Source: Candidatus Sumerlaeaceae bacterium
Lineage (GTDB): Bacteria > Sumerlaeota > Sumerlaeia > Sumerlaeales > Sumerlaeaceae
Direction: 5' to 3'
Assembly (NCBI GenBank): GCA_049968255.1
Contig: JBMFRB010000003.1
Span: forward strand, 199,385 to 263,384
DNA: 64,000 nucleotides
Below, one piece after another: positions 1 to 64,000 of this stretch (within the stretch, counting starts at the first letter, position 1; each line of letters starts with the position of its first letter). The notes below the pieces were generated by a model. It worked only from the letters and a program-made list of their open reading frames with translations. It did no database searches and had not been told where the DNA came from. A program made the position numbers and the translations under genes.

Positions 1-58
1 CACACTTCAGACAAAAGCAGAGGCCACTGCCTCTCAGCAGGAACTCGATCCTCATCGG

Positions 59-715
59 GTGACTGTAGACATGGTGCGCAACGATCCCGAAGTTCGCACC
101 TTGATTGACTGTGCGGATCGCTATCTCGCAGCGATTGGCTACACGGACCACGGCTTTGGTCACGTGTCGCGGGTGGCGATTCGCGCTCAGAAAATCTTGC
201 GCGAGCTCGGCATGAGCGAACGCGAAGTGGAGCTTGCCGGCATTGCCGGTTTCCTCCACGACATTGGCAATATGATCCATCGGCAGGGACACGCGCATCA
301 CAGCGCACTCCTGAGCGTCCCCATCCTCAAGCGTATGGGAATGCCGCTGGAAGAGATCGCGATCGTGGTTGGCGCAATCGCCAATCACCACGAGGATTGC
401 GGCGAACCGGTTTCGAACGTGAGTGCTGCACTTATTCTCGCTGACAAATCGGACGTGCTGCGGTCACGCGTACGCAATCCGAAAATGATCAGCTTTGATA
501 TCCACGATCGTGTGAATTACGCCGCGGAGCGCAGCGAGATCATCGTCGAAAAGGATCGCCATCTCATCACGCTCAAGCTAAAAATTGACACATCGCTCTG
601 TCAGGTCATTGATTACTTCGAGATTTTCATGACCCGAATGACGATGAGCCGTCGCGGTGCAAATTACTTGAATTGCGATTTCCGGCTCATCATCAACGAT
701 GTCCAGTTAGCTTGA
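59..715 (+). CDS. HD-domain metal-dependent phosphohydrolase
   Basis: 218-aa ORF with HD motif context (GHVSRVA...FLHDIGN...HH). Typical HD/HDIG phosphohydrolase size. Confidence 0.7.
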   Translation: MTVDMVRNDPEVRTLIDCADRYLAAIGYTDHGFGHVSRVAIRAQKILRELGMSEREVELAGIAGFLHDIGNMIHRQGHAHHSALLSVPILKRMGMPLEEIAIVVGAIANHHEDCGEPVSNVSAALILADKSDVLRSRVRNPKMISFDIHDRVNYAAERSEIIVEKDRHLITLKLKIDTSLCQVIDYFEIFMTRMTMSRRGANYLNCDFRLIINDVQLA

Positions 716-937
716 CGCAGCCTTTGGCGATTGGGGCTTGACACGCCCCGGTGATCAAGCCATGGGCTTGCGCGAGACTCGCGCGGCAGCTCATATTCCA
801 CGGTCAAGTGGTGCGCCGAGGGTGGAGGCAAGGTTTTCCTTGTCCGATGGCGGGGAGATTTTGCGCTCGCGGAAAAGTTTTGGCTCGATGACGGGCCTCA
901 TTTCGGCTGAAAAGCGCATTCGTGCCTGCGGGCTCGA

Positions 938-3655
938 ATGCGCCAGAACAAGAGATGGAGCGCAATGAAAGCAGAGCTTAAAGTTCGTCTGGGGATTGTT
1001 GCCGCTGTTTTTCTCATTTCCATTTGGCTCATCTGGCCGACCATGCAGTACTTCCTCGGCGTGTCGGGGAAGATCCAGGCTACGCCTGAGCAACTCGATG
1101 CATTGCGGCGCAAAAGTATTCCGCTTGGCCTGGACTTGCAAGGCGGCGTGGACGTCTTGCTGGAAGTAGACGAAGCCAAGCTCAAGGCCACAAAGATCCA
1201 GCGTTATGCCGACGAACTGGCCAACGCCTTCAAGCAGGACAGCCCTCCGATTGATGCCACAGTCGAAGCTGTGCCCGACAAGGAAGCCGTCCGGGTCACT
1301 GTGAACAAGCCCGAGCACACACGGCCCGCCGCAGCTATTCTCAAGCGGTTCGAGCAGCAGCAGATTCTCCCGAAATTTGATGAGGCCAGTCTGCAAGTCG
1401 GCAAGCCGGTCGAGCTCCCGATCAACCGTGAGCTACTCAAGCAGGACATCGAGAAAACCGTCGACAGCGCGCTCAAGGTCATCCGAGACCGCGTGGACAA
1501 GCTTGGCGTTACGCAGCCCGTTGTTGTGAAGCAGGGGGCCAACCGTATCCGCGTACAGCTGCCGGGCGAAAAGGATCCCGAGATGGTCGTCAAGACTGTC
1601 ATCCGGCCTGCCCAGCTTGAGTTCCGCGCTGTGCGTGCGGCTCAGCAGCCTGTCATGGATGCGGACGGACGCGAGCGCTACCCAGACGACAGTGCTTCTT
1701 TCATTGATATCAACACAGGCAAGGTGCTCGAAGGAAAACAGATCCCGCCGGGCTATGAGGTGCGCCCAATGAAGCTCCAGAAGCGCGATCCTGCTACCGG
1801 CGAGCTGGCCACGGAAACGCGTTACATCCTGGTCAAGCAAAAGATCGAGATGACGGGTGAGAGCCTTGCCGATTCCTGGGTGAGCCTCGATCCGACGAAA
1901 TTCAATCAGCCGATCGTGCACCTCGAATTCAAGCCCGAGGGGGCAAAGAAATTTGAGCAGGTGACACGCCAATATGAACACAAACCCCTGGCCGTGCTGC
2001 TCGACGGTGTTGTCTACACAGCGCCCAACATCAATCAGGTCATCAGCGAAGGAAGCTGCATTATCGAGGGCGCATTCAGCCTCGAGGAAGCTCACAACCT
2101 GAGCCTCATTCTCAAGGCTGGTGCCCTGCCGGCCGAGCTCCTCACCAAGGAAAAGCGAATCGTCGAGGCCACTCTCGGCGCCGATTCGATCCGCGCCAGC
2201 GTTTATGCCCTCCTTGTGGGAAGCGTGCTCGTGGCAGCCTACATGGTTGTTTATTACGGGACAGCGGGGCTCATTGCCGACATTGCACTGCTCATCAACG
2301 TCCTGATCATTTTTGCCTTCATGAAATTGGCTAATGCCACACTTACTCTCTCGGGAATCGGCGGTATCTTGCTCACCGTCGGTATGGCGGTTGACGCAAA
2401 TATTTTGATCTACGAACGCATTCGCGAAGAGCTAGCTACGGGCAAAACACTCAAGCAGGCGATTTATTTGGGCTTTGGGCGCGCTTTTTCGGTTATCTTT
2501 GACGCGAATCTCACGACATTGATTTCTGGCCTAACGCTGTTGCAGTTCGGTACCCAATCGGTCAAAGGATTTGCGCTCTCGCTCAACATCGGTATTCTCG
2601 CCACGCTCTTCACGGGCTTATTTTGTACGCACGCCCTCATCGACGGCTACCTCGCTTGGCGTAAAACCATGTCCTTCGGAAAATTCCAGTGGTTCAAGCC
2701 GGGCGTCCTTATCGATTTTCTCGGCCTGCGCAAGTACTCCTACGTCTGGTCTGGGGGGCTTTTCCTCGCCTCGCTGCTTTATGTCATGCCGTTCGCGCCA
2801 TTCCCCGGCTCGAACTGGGGCGTAGATTTCGAGGGCGGGCTCTTGACCGATGTTCAGCTGTCGAAGTCCCTAGAGGTGCAGCAACTGCAGGCTGCCTATG
2901 GTGACTGGCGCATTCAGAAAGTGGCCGGTGAGAACATGTACCTCATCCGCATGAAGTTCGTCTCCAACGATGCGGATCAGATTGCCAAAACGCAGCAGGA
3001 AGTTCAGAAACGCTTGGACAAAGTGGTCGGCCCTGGCAACTACAAGATTCTCGGCTCAGAGTCTGTAAGCAACGAAGTGGGAGGCGAGTTCACGCGCACC
3101 GCCATCATTGCGTGCGTCATCGCCTCGATCGGAATTCTCATCTACATGTGGTTCCGCTTCGAGCTCCTGTTCGGTCTCGCCGCTGTCGTCGCCCTTTTCC
3201 ACGATCTCATCATCACCTATGGGGTGTTCAACATGTTGGGTGATATCAGCTGGGCCGGCGAGGTGACCCTAGATGTGGTTTCTGCTCTGCTTGTCATTCT
3301 CGGTTATTCAGTGAACGACACGATCATTATCTTTGACCGTGTGCGCGAGAACATGAAGCTGCATCCCGCTATGCCGCTGCGCGACCTCATCAACCGCAGC
3401 ATCTGCGAATCGTTGAATCGGACAGCGAACACGGTAGGCACAGTGATCATGGTGCTCGTGATCATGCTGCTGCTTGGCGGCAAGGGGCTCCATGATTTTG
3501 CTCTTGTGCTTCTCATTGGCATCATCAAAGGCACCTACTCATCAAGCTTCGTGGCCAGTCCGCTGCTTTATGATCTTTCGAACTATGCAAAGCGGCGGGC
3601 GGCAAAGAAGCCCGGTGCCCAGCATCTGAGGCCGATGCTCAAGGAGAATGCGTAA
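938..3655 (+). CDS. secDF: Fused protein translocase subunit SecDF
   Basis: 905-aa ORF. N-terminal SecD-like TM plus periplasmic region, SecD membrane core (ILLTVGMAVDANILIYERIREE), then a SecF-like second half (NWGVDFEGG ... IIFDRVREN). Exact start uncertain (ATG at 938 or 965). Confidence 0.85.
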   Translation: MRQNKRWSAMKAELKVRLGIVAAVFLISIWLIWPTMQYFLGVSGKIQATPEQLDALRRKSIPLGLDLQGGVDVLLEVDEAKLKATKIQRYADELANAFKQDSPPIDATVEAVPDKEAVRVTVNKPEHTRPAAAILKRFEQQQILPKFDEASLQVGKPVELPINRELLKQDIEKTVDSALKVIRDRVDKLGVTQPVVVKQGANRIRVQLPGEKDPEMVVKTVIRPAQLEFRAVRAAQQPVMDADGRERYPDDSASFIDINTGKVLEGKQIPPGYEVRPMKLQKRDPATGELATETRYILVKQKIEMTGESLADSWVSLDPTKFNQPIVHLEFKPEGAKKFEQVTRQYEHKPLAVLLDGVVYTAPNINQVISEGSCIIEGAFSLEEAHNLSLILKAGALPAELLTKEKRIVEATLGADSIRASVYALLVGSVLVAAYMVVYYGTAGLIADIALLINVLIIFAFMKLANATLTLSGIGGILLTVGMAVDANILIYERIREELATGKTLKQAIYLGFGRAFSVIFDANLTTLISGLTLLQFGTQSVKGFALSLNIGILATLFTGLFCTHALIDGYLAWRKTMSFGKFQWFKPGVLIDFLGLRKYSYVWSGGLFLASLLYVMPFAPFPGSNWGVDFEGGLLTDVQLSKSLEVQQLQAAYGDWRIQKVAGENMYLIRMKFVSNDADQIAKTQQEVQKRLDKVVGPGNYKILGSESVSNEVGGEFTRTAIIACVIASIGILIYMWFRFELLFGLAAVVALFHDLIITYGVFNMLGDISWAGEVTLDVVSALLVILGYSVNDTIIIFDRVRENMKLHPAMPLRDLINRSICESLNRTANTVGTVIMVLVIMLLLGGKGLHDFALVLLIGIIKGTYSSSFVASPLLYDLSNYAKRRAAKKPGAQHLRPMLKENA

Positions 3656-3860
3656 GCTCTCTTGGCATCGGGGTAACGTGAGGAATGGTCTCGCGGATGT
3701 CATGGAATTAGCGTTTGAGAAGTTGTTGGCGTTCGCTGATGGGCAAGCCCGAAGCTAACACAACGGTAGCCCAGGCGATTGCACCTCGGCGATGGTGTGT
3801 GGGGTGGAGAGCTTATTCGACGCGGACGAAAAAGATGATGACGCACGAAGGAGAACAAGC

Positions 3861-5945
3861 GTGAAAGAATATGCGCCGAAACAGATTCGCAATGTAGCTC
3901 TTGCCGGTCACACAGGCTCGGGCAAGACGACGTTCACGGAAGCCATCCTGTATAACCTCAAACTCACGGATCGCATGGGACGGGTCGAGGACGGCAACAC
4001 GGTATCAGACTACGACCCCGAAGAGCAGAAGCGCCTGATGTCTATCAACGCTTCGTTGATTCCCGTTGAGTACCGTGGCACGAAGATTAATTTTCTGGAT
4101 TTGCCCGGTTATCGCGATTTCGTGGGCGAGATTCGCAATGCGATGCGCGTGTCGGAGGCGGTGGCCATCCTCGTGGACGCTTCGGGAGGAATCGAAGTCG
4201 GTGCAGAGTTGGCCTGGGAATACGCCGACGAATTCAAGCTTTCCCGCTTGGTCATCCTCAACAAGATGAACCGGGAGCGCGCAAACTTTCAGAAAGCGCT
4301 CGACGATGTCAAGGAAGCCTTTGGGTGCCGGCCAGTGATTGTGAGTTTCCCAATTGGCGAAGGACCGAATTTCAAAGGCGTGGTCAATGTGCTCACAGGC
4401 AAAATGTCGGTGGGCAACGGTGGGAAGGCGCAGCTTCAGGATGCGCCGGCAGAGGCTAAGGAGCGCCTCGAGGCGCTGCGCGCTGAGCTGATCGAGGTGG
4501 CGGCTGAAGGCGATGACGAGCTCACGATGAAGTTCCTCGAGGGCGAAACCCTGACGCCCGAAGAGATCGTTCGCGGGCTAAAAGGAGTCGTCCTGGCGGG
4601 ACGCGTTGTGCCTGTGCTCGCAGCGGCCGGCGTTGTGGGGGCGGGTGTGCTCGAAGTACTGGATTTTGCTGTGGACTGCCTACCCGCGCCGCCCGAGCGG
4701 GCGCCGTTCATGGCCAAGAGCGTAGATGGCAAGGACGACGTCGCTCTTGATTACGATGAAAATGGCTCGACGGTGGCTTTCGTCTTCAAGACCGTGAGCG
4801 ATCCCTACGCAGGACGCCTCACCTTCTTCAAAGTGCTGCGTGGTCAAGTGGCCAACGACACCGTGCTGCTCAATGTTACGCGCAGCGTGGAAGAGAAGGT
4901 CAGCCACCTCATGACGGTGCGTGGTAAAAAGAGCGATCCCATCAGCCGCGCCTTAGCGGGCGATATCGCTGTGCTGGCCAAGCTCTCGAACACGTTCACC
5001 GGCGACACACTGACCGATCCGAAGAATCCCGTAAAGGTCGAGCCAACGCCGATGCCTCCGCAAACCGTGCAAATGGCCGTTGTGGCCAAGTCGAAAGAGG
5101 ATGAGGAAAAGATTGGCATGGCGATGCACCGGCTCATTGAGCAAGATCCGACCCTGACGCTTTATCGCGACCAGGCCGTGCGTCAGACGATTCTGTGCGG
5201 CATGGGCGACACGCACCTCGAAGTGGCCGTGTCGCGCCTGCGGGCTCAGAGCAAAGTCGAAGTCGACCTCGAAATTCCCAAAGTGCCTTACCGCGAGACT
5301 ATCACCAAGGTGGCGCAGGGTCAGGGCAAACACAAGAAGCAGTCGGGCGGACGCGGACAGTTCGGCGAATGCTGGCTACGGCTCGAACCTCTGCCCGAAG
5401 GCACCGGATTTCAGTTCGAGTGGCAGATCGTGGGGGGCGTCATTCCAACAAAATTCCAACCATCCGTGGAAAAGGGCATCATTCAGGCCATGGAAAAAGG
5501 CGTTCTTGCTGGCTATCCCGTGGTCGACGTCAAAGCGATCTGTTACGATGGCAAGGATCACCCCGTGGATTCCAGCGACATGGCCTTCCAGATTGCTGCG
5601 TCCAAGGGCTTCAAAAACGTTGCTAAGGAGGCCAACCCGATTCTGCTTGAGCCCATTTACAAAGTGAAGGTCATCGTTCCCGAACAATACATGGGCGATG
5701 TGATGGGCGACCTCAATTCGCGGCGTGGTCGCATCCTCGGCATGACCTCGCAAGGACGCAAGCAAGTGATCGAGGCCCTCGTGCCACTCGCGGAAATGTT
5801 CGAATACTCGAAACAACTGCGTTCGATGACGCAGGGACGCGGCACCTATGAGATGGTCTTCGATCACTACGAACGCGTGCCCGGGGAAATCCAAGCTAAG
5901 GTTGTGGCGGCTGCAAAACCCGAGGCCGAGGAAGAAGAGGATTAG
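3861..5945 (+). CDS. Elongation factor G paralog (EF-G-like GTPase, divergent catalytic motifs)
   Basis: G domain AGHTGSGKTT (P-loop), DLPGYRDF (DxxG region), NKMN (NKxD position). EF-G domains II-V conserved (FKTVSDPYAGRLTFFKV, LLEPIYKVKV). GTG at 3861 preceded by AAGGAG. The longer ORF from 3792 is probably an overcall. Confidence 0.8.
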   Translation: MKEYAPKQIRNVALAGHTGSGKTTFTEAILYNLKLTDRMGRVEDGNTVSDYDPEEQKRLMSINASLIPVEYRGTKINFLDLPGYRDFVGEIRNAMRVSEAVAILVDASGGIEVGAELAWEYADEFKLSRLVILNKMNRERANFQKALDDVKEAFGCRPVIVSFPIGEGPNFKGVVNVLTGKMSVGNGGKAQLQDAPAEAKERLEALRAELIEVAAEGDDELTMKFLEGETLTPEEIVRGLKGVVLAGRVVPVLAAAGVVGAGVLEVLDFAVDCLPAPPERAPFMAKSVDGKDDVALDYDENGSTVAFVFKTVSDPYAGRLTFFKVLRGQVANDTVLLNVTRSVEEKVSHLMTVRGKKSDPISRALAGDIAVLAKLSNTFTGDTLTDPKNPVKVEPTPMPPQTVQMAVVAKSKEDEEKIGMAMHRLIEQDPTLTLYRDQAVRQTILCGMGDTHLEVAVSRLRAQSKVEVDLEIPKVPYRETITKVAQGQGKHKKQSGGRGQFGECWLRLEPLPEGTGFQFEWQIVGGVIPTKFQPSVEKGIIQAMEKGVLAGYPVVDVKAICYDGKDHPVDSSDMAFQIAASKGFKNVAKEANPILLEPIYKVKVIVPEQYMGDVMGDLNSRRGRILGMTSQGRKQVIEALVPLAEMFEYSKQLRSMTQGRGTYEMVFDHYERVPGEIQAKVVAAAKPEAEEEED

Positions 5946-5993
5946 AGGCTGCGGATAGGCTTAGCATCCTTGCGTTTTGGCTCGTAACGGTGT

Positions 5994-6037
5994 GGGGGCG
6001 CATTGAGGATTCTGGCTCAGCGCCCCCTCTCTTTGTG
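5994..6037 (+). terminator. Putative rho-independent terminator downstream of the EF-G paralog
   Basis: GGGGGCGC ... GCGCCCCC inverted repeat (8-bp GC stem, 18-nt loop) followed by TCTCTTTGTG. Confidence 0.4.
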
Positions 6038-6165
6038 AGCAAAGGGTTGTAGACACGGCCGGTTTGCAGCGCAAAAGTTGGCATTGCATCGAAGCACTTG
6101 GTTGCACTAGACCTCTGTGGACGTCTCATGCACCAGCGCAAAAAAGTGGGTCCAGGCACTTCGTC

Positions 6166-7437
6166 ATGACGGCGACAGCGTGGAAATCGACGGCGATCTG
6201 GCTTTTGCTCTTTGGTGCCTTCACCGCGTTTGTTGTGGCGAACAAAGGGTGGGGTGTATTCTTAAACTATTTGCTACTAGGTATCCCTCAAGGCTCTATC
6301 ATTGCTGCCATTGCCGTGGGCTACTCCATGGTCTATGGCATCATTCAGCTGATCAACTTCGCGCACGGCGAAGTCTTTATGCTGTCGGCTTATTTCCTGC
6401 TCATGTTTCTTGTGCCTCCAGATTCGCCCTCGTCGGTGGCGCCGCGAATCATTACGGCAATCGTGGGGCTGATTGTCGGCGTCGCGTTCCACACCGCTCT
6501 GGGCGAACATCGCTCGCCACGCTTGCGCCTGCTGATTGCCCTCGTGGTGGGAATTTCCGTCGCGGCGATCAATGGCCAGCTGTTGCCGGTGTGGGGCGGC
6601 GCGCCGCGTATCCCTTTCTTCGCAGCCTACGTTCTGGCCATTCTCTATGCGTGTTGTCTCGGTGTGACGATGGACCGTTTGGCCTATCGGCCGCTGCGAG
6701 CTTCACCGCGCCTGATTGCACTCATCACCGCCATTGGGTTGTCGCTTCTCCTGCAAAATGTGGCCCAGGTCACGTGGGGCAGCGCGAGCCGCTTCTTCCC
6801 GGCCAATGCCACGCCCAGCTTCTTTACAGGTAAGCGGATCTCTCTGGCGAAAGTTGGCGATACACAGCTCGAACTTTCCATGCTTGATGCCCTCATCATT
6901 ATTGTTGCTGTGCTCTCGATGGCCGTGCTCCAGACGTTTGTCCTGCGGTCGCGCACGGGCAAGGCGATGCGCGCGTGTGCCCAGGACCGCGTCACTGCGA
7001 GTCTGATGGGGATTCGCGTGGACACGGTTGTGGCGCTGGCTTTTGCTATTGGTGCTGGCCTTGCGGGACTCGTCGCGCCCCTCTATGTGCTGCGCGGAAC
7101 GCCGCTATATCCGCAGATGGGTTATATCGTCGGCATTCTGGCTTTTGCTTCCGCAGTGCTTGGCGGCATCGGTAATCTCACGGGAGCAATGATCGGCGGG
7201 ATGATCATCGGCATCATCTACAGCTTCGTGCCGCTTTTCGATGCGTTTGATACATTTCCTGTTTTCGCCGTTTTCGAGCGCTGGGGATGGATGACGCGTG
7301 AGGGATTTCAGCAATTCATGGCGGCGTTCGGACGACCGAGTCAGTACCAGCTCGGTGTGGCCTATGCGTTCATGATCCTTGTGATCATCTTCAAGCCAAC
7401 AGGTCTGCTCGGTAAAGCGACGGCAAAACGCGCATGA
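6166..7437 (+). CDS. livH: Branched-chain amino acid ABC transporter permease (LivH family, with insertions)
   Basis: GYSMVYGIIQLINFAHGEVFMLSAY signature of LivH/BPD_transp_2, multiple TM segments. The ORF from 6064 is likely over-extended. Longer than typical LivH (inserted loop plus C-terminal tail). Confidence 0.75.
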   Translation: MTATAWKSTAIWLLLFGAFTAFVVANKGWGVFLNYLLLGIPQGSIIAAIAVGYSMVYGIIQLINFAHGEVFMLSAYFLLMFLVPPDSPSSVAPRIITAIVGLIVGVAFHTALGEHRSPRLRLLIALVVGISVAAINGQLLPVWGGAPRIPFFAAYVLAILYACCLGVTMDRLAYRPLRASPRLIALITAIGLSLLLQNVAQVTWGSASRFFPANATPSFFTGKRISLAKVGDTQLELSMLDALIIIVAVLSMAVLQTFVLRSRTGKAMRACAQDRVTASLMGIRVDTVVALAFAIGAGLAGLVAPLYVLRGTPLYPQMGYIVGILAFASAVLGGIGNLTGAMIGGMIIGIIYSFVPLFDAFDTFPVFAVFERWGWMTREGFQQFMAAFGRPSQYQLGVAYAFMILVIIFKPTGLLGKATAKRA

Positions 7438-7447
7438 GGTCAGGACA

Positions 7448-8599
7448 ATGAAGACACTCACCCCACGACAATGGCGTCTCCTCGGAGCACTTGCCTATGT
7501 GGTGTTTGCTCTGGCCTTGCCCCACGTGTTGGCTGTGCTTCTTTCGCCGATGAGTTTCTCTCCCGCGCTCAATGTGGCTGTGTTGGTCACCATTGCCGGC
7601 ATGGCAGCCACTGGCCTCAACATCATCGTGGGCTATTGCGGGCTCCTCAATCTTGGCTTTGCAGGATTTATGCTGATTGGCGCCTACACGGCGGGAATTC
7701 TCATGAAGGAGCACGGGTGGAGCTTTTGGGCGGCAGCACCGGCCGCAGCTTTGCACGGCGCGTTATGGGGAGTGATTCTCGGCATTCCGACGTTGCGCCT
7801 TGTTGGCGATTATTTCGCCATTGTGACGTTCGGCTTCAGCGAACTTGTGATCATGGTCGCGAAGAATTGGGTCAACGTCACACGCGGTCCGGCTGGCTAT
7901 CCTGATGTCCCACGCCCGGTGCTTGATCTATCGTGGTTAGCGCCGCTGTTAGGCTTGCCCGCCGATGAGCTGCGTCTGGCCTTCACCGGAATTGATCGTG
8001 TGGCGTACTGGTACCTTGCGACATTTCTTCTCGGATTGTGCATGCTGATTTCCGATCGGGTGGCGCGTTCGCGAGTCGGCCGTGCGTGGCTGGCTATTCG
8101 CGAAGATGAAGTGGCTGCTGAAGCTTGCGGTATTGATGCTCGGCGTTATAAAACCATGGCCTTTGCCGTGAGCGCGGCCATTGGTGCGCTGGCTGGGGCT
8201 TTCCAAGGGGCCTATCTCACATTGGTCGATTATCGCAACTATGAATTCATGACCAGCGTGTACGTGCTATGCTACGTTGTGCTCGGCGGCATGGGCACAG
8301 TGCTTGGTCCCGTGGTAGGGGCAGCGATACTTGTCTCGCTCGTCGAGCTGCTGCGCACCAGCCCGGCCAGTTATCTGGCCGGCCTCGTGGCTTGGTGGCC
8401 TGCCCTTCGCGATTGGCTGGCCGCTCTGCCCTGGGTGCCGGACATGCGCTTCATCATCTACGGGGTGATCCTTATTCTCATGATTCGCTTCCGCCCTGAG
8501 GGCATCATCAGGAGCCGTGTGCGTGCGCGCGAGTTGCACGCGCATTTTCAGCCAGGCGAGGAAGATGGACTGTCGTTGTACGTTCTTCATTCGCGCTGA
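7448..8599 (+). CDS. livM: Branched-chain amino acid ABC transporter permease (LivM family)
   Basis: 383 aa, polytopic. LivM-like motifs (GYCGLLNLGFAGFMLIGAYTAG, ...FMTSVYVLCYVVLGGMGTVLGPVVGA). Follows livH by 10 nt. Confidence 0.75.
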   Translation: MKTLTPRQWRLLGALAYVVFALALPHVLAVLLSPMSFSPALNVAVLVTIAGMAATGLNIIVGYCGLLNLGFAGFMLIGAYTAGILMKEHGWSFWAAAPAAALHGALWGVILGIPTLRLVGDYFAIVTFGFSELVIMVAKNWVNVTRGPAGYPDVPRPVLDLSWLAPLLGLPADELRLAFTGIDRVAYWYLATFLLGLCMLISDRVARSRVGRAWLAIREDEVAAEACGIDARRYKTMAFAVSAAIGALAGAFQGAYLTLVDYRNYEFMTSVYVLCYVVLGGMGTVLGPVVGAAILVSLVELLRTSPASYLAGLVAWWPALRDWLAALPWVPDMRFIIYGVILILMIRFRPEGIIRSRVRARELHAHFQPGEEDGLSLYVLHSR

Positions 8600-8675
8600 G
8601 CGCTTGACTCATGGGTCTGGCGTCCGCGCTTATTTTGCGATCCGATAGGACACACCAAATCTAGCGAGGTTTTCA

Positions 8676-9095
8676 ATGGCACAACGCACACTTATCTTTG
8701 TCAAACCCGACGGCGTGCGCCGTGGGTTGGTGGGGGAGATCATCTCGCGTTTTGAACGCAAGGGACTTCGTATCGTCGCCATCAAGATGTTGCGCTTCAC
8801 CCCTGAGCTGGCCCGCAAACATTACCAGGAGCATGTGAATAAGCCCTTCTACCCAGCACTCGAGGAGTTTATCCTCAGCGGTCCCGTGGTGGCCATGGTA
8901 CTCGAAGGCGAGGATGTTGTGGAGCTCACACGGACAATGATGGGCAAGACCAAGCACACGGAAGCGGCACCGGGAACAATCCGCGGCGATTTCGCCTTCT
9001 CCACGACGGAAAATCTCGTGCACGGCAGTGACTCGCCCGAGCGTGCTGCGATCGAAATTGCCAATTTTTTCACGCCAGATGAGATCGTCGGCTAG
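8676..9095 (+). CDS. ndk: Nucleoside diphosphate kinase
   Basis: 139 aa. Begins [36 protein letters not shown] active-site His context (NLVHGSDS). Confidence 0.92.
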
Positions 9096-9171
9096 GAGCC
9101 AAACGCTCGCGCACGCCATGATGAAATTGTCCTTGGACGGCTAAAGCCATTGTGACAAACTCGCAGTTTAC

Positions 9172-11901
9172 ATGAAAGAAAGCGCACGCCAGGCCAGCGT
9201 GGATACTCCACTTCTGCGCCAGTACCAACGCATCAAGGCGCAGCATCCCGATCATATTTTGTTTTTTCGCTGCGGCGATTTCTACGAAATGTTTTACGAC
9301 GATGCGAAGATCGCCGCGCGAGTCTTGGGTATTGCGCTGACGAGCCGAGGCACTGATGCAGAGGGGCTGCCCGTGCCGCTTGCTGGCGTGCCCTATCACG
9401 CCGTCGAGCCCTACCTCGCCAAAATGATCCGTGCGGGCTACAAAGTTGCCATTTGCGAACAGATGGAAAACCCGAAGCACGCCAAAGGGGTTGTACGGCG
9501 CGAGGTCGTGCGGGTTGTCACTCCAGGCACAGTCGTCGAGGAAAACCTCCTCGATAATAAAGCAAATAATTATCTTGTTGCAGTCCTTGCGGACACAAAA
9601 GGATTCGGGCTTGCTGCGCTGGAATTTTCTACGGGGGATTTTAGCATCGCGCAGTTTTTAGGCAAAAATGCCGGTGCGCGTCTTGCCAACGAGCTCGCTC
9701 GGCTCGAGCCGGCCGAGATCGTCCTTTTACGCGAGCAACGCCCGATCCTTGAGGCGCACTTTGGCTGGCGTCGCGAAGACGAGCAACTGCCGATGGATGG
9801 TCCTTCCAAGGACGAATCCTCTGCGCAAACCGAGCGCCCCCACGTTTCTGGCGAAAGGCGCCCCTCCGTGGCCGTCGTCGATGGCGCGCTCAGTTATCCT
9901 TACGCACGCGAGATGCTTTTGCGCCACTTTGGCGTCCGCGATCTCGCCGGCTTTGGGGCGGAAAGGTGCGAACTCGGCGTGCAGGCCGCCGCTGCAGTCC
10001 TGGCCTATCTGCGCCAAACGCACAATGCGCAGCTTGCGCATCTCACTGCACTGCGCGTCTATGAGCCGGGCGAGTACATGACCCTCGACCCAGTGACGCA
10101 GCGTTCACTTGAGTTGGTGGTGAACCTCACCGATGCCACGCGGCGCAATACGCTTCTCGAGGTGTTGGATCATACGGCCACTGCGATGGGCGGCCGACTT
10201 CTCCGATCGTGGATCCTGGAGCCGCTGCGCCTGCGCGAGCGTATCGCGCAGCGCCTCGACGCCGTGCAAGAGCTCGTTGAAACCTATACGCTGCGCCAAC
10301 GTGTGACCGAGGCGCTGGGAGGGATTGCGGATTTGGAGCGCATCCTTGCCCGGGCCGTGTGCAAGACGGCAAATGCTCGCGATTTGTTGGCTCTGCGCCA
10401 ATCACTGGAACAAGTTCCAAAACTACGCAGCTTACTGGCCGAGGTGAAGCAGTCGGCTTTGCTACGCGAGGTGCGTGATGAGCTCGATCCTCTTGAGGAG
10501 TTGGTCGCTCAGCTTCGCGCGATCGTGGATAATCCCCCCGCCACCGTGCGCGAAGGGGGAATTATCGTCGACGGCTTTGATCCTAAGCTCGACGAATTGC
10601 GCGCGATTGCACACGACTCGAAATCTTGGATTGCTGCAATGCGCCAGGCCGAGATTGAGCGCACAGGCATCCCGAATCTCAAAATCGGCTACAACAAGGT
10701 TTTTGGCTATTATATCGAGGTAACGAACTCATATCTTGATCGCGTGCCGCCCACTTATATCCGCAAGCAGACGCTTGTGGGTGGTGAGCGCTTCATCACC
10801 CCTGAGTTGAAAGAAAAAGAAGAAATCATCCTTCATGCGGAAGAGCGAATCCAGGAGCTGGAGTTCGAAATATTCGAGCGTTTGCGCGAGGCCGTGTGTG
10901 GCTGCGCGCGGGCGATTCAGCAGACAGCCGCGGCGTTGGCTACCCTCGACGCCCTGCTCTCACTGGCCCATGCCGCTGTGGCGGGCAATTATTGCCGGCC
11001 GGACATCGTCGAAAACAGCGACCAGGCCGTGCTTCACATTGTGGAAGGTCGACATCCTGTGCTCGAGGCGCTCGATCTTGGCCAACCGTTCGTGCCGAAT
11101 GATGTGCTGCTCGACCACCGCGAAAATCAGATATTGCTCATTACAGGCCCCAACATGGCGGGCAAAAGCACCTACATTCGCCAAGTTGCCCTTATTGCTC
11201 TTCTTGCCCATGTCGGCTCGTTTGTGCCGGCACGTCGCGCAAAGATCCCAATTCTCGATCGCATTTTCACCCGCGTGGGCGCTATGGATCAAATTGCACG
11301 TGGACAAAGCACGTTCCTCGTGGAAATGAGCGAGACCGCCAATATCCTGAACAACGCGACTAATGAATCGCTCGTGATTCTCGATGAGATCGGACGCGGA
11401 ACGTCCACGTACGATGGGCTTTCGATCGCGTGGGCCGTGGTCGAATACCTCCACAACACAAAGGGGCGTCAGCCCCTTACGCTGTTTGCCACGCACTATC
11501 ATGAGCTCACGGAGCTCGAAAATGCCCTTCCACGCGTGAGGAATTACAATGTGGCCGTGCTCGAGGAAGAGGATCGTGTGGCGTTTCTCTACAAGATCGT
11601 GCGTGGGGCGACGGATCGCAGCTACGGCATCTACGCAGCTCAAGTGGCGGGACTACCACGAGCTGCAATTCGGCGGGCCAAAGAAATCCTGCAGGAGCTC
11701 GAAGAGGGCCACGATATTCGCGTCAAAGGTGCACCATCGCACCGCGTCTCAGCCGATGCGATCCAGCTCACATTCTTTGATCTAATCGAGGATCCCATCA
11801 TCCAGCGGCTAAAATCTATAGACGTTAACAAGCTAACACCGCTTGACGCTCTTGCCCTTCTTGCTCAGCTTGCCGAGCAAGCGCGTCGCGGGCGCCAGTG
11901 A
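9172..11901 (+). CDS. mutS: DNA mismatch repair protein MutS
   Basis: 909 aa. N-terminal mismatch-binding region ([11 protein letters not shown]), ABC ATPase Walker A ([15 protein letters not shown]) and Walker B ([16 protein letters not shown]). Confidence 0.92.
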
Positions 11902-11907
11902 CCGTGC

Positions 11908-12477
11908 TCAGCCTTCCTGCCCCTGCTGTTCGCGCCCGAGACTTTCGTGCAAATAGCGCAGAACGTTTTCGAAGCGCGCTTCGTTTTCAGAATCAACCTC
12001 ACACAGCTTTTGATGAGTCTCGATCATGTGCACAATTCTATCGAGCTTTGAGACTTCCGGGATTTGTTCTTCCTGGAAACTCGCATCGGCCGGAATAGGA
12101 CCGGGGCCTTTGCCCTTTTGGCCAGGCATCTCGACAAACCGGCTGATGCCGAGTGTGTCGAGCAATTTGCGCGTGTGATCATTGGCATTCACCACCACGA
12201 CCGCCCGATCGCACTCTTTGCGTTGACGCAAAGCGATGCTGGCGAGTGCACCGAGAAACGTCGAATCCATCGTGCTGCATTTGTCGAGGTCGAGGATGAA
12301 AAAGTATTTCCCTTTGCCGTATTTCGTGGCGAGCCTCTCCGCTAGCTTGAGAAAAGCGACACTGTTGACGAAGCTTCCGCGCCCGTGGATTTGAAGCACT
12401 ACGATACCATCGCCTAACTCCGCAAAACGCAGAGAATCAGCAAACTGCTGTTCAGGAGTTGGATTTGTCGTGGACAT
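11908..12477 (-). CDS. STAS-domain protein (anti-sigma-factor-antagonist-like) with C-terminal extension
   Basis: 189 aa. N-terminal STAS-like fold signature (VVLQIHGRGSFVNSVAFLKLAE ... FILDLDKCSTMDSTFLGAL). Begins 6 nt after the mutS stop, on the opposite strand. Confidence 0.55.
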   Translation of the reverse strand: MSTTNPTPEQQFADSLRFAELGDGIVVLQIHGRGSFVNSVAFLKLAERLATKYGKGKYFFILDLDKCSTMDSTFLGALASIALRQRKECDRAVVVVNANDHTRKLLDTLGISRFVEMPGQKGKGPGPIPADASFQEEQIPEVSKLDRIVHMIETHQKLCEVDSENEARFENVLRYLHESLGREQQGQEG

Positions 12478-12480
12478 GAC

Positions 12481-12900
12481 TCACTCTCCCCCTCTTTCTG
12501 CAACGACTTTGACAAAGAACTTTCGCTGACGGGGGCCGTCGAATTCGCAAAAGAACACACCCTGCCACGTACCAAGCACGAGGTGCCCTTTGTGAACGAT
12601 GAGAGTCTGCGATGGGCCGATGAGCGAGCATTGGACATGCGAATCGCTGTTGCCCTCGCTGTGGGCGTAATCGTCCTCATGGGGAACAAGACGCCCAAGC
12701 ACCATGCCGAGGTCCTGCACAACGTCGGGATCGGCGTGTTCGTTGATCGTAATGCCGGCCGTCGTATGCGGGCAATAAACGACACAAATTCCTTCACCCA
12801 CCTGGCTAGCCGCCACGGCTTCACGCACTTGGGCTGTGATGTCCACAAATTGCCGCCGCGATGTTGTTCGAATCGTGTACTCTTTCATCGTTAGCTTCAA
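12481..12900 (-). CDS. YjbQ/UPF0047 family protein (secondary thiamine-phosphate synthase-like)
   Basis: 139 aa. Conserved YjbQ motifs (VVYCPHTTAGITINEHADPDVVQD ... HEDDYAHSEGNSDSHVQ...GTWQGVFFCEFDGPR). Confidence 0.75.
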   Translation of the reverse strand: MKLTMKEYTIRTTSRRQFVDITAQVREAVAASQVGEGICVVYCPHTTAGITINEHADPDVVQDLGMVLGRLVPHEDDYAHSEGNSDSHVQCSLIGPSQTLIVHKGHLVLGTWQGVFFCEFDGPRQRKFFVKVVAERGGE

Positions 12901-13070
12901 CGCACACTGTTAGTATATGGCATGATGAAAAATCATGCGAAAATTGCCAATGGGCAAGCACTAGGCAGCACTTCTTGACCAATTGTCGCCGAAGGCAAGA
13001 ATGCACGAAAAAACGAACTTTTGTGAGATTGTGCAAAAAGAGCGCTGGGCCCCGAGGAGGGATAACGAAC

Positions 13071-14075
13071 ATGACAGAATTGATGCGTGCCATGGTTCTG
13101 CGCAGATGTGGTGAGCCACTGGAGCTTGCTGAGATTCCTCGGCCAACGCCAGGACCGGGGCAGCTCCTGGTTCAGGTGGAGGCGTGCGGGGTGTGTCGCA
13201 CAGATCAGCACATTGCTGACGGTGAGCTTGCGGAACCGCCTCGTTTGCCTCTCGTACTCGGACACGAAGTTGTGGGGCGCATTGTGGAGCTAGCTCCTCA
13301 GGTCGAGGAATTTACCATCGGCCAGCGCGTTGGAATTCCCTGGCTAGGCTCAACGTGCGGACGCTGTTGGTTTTGTGTCCACGAGCAGGAAAATCTGTGC
13401 GACAATTCTGTGTTCACCGGCTACACGCGCGATGGCGGCTATGCGCAATTTGCTGTAGCCGACGCGCGCTATTGTTTCGCTTTGCCCGTGCATCTGGATG
13501 CTGTTCACGCCGCACCTCTGCTCTGCGCGGGGCTTATCGGTTTTCGCTCATATCGTTTTGTTGGCGAACATGCCCAGCGCATCGGTTTCTACGGCTTCGG
13601 CGCCAGCGCCCATATTCTTGCGCAGCTTGCGGTGGCCCAGGGACGCGAAATTTTTGCGTTCGTACGGCCTGGCGACGAGCAGGGACGCCGCTTCGCACTC
13701 GAACTCGGTTGTGTTTGGGCCGGTTTTAGCGACGAGCCGCCGCCATGCGCTCTCGATGGGGCGATCATCTTCGCACCCGTTGGCGCGCTTGTGCCCGCAG
13801 CACTCCGCGCGGTGCGAAAAGGCGGGGTCGTGGTCTGCGGCGGCATCCACATGAGTCCCATCCCTTCTTTCCCCTACAGGGACCTTTGGCACGAACGTGT
13901 GATTCGCTCCGTGGCAAATTTGACGCGCAGCGACGGCCTCGACTTTTTCAAAGCGATCGAGAACGTGGCGATCCATACTCACGTCCGCCCGTATCCGCTA
14001 GAGCAAGCTAACGACGCGCTTGACGCTCTGCGGCACGGCCAACTCACTGGCGCGGCCGTGTTAGTGATGCCGTGA
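13071..14075 (+). CDS. Zinc-dependent alcohol dehydrogenase (MDR family)
   Basis: GVCRTDQH catalytic zinc motif, structural zinc Cys cluster (CGRCWFCVHEQENLC), Rossmann GxGxxG (GFGASAH). ATG at 13071 (MTELMRAMVL) preferred over the ORF-track start 12861. Confidence 0.8.
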   Translation: MTELMRAMVLRRCGEPLELAEIPRPTPGPGQLLVQVEACGVCRTDQHIADGELAEPPRLPLVLGHEVVGRIVELAPQVEEFTIGQRVGIPWLGSTCGRCWFCVHEQENLCDNSVFTGYTRDGGYAQFAVADARYCFALPVHLDAVHAAPLLCAGLIGFRSYRFVGEHAQRIGFYGFGASAHILAQLAVAQGREIFAFVRPGDEQGRRFALELGCVWAGFSDEPPPCALDGAIIFAPVGALVPAALRAVRKGGVVVCGGIHMSPIPSFPYRDLWHERVIRSVANLTRSDGLDFFKAIENVAIHTHVRPYPLEQANDALDALRHGQLTGAAVLVMP

Positions 14076-14229
14076 GGCCGAGCAACATGCAAAAGTGTTC
14101 GAACGGCGCTTTGTGTGCTAAGTGGCTAAGCGAGGGCGCAGCGCCGCGCGCGTTGCTGCAGATGCTTTTCTCCGCTGATTTATACCCAGCGCGGATAAAT
14201 TCCGTGCAGTCGATCCTGCGTCGTGCAGT

Positions 14230-15138
14230 TTACGTCTCGCGCTGAGGGGGAGGGATGCGCCGGCCTCGCGCTGCAGCAAAAAGCCATCGGATTTCTTCAA
14301 GATTGGGACTCGACGGCGTCTCCGTCACCATCGGCAGACCGCGTAACGTGTGATCGCGAAGCAGTCGGCGGAATGCTGCTTCACCGATCATCCCTCTGCC
14401 GATATGTTGATGGCGGTCCACGCGCGTCGCACACGCGACCTTCGAGTCATTGAGATGAAGGGCCACAAGCAGCTCGCGCCCAAGAATGGTATCGAAATCA
14501 TGCCAGAGGCGGCGGTATCCCTCAGCAGTTCGGATGTCGTAGCCGACAGCGAAAACGTGTGCGGTGTCGAGGCACACGCCCAGGCGCGACCGGCACCGTG
14601 CACGTCGGAGCATCTCACGCAATTCACGGAAGTCAGCGCCGAGCGACGTTCCTTGGCCCGCCGTTGTCTCGAGGAGAATGCGGCAGCGTCCGCGGCCAAC
14701 GGCACCGACGATCTCATCAAGCGCTGTAGCAACGCGCTCGATGCCAACCTCAACGCCATCGCCGCCGTGCGCCCCAGGATGCACCACAAGCGCGTCAAGT
14801 CCGAGGACCTCGCAACGCTCCAGCTCGTCAACAAGATCAGCAATCGTCTTTTCGCGTAGCACCGGATCACTGGTAGCCATGTTAACAAGATAAATTGAAT
14901 GAGCAATGACAACCTTGATGGGCGAATCACGTCGTGCCTGCCGAAATAGCTCGGCCTCTTTCGCATCCAGTGGCGGAAAGTCCCAGCGTGTGTTGCCCTT
15001 GACGAAAATTTGGATCGCTGTGCACTCATGAGCAACGCCGCGTTCAATGGCTTTGTGCACGCCACCGGCAATGCTAACATGAGCGCCGATGAGCAGTGGC
15101 GCTCCGGCTTCGGAGCCACGAATGTTATTTGCTGGCAT
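14230..15138 (-). CDS. nfo: Endonuclease IV (AP endonuclease, Nfo)
   Basis: LIGAHVSIAGG near the N-terminus, TIM-barrel metal ligands (HPGAH, ETTAGQG, CLDTAH, HLNDSK). ATG at 15138. The long ORF to 15369 is upstream read-through. Confidence 0.8.
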   Translation of the reverse strand: MPANNIRGSEAGAPLLIGAHVSIAGGVHKAIERGVAHECTAIQIFVKGNTRWDFPPLDAKEAELFRQARRDSPIKVVIAHSIYLVNMATSDPVLREKTIADLVDELERCEVLGLDALVVHPGAHGGDGVEVGIERVATALDEIVGAVGRGRCRILLETTAGQGTSLGADFRELREMLRRARCRSRLGVCLDTAHVFAVGYDIRTAEGYRRLWHDFDTILGRELLVALHLNDSKVACATRVDRHQHIGRGMIGEAAFRRLLRDHTLRGLPMVTETPSSPNLEEIRWLFAAARGRRIPPPQRET

Positions 15139-15850
15139 CCAGGATCTCCCTGGCGCGTTGCCACACCGCATCGAACATTGGCTCCGTGAGGCGCTTGGTC
15201 GAAGTGTTTTGCTGGCTTGGGTGAAACGAGCAGAGCACACGGGGAGCACGAGCCATGTGAAACTCTGCACTGTGTGCGAAAGTGTAATCGTTGATCCGCA
15301 GATGAAACCCGCGCCTGCGCAGATGCTGCAACCACCAGGCAAAAGCCACACGTCCGAGAACGACGACACAGCGAAGCCGTGGCCAAAGGATGCTGACCTC
15401 GCGTTCGAGGAAAGGCGAGCAGTTGGCGATTTCCCCTGGTGTAAGCTTGTTCTGCGGAGGGGCGCAGCGCGCCACTGCGCTCACATAACAATCGCGCAGG
15501 ATAAGTCCGTCGTCACGCGACACGGAGGCCGGCTGATTAGCAAAACCTGCCCGGTAAAGTGCACGAAAGAGCCACTCGCCCGATCGATCACCGGTGAAGA
15601 TGCGTCCCGTGCGATTGCCGCCGTGCGCTGCGGGTGCTAGGCCAATCACGAGCAGACGCGCACAGGGATCTCCAAAACCTGGCACAGGCCTGGCCCAGTA
15701 GCCTTGCCCGCGAAAGCGCCGCGGTGGCTTCGTGGCAACTGCTTCGCGCCACGCGACAAGGCGCTCGCACTGTCGGCAAGAAATGATCTCTTGCGTCAGC
15801 GCCGCCAATGCGGTCGCTTCTGATTTTCCACACTCGCAACGTCTGTCCAT
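15125..15850 (-). CDS. Uracil-DNA glycosylase, family 4 (Fe-S type)
   Basis: C-x2-C...C Fe-S ligand arrangement (CRQCERL, RCAPPQNKLTPGEIANCSPFL) and GLAPAAHGGNRTGRIFTGD motif typical of family-4 UDG. Overlaps nfo start by 14 nt. Confidence 0.75.
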   Translation of the reverse strand: MDRRCECGKSEATALAALTQEIISCRQCERLVAWREAVATKPPRRFRGQGYWARPVPGFGDPCARLLVIGLAPAAHGGNRTGRIFTGDRSGEWLFRALYRAGFANQPASVSRDDGLILRDCYVSAVARCAPPQNKLTPGEIANCSPFLEREVSILWPRLRCVVVLGRVAFAWWLQHLRRRGFHLRINDYTFAHSAEFHMARAPRVLCSFHPSQQNTSTKRLTEPMFDAVWQRAREILDASK

Positions 15851-16036
15851 AGGCTTTGCTTTACTTGCGTGGAACAATTCTCTTTTTACACGCAACAATC
15901 TCTCGTGCGTTTTGTTGCTCCATCCATGCCCGAGCTGCTCGCATGAGACGCGTGTTTGGCGGTATATGCGTGAATCGAGGCCTGCAGCTGACGTCAGAAT
16001 TGGTCCGAGTGGCCTTAGCCTGGTGCAAGGACGACG

Positions 16037-16405
16037 ATGACGCCTACCCCTGATCGTAGAGCGAATTATGAGCTAAAGGAATTCGTGTGTGCGCGCTGCG
16101 GCAATTGTTGCCGCGGTGAGGGAATTGTTCGCGTGAAGCCCGACGAGGCGATGAGCATAGCGGCATTTCTTGGTCTTTCGCTCGACGAGTTTTATGCGCA
16201 TTTCACGCGCGATCCCGAAGATCCCGGCGATGCGCAGCAAGGCATCCGCTGGCTGATCGACAAGCCTGGGCCGCTGCGTGAATGCATTTTTCTCGATGGC
16301 AACCTTTGCCGCGTTCATCCTGTGAAACCAGAGCGGTGCCGCGCGTTTCCGCTCGCGTGGCGGACCCCCGACATCCTCGACTATTGCGTCGGCATGCAGC
16401 AGTAG
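16037..16405 (+). CDS. YkgJ-family (UPF0153) zinc/iron-chelating CxxCxxCC protein
   Basis: 122 aa. CARCGNCCRGEG cysteine cluster near the N-terminus, C-terminal CR...C...C. Confidence 0.65.
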   Translation: MTPTPDRRANYELKEFVCARCGNCCRGEGIVRVKPDEAMSIAAFLGLSLDEFYAHFTRDPEDPGDAQQGIRWLIDKPGPLRECIFLDGNLCRVHPVKPERCRAFPLAWRTPDILDYCVGMQQ

Positions 16406-16518
16406 CAACCCCATGGCCCTGCGCGCCTCTTATCTCAGCGCTTGACAACCGACAGTGCGCGCAGCGTTTGCGGAACAAAGGTTTTGCACGAAGACGTGGA
16501 GAAAGCAGGCGCAGCACG

Positions 16519-16818
16519 ATGAAACACTTTATAGTGGAAGTCATCTATAAGCAGCCGTTCGAGAATTTTGGCGATGCCGTCGCGCAGCACCGAGCCTATC
16601 TCGACAAAGGCTACGCCTGTGGAATGATTCTTTTTTCAGGACCTCTCGTGCCACGCCTGGGCAGCATTTTTGTGGCCCGTGCAGAGAGTGCGCAAGAGCT
16701 GGCAGACTTTTTCGAGAACGATCCCTATCGAACGCGCGGCTTAGCGGATTTCCGCTTTGTTCAGTTTGACCCGACGCGCTACATTCCTGAACTTACCGAG
16801 TGGTTCGAAGAGGGATAG
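16519..16818 (+). CDS. YciI-like protein
   Basis: 99 aa from ATG 16519 (MKHFIVEVIYKQPFENFGDAVAQHRAYLDKG...). YciI-like ferredoxin-like fold signature. The upstream Arg-rich extension of the ORF was rejected. Confidence 0.65.
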   Translation: MKHFIVEVIYKQPFENFGDAVAQHRAYLDKGYACGMILFSGPLVPRLGSIFVARAESAQELADFFENDPYRTRGLADFRFVQFDPTRYIPELTEWFEEG

Positions 16819-16960
16819 AGAGCGAGAGCGCAGCGCAGCAAGCCTTCACGCATGACACCGCGAAAACATCTGCACAATCAGGCTCAGGCAATGTAGAGTT
16901 CAAACAGTAGCGCATCATGCAAGCCAACAAACTCACGCGTTTCGATAGGAGTGTGCAGCG

Positions 16961-17857
16961 ATGAAATCGCGCCTTGTCGTTGCGGCAGCGATTCTGGGCT
17001 TGGCGGTTTCAGGGAGCGCTCATCCGCCTGTCGTTACTTTTTCCAATGACGATGCAGCCCGTGCTATCGCCATTGCCTGCAAGTCCGATACGTATAGTCG
17101 CGCGCCAGTGCACGTGCATCGCAATGTGCCGGGCAACATGGTCTACTGTGTATCGGAGGATCACAAAGAGGGCGTGCTTTATTCCGAATCAAGCATGTGC
17201 CATGAGCTCACCTCCGAGACACTCAACGTCTGGCGCAACGAAGATGGCGATGTGGCCGCGCTTCTAATCCAGCGTACAGAGGGGCGGCTTCTCATGATCG
17301 GCGAGGCCGAACTGCGAGGCAAACGATTCGATGTTGAGCGCACCGGCACATATTTCATCGTCTCGCAAGGCAAGTTCACACAGCTTTCTGCCGCTGTGAA
17401 GCCATACAGGGTGCTGCATGTTTTTGAGAATTTCGACGGCAAGCGAATCTTTGCGCGCAAAGGAGACCTTGTCGTCATAGGCGATAATTTGCTCACAAAT
17501 CAACTCGAGGCGCGGATTGTGCAAATCAAGGACGACCGCATTGGCGAGTTGCCGCCACAGCCGGTTGCGAACATGCCGGCTGGTGTGCGTGTGTTAGATT
17601 TTGCGGAGTCTACAAATGATCTGCTCGTTGGCGGGGTTGATCCGCAGGGGCAAACGCTTTTTGCCGTCGTGAATCTCCAAACAGGCGAATCGTCGGCGAT
17701 CGCTCCGAAAAAAGACGGCGACGATCAGGCAATGTTTCTGAGCGATGGCAACATTCGAGCTAAATTGAGCGGGACATCTGGCGCAGCTGGGTCGAAACGC
17801 AACCCCAAAACAGGCGATGGCAAGGACGGTGCAAAGTTCCCCTTTAGACTTTTCTAG
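16961..17857 (+). CDS. Hypothetical secreted protein
   Basis: 298 aa. N-terminal signal peptide (MKSRLVVAAAILGLAVSGSA). No recognisable domain. Good coding compositional look with no competing frame. Confidence 0.5.
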   Translation: MKSRLVVAAAILGLAVSGSAHPPVVTFSNDDAARAIAIACKSDTYSRAPVHVHRNVPGNMVYCVSEDHKEGVLYSESSMCHELTSETLNVWRNEDGDVAALLIQRTEGRLLMIGEAELRGKRFDVERTGTYFIVSQGKFTQLSAAVKPYRVLHVFENFDGKRIFARKGDLVVIGDNLLTNQLEARIVQIKDDRIGELPPQPVANMPAGVRVLDFAESTNDLLVGGVDPQGQTLFAVVNLQTGESSAIAPKKDGDDQAMFLSDGNIRAKLSGTSGAAGSKRNPKTGDGKDGAKFPFRLF

Positions 17858-18006
17858 GCCGCGGACGGCTTAGTGCGGGGGCAAGAGCTTGGACAGGTGT
17901 GGGCTGCGCGAGATTGCTACTGACGACAAACGAGTTGCGAAAGGAAAAGACTACGGAGATGAACTGCGCATTGCCACCTTTCAGGCAACCGTCTGCAGCG
18001 GGCCAG

Positions 18007-19203
18007 ATGCTTGAAGGAATCGCCTGCCGTCGACTTTTTACCCCAGAGATCATCCTCGACGATGTCCTGATTACCTTTTCCGGCGGCGCAATCGAAATGA
18101 TGGGTGAATTTGCATCGCAATGGATTCCCCCAAACGTTTTTGATGCGCGCGCACACGGCCTCACCGTCGTTCCCGGACTGATTGATGTGCACATCCACGG
18201 TTGCGGCGGTGCGGATTTTCTCGATCTCGACGAAGAGGCCTACCGCTGCATTAGCGAAACAGCGGCGCGCGGCGGCGCCACATCAATCGTGGCCACAACA
18301 ACAATTCCGCGCGACGATACAGAGCTAGAGCGGTTTGGGGAGTTTGTGCGTCTCATCCGGCGCTTTGATCCGCCCGGCGCGAGGTTCCTCGGCATCTTTC
18401 TGGAAGGGCCGTTTATCAATCCAGACAAGCGTGGCGGTTTCGGCCCGAAATACGTGTGGCCTGCAGATCTTCCTCATGCCGAGCGCATTCTCTCGGTCTG
18501 CGAGGACCTTTTGCTAAAAATCACGATCGCGCCTGAAATCGACGGCGGCGAAGCCCTTCTCGAGTTTTTCCACGAAAATCCGCGCACCACCGTTGAGATT
18601 TCCCTGGGACACAGCAGCGCCGACTATGATCTCGCACGCAAATTGTTTCGCTTGGAACGCGTGCGCCAGGTCACGCACGCTTTCAATGCGATGCACCCGT
18701 TCCACCATCGTGCCCCTGGCCTCATCGGGGCGGCCTTACTTGAAGAACGCGTGTGGTGTGAGATGATTCCCGACGGCCACCATCTTTCCGGACCAGCCAT
18801 CGCGTTACTTCACCGCCTGAAAGGGTGGGAGCGGCTGATGATCGTCACGGATGGAACCGGCGCGACAGCCACGACGCCTGGAACTCGCATCCACAGCGTC
18901 GGCGGCTGGACTGAGGTGCGCGACGGAGCCGTGCGCTTGCTTGATGGGACGCTTGCGGGGAGCAACCTCCTGATGGCAGGAGCGGTAAAATCCGCCTGCG
19001 AACTCGGCGGCATCGAGTTCCACGATGCCCTGCGCATGGCCACACTCACGCCCGCGCGCTCGGTGCACTGCGACGATCGCGTGGGAAGTGTTGAGCCGCG
19101 AAAGCGCGCTGACTTTTGTGTGCTCGACGAGCGTGGCGACGTACTCGCCACGATTCGCGACGGCAAGCTCGTTTATCTTGCTAATGAAGCTCGTAAAAAT
19201 TGA
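18007..19203 (+). CDS. nagA: N-acetylglucosamine-6-phosphate deacetylase-like amidohydrolase
   Basis: GLIDVHIHGCGG metal-binding motif about 57 aa from the proposed start. Further amidohydrolase His/Asp positions (HAFNAM, ...HHL). Start ambiguous (17899, 17959 or 18007). Confidence 0.7.
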   Translation: MLEGIACRRLFTPEIILDDVLITFSGGAIEMMGEFASQWIPPNVFDARAHGLTVVPGLIDVHIHGCGGADFLDLDEEAYRCISETAARGGATSIVATTTIPRDDTELERFGEFVRLIRRFDPPGARFLGIFLEGPFINPDKRGGFGPKYVWPADLPHAERILSVCEDLLLKITIAPEIDGGEALLEFFHENPRTTVEISLGHSSADYDLARKLFRLERVRQVTHAFNAMHPFHHRAPGLIGAALLEERVWCEMIPDGHHLSGPAIALLHRLKGWERLMIVTDGTGATATTPGTRIHSVGGWTEVRDGAVRLLDGTLAGSNLLMAGAVKSACELGGIEFHDALRMATLTPARSVHCDDRVGSVEPRKRADFCVLDERGDVLATIRDGKLVYLANEARKN

Positions 19204-19660
19204 CCACAAGAGCCCCCGCCTCGGCTAGCTCAAGGATCGCGATGGTTGGCGGGAACGACAGCGGTGCGCGAAGCGCACCCGGGTTCACCACCAAGACCCG
19301 GCCTACCTTGACCTCGTTGGGAACATGGGTGTGACCGTGCACCACCACATCGGCGCCCTCATTTTTGAAGAAGGCGGCGGCGTGACTCTCAATCTCGTCC
19401 TGCCTGAGTTGGTCGCCATGCAAAAGCCCAATGCATATGCTATTGATTTCAACCGTTCGCGAGCGCGGGAGACTCGCAAGGATTGGGCCGCTGTCGCAGT
19501 TGCCGCGGACGGCGTACACTGGAGCAAGAGATTCTAAACGGTGCAACACCGCTGGGCTGCCTACATCGCCGGCGTGCAGGATGGCAGCAACGCCTTGGAA
19601 TACGTCTGGGATAGCCGGGTGCCACGTCCCATGGGTATCGGAAATCAAGCCGACGCGCAT
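19181..19660 (-). CDS. Metallophosphoesterase (YfcE/MJ0936-like phosphodiesterase)
   Basis: MRVGLISDTHG...HAGDVG...GNCD...VHGHTH motifs. ATG at 19660. The ORF-track extension to 19909 was rejected. Confidence 0.72.
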   Translation of the reverse strand: MRVGLISDTHGTWHPAIPDVFQGVAAILHAGDVGSPAVLHRLESLAPVYAVRGNCDSGPILASLPRSRTVEINSICIGLLHGDQLRQDEIESHAAAFFKNEGADVVVHGHTHVPNEVKVGRVLVVNPGALRAPLSFPPTIAILELAEAGALVVNFYELH

Positions 19661-19838
19661 TTTGTTTTCCCCCTGATAAAAGCGCATTCGCAAGCGAGAG
19701 AGGTCTGTGAGCTGATCCCTACGCTCACATGGGCAACACTTCACATTGTGTAGCCCGAAAAGTGCAAGCGAGTTTTTATTGGGCACCTTGGGTAGGTTGA
19801 GTAAAAACAGGTTTATGGAATTTGGGCGAGGCGAGGGC

Positions 19839-20696
19839 ATGGACGAAAAAACAACGTGTGCTGCGAGCGATGAGCCAATAGGCTCGGCAGGTATGCGCAG
19901 GGACGACAAACTGTCGCTGAGGCGGGCTTTTGCATGGCAATCGCTGGTCTTCGCAATTGTCTATGCGGTACTAGTTCTCGTGCTCGGTGAGCGGCGCAAG
20001 TTTGAGGACGCTGTTTTGACCTGGGGCGACCAAATGCCCATCGTGGCCGTGTTGCGCGACGATGTGACCGAGAAGCAGGCAAACGCCTTGGTCGAAAAGC
20101 TGCGAAGCCAGGTCAAAGGGTTGCAATGCACGGTAATCGGACGACGCGAAGCACGCTCGCTGCTTGCGCTGCAGGAGCCATGGCTGCAGCACCTTCCGGA
20201 AACGCTCGTCGGTGAACTCCCCAGTGTGCTGGAACTGCGTCATCCGGCTTTGTTCCGCTCGGCACAAGAACTCGATGCGTTTTTGAGTTTTCTGCAGGCG
20301 CAGCGCGAGGTGGACTTTGTTGTCTTCAATTCCGTCGGTCACGACCGGGTGATCGAGGCCCTCTCCATGACTCGGCGCCACTTGAACGTCACACTGGCTG
20401 CAGTGACGGGTTCACTTATTATCTTGTTTGCTTTAGCGCATCATTTTGTGATTCGAAGCCGCCGTGCTTTGTCAATGGGGCGCAGGCTGGTGTTTGCCCT
20501 CGGGGTTTGGATTACAGGTGTGCTCGGAGGAGGCGCAGCGCTCTGGGCGATCGAGCAGTTCGCACTGAAAGCCGCCGAGTCGCCGCTTGGCCTCTTCCTT
20601 TCGGTGGGAGCCCCTACGAGTCTATTTCTCATTGCGTTGCTTGTGCTCCTCGAGTTGCTCGAGATGGGAGTGTGGGAAGACCGTGGGCGCGCGTAG
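19839..20696 (+). CDS. ftsX: FtsX-like cell-division ABC transporter permease
   Basis: N-terminal TM after a basic stretch (RRDDKLSLRRAFAWQSLVFAIVYAVLVLVL), large periplasmic loop, three C-terminal TM helices (LAAVTGSLIILFALAHHFV...). Start 19839 or 19893. Confidence 0.7.
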   Translation: MDEKTTCAASDEPIGSAGMRRDDKLSLRRAFAWQSLVFAIVYAVLVLVLGERRKFEDAVLTWGDQMPIVAVLRDDVTEKQANALVEKLRSQVKGLQCTVIGRREARSLLALQEPWLQHLPETLVGELPSVLELRHPALFRSAQELDAFLSFLQAQREVDFVVFNSVGHDRVIEALSMTRRHLNVTLAAVTGSLIILFALAHHFVIRSRRALSMGRRLVFALGVWITGVLGGGAALWAIEQFALKAAESPLGLFLSVGAPTSLFLIALLVLLELLEMGVWEDRGRA

Positions 20697-20739
20697 GCGA
20701 TACGCAACGAGAGACTTGGGCTGGATCGCCGGCGGAACA

Positions 20740-22059
20740 ATGGTCTTTGTCGTTTTCTTGATTGCGACAATTGGGGCGAGGCCCACTCCTGGTCCGCCTC
20801 CCTTGTCGGGCCGCAAACCGACACAGCAACACAAGGCGAAATCCGAGCCTCGCACTGAAAGAGCTGCGCCAACACCGCAGAGGAAACCCGCCAGCAAAAA
20901 GGCTGAAGCTGAAAGCAAGAGCTCTGCGGGATCTCAGGCAGGAAAGAGTACTAAATCGAAGGCCTGGTCCTCGGCTTCAAGCAAAACCGCGCCGGCTGCG
21001 CTGCGCCGTCATTCTTCTTCTGAACTCGGCGATCCTTCCGAACTTTCTTTTTTCTTTCGTGAATGGTGGAACATTGCTGAGGTGTCGATTGACTGGGACG
21101 CAGCGGCGGCCTGGCTGCAGCACAAGCAAGCAGAGACTGTGAAAAGGCTTGGGGGCATGCTCGCCGAAGTGAACGAACATTTTGAAAAGCGGCGCACCAA
21201 TGCGCAGCGGGCCACCTTGGCACTTTATCTGATGGGGCGGCTGCGCCAGCAAAGCGTAGCCATTCCCGCGCCACCGATCGGCTATCAGGCGGCTGCCCTT
21301 CGGCGCGCCGTGCTTGACGATGCCGCGGCGCTTGGGAACTATGCGGTACTCGAAGAGCATCTGCGCCTCAGCGAGGCGATGATCATAAACGAGGATTTCC
21401 GCACAAGTTCAGCGCTGCAACAACGGGCTGCACAGTTTGCGCCAGCTGACGGTGTCACCATGGCAAATATTGAGTGCGTGGAGCGCTGGAACACGTGGCT
21501 TCTGAGCTCGGTGGTGCCGCCCGAGCTCCCGGCGATTCTGTCCGATTATCGTAGCCTAGCGCAGGCTGAGCGCCAGCGTTTTTCGCTTCGTCAGCTTCCT
21601 CCGCCGCTTCCGGACGTGACACCATCGTATTGGCCGCTCGTGGGCGACGATGTGCCACTGCCAGTCGAGCCGCTGCCAACGCCGCGAGCGCATATCGCCA
21701 ATGAGGTCGCGCGTGTGCCCAAGCTAGAGGCCATCACGCTGCGTGTTGCGTCTGGCGGGGCCATCCATTGCGCGGCCGAGGGCATCGTGCGCTTCGCTGG
21801 CCAAATGCGCGGTCTTGATCACGTCGTCATCGTGGAGCACGTGGGCGGACGCCTTAGTGTTTATACCCTATTGGGGAACACTGTAGTATCCGAAGGTCAG
21901 CACGTGCGCGCGGGCGATGTCATTGGTATGGCCGCTGGCGTGCTAGGCGCGGGCGAGGCCGAGGTCTCATTCGAAGTGCGCGAAGGAGCCAAACCAGTAT
22001 CGCCGCGCGTTTTGCTCGGTGATCGCAATCCTGCTGACGTGCTGCTCCGCCCGAAGTGA
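20740..22059 (+). CDS. Peptidase M23/LytM-domain protein with degenerate active site (EnvC/NlpD-like activator)
   Basis: C-terminal LytM-like domain (GGAIHCAAEGIVRFAG...DHVVIVEHVGGRLSVYTLLGN...GDVIG). Catalytic HxxxD and final HxH are not conserved. N-terminal TM followed by a K/P/S/A-rich low-complexity linker. ATG at 20740. Confidence 0.65.
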   Translation: MVFVVFLIATIGARPTPGPPPLSGRKPTQQHKAKSEPRTERAAPTPQRKPASKKAEAESKSSAGSQAGKSTKSKAWSSASSKTAPAALRRHSSSELGDPSELSFFFREWWNIAEVSIDWDAAAAWLQHKQAETVKRLGGMLAEVNEHFEKRRTNAQRATLALYLMGRLRQQSVAIPAPPIGYQAAALRRAVLDDAAALGNYAVLEEHLRLSEAMIINEDFRTSSALQQRAAQFAPADGVTMANIECVERWNTWLLSSVVPPELPAILSDYRSLAQAERQRFSLRQLPPPLPDVTPSYWPLVGDDVPLPVEPLPTPRAHIANEVARVPKLEAITLRVASGGAIHCAAEGIVRFAGQMRGLDHVVIVEHVGGRLSVYTLLGNTVVSEGQHVRAGDVIGMAAGVLGAGEAEVSFEVREGAKPVSPRVLLGDRNPADVLLRPK

Positions 22060-22234
22060 CGGCGGCGCTTGCGGGGGCGCAAGCTGGTTCTGCGCCGCAG
22101 CGACATGCTCAGCGCATGCGCTCAGAACCTCGCAAGCTCGACGCGCGGGCTCTCTATTGCCGACGGAGCAGAGGCGTAAATCGCAAAATCGTTTTGAGTA
22201 GAAAACAGACTAGCAAACTAAGAGAGTTTCGATC

Positions 22235-23050
22235 GTGACAACACCAACGAACAGTCAGCACAAGGGCGAGCAGTTTCTCGGAAAAGTTCGTGACACACTG
22301 ACAGCCGCCGAGCGTGAGCTGCTTTTGGCTATCGACCCCATGAGACTGCCACAGCACGTGGCTATCATCATGGATGGCAATGGGCGCTGGGCACGGCAGC
22401 GCGGGTATCTCGACCGCATCCGTGGCCACGAGGCCGGGATCGAAAGTGTCCGAGTGACAGTGCGCGCATGCGGCGAACTAGGAGTGAGAGCGCTGACACT
22501 CTACGCATTCTCTGTCGAGAACTGGAAGCGCCCGAAACGCGAAATTGATGCACTCATGAACTTGCTCAAGCGCTTTCTCCGCGATGAAATCCCAGAGCTG
22601 AATGAAAACAATGTGCGGCTCGTGGCCTCGGGGCGACTTAGCGATTTGAGCCAGGATGTGCGGGCCGAGCTCGAACGCACCATGGCGGCAACAGCGCGCA
22701 ACTCCGGCCTTGTGCTCAATCTTGCCCTGAGCTATGGAGGGCGCACGGAAATCGTAGATGCGGTGCGCACCATCGTCGCGGAGGTTCTAGCACGTCGCCT
22801 TGCTCCTGAGGACATCACCGAATCGCTCTTTGCTCAGTATCTTTATCATCCCGAGCTCGGGGACCCCGATCTGCTCATTCGCACAAGCGGCGAAATGCGC
22901 GTGTCGAATTTTCTCTTGTGGCAAATTGCTTACGCCGAATTTTACGTAACACCGGTCCTGTGGCCGGATTTCCGTCGCGTCGATCTCTACCACGCAATCC
23001 TTGACTATCAGCGGCGTGAGCGACGTTTTGGGCAAGTGAAGGATGTCTGA
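22235..23050 (+). CDS. uppS: Undecaprenyl (isoprenyl) diphosphate synthase
   Basis: HVAIIMDGNGRWA, ENWKRP and ALSYGGR motifs. GTG start. Confidence 0.9.
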   Translation: MTTPTNSQHKGEQFLGKVRDTLTAAERELLLAIDPMRLPQHVAIIMDGNGRWARQRGYLDRIRGHEAGIESVRVTVRACGELGVRALTLYAFSVENWKRPKREIDALMNLLKRFLRDEIPELNENNVRLVASGRLSDLSQDVRAELERTMAATARNSGLVLNLALSYGGRTEIVDAVRTIVAEVLARRLAPEDITESLFAQYLYHPELGDPDLLIRTSGEMRVSNFLLWQIAYAEFYVTPVLWPDFRRVDLYHAILDYQRRERRFGQVKDV

Positions 23051-23900
23051 AATGGGGATGCAAAATAGTCGTGCTCGAATGGCACTGGCGCTTATCTGCG
23101 TTGTGCTGACGGCGTTGAGATTCGAGACGCTAGCGTGGGTGCTGCCGGCGCTGGGTCTTGTGCTGGCGTGGCTGGGATGCCACGAACTAGGGCATCTCAT
23201 GCGGCTAAAGGGTGTGGCGTTCTCTGTGCCGATGGCCTACGTGGCGACGACCGCGTGTTATGCCGCAGGCTTAGTGGCCTGCGATATTTTTCCGTGGCTG
23301 TTTTTGCCCCTGCTTGCCGGCGTCCTTGTGGGCGCGTTTGTCGCCCATCTGGCGCGTCAGTCCTTTGAGGGCACACTTGTTGGTGTGGGTGCGGTGCTGT
23401 TGCCTGCGCTTTATCTAGGATTCTCCCTCGCCTGTGGACTTCAGATCTTGCGCGTGGACCGCATGTACTTTCTCTTTGTTCTCGTCTGCGTGTGGGCGAT
23501 GGATTCCGCGGCATTCTATTTCGGGTGTGCGTATGGTCGGCACAAAATGGCCCCTCGCATTAGCCCCAAAAAATCCTGGGAGGGTGCGGCGGCAGCACTG
23601 GTTGCTTCGGTGGTCACAGCAATCGTTGCCAAGCCTATTCTTCAACTGGACCTGAGCTGGGTGAGTGTTGTGGCCTTGGGGATCATGTTCGCCATTGTCG
23701 GCCAGCTAGGCGATATGGCCGAGAGTGCGCTCAAGCGCGATGTTGGCGTGAAGGATTCGGGAGCAACTTTTGCCGGCCATGGCGGCACGCTCGATCGAAT
23801 AGATTCGCTTCTGTTTTGCTTCCTGGCATTTTACGTGTGGCTGTTGGTTACTGGGCACCTGCAACTTGGCGAGACGCACCCGATGGTTATGGCGGGATAA
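23043..23900 (+). CDS. cdsA: Phosphatidate cytidylyltransferase
   Basis: 285 aa, polytopic. C-terminal CdsA signature (SPKKSWEGAAAALVAS ... GDMAESALKRDVGVKDSG...GHGGTLDRIDSLLF). Overlaps the uppS stop by 8 nt. Confidence 0.87.
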   Translation: MSEMGMQNSRARMALALICVVLTALRFETLAWVLPALGLVLAWLGCHELGHLMRLKGVAFSVPMAYVATTACYAAGLVACDIFPWLFLPLLAGVLVGAFVAHLARQSFEGTLVGVGAVLLPALYLGFSLACGLQILRVDRMYFLFVLVCVWAMDSAAFYFGCAYGRHKMAPRISPKKSWEGAAAALVASVVTAIVAKPILQLDLSWVSVVALGIMFAIVGQLGDMAESALKRDVGVKDSGATFAGHGGTLDRIDSLLFCFLAFYVWLLVTGHLQLGETHPMVMAG

Positions 23901-23983
23901 AAGCAGCACTCGCGGAGCGCCACTCGATGCTGTAGCAAATTGTTGTTCCAACAAAACCACTCTCGCGGAGAAATAGAGAGAAG

Positions 23984-25054
23984 ATGTTCCAATTCGATGA
24001 AACTGGCGTTACTGCACGGCCGCTCACGCGCGAACACGTACGCGAGATCTATGAGTTGCCTTTGCCGGATTTAGCGTTCTGGGCGATGCGTGTGCACCGT
24101 GCTCATCACAATCCCCGCCATATTCAGCATTGCACTCTTGGCAATATCAAAGCGGGCGGATGCCCTGAGGATTGCGCTTATTGCCCGCAAAGCGCCCATT
24201 ACAAAACAGGCGTGCGCAATGAGCCACTAGCGGATGTGGCCTCTGTCGTCGAGCAAGCAAAAGCCGCAAAAGCTTTGGGTTCGACGCGTTTCTGCATGGG
24301 CGCAGCATGGCGAAACCCACGCAATGAGGCAGAGTTCGAACGCGTCCTGGAAATGATCCGTGCGGTGCGCGCGCTGGGCATGGAAGCATGTGTCACGCTG
24401 GGGATGCTCACAGCCGAACAAGCGCGCCGGCTCAAAGAGGCCGGCCTCACTGCCTATAATCACAATCTTGACACCTCGCCCGAGTTTTACCCGGAGATCA
24501 TCTCAACCCACACTTACGAGCAACGCCTCGAGACGTTGCGCCATGTGCGTGCAGCGGGAATCGAAATCTGCAGCGGCGGCATTATTGGTATGGGGGAAAG
24601 CCGCGCGGACCGCATCGGCCTATTGTGTGAGCTGGCAAACCTCGATCCCTATCCAGAGAGCGTGCCGATCAATGCTCTCGTGCCAGTGGAAGGAACGCCG
24701 CTTGCGGGCCGCCCCCCGGTGGATGCCATCGAAATGGTGCGTACCATCGCGACCGCACGCATCCTCATGCCACGTGCGCGGGTGCGCTTGGCTGCAGGGC
24801 GCACACGGATGACCGACGAAGCACAAGCTATGTGCTTTCTCATGGGCGCAAATTCGATATTCACTGGCGAAAGACTGCTCACCACGCCTAATCCTGGGCT
24901 CTCGCACGACGAGCAGCTCATGACGAAGCTCGGGCTCGAAAAAGAACCATCTCCCGTGGAGGTCCCGTCGCCTTTTGTGCCTCTCGTGGAGCTCGAGCAC
25001 AATGGCCATCATCGCAGCGCACCGCCGCAGCCTGTCGACGCCGGAAAGTCGTAA
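23984..25054 (+). CDS. bioB: Biotin synthase
   Basis: Radical SAM CxxxCxxC (GGCPEDCAYCPQS). BioB-specific motifs (GSTRFCMGAAWR, NHNLDTSPEFY, CSGGIIGMGE). Confidence 0.9.
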   Translation: MFQFDETGVTARPLTREHVREIYELPLPDLAFWAMRVHRAHHNPRHIQHCTLGNIKAGGCPEDCAYCPQSAHYKTGVRNEPLADVASVVEQAKAAKALGSTRFCMGAAWRNPRNEAEFERVLEMIRAVRALGMEACVTLGMLTAEQARRLKEAGLTAYNHNLDTSPEFYPEIISTHTYEQRLETLRHVRAAGIEICSGGIIGMGESRADRIGLLCELANLDPYPESVPINALVPVEGTPLAGRPPVDAIEMVRTIATARILMPRARVRLAAGRTRMTDEAQAMCFLMGANSIFTGERLLTTPNPGLSHDEQLMTKLGLEKEPSPVEVPSPFVPLVELEHNGHHRSAPPQPVDAGKS

Positions 25055-25157
25055 CTCCTCCCTGCGTTGGCGACATCGGCCTGTTTCTTGCTGTCTCTTG
25101 TCGCTGAATCGAAAGCGAAGAGTGTAGGTAAACGAACTAGCTAGACTTTTTCTATTT

Positions 25158-25517
25158 TTGCCGGACCGATCCATGCCAACGATTTTACTGCTCACGATCT
25201 CGAATATCTTTATGACCTTTGCCTGGTATGGGCATTTGCGTTTCCGCGAGATGCCGCTGTGGCAGGTTATCCCCACGAGTTGGGGCATTGCGTTCATCGA
25301 ATACCTTTTTATGGTCCCAGCGAACCGCCTAGGCGCCGAGGCCGGCTGGAGTGGCTTCCAGCTCAAAATTGTTCAGGAAGCGATCACCCTTGTCGTGTTT
25401 ACGTTTTTCGCTATATTTTACCTGGGAGAGAAACCATCGTGGAATAATCTCCTCGCTTTCGCGTGCATTTTTGCAGCGGTGGTACTCACCTTCGGCGGTC
25501 GTGTCGCGGCGCACTGA
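25158..25517 (+). CDS. Small DMT-like membrane protein (DUF486-like)
   Basis: 119 aa, 4 predicted TM helices. FMTFAWYGHLRF motif. Immediately upstream of the giant ORF on the same strand. Confidence 0.5.
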   Translation: MPDRSMPTILLLTISNIFMTFAWYGHLRFREMPLWQVIPTSWGIAFIEYLFMVPANRLGAEAGWSGFQLKIVQEAITLVVFTFFAIFYLGEKPSWNNLLAFACIFAAVVLTFGGRVAAH

Positions 25518-25604
25518 GCTTTTGCCTGCGCGTCTCACTCATTGACAAGGGGATGGGCATCGTTTTGAGTCCTATGCGCGAACTCGATTAGCGCAGGACT
25601 CGAG

Positions 25605-28600
25605 ATGGGCATTTATTCCGAAAAGGTTATTCGCGATCTCAACGAGCAGCTCGATCCGCGGGCTGTGCTCGAACTCATCAATTATCACTCGGACAAGTTG
25701 CAAGAAAGCGGCGAGACGTTACGCGGCTTTTGTCCCATTCATCGCGAAACGGTGTTCCGGACACTCATTATTGATAAGTCCAAGCGCACGTTTCGCTGCA
25801 TGTACAGCTTGTGCAAAGGCGCTGCGGGGGGCACGCTTGTCGAGCTCTACGCATTGGCGCAAGATATCCCGCTCGAAAAAGCGGTCGAGGAACTCGCAGG
25901 CCATTTCCAGATCGAAGTGCGAATGACCGCCGATCCTGAGTTTCTCGAAAAGCAGGCCGAAGTGGCGGAAAACTATCTCGAGCTCGGATTTTACGAAGAC
26001 GCGGAGAAGGTCCTCCGCGAGATTGTCGAAGCAGATTCAAATTACGAACGGGCCCATCGTGGTTTGCTTGAGGTCTACAAGCATCTCGGCAACACCGAAG
26101 CTCTGGGGGAGCATCATGGCATCCTGGCGCAGTTGCTCATCCAACGCGGTGAACGCTTAGCGGCCTATGAGCACGTCAAAGCCTGGGCCGAGTACCAGCC
26201 CGACGCACCCAAAGCGCATTATTTGTTAGCAGAATATCTTCGCGAGCAGGGCGACCTCGAAGCTGCACTCGAGGAATTCATGGCAGCGGCGGACCTCTAC
26301 GCTGCGAAGGAGGATTTTCAAGCGGCCATTGATGCGTACCGCCAAGCGGACTCCTTGCGTCTCGATGTCGTGGATGTCGTGCCCCATGTCCTGCAAATCT
26401 ACGAGCAGATGGGCAAGCCCACCGAGGCCGTGGCGTTTCTCAGCGAACGTGCCGAGGCGTCGCTACTTCACGCGGATTTTGCGCGCAGCGCCCAGCTTCT
26501 GGAACAGGCACTTGAGCTCGCACCTAACGACCCTTCGCTACGCGCGCGGCTTTGCGAGATTGCCATTTTGGCCGACACGGGCGGCGACTGGTTACCACGC
26601 GTTTTCGAGTGGGCGCAGTGGTTTGTCGAGTCCGGCATGCCTGAAAAAGCCGTGCAGGTCTACGAGCGCGTGCTGGGCGCGCAACCCACAAACGAGGAAG
26701 CCGTGGAGCGGCTTCGCGCGCTTTACGCAGCAATGGGAAGGACAGAAGACGCGCTTGGGTTGCGCGTGCGCGCCGCACGCGTGGCATTAGACGCAAAAGA
26801 ATTTGCGACAGCACGCAAGGAACTCCAAGCGATCCTTGAAGAGAAACCAGATCACGCCGCTGCCCTTGAGCTGCTCGCGGAGGTGAACCTAGCGGCTGGT
26901 CACCGCAAGGAAGCTGCGGACTGCCTGGCCAGGCTGGCGCGCGTGTGTGTCGCGAACCGCGATTTTTCTAAAGCGGTTTCGCAGATGGAGCGCGTTCTTA
27001 GCCTGGTGCCGGACGATCCCCGCTTCTTGCTCGATCGCGCGGAAATTCTGGAAAACTGGGCAAGCACAGGCAACGTCCGCGCGCGCCAGCAGGCAGTAGA
27101 GGCATTTGAAGCGCTCGGCGACCGTTATGCGCAGACAGATCCGCAAAAAGCGTGCGACATGTATCGGCGCTCCGAGGCTTGCGCTCCACCATCAGCGCAA
27201 TTACTGCTGAAGCAGGCACGCTGCCAGGCAAAGCTGAGGGCTTTCGATGCGGCGCGCGAATATCTCCAGCGCGCTTGCGACGAACTTGTCGCGGTAGGAC
27301 AGCCAGACGTCGCAGTCGAAGCAGCACGCGAAATCGCGGCAATGGCCCCGCACGATCATGGCCTCCAGCGTTATCTCATCGAGCTGCTTGAAGTGATCGG
27401 CCGCATTCCTGAAGCCGTCGAGGTGGCTATGCTGCAAGCGGACGCGGCCGCTCAACGAGCGGAAAAGGAGCGTGTGTTCGAGTACCTCAATTATGCACTC
27501 GCTCTGGACCCGGATCATATACCCGCCATTGAGGCTCTTGCGCTCCACTATCACGGCACAGGCGATATCGCCAGCTACTGCGACGTCTTACTGCGTCTGG
27601 CGAATGCGAACGAGCAGCGCGGCAATATCACAGGGGCCGTGGCTGCTTTGGAACGGGTGGTGGATGAGCGTCCCGAAGATGTGATGGCGCTGGGACGTCT
27701 GGCCAATCTGCACCTCAACCTTGGAAACGCCGCGAAGTCCCGCGCTTATCGGCTAGAATTGGCACAAATTCACCATCGGCGCGGAGCTCTGGAATCCGAG
27801 CGCGAGATACTGCGGGCGCTGCTGGAGGAGGATCCAGAGGAGGAAAATGTTCTGGCGGCCCTCATCGATTGCGAGTTTGGCCTGGGCAATCGCGAGCAAG
27901 CCTGTGCGCGTGCGGTCGAGCTGGCTCGCTTACAAATGAAGCGCGGTTTTGCAGCTCAGGCGCGTACCACGCTCGAGAAGGCGATCGCGAAAGAGCCCGA
28001 TGATCTCGGCGTGAATCGCCTGCTCTTTGAACTAGTGCGCCAACTCGGCAGCGCGCAGGAAACCGTCGAACGCGGCCTCCACCTTGTCGAGCTACTTCAG
28101 CTTTACGAGCAGTTGGACGACGCAGTCGCTGTTTTCGAGCAAACGACGGAGGCTGATCCAAACAACTTCGAGTTGTTTCGCAAGTATGTCGCGTTTTTGC
28201 GCGAGATTGGGCGCACAGAGGAAACGCTTGAAAAGCTCTTTGCCATCGCGCGGCGGCTGCGTGCAAGCGGCCAATTTGAAGAAGCAGAAAAAGCACTGCT
28301 CGAGATTGAGCAGTCACGTCCGCTGGACATACCCGAGCTCGAAGAAGCTCTCTCGCTCTACGAGCAGTGGGGCAAGCCCGAGCAGTTTGCACAGCGTGCC
28401 ATTGAGTTAGCGCGCACCTATGAAACGAGTGGCCAGGACAAAAAGACGTTGACTCTTCTGCGGCGCGCACTCAAGGTGACGAATGGTCATCCGGAGGTGC
28501 GACGCGAACTTGCGGAAGCTTATGCGCGGCAGGGGCGTCCGGCTGATGCGGTGCGCGAGCTTGTGCAACTGGCCGACGCCTTTGTTGGGGCTGGCAAGCG

Positions 28601-31600
28601 CGACGACGAACTTGAAACACTACGGCGCGCTGTGGCACTGGTGCCGACGGAACGCCAAGTGCGGTTGCGCCTAGTGAATGCTCTCATTGAGAGAGGCGAT
28701 CGTGAAGCGGCGGTCCTCCAGCTCGAGGATCTCGCAGCCGCACTCATGACGAGCAAAGACTATGAGAACGCGCTCGAAGTTCTCAACCGGATCATCGAAG
28801 AATTTCCCTCGCGCCTTGGCGCACGACGCATGCGGGCAGAGGTCTACTCCGCATTGGGCCAGAACAAGGCTGCGCAAGAGGATCTCAATGTCTTTTATGT
28901 GAAAAGTTTGCTCCGCCAGGCGGATGACTATCACACGAAAAACGATTTCACACGCGAGGCTGCTACCCTTCGCGAGGCTCTAAATATTATTCCATCAGAC
29001 GAAGAACTCCTGCGTCGCATTCGCTCAGTAGAGTTTGAGGCGGGCGAACTCGATCGGGCGTGCTCAACGACGCTCGAATTAGCTAAGCTTTTGACCTGTC
29101 AGAATCGTCCCGATGATGCGCTGGAACTGCTGCGCGAAACGCACACGCGGGTGCCAGACAACCTTGTCGTTGCTGAGCAGTTGTTCGAAACGCTTGCAGC
29201 GAGGCGTTTGAACGAGGAAGCCGCGATGCTGGGAGAGACGCTTGCCGAACTCTACCGTGCCGCTGGCGAGAGCGGCAAAGCCCTCGCTGCGTTCAGTAGG
29301 GCTGTGGATCTTGCCTCGGATAGCGAGCAGGCGCGCCTGCGCTTCGCCCAGTTCCTCGAGCGCGCCGGTGAAACCGCCCAAGCGGTGGCGACATATTTGG
29401 CCTTGGCACGGCAAGCCATTGAACGAAGCGATTTGAGTTTGGCTCAAGTGCACTACGAGCAAGCTTTGCGTATCGACCCATCGTGCGTGCCTGCGCATGA
29501 GGGAATGGCCGAAGTGGCGGCACGTCGCGGCAATCACCCAGAGCAAGCGGTGTGGCTACAAAAACTTGCCGAGATTTGGGTCGGCCAAAAGGCCACCGAA
29601 GAAGCCATCGACGCTTTGCGTCGCGCAATTTACGCAGACCCCAGGCGAATAGATCTGCGGCAGCATCTCATTGAGCTGCTGGAGAAAGCACAACGGCCAG
29701 CCGATGCTGTGGCAGAGCTTCATGCGCTGGCCGATGTGCTGACACAGGAAGGCCGCCAGGCCGAAGCGCTCGCGGCCGAAGAACGAGCTGTAGCCTTGTG
29801 CCCAAAAGATCCGAAGTCGGCTCGGCGTCTGGCGGAAATGCTTATCATGCTCAACGAAGTCGAGCGTGGTGTGAATGAGTTCGAACGGCTCAGCGGCCTG
29901 TATGCGGAGCTCGGCGAGTATCCGCAGGCGCTAGCTGTGCTCGAGGAAGCACAAACGCTTGCGCCGGCCCGCCTAAGCGTGCGCCGATTGAAAGCCGAGA
30001 TCTACGAGCGTATGGGCGAGACCGCCCAGGCTGAAGAGGAACGTCGCCAGTTCGAAGTGGCCAAATCGCTGCAGGAGGCAGAAGTCGCTCGCGAGCGCAA
30101 CGACTTCAAAGCTGAGAAGCGGGCGCTGCGCAAGGCACTCGAGGTGGCCCCTCAGGATGAAGGCGTGTGGCTTTTGCTCATTCGTTGTCATCGCGACCTC
30201 GGGGATACTCAGGCCGAGGTGGATGCGTATCTAAAATTGGCGGAAGTGCAGCGTGAGAAACACGGGCTCGAGAAGGCTATGGCCACACTCGAACAGGCGT
30301 ATGCCCAACAGCCGAATGAAGAGCGCCTTGTGCAGCGCCTGTTCGAGTTAGCGCGCGAGCGTCGCGACGACGTCGCCGTGCGCCGATATGGCGAGCGCCT
30401 CATCGAGCTAGCACAGAACAGGACGGACGCAGTCGAGCGCACCATCACGGTGTACGATGAGCTTCTGAGTTACGCTCCGCTGGATGCTGATCTCTATTTG
30501 GAAGCGGCTGATCATTGTGCTCGTGTGGCGCGTCCGGCCGAAGCGCTAGAGCGACTTCATCGGGGCGCGGACCTGTTCGCAGAGGCTGAGCGTTGGGCTG
30601 ATGCCGAGCGGCTTCTGCTGCGCACCCTCGAGATGAACCCCAAATCCACCGAAAGCCTTGCGCGATTGGTGCGTCTTTATGAGCGCGTGGGACGTACGGA
30701 TGAATTCGAGCGGCGGTTACTGGAACTGGCCAAAGCTTACGACGAAAACGGCGAGCGTCCCCATGCCATCGAGACCGTGCGCCGCCTCACACTCGTCTCT
30801 CCAGACAATGTCGAGGCGCGCCGGTACTTGGTACGTTTACTCGCTGCTGCGGAACAAAAACATGCAGCCATCGAGGAACAGCTCGCGCTAGTTTTCCTTC
30901 TTCGCCAGCAGGGAGCGCTTTCGGACGCCGTGGAGGCAGCACGCGATGCCGTGGCTATGAGCGAAGGCAGCGACCGTGCAAGGCGAGCTCTGGCCGAGTG
31001 CTTGTTGGCCGCTGGAAATACCGATGCAGCAAACGCAGAACTGGAGGATCTCGCAAAATCATGCGTCGAGCGAGGTGACCTGCAGGAGGCGTTGCAAGTG
31101 CTCGACGAAATCATTGAGCGCACCCCCCAGCGCATGAGCACTCGTGTCCTGCGTGCCGAAGTTTACGTGAAGCTCGGTCAGGCCGAACGGGCGCTCGAAG
31201 AGTATCGTCAGATATCAACCGCAGTAGCGGCTGGAGCCATGACCTCAGTGGCCGCACCGAGTGCACCCGCCATGCCCTCGCTGCAGATTGTGTCCGAATA
31301 CGATTTCGAGCATTTCGTTGTGGGGGCTAACAATAATTTCGCCTATGCGACCGCCCTTGCCGTGGCACGTGCCCCAGCGCAAGCCTATAATCCGCTGTTC
31401 ATTTATAGCGATGTGGGACTCGGCAAAACGCATCTTGTGAACGCCATCGCCAACCACATTCTTCGCGAGAACCCAAACGTCCGCATCATCTACACAAATT
31501 CGGAGGACTTTACGGCTGAAGTCGTCGAGGCTATCCAGACCAACACAATCAACCAATTCCGCGCGAAGTACAAATCCGTGGATCTCCTGATTGTGGACGA

Positions 31601-39003: not shown

Positions 39004-40280
39004 TGCACGTCGTTTTTCCGAAAGCGCATAATCAGCTCGGCACCGTAAACGTAGCGATGGTCGAGGTACGTGCAATCCAGCGCTTCGACTTCCTCTTTCA
39101 GCGACGCGAATGTGTAGTGCGTGATGTGTTCGTCAGCATAGCCGCCGGGGTGCACCGCCCCGTAGATTTTCTCAATGGTGGTCCACCATGTGGCATAGTC
39201 GGGTGTGCCGACAACCACGATGCCACCAGGCCGCACCACCCGCACGACTTCACTGAGAATTTTCGGGTCGCGTGGCAAGTGCTCAATGACCTGAGAAAAA
39301 ATCACTGCGTCGTAGGATTCGGAAGCAAAGGGCAAGTCAAAGACGCTTGCCCTCACAAGACCGCCGCTGCGCCCCCGCTTGTGGCGGAGTTTGTTGAGGC
39401 GAATGTCGCAACCATCGGCCTGGGGCAAGCCCTCGAGCACTTGGCTCGATCCGCATCCGATATCCAGCACACGCGGACAATCCCGCACCATTTCCACAAG
39501 CGCGTGATAACGCCAGCGTTGCCACGAGCGCTGAAACCAGATCCGGCTATGGAAGGCGCGCTCGTCATAGTCTGCGCAGTCAATCGAGTTTCGCAGCTGC
39601 CACAGCGGGTAGAGGGTTGTCAGGTAACCTTGCGCCATCTGCCAAAACGTGAAATCTGGCCGCCGCGAGAGAGGAAAATAGTGCAAGGGGACTTCGGCGA
39701 GGCGAAAACCCGCAGCGTAGCTTCGCACAAGGATTTCGAGAAGGACAGAAAACCCTTCATGCTCGAACGAGACTTCATCAAACACCCGCCGCCTGTAAAG
39801 GCGAAAGCTCGAAGATAAATCGCGAACAGGAAAATCAAGAACCCAGCCAATGAACCGATTGGCCCAACGGGCTGCTGTGGACCGTAGCCAGTTTCCATTG
39901 TCGTAACCGCACTCAACGAATCGCGACGCGACAACGAGGTCAGCTTCGGTGCGCCTGTGGAAGAGCTCTGGGATGATAAAGGGGCTATGGGCAAGGCCTG
40001 TTTCCATCGTGAGGATCCACTCCCCCCCCGCAAGCCGCAGAGCTTCACGCAGCGAGTCGCCGTAGTTGCCAGGGTAACGATAGGTTTGAGACGCGAAAGG
40101 CTCTAGCGCCTGCTCAACGCTGGGCTGCCCCGTTGCAGGCAAAGTCGCGATGACTTCCCAGCGCGTGCCCTCAGGAAGGCGCGCACACGCAAGAGGAAGT
40201 CGTTCGAGTAGGCGGCGCGCAGCGCCAGCATCTGGAACGTATGGAAGAACAATGCTGAGATCGAATTGATGTGTTATCAT
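39000..40280 (-). CDS. Fusion protein: GT2 (DPM1/ArnC-like) glycosyltransferase-like domain plus class I SAM-dependent methyltransferase
   Basis: N-terminal LSIVLPY..., ...ADLVVASRF, ...SSSFRLYRRRVF (GT2_DPM1-like). Canonical DxD appears as ETG (TMETGL). C-terminal VLDIGCGSS motif I and VVRPGGIVVV of class I MTases. Confidence 0.7.
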   Translation of the reverse strand: MITHQFDLSIVLPYVPDAGAARRLLERLPLACARLPEGTRWEVIATLPATGQPSVEQALEPFASQTYRYPGNYGDSLREALRLAGGEWILTMETGLAHSPFIIPELFHRRTEADLVVASRFVECGYDNGNWLRSTAARWANRFIGWVLDFPVRDLSSSFRLYRRRVFDEVSFEHEGFSVLLEILVRSYAAGFRLAEVPLHYFPLSRRPDFTFWQMAQGYLTTLYPLWQLRNSIDCADYDERAFHSRIWFQRSWQRWRYHALVEMVRDCPRVLDIGCGSSQVLEGLPQADGCDIRLNKLRHKRGRSGGLVRASVFDLPFASESYDAVIFSQVIEHLPRDPKILSEVVRVVRPGGIVVVGTPDYATWWTTIEKIYGAVHPGGYADEHITHYTFASLKEEVEALDCTYLDHRYVYGAELIMRFRKNDVH

Positions 40281-40649
40281 CGCGCAAAATCACAGTTTTT
40301 AGGATAAGCTGCATGCTCCCACGTTGAAAAAGCGCACGCTCATGAGCAAGGCCCAAAAACAGAATGTGCTTCAACCTGTGCCGGTAAGCGGCGGGGAGGA
40401 TTTCGTCCACTGGCGCAGGGCTAGCACCTGCCGCACCTATGACGAAAAGCAACCGCATGAGCGCCACGAAGGACGGACCATGTGTGAGGTGCCCAAGGCA
40501 ACTCTCCCTCACGCTCTTTATCGGGGCAATTGCCCAATGATTTGGGAACGAAGTCCTCACGGCGCTGAGCTCTCATTTCTCGCACGCAGGAAGAGATGGA
40601 CTGGTAAGCCCCGTCTCCCACGATGGACGATGTGCGGCCTGAGGACTTC

Positions 40650-41840
40650 CTATGTTTGTTGCAGCGGCCCTGCAAGAGCGGCAGGCAGATCCACGCGGAA
40701 AATTGTCCCCTGCTCTGCTGAACTTTCGAAAGAGACATGCCCCTCAAGATACTTCTCCGCAAAAAGCTTTATCGAGTAAGTTCCCAAACCGCGACCAGTT
40801 CCTTTCGTGCTATAAGAACGTTGGAAAATCTGAAGCTGGACTTCGTGCGGGATCATTCCCGGATTATGCACCTCAAAGCGCACGCCGCCGTTATGGCGCA
40901 AGCAGCGCAAAGTCACCGTCTGGCCCTCGCCGATTGCTTCAAGTCCATTTTTCACCATATTCTCGATCACGCGCGAGAGAAGAGTTTTGTCCGTGACGAT
41001 TTCGACGTCTTCGCTCTGCGGATCGATCACGATGGTACGTCCCTGTGCCACCGGATGCAGGCGATAAGTCTCAGCAATCTCATGAATCAGCGCCCGCGCC
41101 GACACTTGCGCGGGGAACACTTCCAAATCCCCGCGCTCCGCTGCGCTGAGCAATTGCTGACCGCGAATTTCCTGAATAAGGCGCGACGTCAGCCGGACAA
41201 TCCGCATGCGCACCTCCTCGAGTTCCTCCGGCGTGATCTCACCAAGGTACTCGCTAAAGCCATGAATTGCGCCAGCGAGATTCAACAGATCGTGGAAGAA
41301 CAGGCGTTCGAGCGCCGCACGTCGTTTTTCGTGTGTGATATCGGAGAGAGCAAAAATAGAAAAGTGTTGGCCCGCGATTGAGATCGGCTTGGTCCAAACA
41401 CGAAACTCCAGTGCATCTTTTGTCGAGCGCAAGATGCGGCACTCCTCGGTCATTTCCTGGCCGTAAAGGCTACCGACGATAGCCTTCATTGCGCCACATG
41501 TCCGGCAAAATTCGGTTGTGCCACACCCTTGCGGCGCTTCCGTAGCGTGGATGCAGTTGAAGACCTCTCCCGGTCGCAAACCGCAAAAATCGTCGGGGCT
41601 CTGGCAGCCAAGGACCTTGAACAATCGCCTGTTCGCGAACACGATTTGCCGCTTGTCGTTGAGCACAAGAATAATGTTTGGCACAGCATCCAGAAAGGTG
41701 CGCAGCAGCGGCACATTCTCGAAAATCGCCTTCGCCTGAGCTATCTCTTGGAGCGTTGACCGCTTGCCCGGGAGGCAATTCTTTGGCAAAAGAGAAGCGC
41801 TCAGCCATGTCGGAGCGGCGGATTCATTTGGTCTTGTCAT
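40650..41840 (-). CDS. Cytoplasmic sensor histidine kinase with Cys-rich PAS domain
   Basis: H-box HDLLNLAGAIHGFSEYL, HATPase_c N/G boxes (MVKNGLEAIG, STKGTGRGLGTYSIKLF). No TM segments. PAS-like N-terminal region containing six Cys. Confidence 0.8.
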   Translation of the reverse strand: MTRPNESAAPTWLSASLLPKNCLPGKRSTLQEIAQAKAIFENVPLLRTFLDAVPNIILVLNDKRQIVFANRRLFKVLGCQSPDDFCGLRPGEVFNCIHATEAPQGCGTTEFCRTCGAMKAIVGSLYGQEMTEECRILRSTKDALEFRVWTKPISIAGQHFSIFALSDITHEKRRAALERLFFHDLLNLAGAIHGFSEYLGEITPEELEEVRMRIVRLTSRLIQEIRGQQLLSAAERGDLEVFPAQVSARALIHEIAETYRLHPVAQGRTIVIDPQSEDVEIVTDKTLLSRVIENMVKNGLEAIGEGQTVTLRCLRHNGGVRFEVHNPGMIPHEVQLQIFQRSYSTKGTGRGLGTYSIKLFAEKYLEGHVSFESSAEQGTIFRVDLPAALAGPLQQT

Positions 41841-42263
41841 CTTGTCGCAAAGGCTAGCATGAGGCGATAGACGACTTCCAGCTGAAAATGAATAGAGAGT
41901 TGGCCCGCGCCTCGAAACCGCCCGTGAAGAACTATCCTCTTGTGGCCAGGCTAGTGCACTGGAATCGCTGACTTCATTTTCGCGGCAGTGAGCAGCTCAA
42001 AATGTGCACGTGTACGTCGTCACCAAATCCCCGGGGCTGAGGGGAAGTCCTAAGCGAAAAAACTCACGATGATATCGGGTGAAGGTGGGCAAGAGTCGAC
42101 CCGCCTACTAGTTGGGATCTCGGCTGGGCGCGGACAGCTCTTCGCATGACGGGCAAAGGGCTCTGTGCGCCGTGGATAGGTGCAAAAACTGCGCACACGA
42201 GCGGCGCGGCGGGGCGTTGTGCCCCTTTTCACCTAGGGAGGAAGCTTAGCGTGGCCGGCGGGC

Positions 42264-44771
42264 TTATTCAACTCCTCCAGCTTCGTCTGCCACGACGTCA
42301 AAATGAATGATGCTGGCTCGCCCCCTCTCATCCACGCATCGCAATTCATGGCGTCCCACTTCGGGCAGCCACGAAAGAGGCGCGCCCGCGGCTTGGACAC
42401 CTACAAGCTCGCCATCAAGCAACCAGTAGAGCCTCGATGTGACGGCATCGCACACCGCCTCGAACTTGATTTTTTGGAATTCGCGCTCTCGGAACGAAGC
42501 GAGAACAAACGTCTCGCCGTCGTGCGGCGCCACGATTTGCGGCGGGTGCCCTTGACGCATGGTCGGGCAGCCGGCGTAGTGCGGCGGCAGGCCCTCAAGC
42601 TTTCCTTGCGCCCGCAACCAGCTCGCGACGGCAGGGGACCAATCCGTAGCGATGATCTCTTTTAGTCGCCGTCCGGCCATGCAGCGCGGGCACACGAGAG
42701 TGAGTGTCTCGCACTCCACAAGCAATTTCTTGTGAGTCCGGCAGACATGGGCGGCTCCGGAGGATGTGAATTGCTTGCTGAGCTTGGCAGAGTGCGTCGT
42801 GGGGCAGAGCTCGCACGCAAGGTCGCCGGATTGATCACAAATGACCACCTGTTCAACTTCCTGGGGTGGACGTGGCCACTCTGGCGATTGGGCATACTTT
42901 TTAGCCAGCTCGTTGATGATCTTCAGCGCAACCGGCGCAGCCACTCGGCCTCCCACAAGCGCCGGACTCGGTTTCCCATCGAAGTTGCCAAACCAGACCC
43001 CCACCGTAACATGCGCGTTGTAGGCAAGCGTCCACGCGTCGCGGTACCCATTGCTTGTCCCTGTTTTCCATGCCACGCTGTGGATCCCGCGTAGCTCCGG
43101 ACTCACTTCTTGCACGTCACGCAGCCGTTCGTCACAGAGAATAGAATTAACATAGTAGCATGTGTCCTTGCTCAGAAGACGCACGGGTGCGCTCGTTGGC
43201 GAGTCTTTAGGCGTCAGAAGGCGTTCGCGAGCCTGCCGCAGGTTCCATTGGCGCGCCGCTGCAAAGAGCAGTGGTTCGTCGTGCCCCGGCGGATAAACCA
43301 GTCGATAGGGGCGCCACACGCCCCCGCGTGCCAGCATGGCATAGGCATTAGCCAATTCGAGCAAGCGCACGCTGCATGTGCCTACGGCAAGCGTCAAGCC
43401 GAGCTCTCCGTCGCGTGGCATCATCCGCCGCACTCCCGCCGCGTCCAAGAATTCGAGCACGGCGGCCGGTCCGATGCGCTCGAGCACCTGCATCGCGGGC
43501 ACGTTGAGCGACCAGGCAAGGGCCCGATCCAGGGGCACGAGCCCCCGCCACTGGAGATCATAATTATGTGGATCGTAATTTGTGAAGAGCCCGGGCACAT
43601 CGGCCAGCATGCTCGTTGGCCACACGACGTTGCGTTCGAGAGCGAGCGCGTAGACGAACGGCTTGAGAGTGGATCCGGGCGAACGAGGGGCGAAGGCACC
43701 GTTGACCTGACCTGAAATTGAGCGATCCCAATAGTCGGCACTTCCCACAAGGGCCAGCACGTCGCCACTTCCGTTTTCGAGCACGACAGCAGCGGCGTTT
43801 GTAACATTCTGTCCTCTCAGTTTTTCAAGTTGCTCGCGCAGCGTTCGCTCAACCGAAAGCTGCACGTCCAGATCGAGCGTTGTGTGCACACGTGGTTCTG
43901 CAGGGAAGCGTGTGTGAACCAGGTCACAAAAGTGCGGGGCATAGACCGGCGGCATCGCCGTAGAGATTTGCGGGATGTGGTGGGCCGCTCGCCGCAAATC
44001 GTCCGACGAAAGAAAACCACATTCTTTCATTCGATGGAGCACAAACAAGGCACGGCGCCGAGCCACCGTAGGGAAACGATCAGGGCGATATCGGGAAGGC
44101 GCCTGAGGGAGGCCGGCGAGCAAGGCTGCCTCGGCCGGCGAAAGCGTTCGCGCAGACTTGCCCAAGTAGCGCCACGCCGCTGCTTCGATGCCACGGATGT
44201 TGCCCCCGTAAGGTGCGTTCGTCAAATAGAGCTCAAGAATTTGCTCTTTGGTGCGGCGGCGTTCGAGCTGAAGCGCCCGCACGATTTGCCTGAACTTTCG
44301 CCACAGCGTGCGCTCGCGCGTGTCCGCGAGCCCTACGACTTGCATCGTGATTGTTGAAGCGCCGGACATAATGCGCCCGTGCGTGAGATTCTGCCAGGTT
44401 GCACGGGCCAGTGCCATCAAATCCACGCCTTTGTGGCGATAGAAGCGCCGATCTTCCGCCGCTAGCGTGGCGCGCACCACCCAGGGAGAAATTTCGCTCA
44501 GCGGCACCGCCATGCGCCACTGTTCGTCTCGCGCAAGATACGCACGCAGAAACCGACCGTGGCGATCAAACAACGTGCTAGAAACTTCTCCCGTAAAAAG
44601 GGCATCAGGGTCAAAAGGCAAAAATGCCACCAGCAACGCCAATACGAAACTAGCGGCCAACACAGCCGCTGCCACGATCACAGCGCCGCGGCTTAGAATT
44701 CTGCTCCACTGCCGGATATTTTTTGCGTGCATCTCGTCAAGCGCTTTTTTGCATTGCTTGAAAATCCTCAC
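42264..44771 (-). CDS. pbpC: Penicillin-binding protein 1C (bifunctional transglycosylase/transpeptidase)
   Basis: GT51 motifs (EDRRFYRHKGVD, GASTITMQV), transpeptidase SxxK/SxN/KTG context (SPGSTLKP, AWKTGTS), C-terminal PbpC domain. 835 aa. Confidence 0.85.
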   Translation of the reverse strand: MRIFKQCKKALDEMHAKNIRQWSRILSRGAVIVAAAVLAASFVLALLVAFLPFDPDALFTGEVSSTLFDRHGRFLRAYLARDEQWRMAVPLSEISPWVVRATLAAEDRRFYRHKGVDLMALARATWQNLTHGRIMSGASTITMQVVGLADTRERTLWRKFRQIVRALQLERRRTKEQILELYLTNAPYGGNIRGIEAAAWRYLGKSARTLSPAEAALLAGLPQAPSRYRPDRFPTVARRRALFVLHRMKECGFLSSDDLRRAAHHIPQISTAMPPVYAPHFCDLVHTRFPAEPRVHTTLDLDVQLSVERTLREQLEKLRGQNVTNAAAVVLENGSGDVLALVGSADYWDRSISGQVNGAFAPRSPGSTLKPFVYALALERNVVWPTSMLADVPGLFTNYDPHNYDLQWRGLVPLDRALAWSLNVPAMQVLERIGPAAVLEFLDAAGVRRMMPRDGELGLTLAVGTCSVRLLELANAYAMLARGGVWRPYRLVYPPGHDEPLLFAAARQWNLRQARERLLTPKDSPTSAPVRLLSKDTCYYVNSILCDERLRDVQEVSPELRGIHSVAWKTGTSNGYRDAWTLAYNAHVTVGVWFGNFDGKPSPALVGGRVAAPVALKIINELAKKYAQSPEWPRPPQEVEQVVICDQSGDLACELCPTTHSAKLSKQFTSSGAAHVCRTHKKLLVECETLTLVCPRCMAGRRLKEIIATDWSPAVASWLRAQGKLEGLPPHYAGCPTMRQGHPPQIVAPHDGETFVLASFREREFQKIKFEAVCDAVTSRLYWLLDGELVGVQAAGAPLSWLPEVGRHELRCVDERGRASIIHFDVVADEAGGVE

Positions 44772-44909
44772 ACTTCAACCCCAGGTTTTTCTAGTTAGAA
44801 GCAGGTCAGCTATTGTCGCGAAATTCCCATTGCCATATTTTAGGCTTTTAGGTTTTGAAACGATTCATGTATGGGTTGAACTGGAAGGCATCCTGATCGC
44901 GCCACTGGG

Positions 44910-47744
44910 TTGCTTAGGAAAAACGGTGCCATGGCAGATCATCGGAAGGAGGATATATTGGGTTCGGGCGCCGGCGCTCACCGCAACGAAGAGATAAGCT
45001 CCGAAGCGCCGACAGTGGAGCGTGCCACACCGGCGGACCTTGCCGCACCTGTCGAGTGGGCACGGGCTTTGCGCTCATACATCCCCACGCTGAAAATCGC
45101 CGAAGGAGGTTTCAGCGAAATTTGGGAAGCCGTGCAGGTAGAACTTGGCCGTGTGGTAGCCATCAAGCGCCTGAAGAAGCGTACGGACAAAACCGGTAAA
45201 CCCAGCCCTATCGCCCCGCGTCATATCACGATGTTTCGCCAAGAAGCAGTCGTTGCGGCGCATCTCGAACATCCAAACATCCTTCCCGTCTACGACCTCG
45301 AATACGATGCGGACGGCTTGCCATTTCTTGTCATGAAACGCGTGCGTGGCGAGCCCTGGGGCCAAGTGCTCAACCGCGATTTCGACACACTTGCTCCGCG
45401 AACATTTCTTGCCAAGCATCTGCCGATTCTTGTGGCGCTTGCGCGTGCTGTGGCCTATGCCCATTCCGAAGGCATTGTCCATCGCGACTTGAAACCCGCG
45501 CAGGTGATGATTGGGTCCTTCGGCGAAGTACTCCTCATGGACTGGGGACTTGCGATGGCCTATCCACGCCGCGTGGACGATCCCGACGCGCCACCATGGT
45601 TGCGCGACCCCAACGCCCCCATCAATCGCCCGCTCAATCCCGCGGGTACGCCCACCTACATGGCGCCCGAGCAGACTGAATCCACCGTGCACAAGCTCGG
45701 CCCCTGGACCGATGTCTATCTGCTCGGCGGCATTCTTTACCGCATTCTCACGGGCAGTCCACCGCACGTGGGCGCAGATGGCAGCAGTACCTTTAGGCTT
45801 GCCCAAGCCGGGATTGTGGAACCGCCCACACGACTTGCCCCAGGGCGGGAGATGCCACCGGAACTCGTGGAACTTGCGATGAAGGCGCTCGAGCCCAAGC
45901 CAGAACACCGCTTGCAGAGCGCGGAAGAATTTCTCCAAGCGTTGGAAGATTATCTCATAGGTGCCGACAAACAGCGCGAATCGATCCTGCTCGCCATCAG
46001 CGCTCGCGATAGGCTTGCTGATTTGCAGGCGAATTACGACACGCTGGCAAACGCCATCAACTTCCTTGAGCGCGCGCTGGTGCTCTGGCCGGATAACATG
46101 GAGGCCGCACAATGGCGGACTGAGGCGATCAAACGCTACGCGCGTCTTGCTATAACGAACAAAGACCTTAAACTGGCGCGCGTGCAAGCGGAGCGGCTGC
46201 CTGAATCCGATGAGCGGGCACAACTCCTCGACGAAATCTCGCGACTCGAGGCGATAGAAAGCCAGCGCGACGCCGAACTCGCCGTTGCGCACGAGCGCGT
46301 GCGCCAGGAGCGCAACCGCGCCGAGCACCTTGTCATTTTCCTCGTCGGCGACCTCACGCGTCAGCTCCGGCGCATCGGGCGTGTGGATATTCTCGCAGAC
46401 CTATGCCAACAAACGATCCAGTATCTGGAGAAACTTGCCACCGAGGATGAAGCGCCCGCCGTCTTGGTCGGCCGTGTCCAGGCATTTCTCAACATCGCGG
46501 ATGTGGAGTTGGCTCGTGGCGATTCCGAGCGTGCCGCCCAGGCATGCCATCGTGCGCTAGAACTGCTGGCAAAAATTCCGTCGGAGCAGATTGACCTTTT
46601 GCAGCGGGAACTGTTTCGCGCCGAGTCGTGGAGACGGCTCGGTCATATTGCCTATCTTCAAGGCAAATACGACCAAGCCAAAACGGCTTACGAATGTGGG
46701 TGCGAGGCTCTGAAAAGCGCATCCGGGGTAGCTATTCCTGTTGCGGAGAAAGAAGCTTCCATGGCCATGCTCCTCCACGGTCTGGGAATTGTGTTATGGC
46801 GGCAACGGCGCTTTGAGGAGGCACTTGCTTATCACATTGAGGCAGAAACGCTCATAACGCGCTTGTGCCGCACCTTTCCCTCGAGCGAGCCATACGTGGA
46901 GACGCATGCGTCAGTTTTGGCGACTCTCGGCAACTGTTATCGGGACCTCGGCGAGCTCGAATTCGCGATATCGGTCACACAGGAAGCTCTTCGCCTGTGG
47001 GAACGACTCTATCGCTTGGATATGGGCAACCTGTCGCGTCTCAGCAACGTGCTGTGGGTGCGAAACAATCTGGCGTTACTCCTTCTTCTCAAGGGGGATC
47101 AGAGCGGGGCCAAATCGTTGTTCCTGGCCAACCGGGATGCGGCGTCACGCCTGATCGAGCACGATCCCGAGAATCTTCAGTACGTGCGCGATCTGGGCTT
47201 CGCCCTGAGCATCGCAGGAGAGATCAGCTACATGCAGGGGGCGCTGGAGGAAGCCCGCGCCCTGCTTCAGGAAGCCTTGGTTGTCGCCAAAGAGATCCTC
47301 AGCCGAGAACCAGAATCCATTTATGCGGGCAATGGAGTTGCCCGTGCGCATGGGCAACTCGGAGAAGTCTTGCTTGCGATTGGCGATCAGCCTGCAGCCA
47401 CAGATCATCTGCGCGCGGCACGCGATAAGTCCGGCGCTATGCTTGAGCGCGCACCTGAAAACATCAACGCAGTGAAAACGTGGGTGCGCGCGACACTTTT
47501 GCTCACGCTCCTAGGCAAAGCTCCCACCACCCCGATGGAAAAATTGTACGCCGAGGTCCGCCAGTCCCTCTCCCAAATTACAGCGCCATGCGATGAACTC
47601 GATCGCTGGGATAATGAAGCCGCCTTCGCTCTGGCCTGTGGCGATCTGGATAAAGCCCGGGAGTTCATGGACAAGCTTGCCAAGCGAAACTGGTTGGCTC
47701 CCGCACTTGTCCGACTGGCCTGTGCTCAGGGCGGTCCTGCTTGA
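44910..47744 (+). CDS. Ser/Thr protein kinase with C-terminal TPR-repeat domain
   Basis: Hanks kinase subdomains (VAIKRL, HRDLKPAQVMI, DWGLA, GTPTYMAPEQ) followed by about 550 aa of TPR-like repeats. Confidence 0.8.
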   Translation: MLRKNGAMADHRKEDILGSGAGAHRNEEISSEAPTVERATPADLAAPVEWARALRSYIPTLKIAEGGFSEIWEAVQVELGRVVAIKRLKKRTDKTGKPSPIAPRHITMFRQEAVVAAHLEHPNILPVYDLEYDADGLPFLVMKRVRGEPWGQVLNRDFDTLAPRTFLAKHLPILVALARAVAYAHSEGIVHRDLKPAQVMIGSFGEVLLMDWGLAMAYPRRVDDPDAPPWLRDPNAPINRPLNPAGTPTYMAPEQTESTVHKLGPWTDVYLLGGILYRILTGSPPHVGADGSSTFRLAQAGIVEPPTRLAPGREMPPELVELAMKALEPKPEHRLQSAEEFLQALEDYLIGADKQRESILLAISARDRLADLQANYDTLANAINFLERALVLWPDNMEAAQWRTEAIKRYARLAITNKDLKLARVQAERLPESDERAQLLDEISRLEAIESQRDAELAVAHERVRQERNRAEHLVIFLVGDLTRQLRRIGRVDILADLCQQTIQYLEKLATEDEAPAVLVGRVQAFLNIADVELARGDSERAAQACHRALELLAKIPSEQIDLLQRELFRAESWRRLGHIAYLQGKYDQAKTAYECGCEALKSASGVAIPVAEKEASMAMLLHGLGIVLWRQRRFEEALAYHIEAETLITRLCRTFPSSEPYVETHASVLATLGNCYRDLGELEFAISVTQEALRLWERLYRLDMGNLSRLSNVLWVRNNLALLLLLKGDQSGAKSLFLANRDAASRLIEHDPENLQYVRDLGFALSIAGEISYMQGALEEARALLQEALVVAKEILSREPESIYAGNGVARAHGQLGEVLLAIGDQPAATDHLRAARDKSGAMLERAPENINAVKTWVRATLLLTLLGKAPTTPMEKLYAEVRQSLSQITAPCDELDRWDNEAAFALACGDLDKAREFMDKLAKRNWLAPALVRLACAQGGPA

Positions 47745-47786
47745 TTCTTTCGCGTATTCTGCAGTAAAAAACAAGGATCTCGCGAT

Positions 47787-49190
47787 TTGCTCAATAGTTT
47801 GCTCGTTCCGACGGGGTGCACGATGGGAACGTTGCGGTTGCTGTCGGTCACGGAAAAATTCAAAGCACTCATCACTTGGGCCGAGCGCTCGCCCGTGCGT
47901 GCGCTGGCGGCTTTGTGGCTTGTCCTTGCGATTGTGGTGAGCACCGGGGATGCACTCACCGGCAGTACGCGGCGCGACTTCACATCCTATTCATTGGCGG
48001 CCGCGCGCACGATGTACCAGGGGGGCAATCCCTATTCACGCGAGGATGCGAAAACAAGTTATAAGTACTTGCCACTCAACGCGACGTTGCTCTGGCCATT
48101 CACGAGAATGCCCGTGGCGTTGGCCCAAGGCATGTGGACGGCAACGAATGTCGTGCTCCTTGCGGTTTGCCTTTGGGCGCATAGGCGCCTGTGGGCACAT
48201 GAACTCTGTGTTCCGTGGTGGGTCTGGGCGGTAGCTTTGGCCGTCGGACTTCGCTTCTTCGTGAAAAACATTCGCTTGGGTCAGTGGAATACTTCGGTTT
48301 ATTGTCTGTCGTTTTTGGGGCTCACAGTCCTCTATCGGGGCCGAGCATGGCTCGGCGGTGCGCTGCTGGCACTAGCAGCAGCCCTCAAATATATGCCAAG
48401 TTTTTTCGTCGTGCTTCTGGGACTAGAACGCCGGTGGCGTGCGATGGCCATCGTTGTCCTTGCCTATGTGGGGTGGGTCTTTGTGCTCCCGACAATTGTT
48501 CATGGCCCGTCGCGCCACCTGGAGTTGCTTGCCCTTTATCGCCAGAAAGCGGCCAAGAGTTACAACCATATGCTCGACGGCGACTACACGTCAAGCTTGT
48601 CGTTGCGCTCGACCGTCATGCGTTTGACATCGCCGATCAAATCGCGTCTCCCCAATCCCGACGCCTATGATTTCACGATTGTTCTTTTGCCAAAAGCAAC
48701 AGCGCGGCTCCTTAGCGAAGCCGTGGCCCTGGTGGTGTTTCTCGCCACAGTTGGGGCATCATGGTATATTCTCCGGCGTCAAGCTTCGCTGCGTGCCGAA
48801 TCACGTCCCGAGTCCGCGTCTTTTGATAATCCGCTTGGCGCGATGCAGCAACTTCTCCTGATCGGCCTTTGGTATACCATGCTGCTTATGATCAGTCCCG
48901 AGACGCGCACGCCTCATTTCCTCACTCTTTTCACGCCTGCCTTCGCCCTCAGCTTGGTATTAGCAAATTGGCGCTGGCATGCTGCTCGGCGGGCATTGGT
49001 TGCCCTGCTGCTCGGCGCGGCGACCGTTTTCTTGCTTGCCACAGCGGAAATTTCCGAGAAAGCGCGGTATCATCTTATCGCCAGTGGACTCGGTGCTTAC
49101 GCCTGGGCGCAAGTGGCCATGTGGCTTGCCTGTCTCTTCGCCCTCAGCGTCGTGTCGCAAGTCCCCCGTGACAGCGACGGGAAAGAGTAG
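47787..49190 (+). CDS. Polytopic membrane protein, DUF2029/GT87-like putative glycosyltransferase
   Basis: 467 aa, about 10+ TM helices. Early periplasmic loop with conserved aromatic/acidic residues (DFTSY...YKYLPLNA). Weak family assignment. Confidence 0.5.
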   Translation: MLNSLLVPTGCTMGTLRLLSVTEKFKALITWAERSPVRALAALWLVLAIVVSTGDALTGSTRRDFTSYSLAAARTMYQGGNPYSREDAKTSYKYLPLNATLLWPFTRMPVALAQGMWTATNVVLLAVCLWAHRRLWAHELCVPWWVWAVALAVGLRFFVKNIRLGQWNTSVYCLSFLGLTVLYRGRAWLGGALLALAAALKYMPSFFVVLLGLERRWRAMAIVVLAYVGWVFVLPTIVHGPSRHLELLALYRQKAAKSYNHMLDGDYTSSLSLRSTVMRLTSPIKSRLPNPDAYDFTIVLLPKATARLLSEAVALVVFLATVGASWYILRRQASLRAESRPESASFDNPLGAMQQLLLIGLWYTMLLMISPETRTPHFLTLFTPAFALSLVLANWRWHAARRALVALLLGAATVFLLATAEISEKARYHLIASGLGAYAWAQVAMWLACLFALSVVSQVPRDSDGKE

Positions 49191-49332
49191 AAAAAGTTCT
49201 TGGCAACTTCAGATTTTTCTTCGTTGCCAGAAATGCTCTGGTAACCATGTCCACTCAGGTCGTCGCGGCGTGTCCTGTTATTTTGGCAGGGCATGTCGGC
49301 GACGTCACACATTCTGAGAGAGGAGGCGATCT

Positions 49333-50715
49333 ATGCTCGGATTGCTTCTCAAGCCGGAAATTGAACAACTTATTCAGGAAGGCAACTTCGCGGTTCTTCG
49401 CGACGCTCTCTCGGAGCTTCCGCCTGCTGATGTGGCAGACGCACTCGTCGATTTGCCACCAGAACAAAGCGCGATTGTCTTTCGCATTTTGCCGCGCGCT
49501 CTAGCGGCCGAAGTCTTCGACTTCCTTCCCACTGATGCTCAAGAAGCCATTCTCAAGGCGATGGCGGATCGCGACGTCAGCGAGCTGCTCGATGCCATGG
49601 CTCCCGACGACCGCACGCGCCTGCTCGAGGAACTCCCGGCTTCCGTCACGCGCCGCCTCATGGATCTTCTCAGCCCCGAGGAATTAGCAGTCGCCAAGAC
49701 GTTGCTCGGCTATCCGCCCCACAGTGTCGGGCGCCGCATGACGCCAGATTACCTTGCGGTGCCGGACAATTGGAATGTTGGCCAAGTGATCCGTTTCATT
49801 CGCCAGCATGGCAAAAACAAAGAAACACTCAACGTCATCTATGTTACCGACGAGCGAGGTGTTCTGCGTGGCGATGTGACGATTTCTGACCTCCTGCTTG
49901 CAGCCGACGAGACGCCAGTTATAGAAATTGTCGACGAAAGCGTTCCGCGTTTGCTGGCCACCGACGACCAGGAAAAAGCGGTCGAAATGTTTGGCCGTTA
50001 CCGGCGCGACGCGCTACCCGTTGTCAGTTCCGACGGCGTCTTGCTGGGCATCATCACGGTGGACGACGTGCTTGATGTGGCCCAGGAAGAGGCAACGGAG
50101 GATATTCACAAAATCGGTGGTACGCTGGCGATCGATGAGCCTTACTTGCGCGTGGATATTCGGACGATGGTGCTCAAGCGTGCGCCGTGGCTTGTCATCC
50201 TTTTCCTCAGCGAAATGCTCACTTCCACCGCCCTTTCCTTCTATGAACATCAAATTGCCAGTGTGGCCGCTCTTGCCTTCTTCATCCCGTTGATTATTTC
50301 CAGCGGTGGCAACTCGGGCAGTCAGGCCGCCACGCTGATCAATCGCGCTCTGGCCCTCGGCGAAGTCACAGTGCGCGACGTGTGGGCCGTATTTCGGCGC
50401 GAGGTCACAGCTGGCGCGTTCCTTGGTATTCCGCTCGCTGTCATTGTCTTTTTGCGCATTGTTGTTTGGCATTGGCTCGCGCCTGAAAAACTCGGCCCCA
50501 TCTGGTTCTCGCTTGCCATCATTGTTGGCCTCTCGGTGATCGCTGTGGTGTTATGGGGCAATCTGATAGGATCACTCCTGCCGCTGCTTTTTAAAGCTAT
50601 CGGTGTAGATCCAGCAGTAACGTCTGCGCCCTTCGTGGCCACACTCGTGGATGTTACCGGCATCATCATCTATTTTACCGTTGCAACTTGGGTCTTGGGA
50701 GGTATGCTACACTAG
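49333..50715 (+). CDS. mgtE: Magnesium transporter MgtE
   Basis: N-domain plus tandem CBS domains, C-terminal TM domain with GGNSGSQAATL motif. Confidence 0.87.
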   Translation: MLGLLLKPEIEQLIQEGNFAVLRDALSELPPADVADALVDLPPEQSAIVFRILPRALAAEVFDFLPTDAQEAILKAMADRDVSELLDAMAPDDRTRLLEELPASVTRRLMDLLSPEELAVAKTLLGYPPHSVGRRMTPDYLAVPDNWNVGQVIRFIRQHGKNKETLNVIYVTDERGVLRGDVTISDLLLAADETPVIEIVDESVPRLLATDDQEKAVEMFGRYRRDALPVVSSDGVLLGIITVDDVLDVAQEEATEDIHKIGGTLAIDEPYLRVDIRTMVLKRAPWLVILFLSEMLTSTALSFYEHQIASVAALAFFIPLIISSGGNSGSQAATLINRALALGEVTVRDVWAVFRREVTAGAFLGIPLAVIVFLRIVVWHWLAPEKLGPIWFSLAIIVGLSVIAVVLWGNLIGSLLPLLFKAIGVDPAVTSAPFVATLVDVTGIIIYFTVATWVLGGMLH

Positions 50716-50770
50716 CAGCAGTTGGAGTCGCCGTCGCCCAAGAAATGGCGGCCAAGAGGGGGAGCCAACA

Positions 50771-51631
50771 ATGAACGACACCGGCGAGGAACTCTTGAGC
50801 AAGGCCGCCAGAGCGTTGGCGGAGGCTGATGCCCTCTTTATCGCAGCGGGCGCGGGCATGGGCGTGGACAGCGGCTTGCCCGATTTTCGAGGTGCCACCG
50901 GTTTTTGGCGGGCCTATCCCCCGCTTGCACGGCTGGGCTTAGGCTTTGAAGACATTGCCAATCCCCTGTGGTTCCGCACCGACCCCCATCTGGCGTGGGG
51001 ATTCTACGGCCACCGCCTTATGCTTTATCGGCAACGGACGCCACATGCCGGCTACCAAATTCTCCTCAGATGGGCAAAAGCAAAACCAGTCGGATACTTT
51101 GTATTCACCTCGAATGTGGATCGCCACTTTGCGCGAGCTGGTTTTTCCGAAGAGCGGATTGTCGAGTGCCACGGCAGCATCGAGCATTTGCAGTGCGTGG
51201 AACCGTGCACCCACGATTTGTGGGAAGCGCTAGCCGAGGGCATTGTGGTGGACGAACACACTATGCGTGCTGCGGATCCTCTTCCGCACTGCCCCCGATG
51301 TGGAGAGCTCGCGCGTCCTAACATCCTCATGTTCTGCGATTGCCACTGGGTCGAGGACCGGACGGCGGCGCAACGGCACCGACTCGACCAATGGTTCAAC
51401 ACGGTTTTCCACGGTGGAGCTAAGGTCGCAATCATCGAACTCGGAGCAGGCCCCACCGTTCCCACCGTGCGTTGGACGTGCGAATCCCTCATGCGTGCGG
51501 TGGGTGCCCCCTTGATCCGCATTAATCTTCACGACGCTGAGGGCCCACCGGGTTGCATCTCGCTGGCAGGTGGGGCGCTCGCCATCCTCGAGCAGCTGGA
51601 TTCGAAGCTTGCTGCTGAAGGATCCCGCTGA
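50771..51631 (+). CDS. Sir2-family NAD-dependent protein deacylase (sirtuin)
   Basis: GAGMGVDSGLPDFRG NAD-binding motif, FTSNVDRHF, catalytic HG (ECHGSIEHLQC), zinc ribbon CxxC...CxxC (CVEPC...CPRCG). ATG at 50771. Confidence 0.75.
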   Translation: MNDTGEELLSKAARALAEADALFIAAGAGMGVDSGLPDFRGATGFWRAYPPLARLGLGFEDIANPLWFRTDPHLAWGFYGHRLMLYRQRTPHAGYQILLRWAKAKPVGYFVFTSNVDRHFARAGFSEERIVECHGSIEHLQCVEPCTHDLWEALAEGIVVDEHTMRAADPLPHCPRCGELARPNILMFCDCHWVEDRTAAQRHRLDQWFNTVFHGGAKVAIIELGAGPTVPTVRWTCESLMRAVGAPLIRINLHDAEGPPGCISLAGGALAILEQLDSKLAAEGSR

Positions 51632-51817
51632 GCCCAACTTCGTGTGGCGGCCGCCACTTTTTTGACCGATTTTGGCGATCCCTGGGCATAGAAAACAGCT
51701 TTTCATCATTTCTTGGCTTGACCCTCGACAGCGAATTGCCTTGATTGCGACATGAATCATGGGTTACCCTAGAGCGGTTTTAGTGAGTTGACGATTCGGT
51801 AAACAGGAGCAACAGCA

Positions 51818-52957
<1,140 letters not shown>

Positions 52958-53142
52958 AAGCGCGCTTCGGGTCTTTATCTTCTCACTAGCTTTTGAGAAA
53001 GAAAACATGCATGCCACAGCGAACGACGCGTTTCTCGAATGGGGTTGACCATTCGTGGCCGCCGTGCGTAGCTCAATCTTTTTTCACATCATCGAGGCTC
53101 ACTCAAACGCGACAGCCGGTTTTCCGGGAGCGCCTACTCCGC

Positions 53143-55032
53143 TCATTGTTCCTCGCGGCACAACCCTTGAAGATATTTTGCTATCTCCGCCGCCGGAGCT
53201 GCCCTACCGAATAGAAAACCTTGAGCAAACTGGCACCCCGTAGCTTCCAGGAATTGCGCCTGTTCCTCGGTTTCCACGCCCTCGGCCACAACCTTGAGTT
53301 GGAGATGGTCGCTTAGCCCAACGATCGTCCGTGCGATCCCTTCTGCCTCGGCGGTTCCCGGCACGGAACGGACGAAGGAGATATCCATTTTCAATAGGCG
53401 GATCGGCAAGTGCGCGAGGTAACCTAGAGCCGAGTAACCAGTTCCAAAATCGTCAAGGCATGGCGCCACGCCCAGATTGGCTAAGTCGGTGAGAACCTTT
53501 TTGGCCTGCTCCAAATCAGCGAACATGAGCGTCTCAGTCACCTCGATTTTCAACTGCCACGGATCAAGCTTGGTATCTTTGAGAATTTGCTCAATTTCTT
53601 TCACGAACCCAGGCTGAAGAACGTGGCGCGGAGAGAAGTTGACGCTCACCCAAAGCGGCGTTTTGCGAAGCGTTGGCATCTCTTCGAGCCACTGGCGGAG
53701 TTGCTGGCAAGCACGCTGGCAGACGTAATAGTCCAGCGCACAAATGAGCCCCGAGTCTTCGGCCACCGGGATAAATTCCGAGGGGGAGATAGGCCCTTTT
53801 TCAGGATGCATCCACCGCACCAGAGCCTCTAAGCCGACCACCTGCGTATCGGTCAACCGCACGATCGGCTGGTAATAGACTTCGAGTTGTCGCTCTTCTA
53901 GGGCGCTTCGCAAATCACGTTCGAGCTCGAGTGTGCGGAGCGCCGCCTCATGAAGTTTCTGGTCATAAATCACGCAGCTCCCGGGCCCCTCGCGTTTTGC
54001 TTTGCCCACCGCGAGTTCAGCCTCTGCCAAGACCTGACTCGGCTCTGGAAAAGGTGGGCGCAGAAGTACAATTCCAATGCTCGAGGAAAGCCTGAGTGAC
54101 TGCCCCATAATGAAAAAGGGGTGATCGAACGTGTCGGACAGCCGCTCGGCAATCCGCAATGCTTCCGCTTCGTCGTCGAAGCCTTCCACCAACACGGCGA
54201 ATTCGTCGCTGCCGAGGCGCGCGACGGTGTCCGATGGTCGCACCACCGCTCGGAAACGCGCCGCGATTTCTCGCAGGACCGTGTCGCCGCCAGCGACTCC
54301 AACGATGTCATTGACACGTTTGAACTGGTCAACGTCAGCAAACAGAAGCGCGGCCCCGATTTCTGGCGCTCGTTCCAACCTCCGCACGCACTGAGCAAGG
54401 CGATCGAGAAAGAGCATGCGATTGGCAATATTGGTCACCGGATCGGTCAACAACTGCTGTTTGTACCTTTCTTCAAGCAGCTTGTGTTCAGTAATTTCGC
54501 GGATGACCACGACGACGCCGCAAAAGCGCCCACCCAAAGTTCTAGGACTCACGCGCGCGCTGTACCACCGGCGGCCGTCGGGCATGTCGAGGGGGTAGGA
54601 GTACTCGGAAAGTTCGCCACGCTTGGCTCGCTCGAAGGCCGGATCAAAAAGCGCACAAAGCTCCGGCGGCATAACCTCATTGTGCATTCTGCCAATAAAA
54701 ACGGAGGGACTTAGGTACAGACCAGGTCCCGACGTGTGATACGTCAAAAACCTTCCTTGCTCATCGAGGACAAACACGAGACCCGGCAAGGCGTTCAACA
54801 GCGCTTCGAAGTTCGCTTGACAATCCGCTAGCTGTTCCTGCAACTCCTTGGCACTCTGGGGGGTGTTGGCTGTCTCTTTTGCAATCTTTGGCTCTTTATC
54901 GCCGTCGAAACCGTTCTGTGAGTTATTCACGGAATAGCCCCCTTTCCTCACTCCTGGTTGCAGTAAAAAACGAACTTTTTTCGTTGAGCTAATGGCGAGG
55001 CAAAGGAGATCCCCCTTGTCGCCGAGATCCAC
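53143..55032 (-). CDS. PAS-GGDEF-EAL signalling protein (degenerate GGDEF, intact EAL)
   Basis: GGDEF position reads RLGSDEF (second Gly replaced). EAL domain with EALVRW, DDFGTGYS, KMD motifs. N-terminal PAS. Confidence 0.85.
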   Translation of the reverse strand: MDLGDKGDLLCLAISSTKKVRFLLQPGVRKGGYSVNNSQNGFDGDKEPKIAKETANTPQSAKELQEQLADCQANFEALLNALPGLVFVLDEQGRFLTYHTSGPGLYLSPSVFIGRMHNEVMPPELCALFDPAFERAKRGELSEYSYPLDMPDGRRWYSARVSPRTLGGRFCGVVVVIREITEHKLLEERYKQQLLTDPVTNIANRMLFLDRLAQCVRRLERAPEIGAALLFADVDQFKRVNDIVGVAGGDTVLREIAARFRAVVRPSDTVARLGSDEFAVLVEGFDDEAEALRIAERLSDTFDHPFFIMGQSLRLSSSIGIVLLRPPFPEPSQVLAEAELAVGKAKREGPGSCVIYDQKLHEAALRTLELERDLRSALEERQLEVYYQPIVRLTDTQVVGLEALVRWMHPEKGPISPSEFIPVAEDSGLICALDYYVCQRACQQLRQWLEEMPTLRKTPLWVSVNFSPRHVLQPGFVKEIEQILKDTKLDPWQLKIEVTETLMFADLEQAKKVLTDLANLGVAPCLDDFGTGYSALGYLAHLPIRLLKMDISFVRSVPGTAEAEGIARTIVGLSDHLQLKVVAEGVETEEQAQFLEATGCQFAQGFLFGRAAPAAEIAKYLQGLCREEQ

Positions 55033-55349
55033 CTTGTCGGGCCATCAGCTCACTGCATTTGCGCTACGTCATAGGCAATGAAATTCTTTATAGTTCAATG
55101 GGAAAATGCGAGTTTGAGCATGTGTTTTTTTGTTTTTTCGCCAAAAAAACTAGCGGATCTCCTTGGGTGGTCATTTTTATTGCTTCGAGACAAAATGTCT
55201 TTCCTAAAGAGCCGCAAGGGACCAAGTAATTACTTTCACGAATAAAAACGTTCCAAGCTCTTACGCTGATAAAGGACTGGGCTTGACGCGCTTTGTTTGT
55301 GCTCCGCTGCTTGACTCAGTTCAATTTCAGGAAAGGAAGGTTTCTCGCT
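55033..55349. promoter_or_regulatory. AT-rich divergent promoter region (GGDEF-EAL gene / fba)
   Basis: 317-bp gap, locally AT-rich (TTTTTTTGTTTTTTCGCCAAAAAAACTAGC). AGGAAGG RBS 8 nt before the fba ATG. Candidate -35 TTGACG at about 55282. Confidence 0.35.
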
Positions 55350-56381
55350 ATGCCTCTCGTTCCAATGCGGATTCTTCTCGATCACGCGGCTGAACATGGT
55401 TATGGCCTGGCCGCACTCAACGTCAACAACATGGAGCAGATCCAGGCCATTATGGCCGCGGCCGAAGAAACAAATTCTCCGGTCATCATCCAGGCGTCGC
55501 GAGGTGCACGTGCTTACAGTCAGGATGCTTACTTGCGTCACCTCATCTTGGCGGCGGCTGAACTGCATCCGCGAATTCCCATCGCGATGCACCTCGATCA
55601 CGGCAACGAGCCAGCCACGTGCTACAGCGCGATTGCCCAGGGCTTTACGTCGGTCATGATGGACGGCTCGCTCATGCCGGACGGAAAAACGGTGGCCTCT
55701 TACCAGTACAACGTCAAAGTCACTCGCGAGGTGGTGCTCGTGGCCCACGCACTCGGCGTGACCGTTGAGGGGGAGGTCGGTGCGCTCGGCGGTATCGAAG
55801 ACGGCCATGGGGCTGGTCTCGACGAAGAGAAGGCCAAGGAGCATCTCACAGATCCGACGCAGGCTGAACAATTTGTGGCTGAAACCGGTGTTGACGCGCT
55901 CGCCGTCGCTATTGGCACCAGCCACGGCGCCTACAAATTCAAGAAGCCCCCGACAGGCGATGTTCTGCGCATTGACCTGGTGAAAGAGATTCATCGCCGT
56001 CTCCCAAATACCCACCTCGTTATGCACGGCTCTTCCAGTGTGCCGCAGGAGCTCGTCGAGATCATCAACAAGTATGGAGGCGCCCTCAAACCATCGTTTG
56101 GCGTTCCCATCGAGCAGATTCAGGAAGCCATCAAGCACGGTGTGCGCAAAGTCAATGTGGACACCGATAACCGTCTGGCCATCACGGGAGCTATCCGTAA
56201 GGTCTTTGCGGAGACCCCGGAAAAATTCGACCCGCGCGATTACCTGAAGCCTGCACGCGAGGCAATGAAGGAAGTCTGCAAGGCGCGCATGATCGCCTTC
56301 GGTCAGGCCGGCTGGGCTGACAAAGTGAAGGCCATTTCGTGCCGTGAAATGATCTCCTTCTACGTGAGCAAGCAGAGCTAA
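55350..56381 (+). CDS. fba: Fructose-bisphosphate aldolase, class II
   Basis: LNVNNMEQIQAIMAAAEETNSPVIIQAS..., HLDHG, GTSHGAYKF, HGSSSVPQE motifs. ATG at 55350. TTG-extended ORF from 55293 rejected. Confidence 0.87.
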   Translation: MPLVPMRILLDHAAEHGYGLAALNVNNMEQIQAIMAAAEETNSPVIIQASRGARAYSQDAYLRHLILAAAELHPRIPIAMHLDHGNEPATCYSAIAQGFTSVMMDGSLMPDGKTVASYQYNVKVTREVVLVAHALGVTVEGEVGALGGIEDGHGAGLDEEKAKEHLTDPTQAEQFVAETGVDALAVAIGTSHGAYKFKKPPTGDVLRIDLVKEIHRRLPNTHLVMHGSSSVPQELVEIINKYGGALKPSFGVPIEQIQEAIKHGVRKVNVDTDNRLAITGAIRKVFAETPEKFDPRDYLKPAREAMKEVCKARMIAFGQAGWADKVKAISCREMISFYVSKQS

Positions 56382-56682
56382 TCCACATCGGACATGCGTG
56401 CTTTGCCGCTCAGCGCGGCAGGTCGGATGTTTCGGGGCTGACGTGCTTGGCTTCGCGGTGCCTCCGGCTAAGCGTGCCATCGCCGCGGGCGCTAGACGAA
56501 AGCGCGTTGACGCCATCGGCATTTCTCAAAATGCGTGGTCGAACGTTGCTCGTCGCATATCCTGGGCGCCGACAGTGGTGAGGGTCCAAGGATGGAGGGG
56601 TTGCGGTGACGCGCAGGCGCGAGCGCCGGCACGAGAATATTGGCGCACGTCGCGCTTGCTCACACGCCTAAGAAGCGCTTCG

Positions 56683-56725
56683 CCGTGGCGAGGGACGGGA
56701 GTCCCTCCCACGGCTTTTTGTTTTT
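56683..56725 (+). terminator. Rho-independent terminator about 300 nt downstream of fba
   Basis: CCGTGG-CGAG-GGAC-GGGA-GTCC-CTC-CCACGG nested GC-rich hairpin followed by CTTTTTGTTTTT. Confidence 0.45.
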
Positions 56726-56985
56726 CGCGGCAATTAGCATGGGGGCGATTTATGCGACAAACAGTCGGCATGATGAAATGTTCCTTCACGACAGAAACGC
56801 AGTTAATATAATAATATAATGTTCTCTCAATAGCAAAAAAAGAGAACGATGGCACGTCTCGCCTCTGACGCCGGAGCTGGCGTCAGGAATCATGAGCTCA
56901 TGCCATACGGCTTTTCTGCCAACACGGTACTTCGCGCAAGTTTGGGGACGGCTACCGGCGGCCGAGCGCTGGTTTGTCGTTTTTG

Positions 56986-57927
56986 TCAATTCGCCTTCGT
57001 ATCGATTGGCTCCTGTGGGGAGGACCTCACAGCGCGTGGCTGTCCGTGGCCGCGAGGCCGATCGCGCGTCTCCGATTCTCTCGAGCTTTCGCGCATCGCC
57101 GCAGACTTTGTCCGCAGCGTTGACAAGAGCTCCGTTAGGTCATCGAGCTGATTCTGAACGTTTTCCAGCCGCCGCCGCAATTCATCCTGCTCGCGCTGCA
57201 AGCGGTCGAGTTGGCGCAGGGCCCCTTCGATGGCCTCCTGGCTCGTGCGTTCCTGCTGCCACATAGCACGCGTGAGCGCCCCGAACCACTCTCCGGCATT
57301 TCCAGCTTCATCGAGGCGATCGAGTTGGGCAAGCACTGCCCCGTAGTAGCGCCGCCAACGTTTTGCCATCGGAGTGCCCTCACCCTTCGTGGCTTGGTGC
57401 TCGGCAGGCGCAGGATGCTCATCAAGCTGGTCGAGCCGAAGCTTCACTTCCTGTTCAATGATGCGACGATCAGCTTTGAGTTGACTCAGAAGGGCAATAG
57501 ACTGTGTATTGAGTTCATCCTCGCGCTTGAGCACCTCGTGAAATCGTGCCAACTGCTCCGCCGCGGGCCTTTCCGAACTTCGCGCAATCTGCTCGCGCTC
57601 GCGTTGTAGCTTCATTCGTTCCTTTTGAATCGCCACGAATGCTTGCAGGTGTTTCGCGAGTGTCGGCACGCGGTGCAGCTCTTCCCAGAGATCTGCCCGC
57701 AAGCCTAAAGGATCAGTTGTCCGCCCCTCGCGCTCTAACCACATTCGGCGCCATAGAGGACCATGCCCCCCGCGTATTTGGTCGACCAACCGATCATGTT
57801 GCGCCACAGCATTGGAAGCCTCGGCACGACGCTGCGGCTCAGTCACGGGGGGCTGTGCACCGACTGCGATGGTCAAGCTCAGTGCGCCGAGAAAGAGAAA
57901 TGTCCTCCACGAATTTCGCTGGTTCAT
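56986..57927 (-). CDS. Hypothetical periplasmic coiled-coil protein
   Basis: Signal peptide (MNQRNSWRTFLFLGALSLTIAVGAQP). Gln/Arg/Glu/Leu-rich heptad-like sequence throughout. No catalytic motif. ATG at 57927. Confidence 0.5.
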   Translation of the reverse strand: MNQRNSWRTFLFLGALSLTIAVGAQPPVTEPQRRAEASNAVAQHDRLVDQIRGGHGPLWRRMWLEREGRTTDPLGLRADLWEELHRVPTLAKHLQAFVAIQKERMKLQREREQIARSSERPAAEQLARFHEVLKREDELNTQSIALLSQLKADRRIIEQEVKLRLDQLDEHPAPAEHQATKGEGTPMAKRWRRYYGAVLAQLDRLDEAGNAGEWFGALTRAMWQQERTSQEAIEGALRQLDRLQREQDELRRRLENVQNQLDDLTELLSTLRTKSAAMRESSRESETRDRPRGHGQPRAVRSSPQEPIDTKAN

Positions 57928-58052
57928 GTGCAATGCTTCCTCTCGCCGACTCTTCGGCTTCTTCGTAACAAACGAGCACAACGTGTGCCAGCCGAGCTGG
58001 TCGGTCTAAGGAGGACAGGGTGGTGGGTTTTCTTGGCGGCTTCAATGGAAAA

Positions 58053-58466
58053 TCAACGCCAGAGATCCGGATCACTCTCCTCGGGCAATCCTTCGATAAG
58101 TTGAGTTGCAGCCTCGAGCAGCTCTTGAGAGTCTGTGAGAAGCCCCTCTAGGCGCTCACGAAGTTCTTGCGTGCTGGCGTGCAGAAGGGTGGTGGATATG
58201 AAGCCCTGCGTTGTAGGCGAGTGGGCACGAAGTGCCAAAAAACGCATACTCTGGAAACGGGGATCGAATTCCGGATTCATAGCTCGCACGGCCATCTCCA
58301 GCACCACTTCCGATTCGCTGCCGTTGAGCGACGAGCGATGCCTTACGCGCCGCGCGGCTACTAAATCCGGAAACAATCCCGCCTGCGCCACAAACTCGCC
58401 GTATTTCGAAACGAGCTCGTGGAGCATCTCCCGGATGGCATTGTTCAGTGTCATCGCTTCCGCCAT
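58053..58466 (-). CDS. Hypothetical protein
   Basis: 137-aa ORF upstream of and co-oriented with the coiled-coil protein gene. No recognisable domain. Weak coding confidence. Confidence 0.4.
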   Translation of the reverse strand: MAEAMTLNNAIREMLHELVSKYGEFVAQAGLFPDLVAARRVRHRSSLNGSESEVVLEMAVRAMNPEFDPRFQSMRFLALRAHSPTTQGFISTTLLHASTQELRERLEGLLTDSQELLEAATQLIEGLPEESDPDLWR

Positions 58467-58578
58467 AAAGCAACAAGCAAATAGGCTGGCGTCTAGTAGC
58501 TATTCACAGGCGGGCTGGAACTTTTCTGCTTGTGTGCTGAATGCGAAGCCAGCAGGGCGCGTAAGCTAAACGCGTTCT

Positions 58579-59652
58579 ATGAAGCGAAACATCAGGCGCC
58601 ACGAAGCCGAACTCGCGGGTGTGCTTCCCGTTTGGAAGGAACCAGGGCCAACCTCGCACGATGTGGTGGATATGGTGCGGCGTGCCGCAAAAATGCGGCA
58701 GGTCGGCCATACGGGCACGCTTGACCCGGCTGCCGAAGGACTGCTCGTGCTGTGCCTCGGCCCCTACACCAAGCTTGCGCCCTTTCTTATGGATACCGAT
58801 AAGGAATACCGCGGTTATTTTTGCCTCGGCGCGGAAACAGACACCGACGACGTCGAAGGGACAGTGATCCAGCTCGGGCAACTGCAAAACGTGACGGCGC
58901 AGCGTTTGCACGAGACTGCCGATCAATTTTTGGGCGAGATCGAGCAAGTCCCGCCGCGTTTTTCTGCCGTAAAGCGCGACGGCAAAAAGCTCTATGAATT
59001 GGCGCGGGCCGGCAAGGATGTGCACGCCGAGCCGCGGCGCGTGAAAATTTACGAGTTCGAAATCGGACCTCCAGAGCCGTGCGAACTTCCGGCGCAAATG
59101 CTCCAGCGCACAAGCGACGAAACCATGCGTGCGGCACTCGAAAACGTACGGCCGCACCTTGTGCGCGTACCATTTCGTACGCGCGTTTCCAGCGGTACCT
59201 ACGTCCGATCATTGGCGCGCGACCTCGGGCGTGCTCTGGGCTGTCGCGCCTTTCTCCTGTCTCTCGAAAGGACCGCCACCGGTGTCTTTACCGTTGAACA
59301 TGCGCTGCCGATGCACGAACTTGAATCAGCCACGCCCGAGCAGCTTGACGAATGGCTCGTGCGTGGAATCGAGGTCATCGATCGCAGCAAATATCCTGTA
59401 CTCCATCTCCTGCCGGCCTATGCTTCGCGGCTGGCGCAGGGCCAGCCTCTGCTCAACACCATGTTCGAGGAGATGGACGAAGCAGGCGAAGTGCCCAGCG
59501 GCATGATCTGCGCCGTGACCGATGAGGTGGGCGGAATTCTCGCCATGGTCCAGGCACAAAGATTAGAAAAGCTCCAGCGCAAGAATCCTTACGCTGGAGC
59601 CAAAATCGCAGGCTTTCGCCCAATCCGCATTTTTCCCGGCGGATTGCGATAA
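58579..59652 (+). CDS. truB: tRNA pseudouridine(55) synthase TruB with C-terminal extension
   Basis: VLPVWKEPGPTSHDVV...VGHTGTLDPAAEGLLVLCLG (catalytic Asp motif). PUA-like C-terminal region. Confidence 0.85.
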   Translation: MKRNIRRHEAELAGVLPVWKEPGPTSHDVVDMVRRAAKMRQVGHTGTLDPAAEGLLVLCLGPYTKLAPFLMDTDKEYRGYFCLGAETDTDDVEGTVIQLGQLQNVTAQRLHETADQFLGEIEQVPPRFSAVKRDGKKLYELARAGKDVHAEPRRVKIYEFEIGPPEPCELPAQMLQRTSDETMRAALENVRPHLVRVPFRTRVSSGTYVRSLARDLGRALGCRAFLLSLERTATGVFTVEHALPMHELESATPEQLDEWLVRGIEVIDRSKYPVLHLLPAYASRLAQGQPLLNTMFEEMDEAGEVPSGMICAVTDEVGGILAMVQAQRLEKLQRKNPYAGAKIAGFRPIRIFPGGLR

Positions 59653-59708
59653 CTCCCCGCAAACTCTCCGCGGAACTGTCCGGCGGCGACGCCGCCCCTA
59701 CCTTCACC

Positions 59709-60356
59709 TTAGGACGAGGGGAAAGGAACGAAGCGGTCGAACCCCGTGTTCGGGCCGTAAGTAATGTCGCCGTTGCTCACGGTGCCGTTCGTCGGATCAT
59801 AGGGTGTACCCGAATCTGGGCCATCAGCGTCAGGGCCACGGCTGTGGAGACGATAGGGCCCATAATGTTGGGCTGCATACGCGAATGTTGGCGCATGGGG
59901 ATCCGTCGCCAACGCCTGAAGCGCATAGTTCCAGTTGACGTACATGTACTCGCGCACTTCGGGCGGCAGACTTGTCTTGTGGGCTGCGAAGGGATCCGTC
60001 GGCATGCTCGTGATGTAACCGATCGGCGTAGTCAGTGGATTGCGGCCATCCCACGTTGTGTCAGGCACTCCGAAACCCGTCACTTGCCCGCCAAGGTGAA
60101 ACTCGAGCGCTGCCTGGGGCACGTTCGAATAGTGGTAGGTTGGGTAGCCCCCATGGTCCACGGCGTAGGCCTCGAGTGCTGTCACCACTGTCTTCATGTC
60201 GGCCTTGGCACGCGAGGCTTTCGAGCGCACCTGGGCATCGAGGAAATTCACAAGCGCGATACCCGCGAGAATGGAAATGATCGCCACCACAATGAGGAGC
60301 TCAATGAGCGTAAATGCCCGGCGGCGGCAAAGCGGTTGAAGCCTTTCCTCACGCAT
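59709..60356 (-). CDS. Prepilin-type N-terminal cleavage/methylation domain protein (pseudopilin-like, H-X9-DG-like family)
   Basis: Leader MREERLQPLCRRRA followed by FTLIELLIVVAIISILAGIAL (class III signal / N-methylation motif). Mature region Gly/Pro/Tyr-rich with HSRGPDADGPDSG near the C-terminus. ATG at 60356. Confidence 0.7.
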   Translation of the reverse strand: MREERLQPLCRRRAFTLIELLIVVAIISILAGIALVNFLDAQVRSKASRAKADMKTVVTALEAYAVDHGGYPTYHYSNVPQAALEFHLGGQVTGFGVPDTTWDGRNPLTTPIGYITSMPTDPFAAHKTSLPPEVREYMYVNWNYALQALATDPHAPTFAYAAQHYGPYRLHSRGPDADGPDSGTPYDPTNGTVSNGDITYGPNTGFDRFVPFPSS

Positions 60357-60432
60357 AATCGTTACCTCCACACTTTGTTTTAGCAACAAAGACGAAATGA
60401 TGACAACAAAGATAGACGGCCGTCAAAGATGA

Positions 60433-60873
60433 CTAAGGAGCAAAACGTGGGCCGAGATGATAGAGCATGAGGTAAATGACTACGCCCGTGACCGACACAT
60501 AGAGCCAAAGCGGGGCCAGCCAACGCGCTAAACGCTTGTGTTTTTCGTATTTACATTGAATTGCCCAGATAACCGCCGTGAGAATCAGGGGCACAATCAC
60601 CGCCGCCAGAACGGTGTGCGTCAGCAAAATTATCAAATAGAGTGTTCGGATTAGGGACGGTGCCACAAACCGCGTTGTTCCGTGCACGCTGTGATAAGTG
60701 AGATAACCGGTCAGAAACAGGGCAGAGCAGACAAGGGCGGCCACCATGAGTGCAATGTGAGCTTTCCGAACACCACGGCGAATCGCAATCCAGCCACTCA
60801 CTGCCAAAATGGCAGATGTCGCGTTGAGACATGCGTTCAAGCCCGGTAAAGAACCAATAAAATTCTCACTCAT
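60433..60873 (-). CDS. DUF420 membrane protein (cytochrome oxidase-associated)
   Basis: 146 aa, 4 TM helices. Commonly adjacent to SCO1/ctaA/ctaB genes, as here. Confidence 0.65.
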   Translation of the reverse strand: MSENFIGSLPGLNACLNATSAILAVSGWIAIRRGVRKAHIALMVAALVCSALFLTGYLTYHSVHGTTRFVAPSLIRTLYLIILLTHTVLAAVIVPLILTAVIWAIQCKYEKHKRLARWLAPLWLYVSVTGVVIYLMLYHLGPRFAP

Positions 60874-61547
60874 CCAGCAGATTTCTCTTTTCGCAATGCT
60901 AAAATGGCCTCTTGCAGTTTCTTGATCTCGTTGGAATCCAGCCCGTCATAGTAGCCGCGAATTCGGCCCCTGCGATCAATAAGCACAAACTTGCTGCTGT
61001 GAATAATGGGTTCATTGTCGGGCGCCGCCCCCGGTGCGGGCTGATCCTCGACTCCTAATTTGAACCCTCCGCGTATGAACTTGTAAATCGTCGCCTTGTC
61101 GCCTGTGCAGAAGGACCAGCGCCATGGATCGTAATCGTAGCGCAGCGCGTAGTCCTGCAAAGTGGCGGTGGTGTCGTGTTCCGGATCCACGCTGAGCGAG
61201 AAAAGCAACACGTCGTCAATTTTTTGTTTGTTTAGCCACCGCTGAAGCTCGCGCATTGCCGCTGTCATGCGTGGGCATTGTCCACCGCAGCGCGTGAAGA
61301 TGAAGTCCGCCACCCAAAGCGTACCGCCAAAGGTGCTCTTCGTCACAGGCTCGCCTCGTTCATTGAGAAAGCTAAATTCCGGCACTTCGCCAAAGACTTC
61401 GAGCGGTGCTTGCGTCGGACGGGTGCGTTGTCGGATCGCAGCAGCGAGAAGCAAAGCCAGCACAGCCGCTGCTAGCGTAAGGGCCAGTCCCCATGGAATG
61501 GGCACACGGGGCGGGGTCATTGGTTTGGCGTCGTGGTTCTCCGACAT
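60870..61547 (-). CDS. SCO1/SenC-family copper chaperone (thioredoxin fold)
   Basis: N-terminal TM anchor, CGGQC (CxxxC) copper-binding motif, conserved downstream His region. Overlaps the DUF420 gene by 4 nt. Confidence 0.8.
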   Translation of the reverse strand: MSENHDAKPMTPPRVPIPWGLALTLAAAVLALLLAAAIRQRTRPTQAPLEVFGEVPEFSFLNERGEPVTKSTFGGTLWVADFIFTRCGGQCPRMTAAMRELQRWLNKQKIDDVLLFSLSVDPEHDTTATLQDYALRYDYDPWRWSFCTGDKATIYKFIRGGFKLGVEDQPAPGAAPDNEPIIHSSKFVLIDRRGRIRGYYDGLDSNEIKKLQEAILALRKEKSAG

Positions 61548-62287
61548 GCCATCCTCCAGGCAAACACAAAACTCAAGATGCCGAATGCAACGAGGAGCAC
61601 AAGAGGCCCCATCAGGCTCTGATCTGACGTTATCCCTAACGCGTGTGCCAAAAGCCGGTGGGCATAGCTAAGCGGGTCGAGCGCCATGGCCCACCTAATG
61701 AAAGGCGAAGCTCCGGGAGCCGGGAAAAGAGCTCCTGAAAATAGCCACATCGGGAACAAAACGAGATTCATGATGCCATGGAATCCCGGAATTGAATCAA
61801 TGCGCCACGCGAAGCCAACTCCAACAGCCGAAAGAGCCAAGCTTGCCAAAAGCAGCACTCCCGAGACGCTCAAAACGGTGGAAACGTCTAATGTCCCAAT
61901 GACGGGCAAGGCTAGCAGCAGGAGCAACACCGATTGGCTGACGGCAAGAAAAGCTCCGCCGAGAACTTTCCCGGCTACCACAGCACCGCGGCTGACCGGT
62001 GCAACAAGCACCCCCTGCAGAAAGCCCTCGCGGCGATCTTCGATGAGCGAGATGGCACCGAAAATTGAGGAGAAAAGCACCACCATGAGAAGGGCACCAG
62101 GAAAGAAATAACGCTGGAATCCTCCCGCTAGGCCCGGCATTTGAAAGGAGGTGCCTAGCCCGGCCCCAAGCACAAGCCAGAACAGCAAGGGCGTCCCGAC
62201 GGCGGCTGCAACGCGGCTTCGCTGCCGGAAGAAACCGACGATCTCTCTGTGAGCTAAGGCCCATGTCGCCATCAGGTCGTCTCTCAT
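61517..62287 (-). CDS. ABC-2 type transporter permease (NosY-like)
   Basis: 256 aa, 6 TM helices, ABC-2 family features. Overlaps flanking genes by 4 and 31 nt, suggesting an operon. Confidence 0.7.
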   Translation of the reverse strand: MRDDLMATWALAHREIVGFFRQRSRVAAAVGTPLLFWLVLGAGLGTSFQMPGLAGGFQRYFFPGALLMVVLFSSIFGAISLIEDRREGFLQGVLVAPVSRGAVVAGKVLGGAFLAVSQSVLLLLLALPVIGTLDVSTVLSVSGVLLLASLALSAVGVGFAWRIDSIPGFHGIMNLVLFPMWLFSGALFPAPGASPFIRWAMALDPLSYAHRLLAHALGITSDQSLMGPLVLLVAFGILSFVFAWRMACRRTTTPNQ

Positions 62288-63321
62288 GGCGCGTCCTCGC
62301 TGTCGGCCTGCTCAACGTCGCAGGCGCGACCCGTTGCATGGATGAACACATCCTCCAGCGTGGGCTGGGCAAGCATGACAGTGGAAACAAGGCCCCTGTT
62401 TTTTTCCACCAACTCGACAATAAATCGCGACGAGTGGCCATTCATCGCCTTGGGCAATTCAATACGCAGCCGTCCCTTGATCAACTGTGGCGTCAGTCCC
62501 CACGTTGTGCGTACTCGCTCGGTGATGAGTGCGGGATCAGAGGACGTTACCCACAAGACGTGGCCGCCTACCTGCGCAATCAGCTCGGCTGGGCGTCCTT
62601 GCGCAACAGTCTGGCCGCGATCTAAAATCACCACCTCATCACAAAGCTCACCTTCATCGAGCAAATGGGTGGTGAGCAGCACACTCAATCGCTCAGCCTC
62701 ACACAGCCGGCGGATGTATTCCAGCAGTTTATGCCGGCTCGTGACGTCCAATCCAGTGGTCGGCTCGTCGAGGACGAGCACGCGGGGCCCAGGAAGGAGC
62801 GCCTTGGCGATCTCCACGCGGCGTTGAAGTCCCCCAGAGAGAGTTCGCACAAATTCGTCGGCGCGATCCGTGATTTCACACACTGCAAGCGCATGTTCAA
62901 TGCGTTTGGCAAGTTCCCTGCCGCGTAAACCATAAAGCAGACCGTGATAAGACAAATTCTCTCGCACAGTAAGCCGCTTGTCCAGGCTAGGCGACTGAAA
63001 AACCACTCCCAGGCAGCGCCTCACGTCGCGGGTATGATGGCGCGTGTCGAGGCCGAGCACGCGGATTGTGCCACCCTGTGGGAAATCCAGCGTGGCCACG
63101 AGACGGAGCAATGTGGACTTGCCGCTCCCGTTCGGACCCAACAAACCGCAGAGTTTGCCGGCTGGCAGCGAAAGGGAGAAATTGGAAAAAATACGTCGCT
63201 GCCCGTAAGCGAATTCTACGGCCTGGGCGGCCACCGCCCATTCCTCCGATACGTGGTCATCGCTGGGTATTCCTGCGCCGCGATGCTGCGTCGCGCTTGC
63301 CTGTCTCGCCAAATTCATCAT
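62284..63321 (-). CDS. ABC transporter ATP-binding protein (NosF/CcmA-like)
   Basis: Walker A GPNGSGKST, signature LSGGLQRRVEIAKAL, Walker B VLVLDEPTTGLD. ATG at 63321 (MMNLARQ...). The long ORF to 63663 was rejected because it overlaps ctaB. Confidence 0.8.
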   Translation of the reverse strand: MMNLARQASATQHRGAGIPSDDHVSEEWAVAAQAVEFAYGQRRIFSNFSLSLPAGKLCGLLGPNGSGKSTLLRLVATLDFPQGGTIRVLGLDTRHHTRDVRRCLGVVFQSPSLDKRLTVRENLSYHGLLYGLRGRELAKRIEHALAVCEITDRADEFVRTLSGGLQRRVEIAKALLPGPRVLVLDEPTTGLDVTSRHKLLEYIRRLCEAERLSVLLTTHLLDEGELCDEVVILDRGQTVAQGRPAELIAQVGGHVLWVTSSDPALITERVRTTWGLTPQLIKGRLRIELPKAMNGHSSRFIVELVEKNRGLVSTVMLAQPTLEDVFIHATGRACDVEQADSEDAP

Positions 63322-64000
63322 CCAATACGATCCACAAGCATGAGGGAAAAAAGCAGTGCGTGATAAGCTAGCGAGCCAAAAAAGACCCAGTAGGCGCGTC
63401 GAATTGACGGAAGCCGCATCCAATGCCAGCTCAAGCTGAGTAAACCTAGGCCTAGCACAAGCGCCCCCAACAGATACCACACGCCGCAAAGCTGGGCCAC
63501 GGCCGGCCCCACGCTGCTGGCCAGCAAAGCAGCCGAATAAAGCAGAGTCTGACGCGACGACATAGCTCCCGAAGCATCGAACACCGTGAGCATGGGCATG
63601 CCCGCCTGGGCATAATCGTCGCGATAAATCCAGCCAATGGAAATAAAATGAGGGAGCTGCCAAAAAAACATGATAATAAAGAGACTCATTGCGCCAAAAT
63701 CGAGGGAATGTTGGGCAGCTGCCCAGCCAATGAGCGTGGGCATGGCGCCCGGGACTGCGCCAACAATGGTGCTGAGCGACGTAACACGCTTGAGAGGGGT
63801 GTAAACGCCCGCGTACAGGAAAATGGTAAGAGCTAGCAACATGGCAGCGAGGGCATGAGTCGTCACACTAAGCAGCGAGACCCCAGCCGCCGAACTTCCC
63901 AGCGCAAAGGCGAGCGCAAAAGAGGGCGACAGCCGCCCACTAGGCAGAGGGCGATTGCGCGTGCGGTTCATCACGCTATCGAGATCACGCTCAATGTACT
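63318..64000 (-). CDS. ctaB: Protoheme IX farnesyltransferase (heme O synthase), 5' end beyond the window
   Basis: UbiA-family motifs (NRTRNRPLPSG, ...YTPLKR...). C-terminal portion with stop at 63315-63317. N-terminus outside the window. Confidence 0.8.
   Translation of the reverse strand, partial: YIERDLDSVMNRTRNRPLPSGRLSPSFALAFALGSSAAGVSLLSVTTHALAAMLLALTIFLYAGVYTPLKRVTSLSTIVGAVPGAMPTLIGWAAAQHSLDFGAMSLFIIMFFWQLPHFISIGWIYRDDYAQAGMPMLTVFDASGAMSSRQTLLYSAALLASSVGPAVAQLCGVWYLLGALVLGLGLLSLSWHWMRLPSIRRAYWVFFGSLAYHALLFSLMLVDRIG

Follow-up and report, generated by a model that had tools for sequence, protein, structure and literature searches.

In the zinc-binding domain (ZBD) of the primase DnaG (PF01807; PDB 1d0q and 2au3), helices at the N-terminus lead into a CHC2 zinc ribbon, which a helical subdomain follows on the C-terminal side; beyond the ZBD, DnaG carries TOPRIM RNA-polymerase and helicase-binding domains; to our knowledge, this fold was until now known only from primases. 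In the initiator DnaA (TIGR00362; 8btg, 8bv3, 2z4r and 1l8q), domain I mediates self and helicase interaction, domain II is a linker, domain III is the AAA+ module and domain IV is an HTH domain that reads DnaA boxes. Almost all free-living bacteria have a DnaA that carries domain IV. A DnaA-clade AAA+ module without domain IV is nevertheless found in Hda/HdaA (TIGR03420), a protein of ~230 aa with an N-terminal clamp-binding motif, which in the case of Hda acts on DnaA and not on DnaA boxes. Finally, the DnaI/DnaC loaders combine a small N-terminal module (zinc-binding in DnaI, with a fold of its own) and a C-terminal initiator-clade AAA+ domain that binds ssDNA and oligomerises in an ATP-dependent manner.

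Here, we describe a gene from a 64,000-nucleotide stretch of Candidatus Sumerlaeaceae DNA (the window) that joins parts of DnaG and DnaA: its 2152-aa product carries, in this order, a DnaG-type ZBD, ~1770 aa of tetratricopeptide repeats (TPR) and DnaA domain III. The three building blocks are known, and a literature search found no earlier account of their combination. An AGGA lies 8 nt 5' of the ATG, and the NCBI protein P0002, entitled 'MAG: tetratricopeptide repeat protein [Ca. Sumerlaeaceae bacterium]', is identical to the product. The gene is organized as follows:

25605..32063, plus strand: whole gene ZBD-TPR-DnaA(domain III), 2152 aa, stop codon included (ORF list)
25605..25928, plus strand: DnaG-type ZBD, aa 1-108, in which two N-terminal helices lead into a zinc ribbon of four strands, followed by a C-terminal helical subdomain (PF01807, profile, AF2, Foldseek)
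25731..25742, plus strand: first zinc knuckle C43-P-I-H46, aligned with the DnaG CPFH motif
25797..25814, plus strand: second zinc knuckle C65-M-Y-S-L-C70 (C-x4-C), aligned with the DnaG CFGC motif with a two-residue insertion
25932..31244, plus strand: TPR solenoid, aa ~110-1880 (TPR_19, E = 4.5e-92, 26 stretches; TPR_14, E = 4e-75, 28 stretches; further TPR families)
27750..28895, plus strand: TPR super-repeat copy A, aa 716-1097 (segment-versus-self phmmer)
28902..30056, plus strand: TPR super-repeat copy B, aa 1100-1484 (segment-versus-self phmmer)
30066..31214, plus strand: TPR super-repeat copy C, aa 1488-1870 (segment-versus-self phmmer)
31284..31997, plus strand: DnaA domain III, AAA+ core and lid, aa 1894-2131 (PF00308, E = 3.4e-66)
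31416-31433, plus strand: Walker A, GLGKTH, with lysine K1941 (motif alignment)
31584-31610, plus strand: Walker B (motif alignment)
31617-31643, plus strand: B-motif arginine, equivalent of E. coli R245 (motif alignment)
31689-31709, plus strand: sensor I (motif alignment)
31731-31751, plus strand: box VII, RLLSRF, equivalents of R281/R285, with the arginine finger R2048 (motif alignment)
31887-31913, plus strand: sensor II, NVRELKGAL (motif alignment)
31998..32060, plus strand: C-terminal tail ending in KDKKKKS, in place of DnaA domain IV (the protein stops 21 aa past the lid)

The original prediction had recognized a CHC2 zinc domain of the DnaG type in a peptide that is the exact translation of 25605..25920, the N-terminal end of the open reading frame. 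HMMER, profile and fold searches agree with it, and extend it to a whole ZBD comprising both the ribbon and the helical subdomain. Residues 1-112 alone matched Pfam PF01807 (Zn_ribbon_DnaG) with 29.0 bits (E = 9.5e-7, profile positions 3-96 of 98), above the gathering cut-off of 24.9 bits; the whole protein scored 22.1 bits, under this cut-off. PF01807 was also matched independently (E <= 0.01) by 38 of the 42 homologous N-termini. When the 42-sequence family profile was compared to the PDB, the only significant matches were DnaG ZBDs, 2au3 (E = 2e-6) and 1d0q (E = 4.5e-5), both over their full length. Likewise, Foldseek matched the AF2 model of the ZBD (pLDDT 89.7, pTM 0.83) significantly only to 1d0q (E = 9.5e-5, TM 0.66/0.71) and 2au3 (E = 1e-4) in the PDB, all remaining matches having E >= 1, and the viral structures that significantly matched the model were all primase or primase-helicase CHC2 domains. 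The fold is shared with DnaG over ~100 residues at an identity of only ~20%.

The four zinc ligands occupy positions equivalent to those of DnaG (codons 25731-33 for C43, 25740-42 for H46, 25797-99 for C65 and 25812-14 for C70), and in both proteins a GG-x-L/I motif lies past the second knuckle. The spacing of that knuckle, C-x4-C here and C-x2-C in DnaG, had been remarked upon from the sequence and proved real in alignments to DnaG. C43 is invariant in the 42 sequences, and H46, C65 and C70 are each conserved in 95%; all four ligands are kept in 18 of 20 aligned members, the second cysteine pair being absent from P0025 and P0026. The identity of the domain and the conservation of its ligands are established, and the ZBD is probably zinc-binding. 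The zinc ribbon has a pI of 9.75, versus 5.1 for the protein, with lysine or arginine conserved in at least 90% at positions 40, 52 and 64, and this conserved basic ribbon supports the predicted role in ssDNA or template recognition, but the cysteine loss in 2 of the 20 aligned members counts against it.

As had been remarked from the sequence, no primase catalytic domain follows the zinc domain. TIGR01391 (dnaG) was matched at positions 3-98 of 414 only, with 27.4 bits against a cut-off of 283.6, and profile searches detected no TOPRIM or primase polymerase domain in the protein or in the rest of the window, which establishes its absence there. Where DnaG carries its catalytic and helicase-binding domains, residues 110-1880 form TPR super-repeats: copy A matches copies B and C in register (phmmer, E = 4e-29 and 1e-40), giving a unit of ~385 aa. 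Variation in the number of these units explains why the family falls into length classes of 1360, 1750 and 2150 aa, separated by 385-aa steps.

The zinc domain is not standalone as had been proposed, since in every case a TPR array adjoins it without a break. Its subfamily comprises 306 clusters at 50% identity, in which it always sits at the extreme N-terminus and only of TPR proteins. Proteins without any DnaA domain carry the same ZBD as their head: at least 52 of them are all-TPR giants of 2400-3700 aa, and several other classes are smaller, the small ZBD proteins having C-terminal '...RISF[IL]' peptides. The giants were checked for an extra C-terminal catalytic domain and none was found, TPR continuing up to the C-terminus. 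The function of the ZBD is therefore probably generic to the TPR-scaffold family, and the head need not be replication-specific. Thus, the predicted association of a zinc domain with an initiator-type AAA+ domain does exist within one protein, but the coupling is not specific.

Judged by its sequence, the AAA+ module is DnaA domain III proper and fully motif-competent. It is 52% identical to that of B. subtilis DnaA, runs without indels through the initiator-specific region and contains Walker A and B, sensors I and II and both box VII arginines. It also keeps residues equivalent to E. coli V211 and R245, which we take, following the established DnaA literature, to be the ssDNA-binding H/B-motif residues. 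Across the family, the median identity of domain III to canonical DnaAs is 48%, compared with 55% among canonical DnaAs; in one member, P0042, Walker B and box VII are degenerate. A PDB search returned DnaA (8bv3/8btg, E = 1e-79), Hda (E = 2.9e-9) and DnaI/DnaC (E = 3e-6), and a match to PF01695 (32.9 bits) is a clan-level overlap beneath the far stronger DnaA match. The module is far nearer to DnaA than to Hda (TIGR03420, 93.3 bits against a cut-off of 194.8), and Hda has neither the giant TPR array nor the ZBD; a non-systematic look revealed no clamp-binding motif at the N-terminus. The overall layout, a small zinc module in front and an initiator-clade AAA+ domain behind, resembles that of the DnaI/DnaC loaders. 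The AAA+ module is, however, of DnaA type and not of loader type (DnaI PRK08939, 38.7 bits versus 228; IS21 helper, 54 versus 200); moreover, the N-terminal module has the primase ZBD fold, whereas DnaI has its own, and ~1770 aa of TPR separate the two modules here.

The protein is, on the other hand, ~5 times longer than DnaA and lacks domains I, II and IV, the ZBD standing at its N-terminus instead. Family members end 0-23 aa past the lid. Among the best 80 genome loci, obtained by a scan with exact 8-mer seeds, all eight from Sumerlaeota are fused, lack domain IV and end 1-19 aa past the AAA+ match, whereas the other 72 are all canonical and continue for 95-124 aa. A domain IV HMM found no match in the six frames of 246 kb of Sumerlaeota DNA. 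We also considered a split or frameshifted domain IV 3' of the gene, and this was ruled out because the next gene lies on the opposite strand and the HMM is negative in all frames. The lack of domain IV in the protein can thus be regarded as established.

Equally established are the monophyly and the conservation of the fusion. The AAA+ clade of the family is monophyletic with support of 100/100, orthologues are 50-78% identical to the protein over the full length, and the family is phylum-wide in Sumerlaeota, where it is apparently single-copy. The ZBD-TPR-DnaA(III) protein is Sumerlaeota-specific: an apparent occurrence in a 'Hydrogenedentota' MAG is a 2601-aa protein identical to one in Ca. 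S. chitinivorans, and is probably a taxonomy-label issue.

In the window, the neighbours of the gene are uppS, cdsA, bioB and genes for a DMT transporter, a radical SAM protein and TsaE, none of which is a replication gene, and the gene is not adjacent to dnaN or to an origin; proximity to oriC and dnaN is common in the DnaA family, although not strictly defining. None of the origin-proximal markers dnaN, gyrB and recF was present in the Sumerlaeota DNA examined, no dnaA or K02313 entry was present in the published supplements, and an Rfam scan of the whole window gave no matches. An origin beside the gene was considered and rejected: the flanking intergenic gaps measure only 87 and 45 bp, the cumulative GC skew near 34 kb is a maximum and not a minimum, DnaA-box-like 9-mers are dispersed and not enriched over composition-matched permuted-motif controls (85th percentile), and the skew at the S. 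chitinivorans locus is uniform. On that finished chromosome (Ca. Sumerlaea chitinivorans, CP030759.1), the gene lies at 2.40 Mb, inside 26 kb of uniformly positive skew; a terminus-type switch at 1.53 Mb would place the origin ~0.9 Mb away from it. This mid-replichore site, which we take as established, fits an accessory gene better than an initiator gene. The start of the CP030759.1 record coincides with the skew-predicted origin, and a separate dnaA may sit there.

Synteny gave no functional clue, as neighbours change at every distant locus; close relatives retain the downstream trio of radical SAM, a ~600-aa unknown protein and TsaE, and nothing else is syntenic. The pair uppS-cdsA lies 5' of this gene and, in Opitutaceae, 5' of the canonical dnaA; examined as a sign of positional orthology, this arrangement was dismissed as a coincidence, confined to the window and to one relative (L003); similar chance overlaps of neighbours (TsaE, GT1) occur with unrelated phyla.

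All together, the best explanation that we can offer, and we offer it tentatively since it falls somewhat short of being probable, is that ZBD-TPR-DnaA(III) acts as an accessory factor in replication or ssDNA transactions, and is neither a primase nor a reader of DnaA boxes. The AAA+ end would take up ATP and assemble into oligomers on single-stranded DNA in the manner of DnaA; alternatively, it might use the conserved arginine-finger/ATP interface to co-polymerise with the DnaA filament of the cell. A second contact with nucleic acid, probably ssDNA, would come from the conserved basic side of the zinc ribbon, as in primase, and the long TPR solenoid would serve as both spacer and docking platform. 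As a result, an unwound initiation complex could be stabilised, tethered or restrained. By analogy, Hda appears to be the best precedent for such an accessory role. The loss of the zinc pair in P0025 and P0026, the decay of motifs in P0042, the lack of adjacent replication genes, the unconserved synteny and the presence of the ZBD head on many TPR proteins that have no AAA+ domain all speak against this explanation, as does the usual preference of TPR arrays for protein partners.

Some of these same observations would suit a generic scaffold, a reading that we consider unlikely although still worth weighing. The ZBD would then be a zinc-stabilised protein-interaction or capping module common to a large family of paralogous TPR scaffolds in Sumerlaeota, and the captured DnaA AAA+ an ATP-driven oligomerisation switch, with no specific link to replication. 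Such a scaffold would account for the many DnaA-less proteins, giant and small, that carry the same head, for the tolerated loss of two zinc ligands in two members and for a gene context that is not replication-linked. TPR arrays are classical protein-protein scaffolds and usually bind proteins, and the protein has weak NCBIfam matches to SgmX, PilW and MamA-type TPR proteins. However, a mere oligomerisation switch is difficult to reconcile with an AAA+ module conserved at an orthologue-like level, including residues needed for ssDNA binding only, and a capping role with a head whose known structural relatives are all DNA-template-reading domains of primases and whose ribbon displays conserved basic residues.

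More doubtful still is the possibility that Sumerlaeota have no canonical DnaA and that this protein is their sole initiator, the primase-type ZBD and/or TPR-bound partners having taken over origin recognition after the loss of domain IV, so that replication would begin without DnaA boxes. The depositors of the finished genome indeed annotated the gene as 'Chromosomal replication initiator protein DnaA', and the DnaA-grade conservation of domain III and its motifs, the phylum-wide, monophyletic and apparently single-copy family, the failure to find domain IV in 246 kb of Sumerlaeota DNA and the lack of enrichment of DnaA-box 9-mers all point in that direction, as does, weakly, the absence of a canonical Sumerlaeota dnaA from the best 80 loci, a weak negative given the exact 8-mer seeds. 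Opposed to it are the near-universality of domain-IV DnaA noted above, the mid-replichore location of the gene on a chromosome whose predicted origin may harbour a separate dnaA, the frequency of the head among non-DnaA paralogues and the degenerate zinc or ATPase motifs of some members. Lastly, a chance resemblance, an artefactual ORF or pseudogene, or a cryptic primase is already as good as refuted, both by conservation and by the fold: the sub-threshold PF01807 score belongs to the whole protein and not to the isolated domain, which homologues match independently; the ORF is conserved full-length in many genomes, the apparent split of the L003 relative being caused by a 19-N assembly gap; and the 1770-aa middle is made up of TPR super-repeats, with no TOPRIM or polymerase domain.

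The ZBD on TPR scaffolds places the primase ZBD fold outside primases. Because domain III persists at the level of an orthologue without domains I, II and IV, the family also suggests that the ATP/ssDNA filament module of DnaA can be redeployed on a wholly different chassis. If the protein acts beside a canonical DnaA, it would represent an initiation regulator or tether of a new class, one that exceeds Hda, YabA and SirA in size and differs from them in mechanism; if it were the only DnaA homologue, the general view that bacteria recognise their origins via DnaA boxes would be overturned.

The automated labels of the protein vary between 'DnaA', 'DnaA/Hda family', 'AAA family ATPase' and 'TPR protein'. 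Its TIGR00362 score of 343.4 bits, obtained over positions 61-340 of 437 only, comes within 0.5 bit of the 343.9 cut-off, and surveys of the phylum that rely on marker genes or KO can thus silently take it for dnaA.

The N-terminal peptide quoted in the original prediction is encoded exactly at window 25605..25920, where a single + strand ORF of 2152 codons (25605..32063) begins, with AGGA 8 nt upstream of its ATG. This peptide had been likened to the CHC2 zinc finger of DnaG primase, with a profile search proposed as a check. Residues 1-112, used alone as the query, matched PF01807 (Zn_ribbon_DnaG) with 29.0 bits (E = 9.5e-7; gathering cut-off 24.9 bits) over profile positions 3-96 of 98; with the whole fusion protein as the query, the score was 22.1 bits, under the cut-off. 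The NCBIfam dnaG model TIGR01391 was matched at its positions 3-98 only. PF01807 was also matched independently by 38 of 42 homologous N-termini and, judging from these alignments, the signal is a property of the family. A profile of the 42 sequences, run against all PDB sequences, retrieved the zinc-binding domains (ZBDs) of A. aeolicus DnaG (2au3, E = 2e-6, residues 5-98) and G. stearothermophilus DnaG (1d0q, E = 4.5e-5, residues 5-99) and no other significant match. The AlphaFold2 model of the ZBD head built from the same alignment was confident (pLDDT 89.7, pTM 0.83), its elements running from two helices through four strands to three helices. With Foldseek, 1d0q and 2au3 were the sole significant PDB matches (E ~1e-4, TM 0.66-0.71; the rest at E >= 1), and all 13 matches at E <= 1e-3 in a search of predicted viral structures were CHC2 primases or primase-helicases.

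The putative zinc ligands C43, H46, C65 and C70 line up with those of DnaG; C43 is invariant in the family and the other three are each 95% conserved. The unusual spacing that had been noted, C-x4-C versus C-x2-C in DnaG, indeed reflects two residues inserted into the second knuckle. The ribbon (residues 36-75) is basic, with a pI of 9.75 against 5.1 for the whole fusion protein, and its K/R positions 40, 52 and 64 are at least 90% conserved. By score, ligands and fold, the head belongs to PF01807. The fusion protein itself is not a DnaG primase, as it has neither TOPRIM nor helicase-binding domain; as predicted, no TOPRIM or primase polymerase domain was found within it or elsewhere across the 64-kb window.

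The initiator-type AAA+ domain expected on the same protein is DnaA domain III (residues 1894-2131, PF00308 E = 3.4e-66). Its best PDB matches were B. subtilis DnaA (8bv3/8btg, E = 1e-79), then T. maritima and A. aeolicus DnaA, and it aligned to B. subtilis domain III with 52% identity and zero indels. Matches to Hda (E = 3e-9) and to DnaI/DnaC-type loaders (E = 3e-6) were far weaker, and scores stayed below the Hda, DnaI and DnaC family cut-offs. The following motifs are present:

Walker A: GLGKTH
Walker B: DDVQF
Sensor I
Box VII: RLLSRF, both arginines
Sensor II: NVRELKGAL

Also retained are the counterparts of E. coli V211 and R245, which we assign to the ssDNA-binding H/B motifs on the basis of established DnaA literature. 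TIGR00362 scored 343.4 bits against a cut-off of 343.9 and aligned at model positions 61-340 of 437 only, the protein ends in a Lys-rich tail 21 residues past the AAA+ lid, and the next gene downstream is on the opposite strand; the protein thus lacks domains I, II and IV of DnaA and has no dsDNA-reading domain. As a DnaA, the protein has the expected domain III and lacks domain IV, domain I, the equivalog score and the location.

Ahead of domain III, a TPR array spans residues ~110-1880 (TPR_19 E = 4.5e-92, 26 stretches; other TPR families also matched). Its unit is a super-repeat of ~385 aa:

Residues 716-1097, 1100-1484 and 1488-1870: three in-register tandem copies (E = 1e-24 to 1e-41)
Toward the N-terminus: further, more diverged copies

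This modular make-up explains why the lengths of homologues cluster at about 1360, 1750 and 2150 aa.

A 396-kb contig at NCBI encodes an identical protein, named 'MAG: tetratricopeptide repeat protein [Ca. Sumerlaeaceae bacterium]', and the orthologue on the finished chromosome of Ca. Sumerlaea chitinivorans (CP030759.1, 3,289,105 bp), AXA36875.1 at 2.40 Mb, was annotated by its depositors as 'Chromosomal replication initiator protein DnaA': database labels are inconsistent. Identity to relatives is 50-78% for full-length and 26-36% for shorter forms. When one genome from each GTDB species was scanned with exact 8-residue seeds, the 80 best loci listed included eight from Sumerlaeota/Sumerlaeia (or unclassified 'bacterium'). 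In all eight listed Sumerlaeota-type loci, the AAA+ match is preceded by > 650 aa and followed by 1-19 aa; at least 1019 aa lie ahead of it in seven, the exception (L006) being truncated by its contig. The remaining 72 listed loci, drawn from many phyla, carry canonical dnaA: except in a few genes cut off by contig ends, 95-210 aa precede the match and 95-124 aa, corresponding to domain IV, follow it. When 246 kb of Sumerlaeota DNA were translated in six frames and searched with a domain IV HMM built from the canonical genes, no match was found. The fused AAA+ domains group in one clade (100/100 NJ bootstrap), and their median identity to canonical domains is 48%, compared with 55% within the canonical set (minimum 43.5%), a divergence that on sequence grounds is orthologue-grade rather than Hda-grade. 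Two ~1365-aa fusion members (P0025, P0026) keep C-x2-C and have lost C65 and C70, and in another (P0042) Walker B and box VII have decayed and AAA+ identity is only 29%, which suggests sub-functionalised or inactive branches.

Two database irregularities affect this picture. In the closest genome relative (L003), the gene appears split (4147-5580 and 5681-10789) and truncated to 1752 aa; we rejected this split as a 19-N assembly gap, across which the N-terminal 478 codons lie in a different frame, and the 'truncated' entries P0006 and P0009 result from this scaffolding artefact. RMH25559.1 (P0010; L084, RFGG01000157.1) is labelled 'Candidatus Hydrogenedentota bacterium', and its source MAG and Ca. 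S. chitinivorans encode one and the same 2601-aa protein; no evidence therefore extends the family beyond Sumerlaeota, and the label is probably wrong or outdated, inflating the family's apparent taxonomic range.

Residues 1-120 were searched exhaustively with HMMER against 1.84 billion representative proteins, giving 306 clusters (171 at E <= 1e-10), every one with the ZBD match at its extreme N-terminus. No primase occurred among 191 collected ZBD-headed sequences: 59 join the ZBD to a DnaA AAA+ domain, 52 are giants of 2400-3700 aa with TPR to the very end and no AAA+ or other recognisable domain, and about 70 are shorter. The classes beyond the fusion are:

Giants: P0027-P0051, P0066, P0075, P0083 and others, paralogues from the same phylum; two of them, P0038 and P0194, co-occur in Ca. 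S. chitinivorans
Small class, ~320-385 aa, tail '...(K/R)RISF(I/L)': P0076, P0130, P0162, P0096, P0091, P0171, P0098, P0120, P0139; locus L085 8001-9014
Second short class, ~430-600 aa, ending '...KEFYKAFC(I/V)A.EQ'

By these comparisons, the ZBD is the common head of a paralogous TPR scaffold family, of which the DnaA fusion is one branch. C-terminal peptides are frequent ligands of TPR domains, and it may be speculated that the RISF(I/L) tails are ligands of the giants.

In primases, the ZBD reads the ssDNA template. Our favoured, tentative proposal is that the fusion protein may be an ATPase scaffold accessory to replication or engaging ssDNA. Without domain IV, its DnaA part could not find DnaA boxes; domain III could only form an ATP-dependent helical oligomer on ssDNA or, alternatively, join a pre-existing DnaA filament via its ATP/arginine-finger interface. 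Hda, a domain-III-only relative, is a precedent for such action on DnaA. Both protein ends would then contact single-stranded DNA or the initiation complex, the TPR body serving in partner recruitment or spacing. The occurrence of the same head on AAA+-free giants would also fit a generic scaffold role, the ZBD serving as a cap for protein interactions and the AAA+ domain solely as an assembly switch; with the basic ribbon and the ssDNA-binding residues kept, we consider this somewhat less likely.

It is improbable that the fusion protein serves the phylum Sumerlaeota as its only replication initiator. No canonical Sumerlaeota dnaA stood among the 80 best loci listed, a weak negative with exact 8-residue seeds. 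The supplements of published catalogues contained no dnaA or K02313 entries, and the Sumerlaeota DNA examined contained no origin-proximal markers. Domain-IV DnaA is nearly universal in free-living bacteria and, since the fusion gene is not origin-linked, a canonical DnaA likely coexists with it; the significance of the fusion protein would be sharply higher if these genomes have none. No dnaN, recF or gyrB lies near the fusion gene. Over 26 kb around AXA36875.1, GC skew on the coding strand of this gene stays between +0.055 and +0.124 throughout, whatever the gene orientation, which places the gene mid-replichore and on the leading strand. At ~1.53 Mb there is a switch of terminus type (+ to -); from two 26-28-kb skew views, and assuming symmetric replichores, we infer that the origin lies close to the start of the record, ~0.9 Mb away from the gene. 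The gene of the giant P0038 (2601 aa; L083 = CP030759.1 1,521,355-1,549,160, locus 10001-17806) sits exactly on this switch, convergent with the rpoA/S4/S11/S13 operon, which may be a coincidence.

A chance match, an artefact or a cryptic primase is scarcely credible beside the profile, ligand and fold results. The parts are known, and we found no description of the combined ZBD-TPR-DnaA(III) architecture in the literature.

The window is ordinary chromosome, with zero tRNAs and zero Rfam matches. The neighbours of the fusion gene are:

Upstream: SecDF, EF-G, MutS, M23 peptidase, UppS, CdsA, BioB, DMT transporter
Immediately downstream, 32109..35624, - strand: trio convergent with the fusion gene, namely a radical-SAM protein (373 aa), a ~600-aa protein without Pfam match (33275..35080) and TsaE
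Beyond the trio: glycosyltransferase, hydantoinase, PBP1, kinase-TPR protein, MgtE, TruB and others

The trio is kept in three Sumerlaeota genomes (the window; L003 10872-14369; L086 16457-19993) and the upstream neighbours are not; at distant family loci the neighbour genes differ. In the window and L003, the uppS-cdsA pair precedes the fusion gene by 1.7-2.5 kb, and in Opitutaceae/Verrucomicrobiota canonical dnaA lies ~5 kb downstream of this pair (L024, L030, L035, L041, L042, L045, L050, L051, L054, L056, L061). As a link to canonical dnaA we judged the pair coincidental, as it is missing at other Sumerlaeota loci.

GC skew in the window is positive to ~34 kb and slightly negative over 34000-64000, with the cumulative maximum ~2 kb past the 3' end of the fusion gene; this switch has no counterpart in the orthologous S. 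chitinivorans region and may mark a rearrangement breakpoint or reflect local gene orientation. One-mismatch DnaA-box sites number 13 (5.5 expected), non-significant against composition-matched motifs; two of them, 8834-8842 (-) and 8869-8877 (+), are inverted 35 bp apart within the 570 bp that separate an ABC permease gene from mutS. Another TPR-rich signalling protein, a Ser/Thr protein kinase with TPR repeats (944 aa), is encoded at 44910..47744 (+). ORFs of 298-428 aa without Pfam match lie at 16961..17857, 19746..20696, 55236..56522 and 56986..57981, and an AT-rich spot (38% GC, 55081-55280) lies between a GGDEF-EAL gene and the 428-aa ORF.
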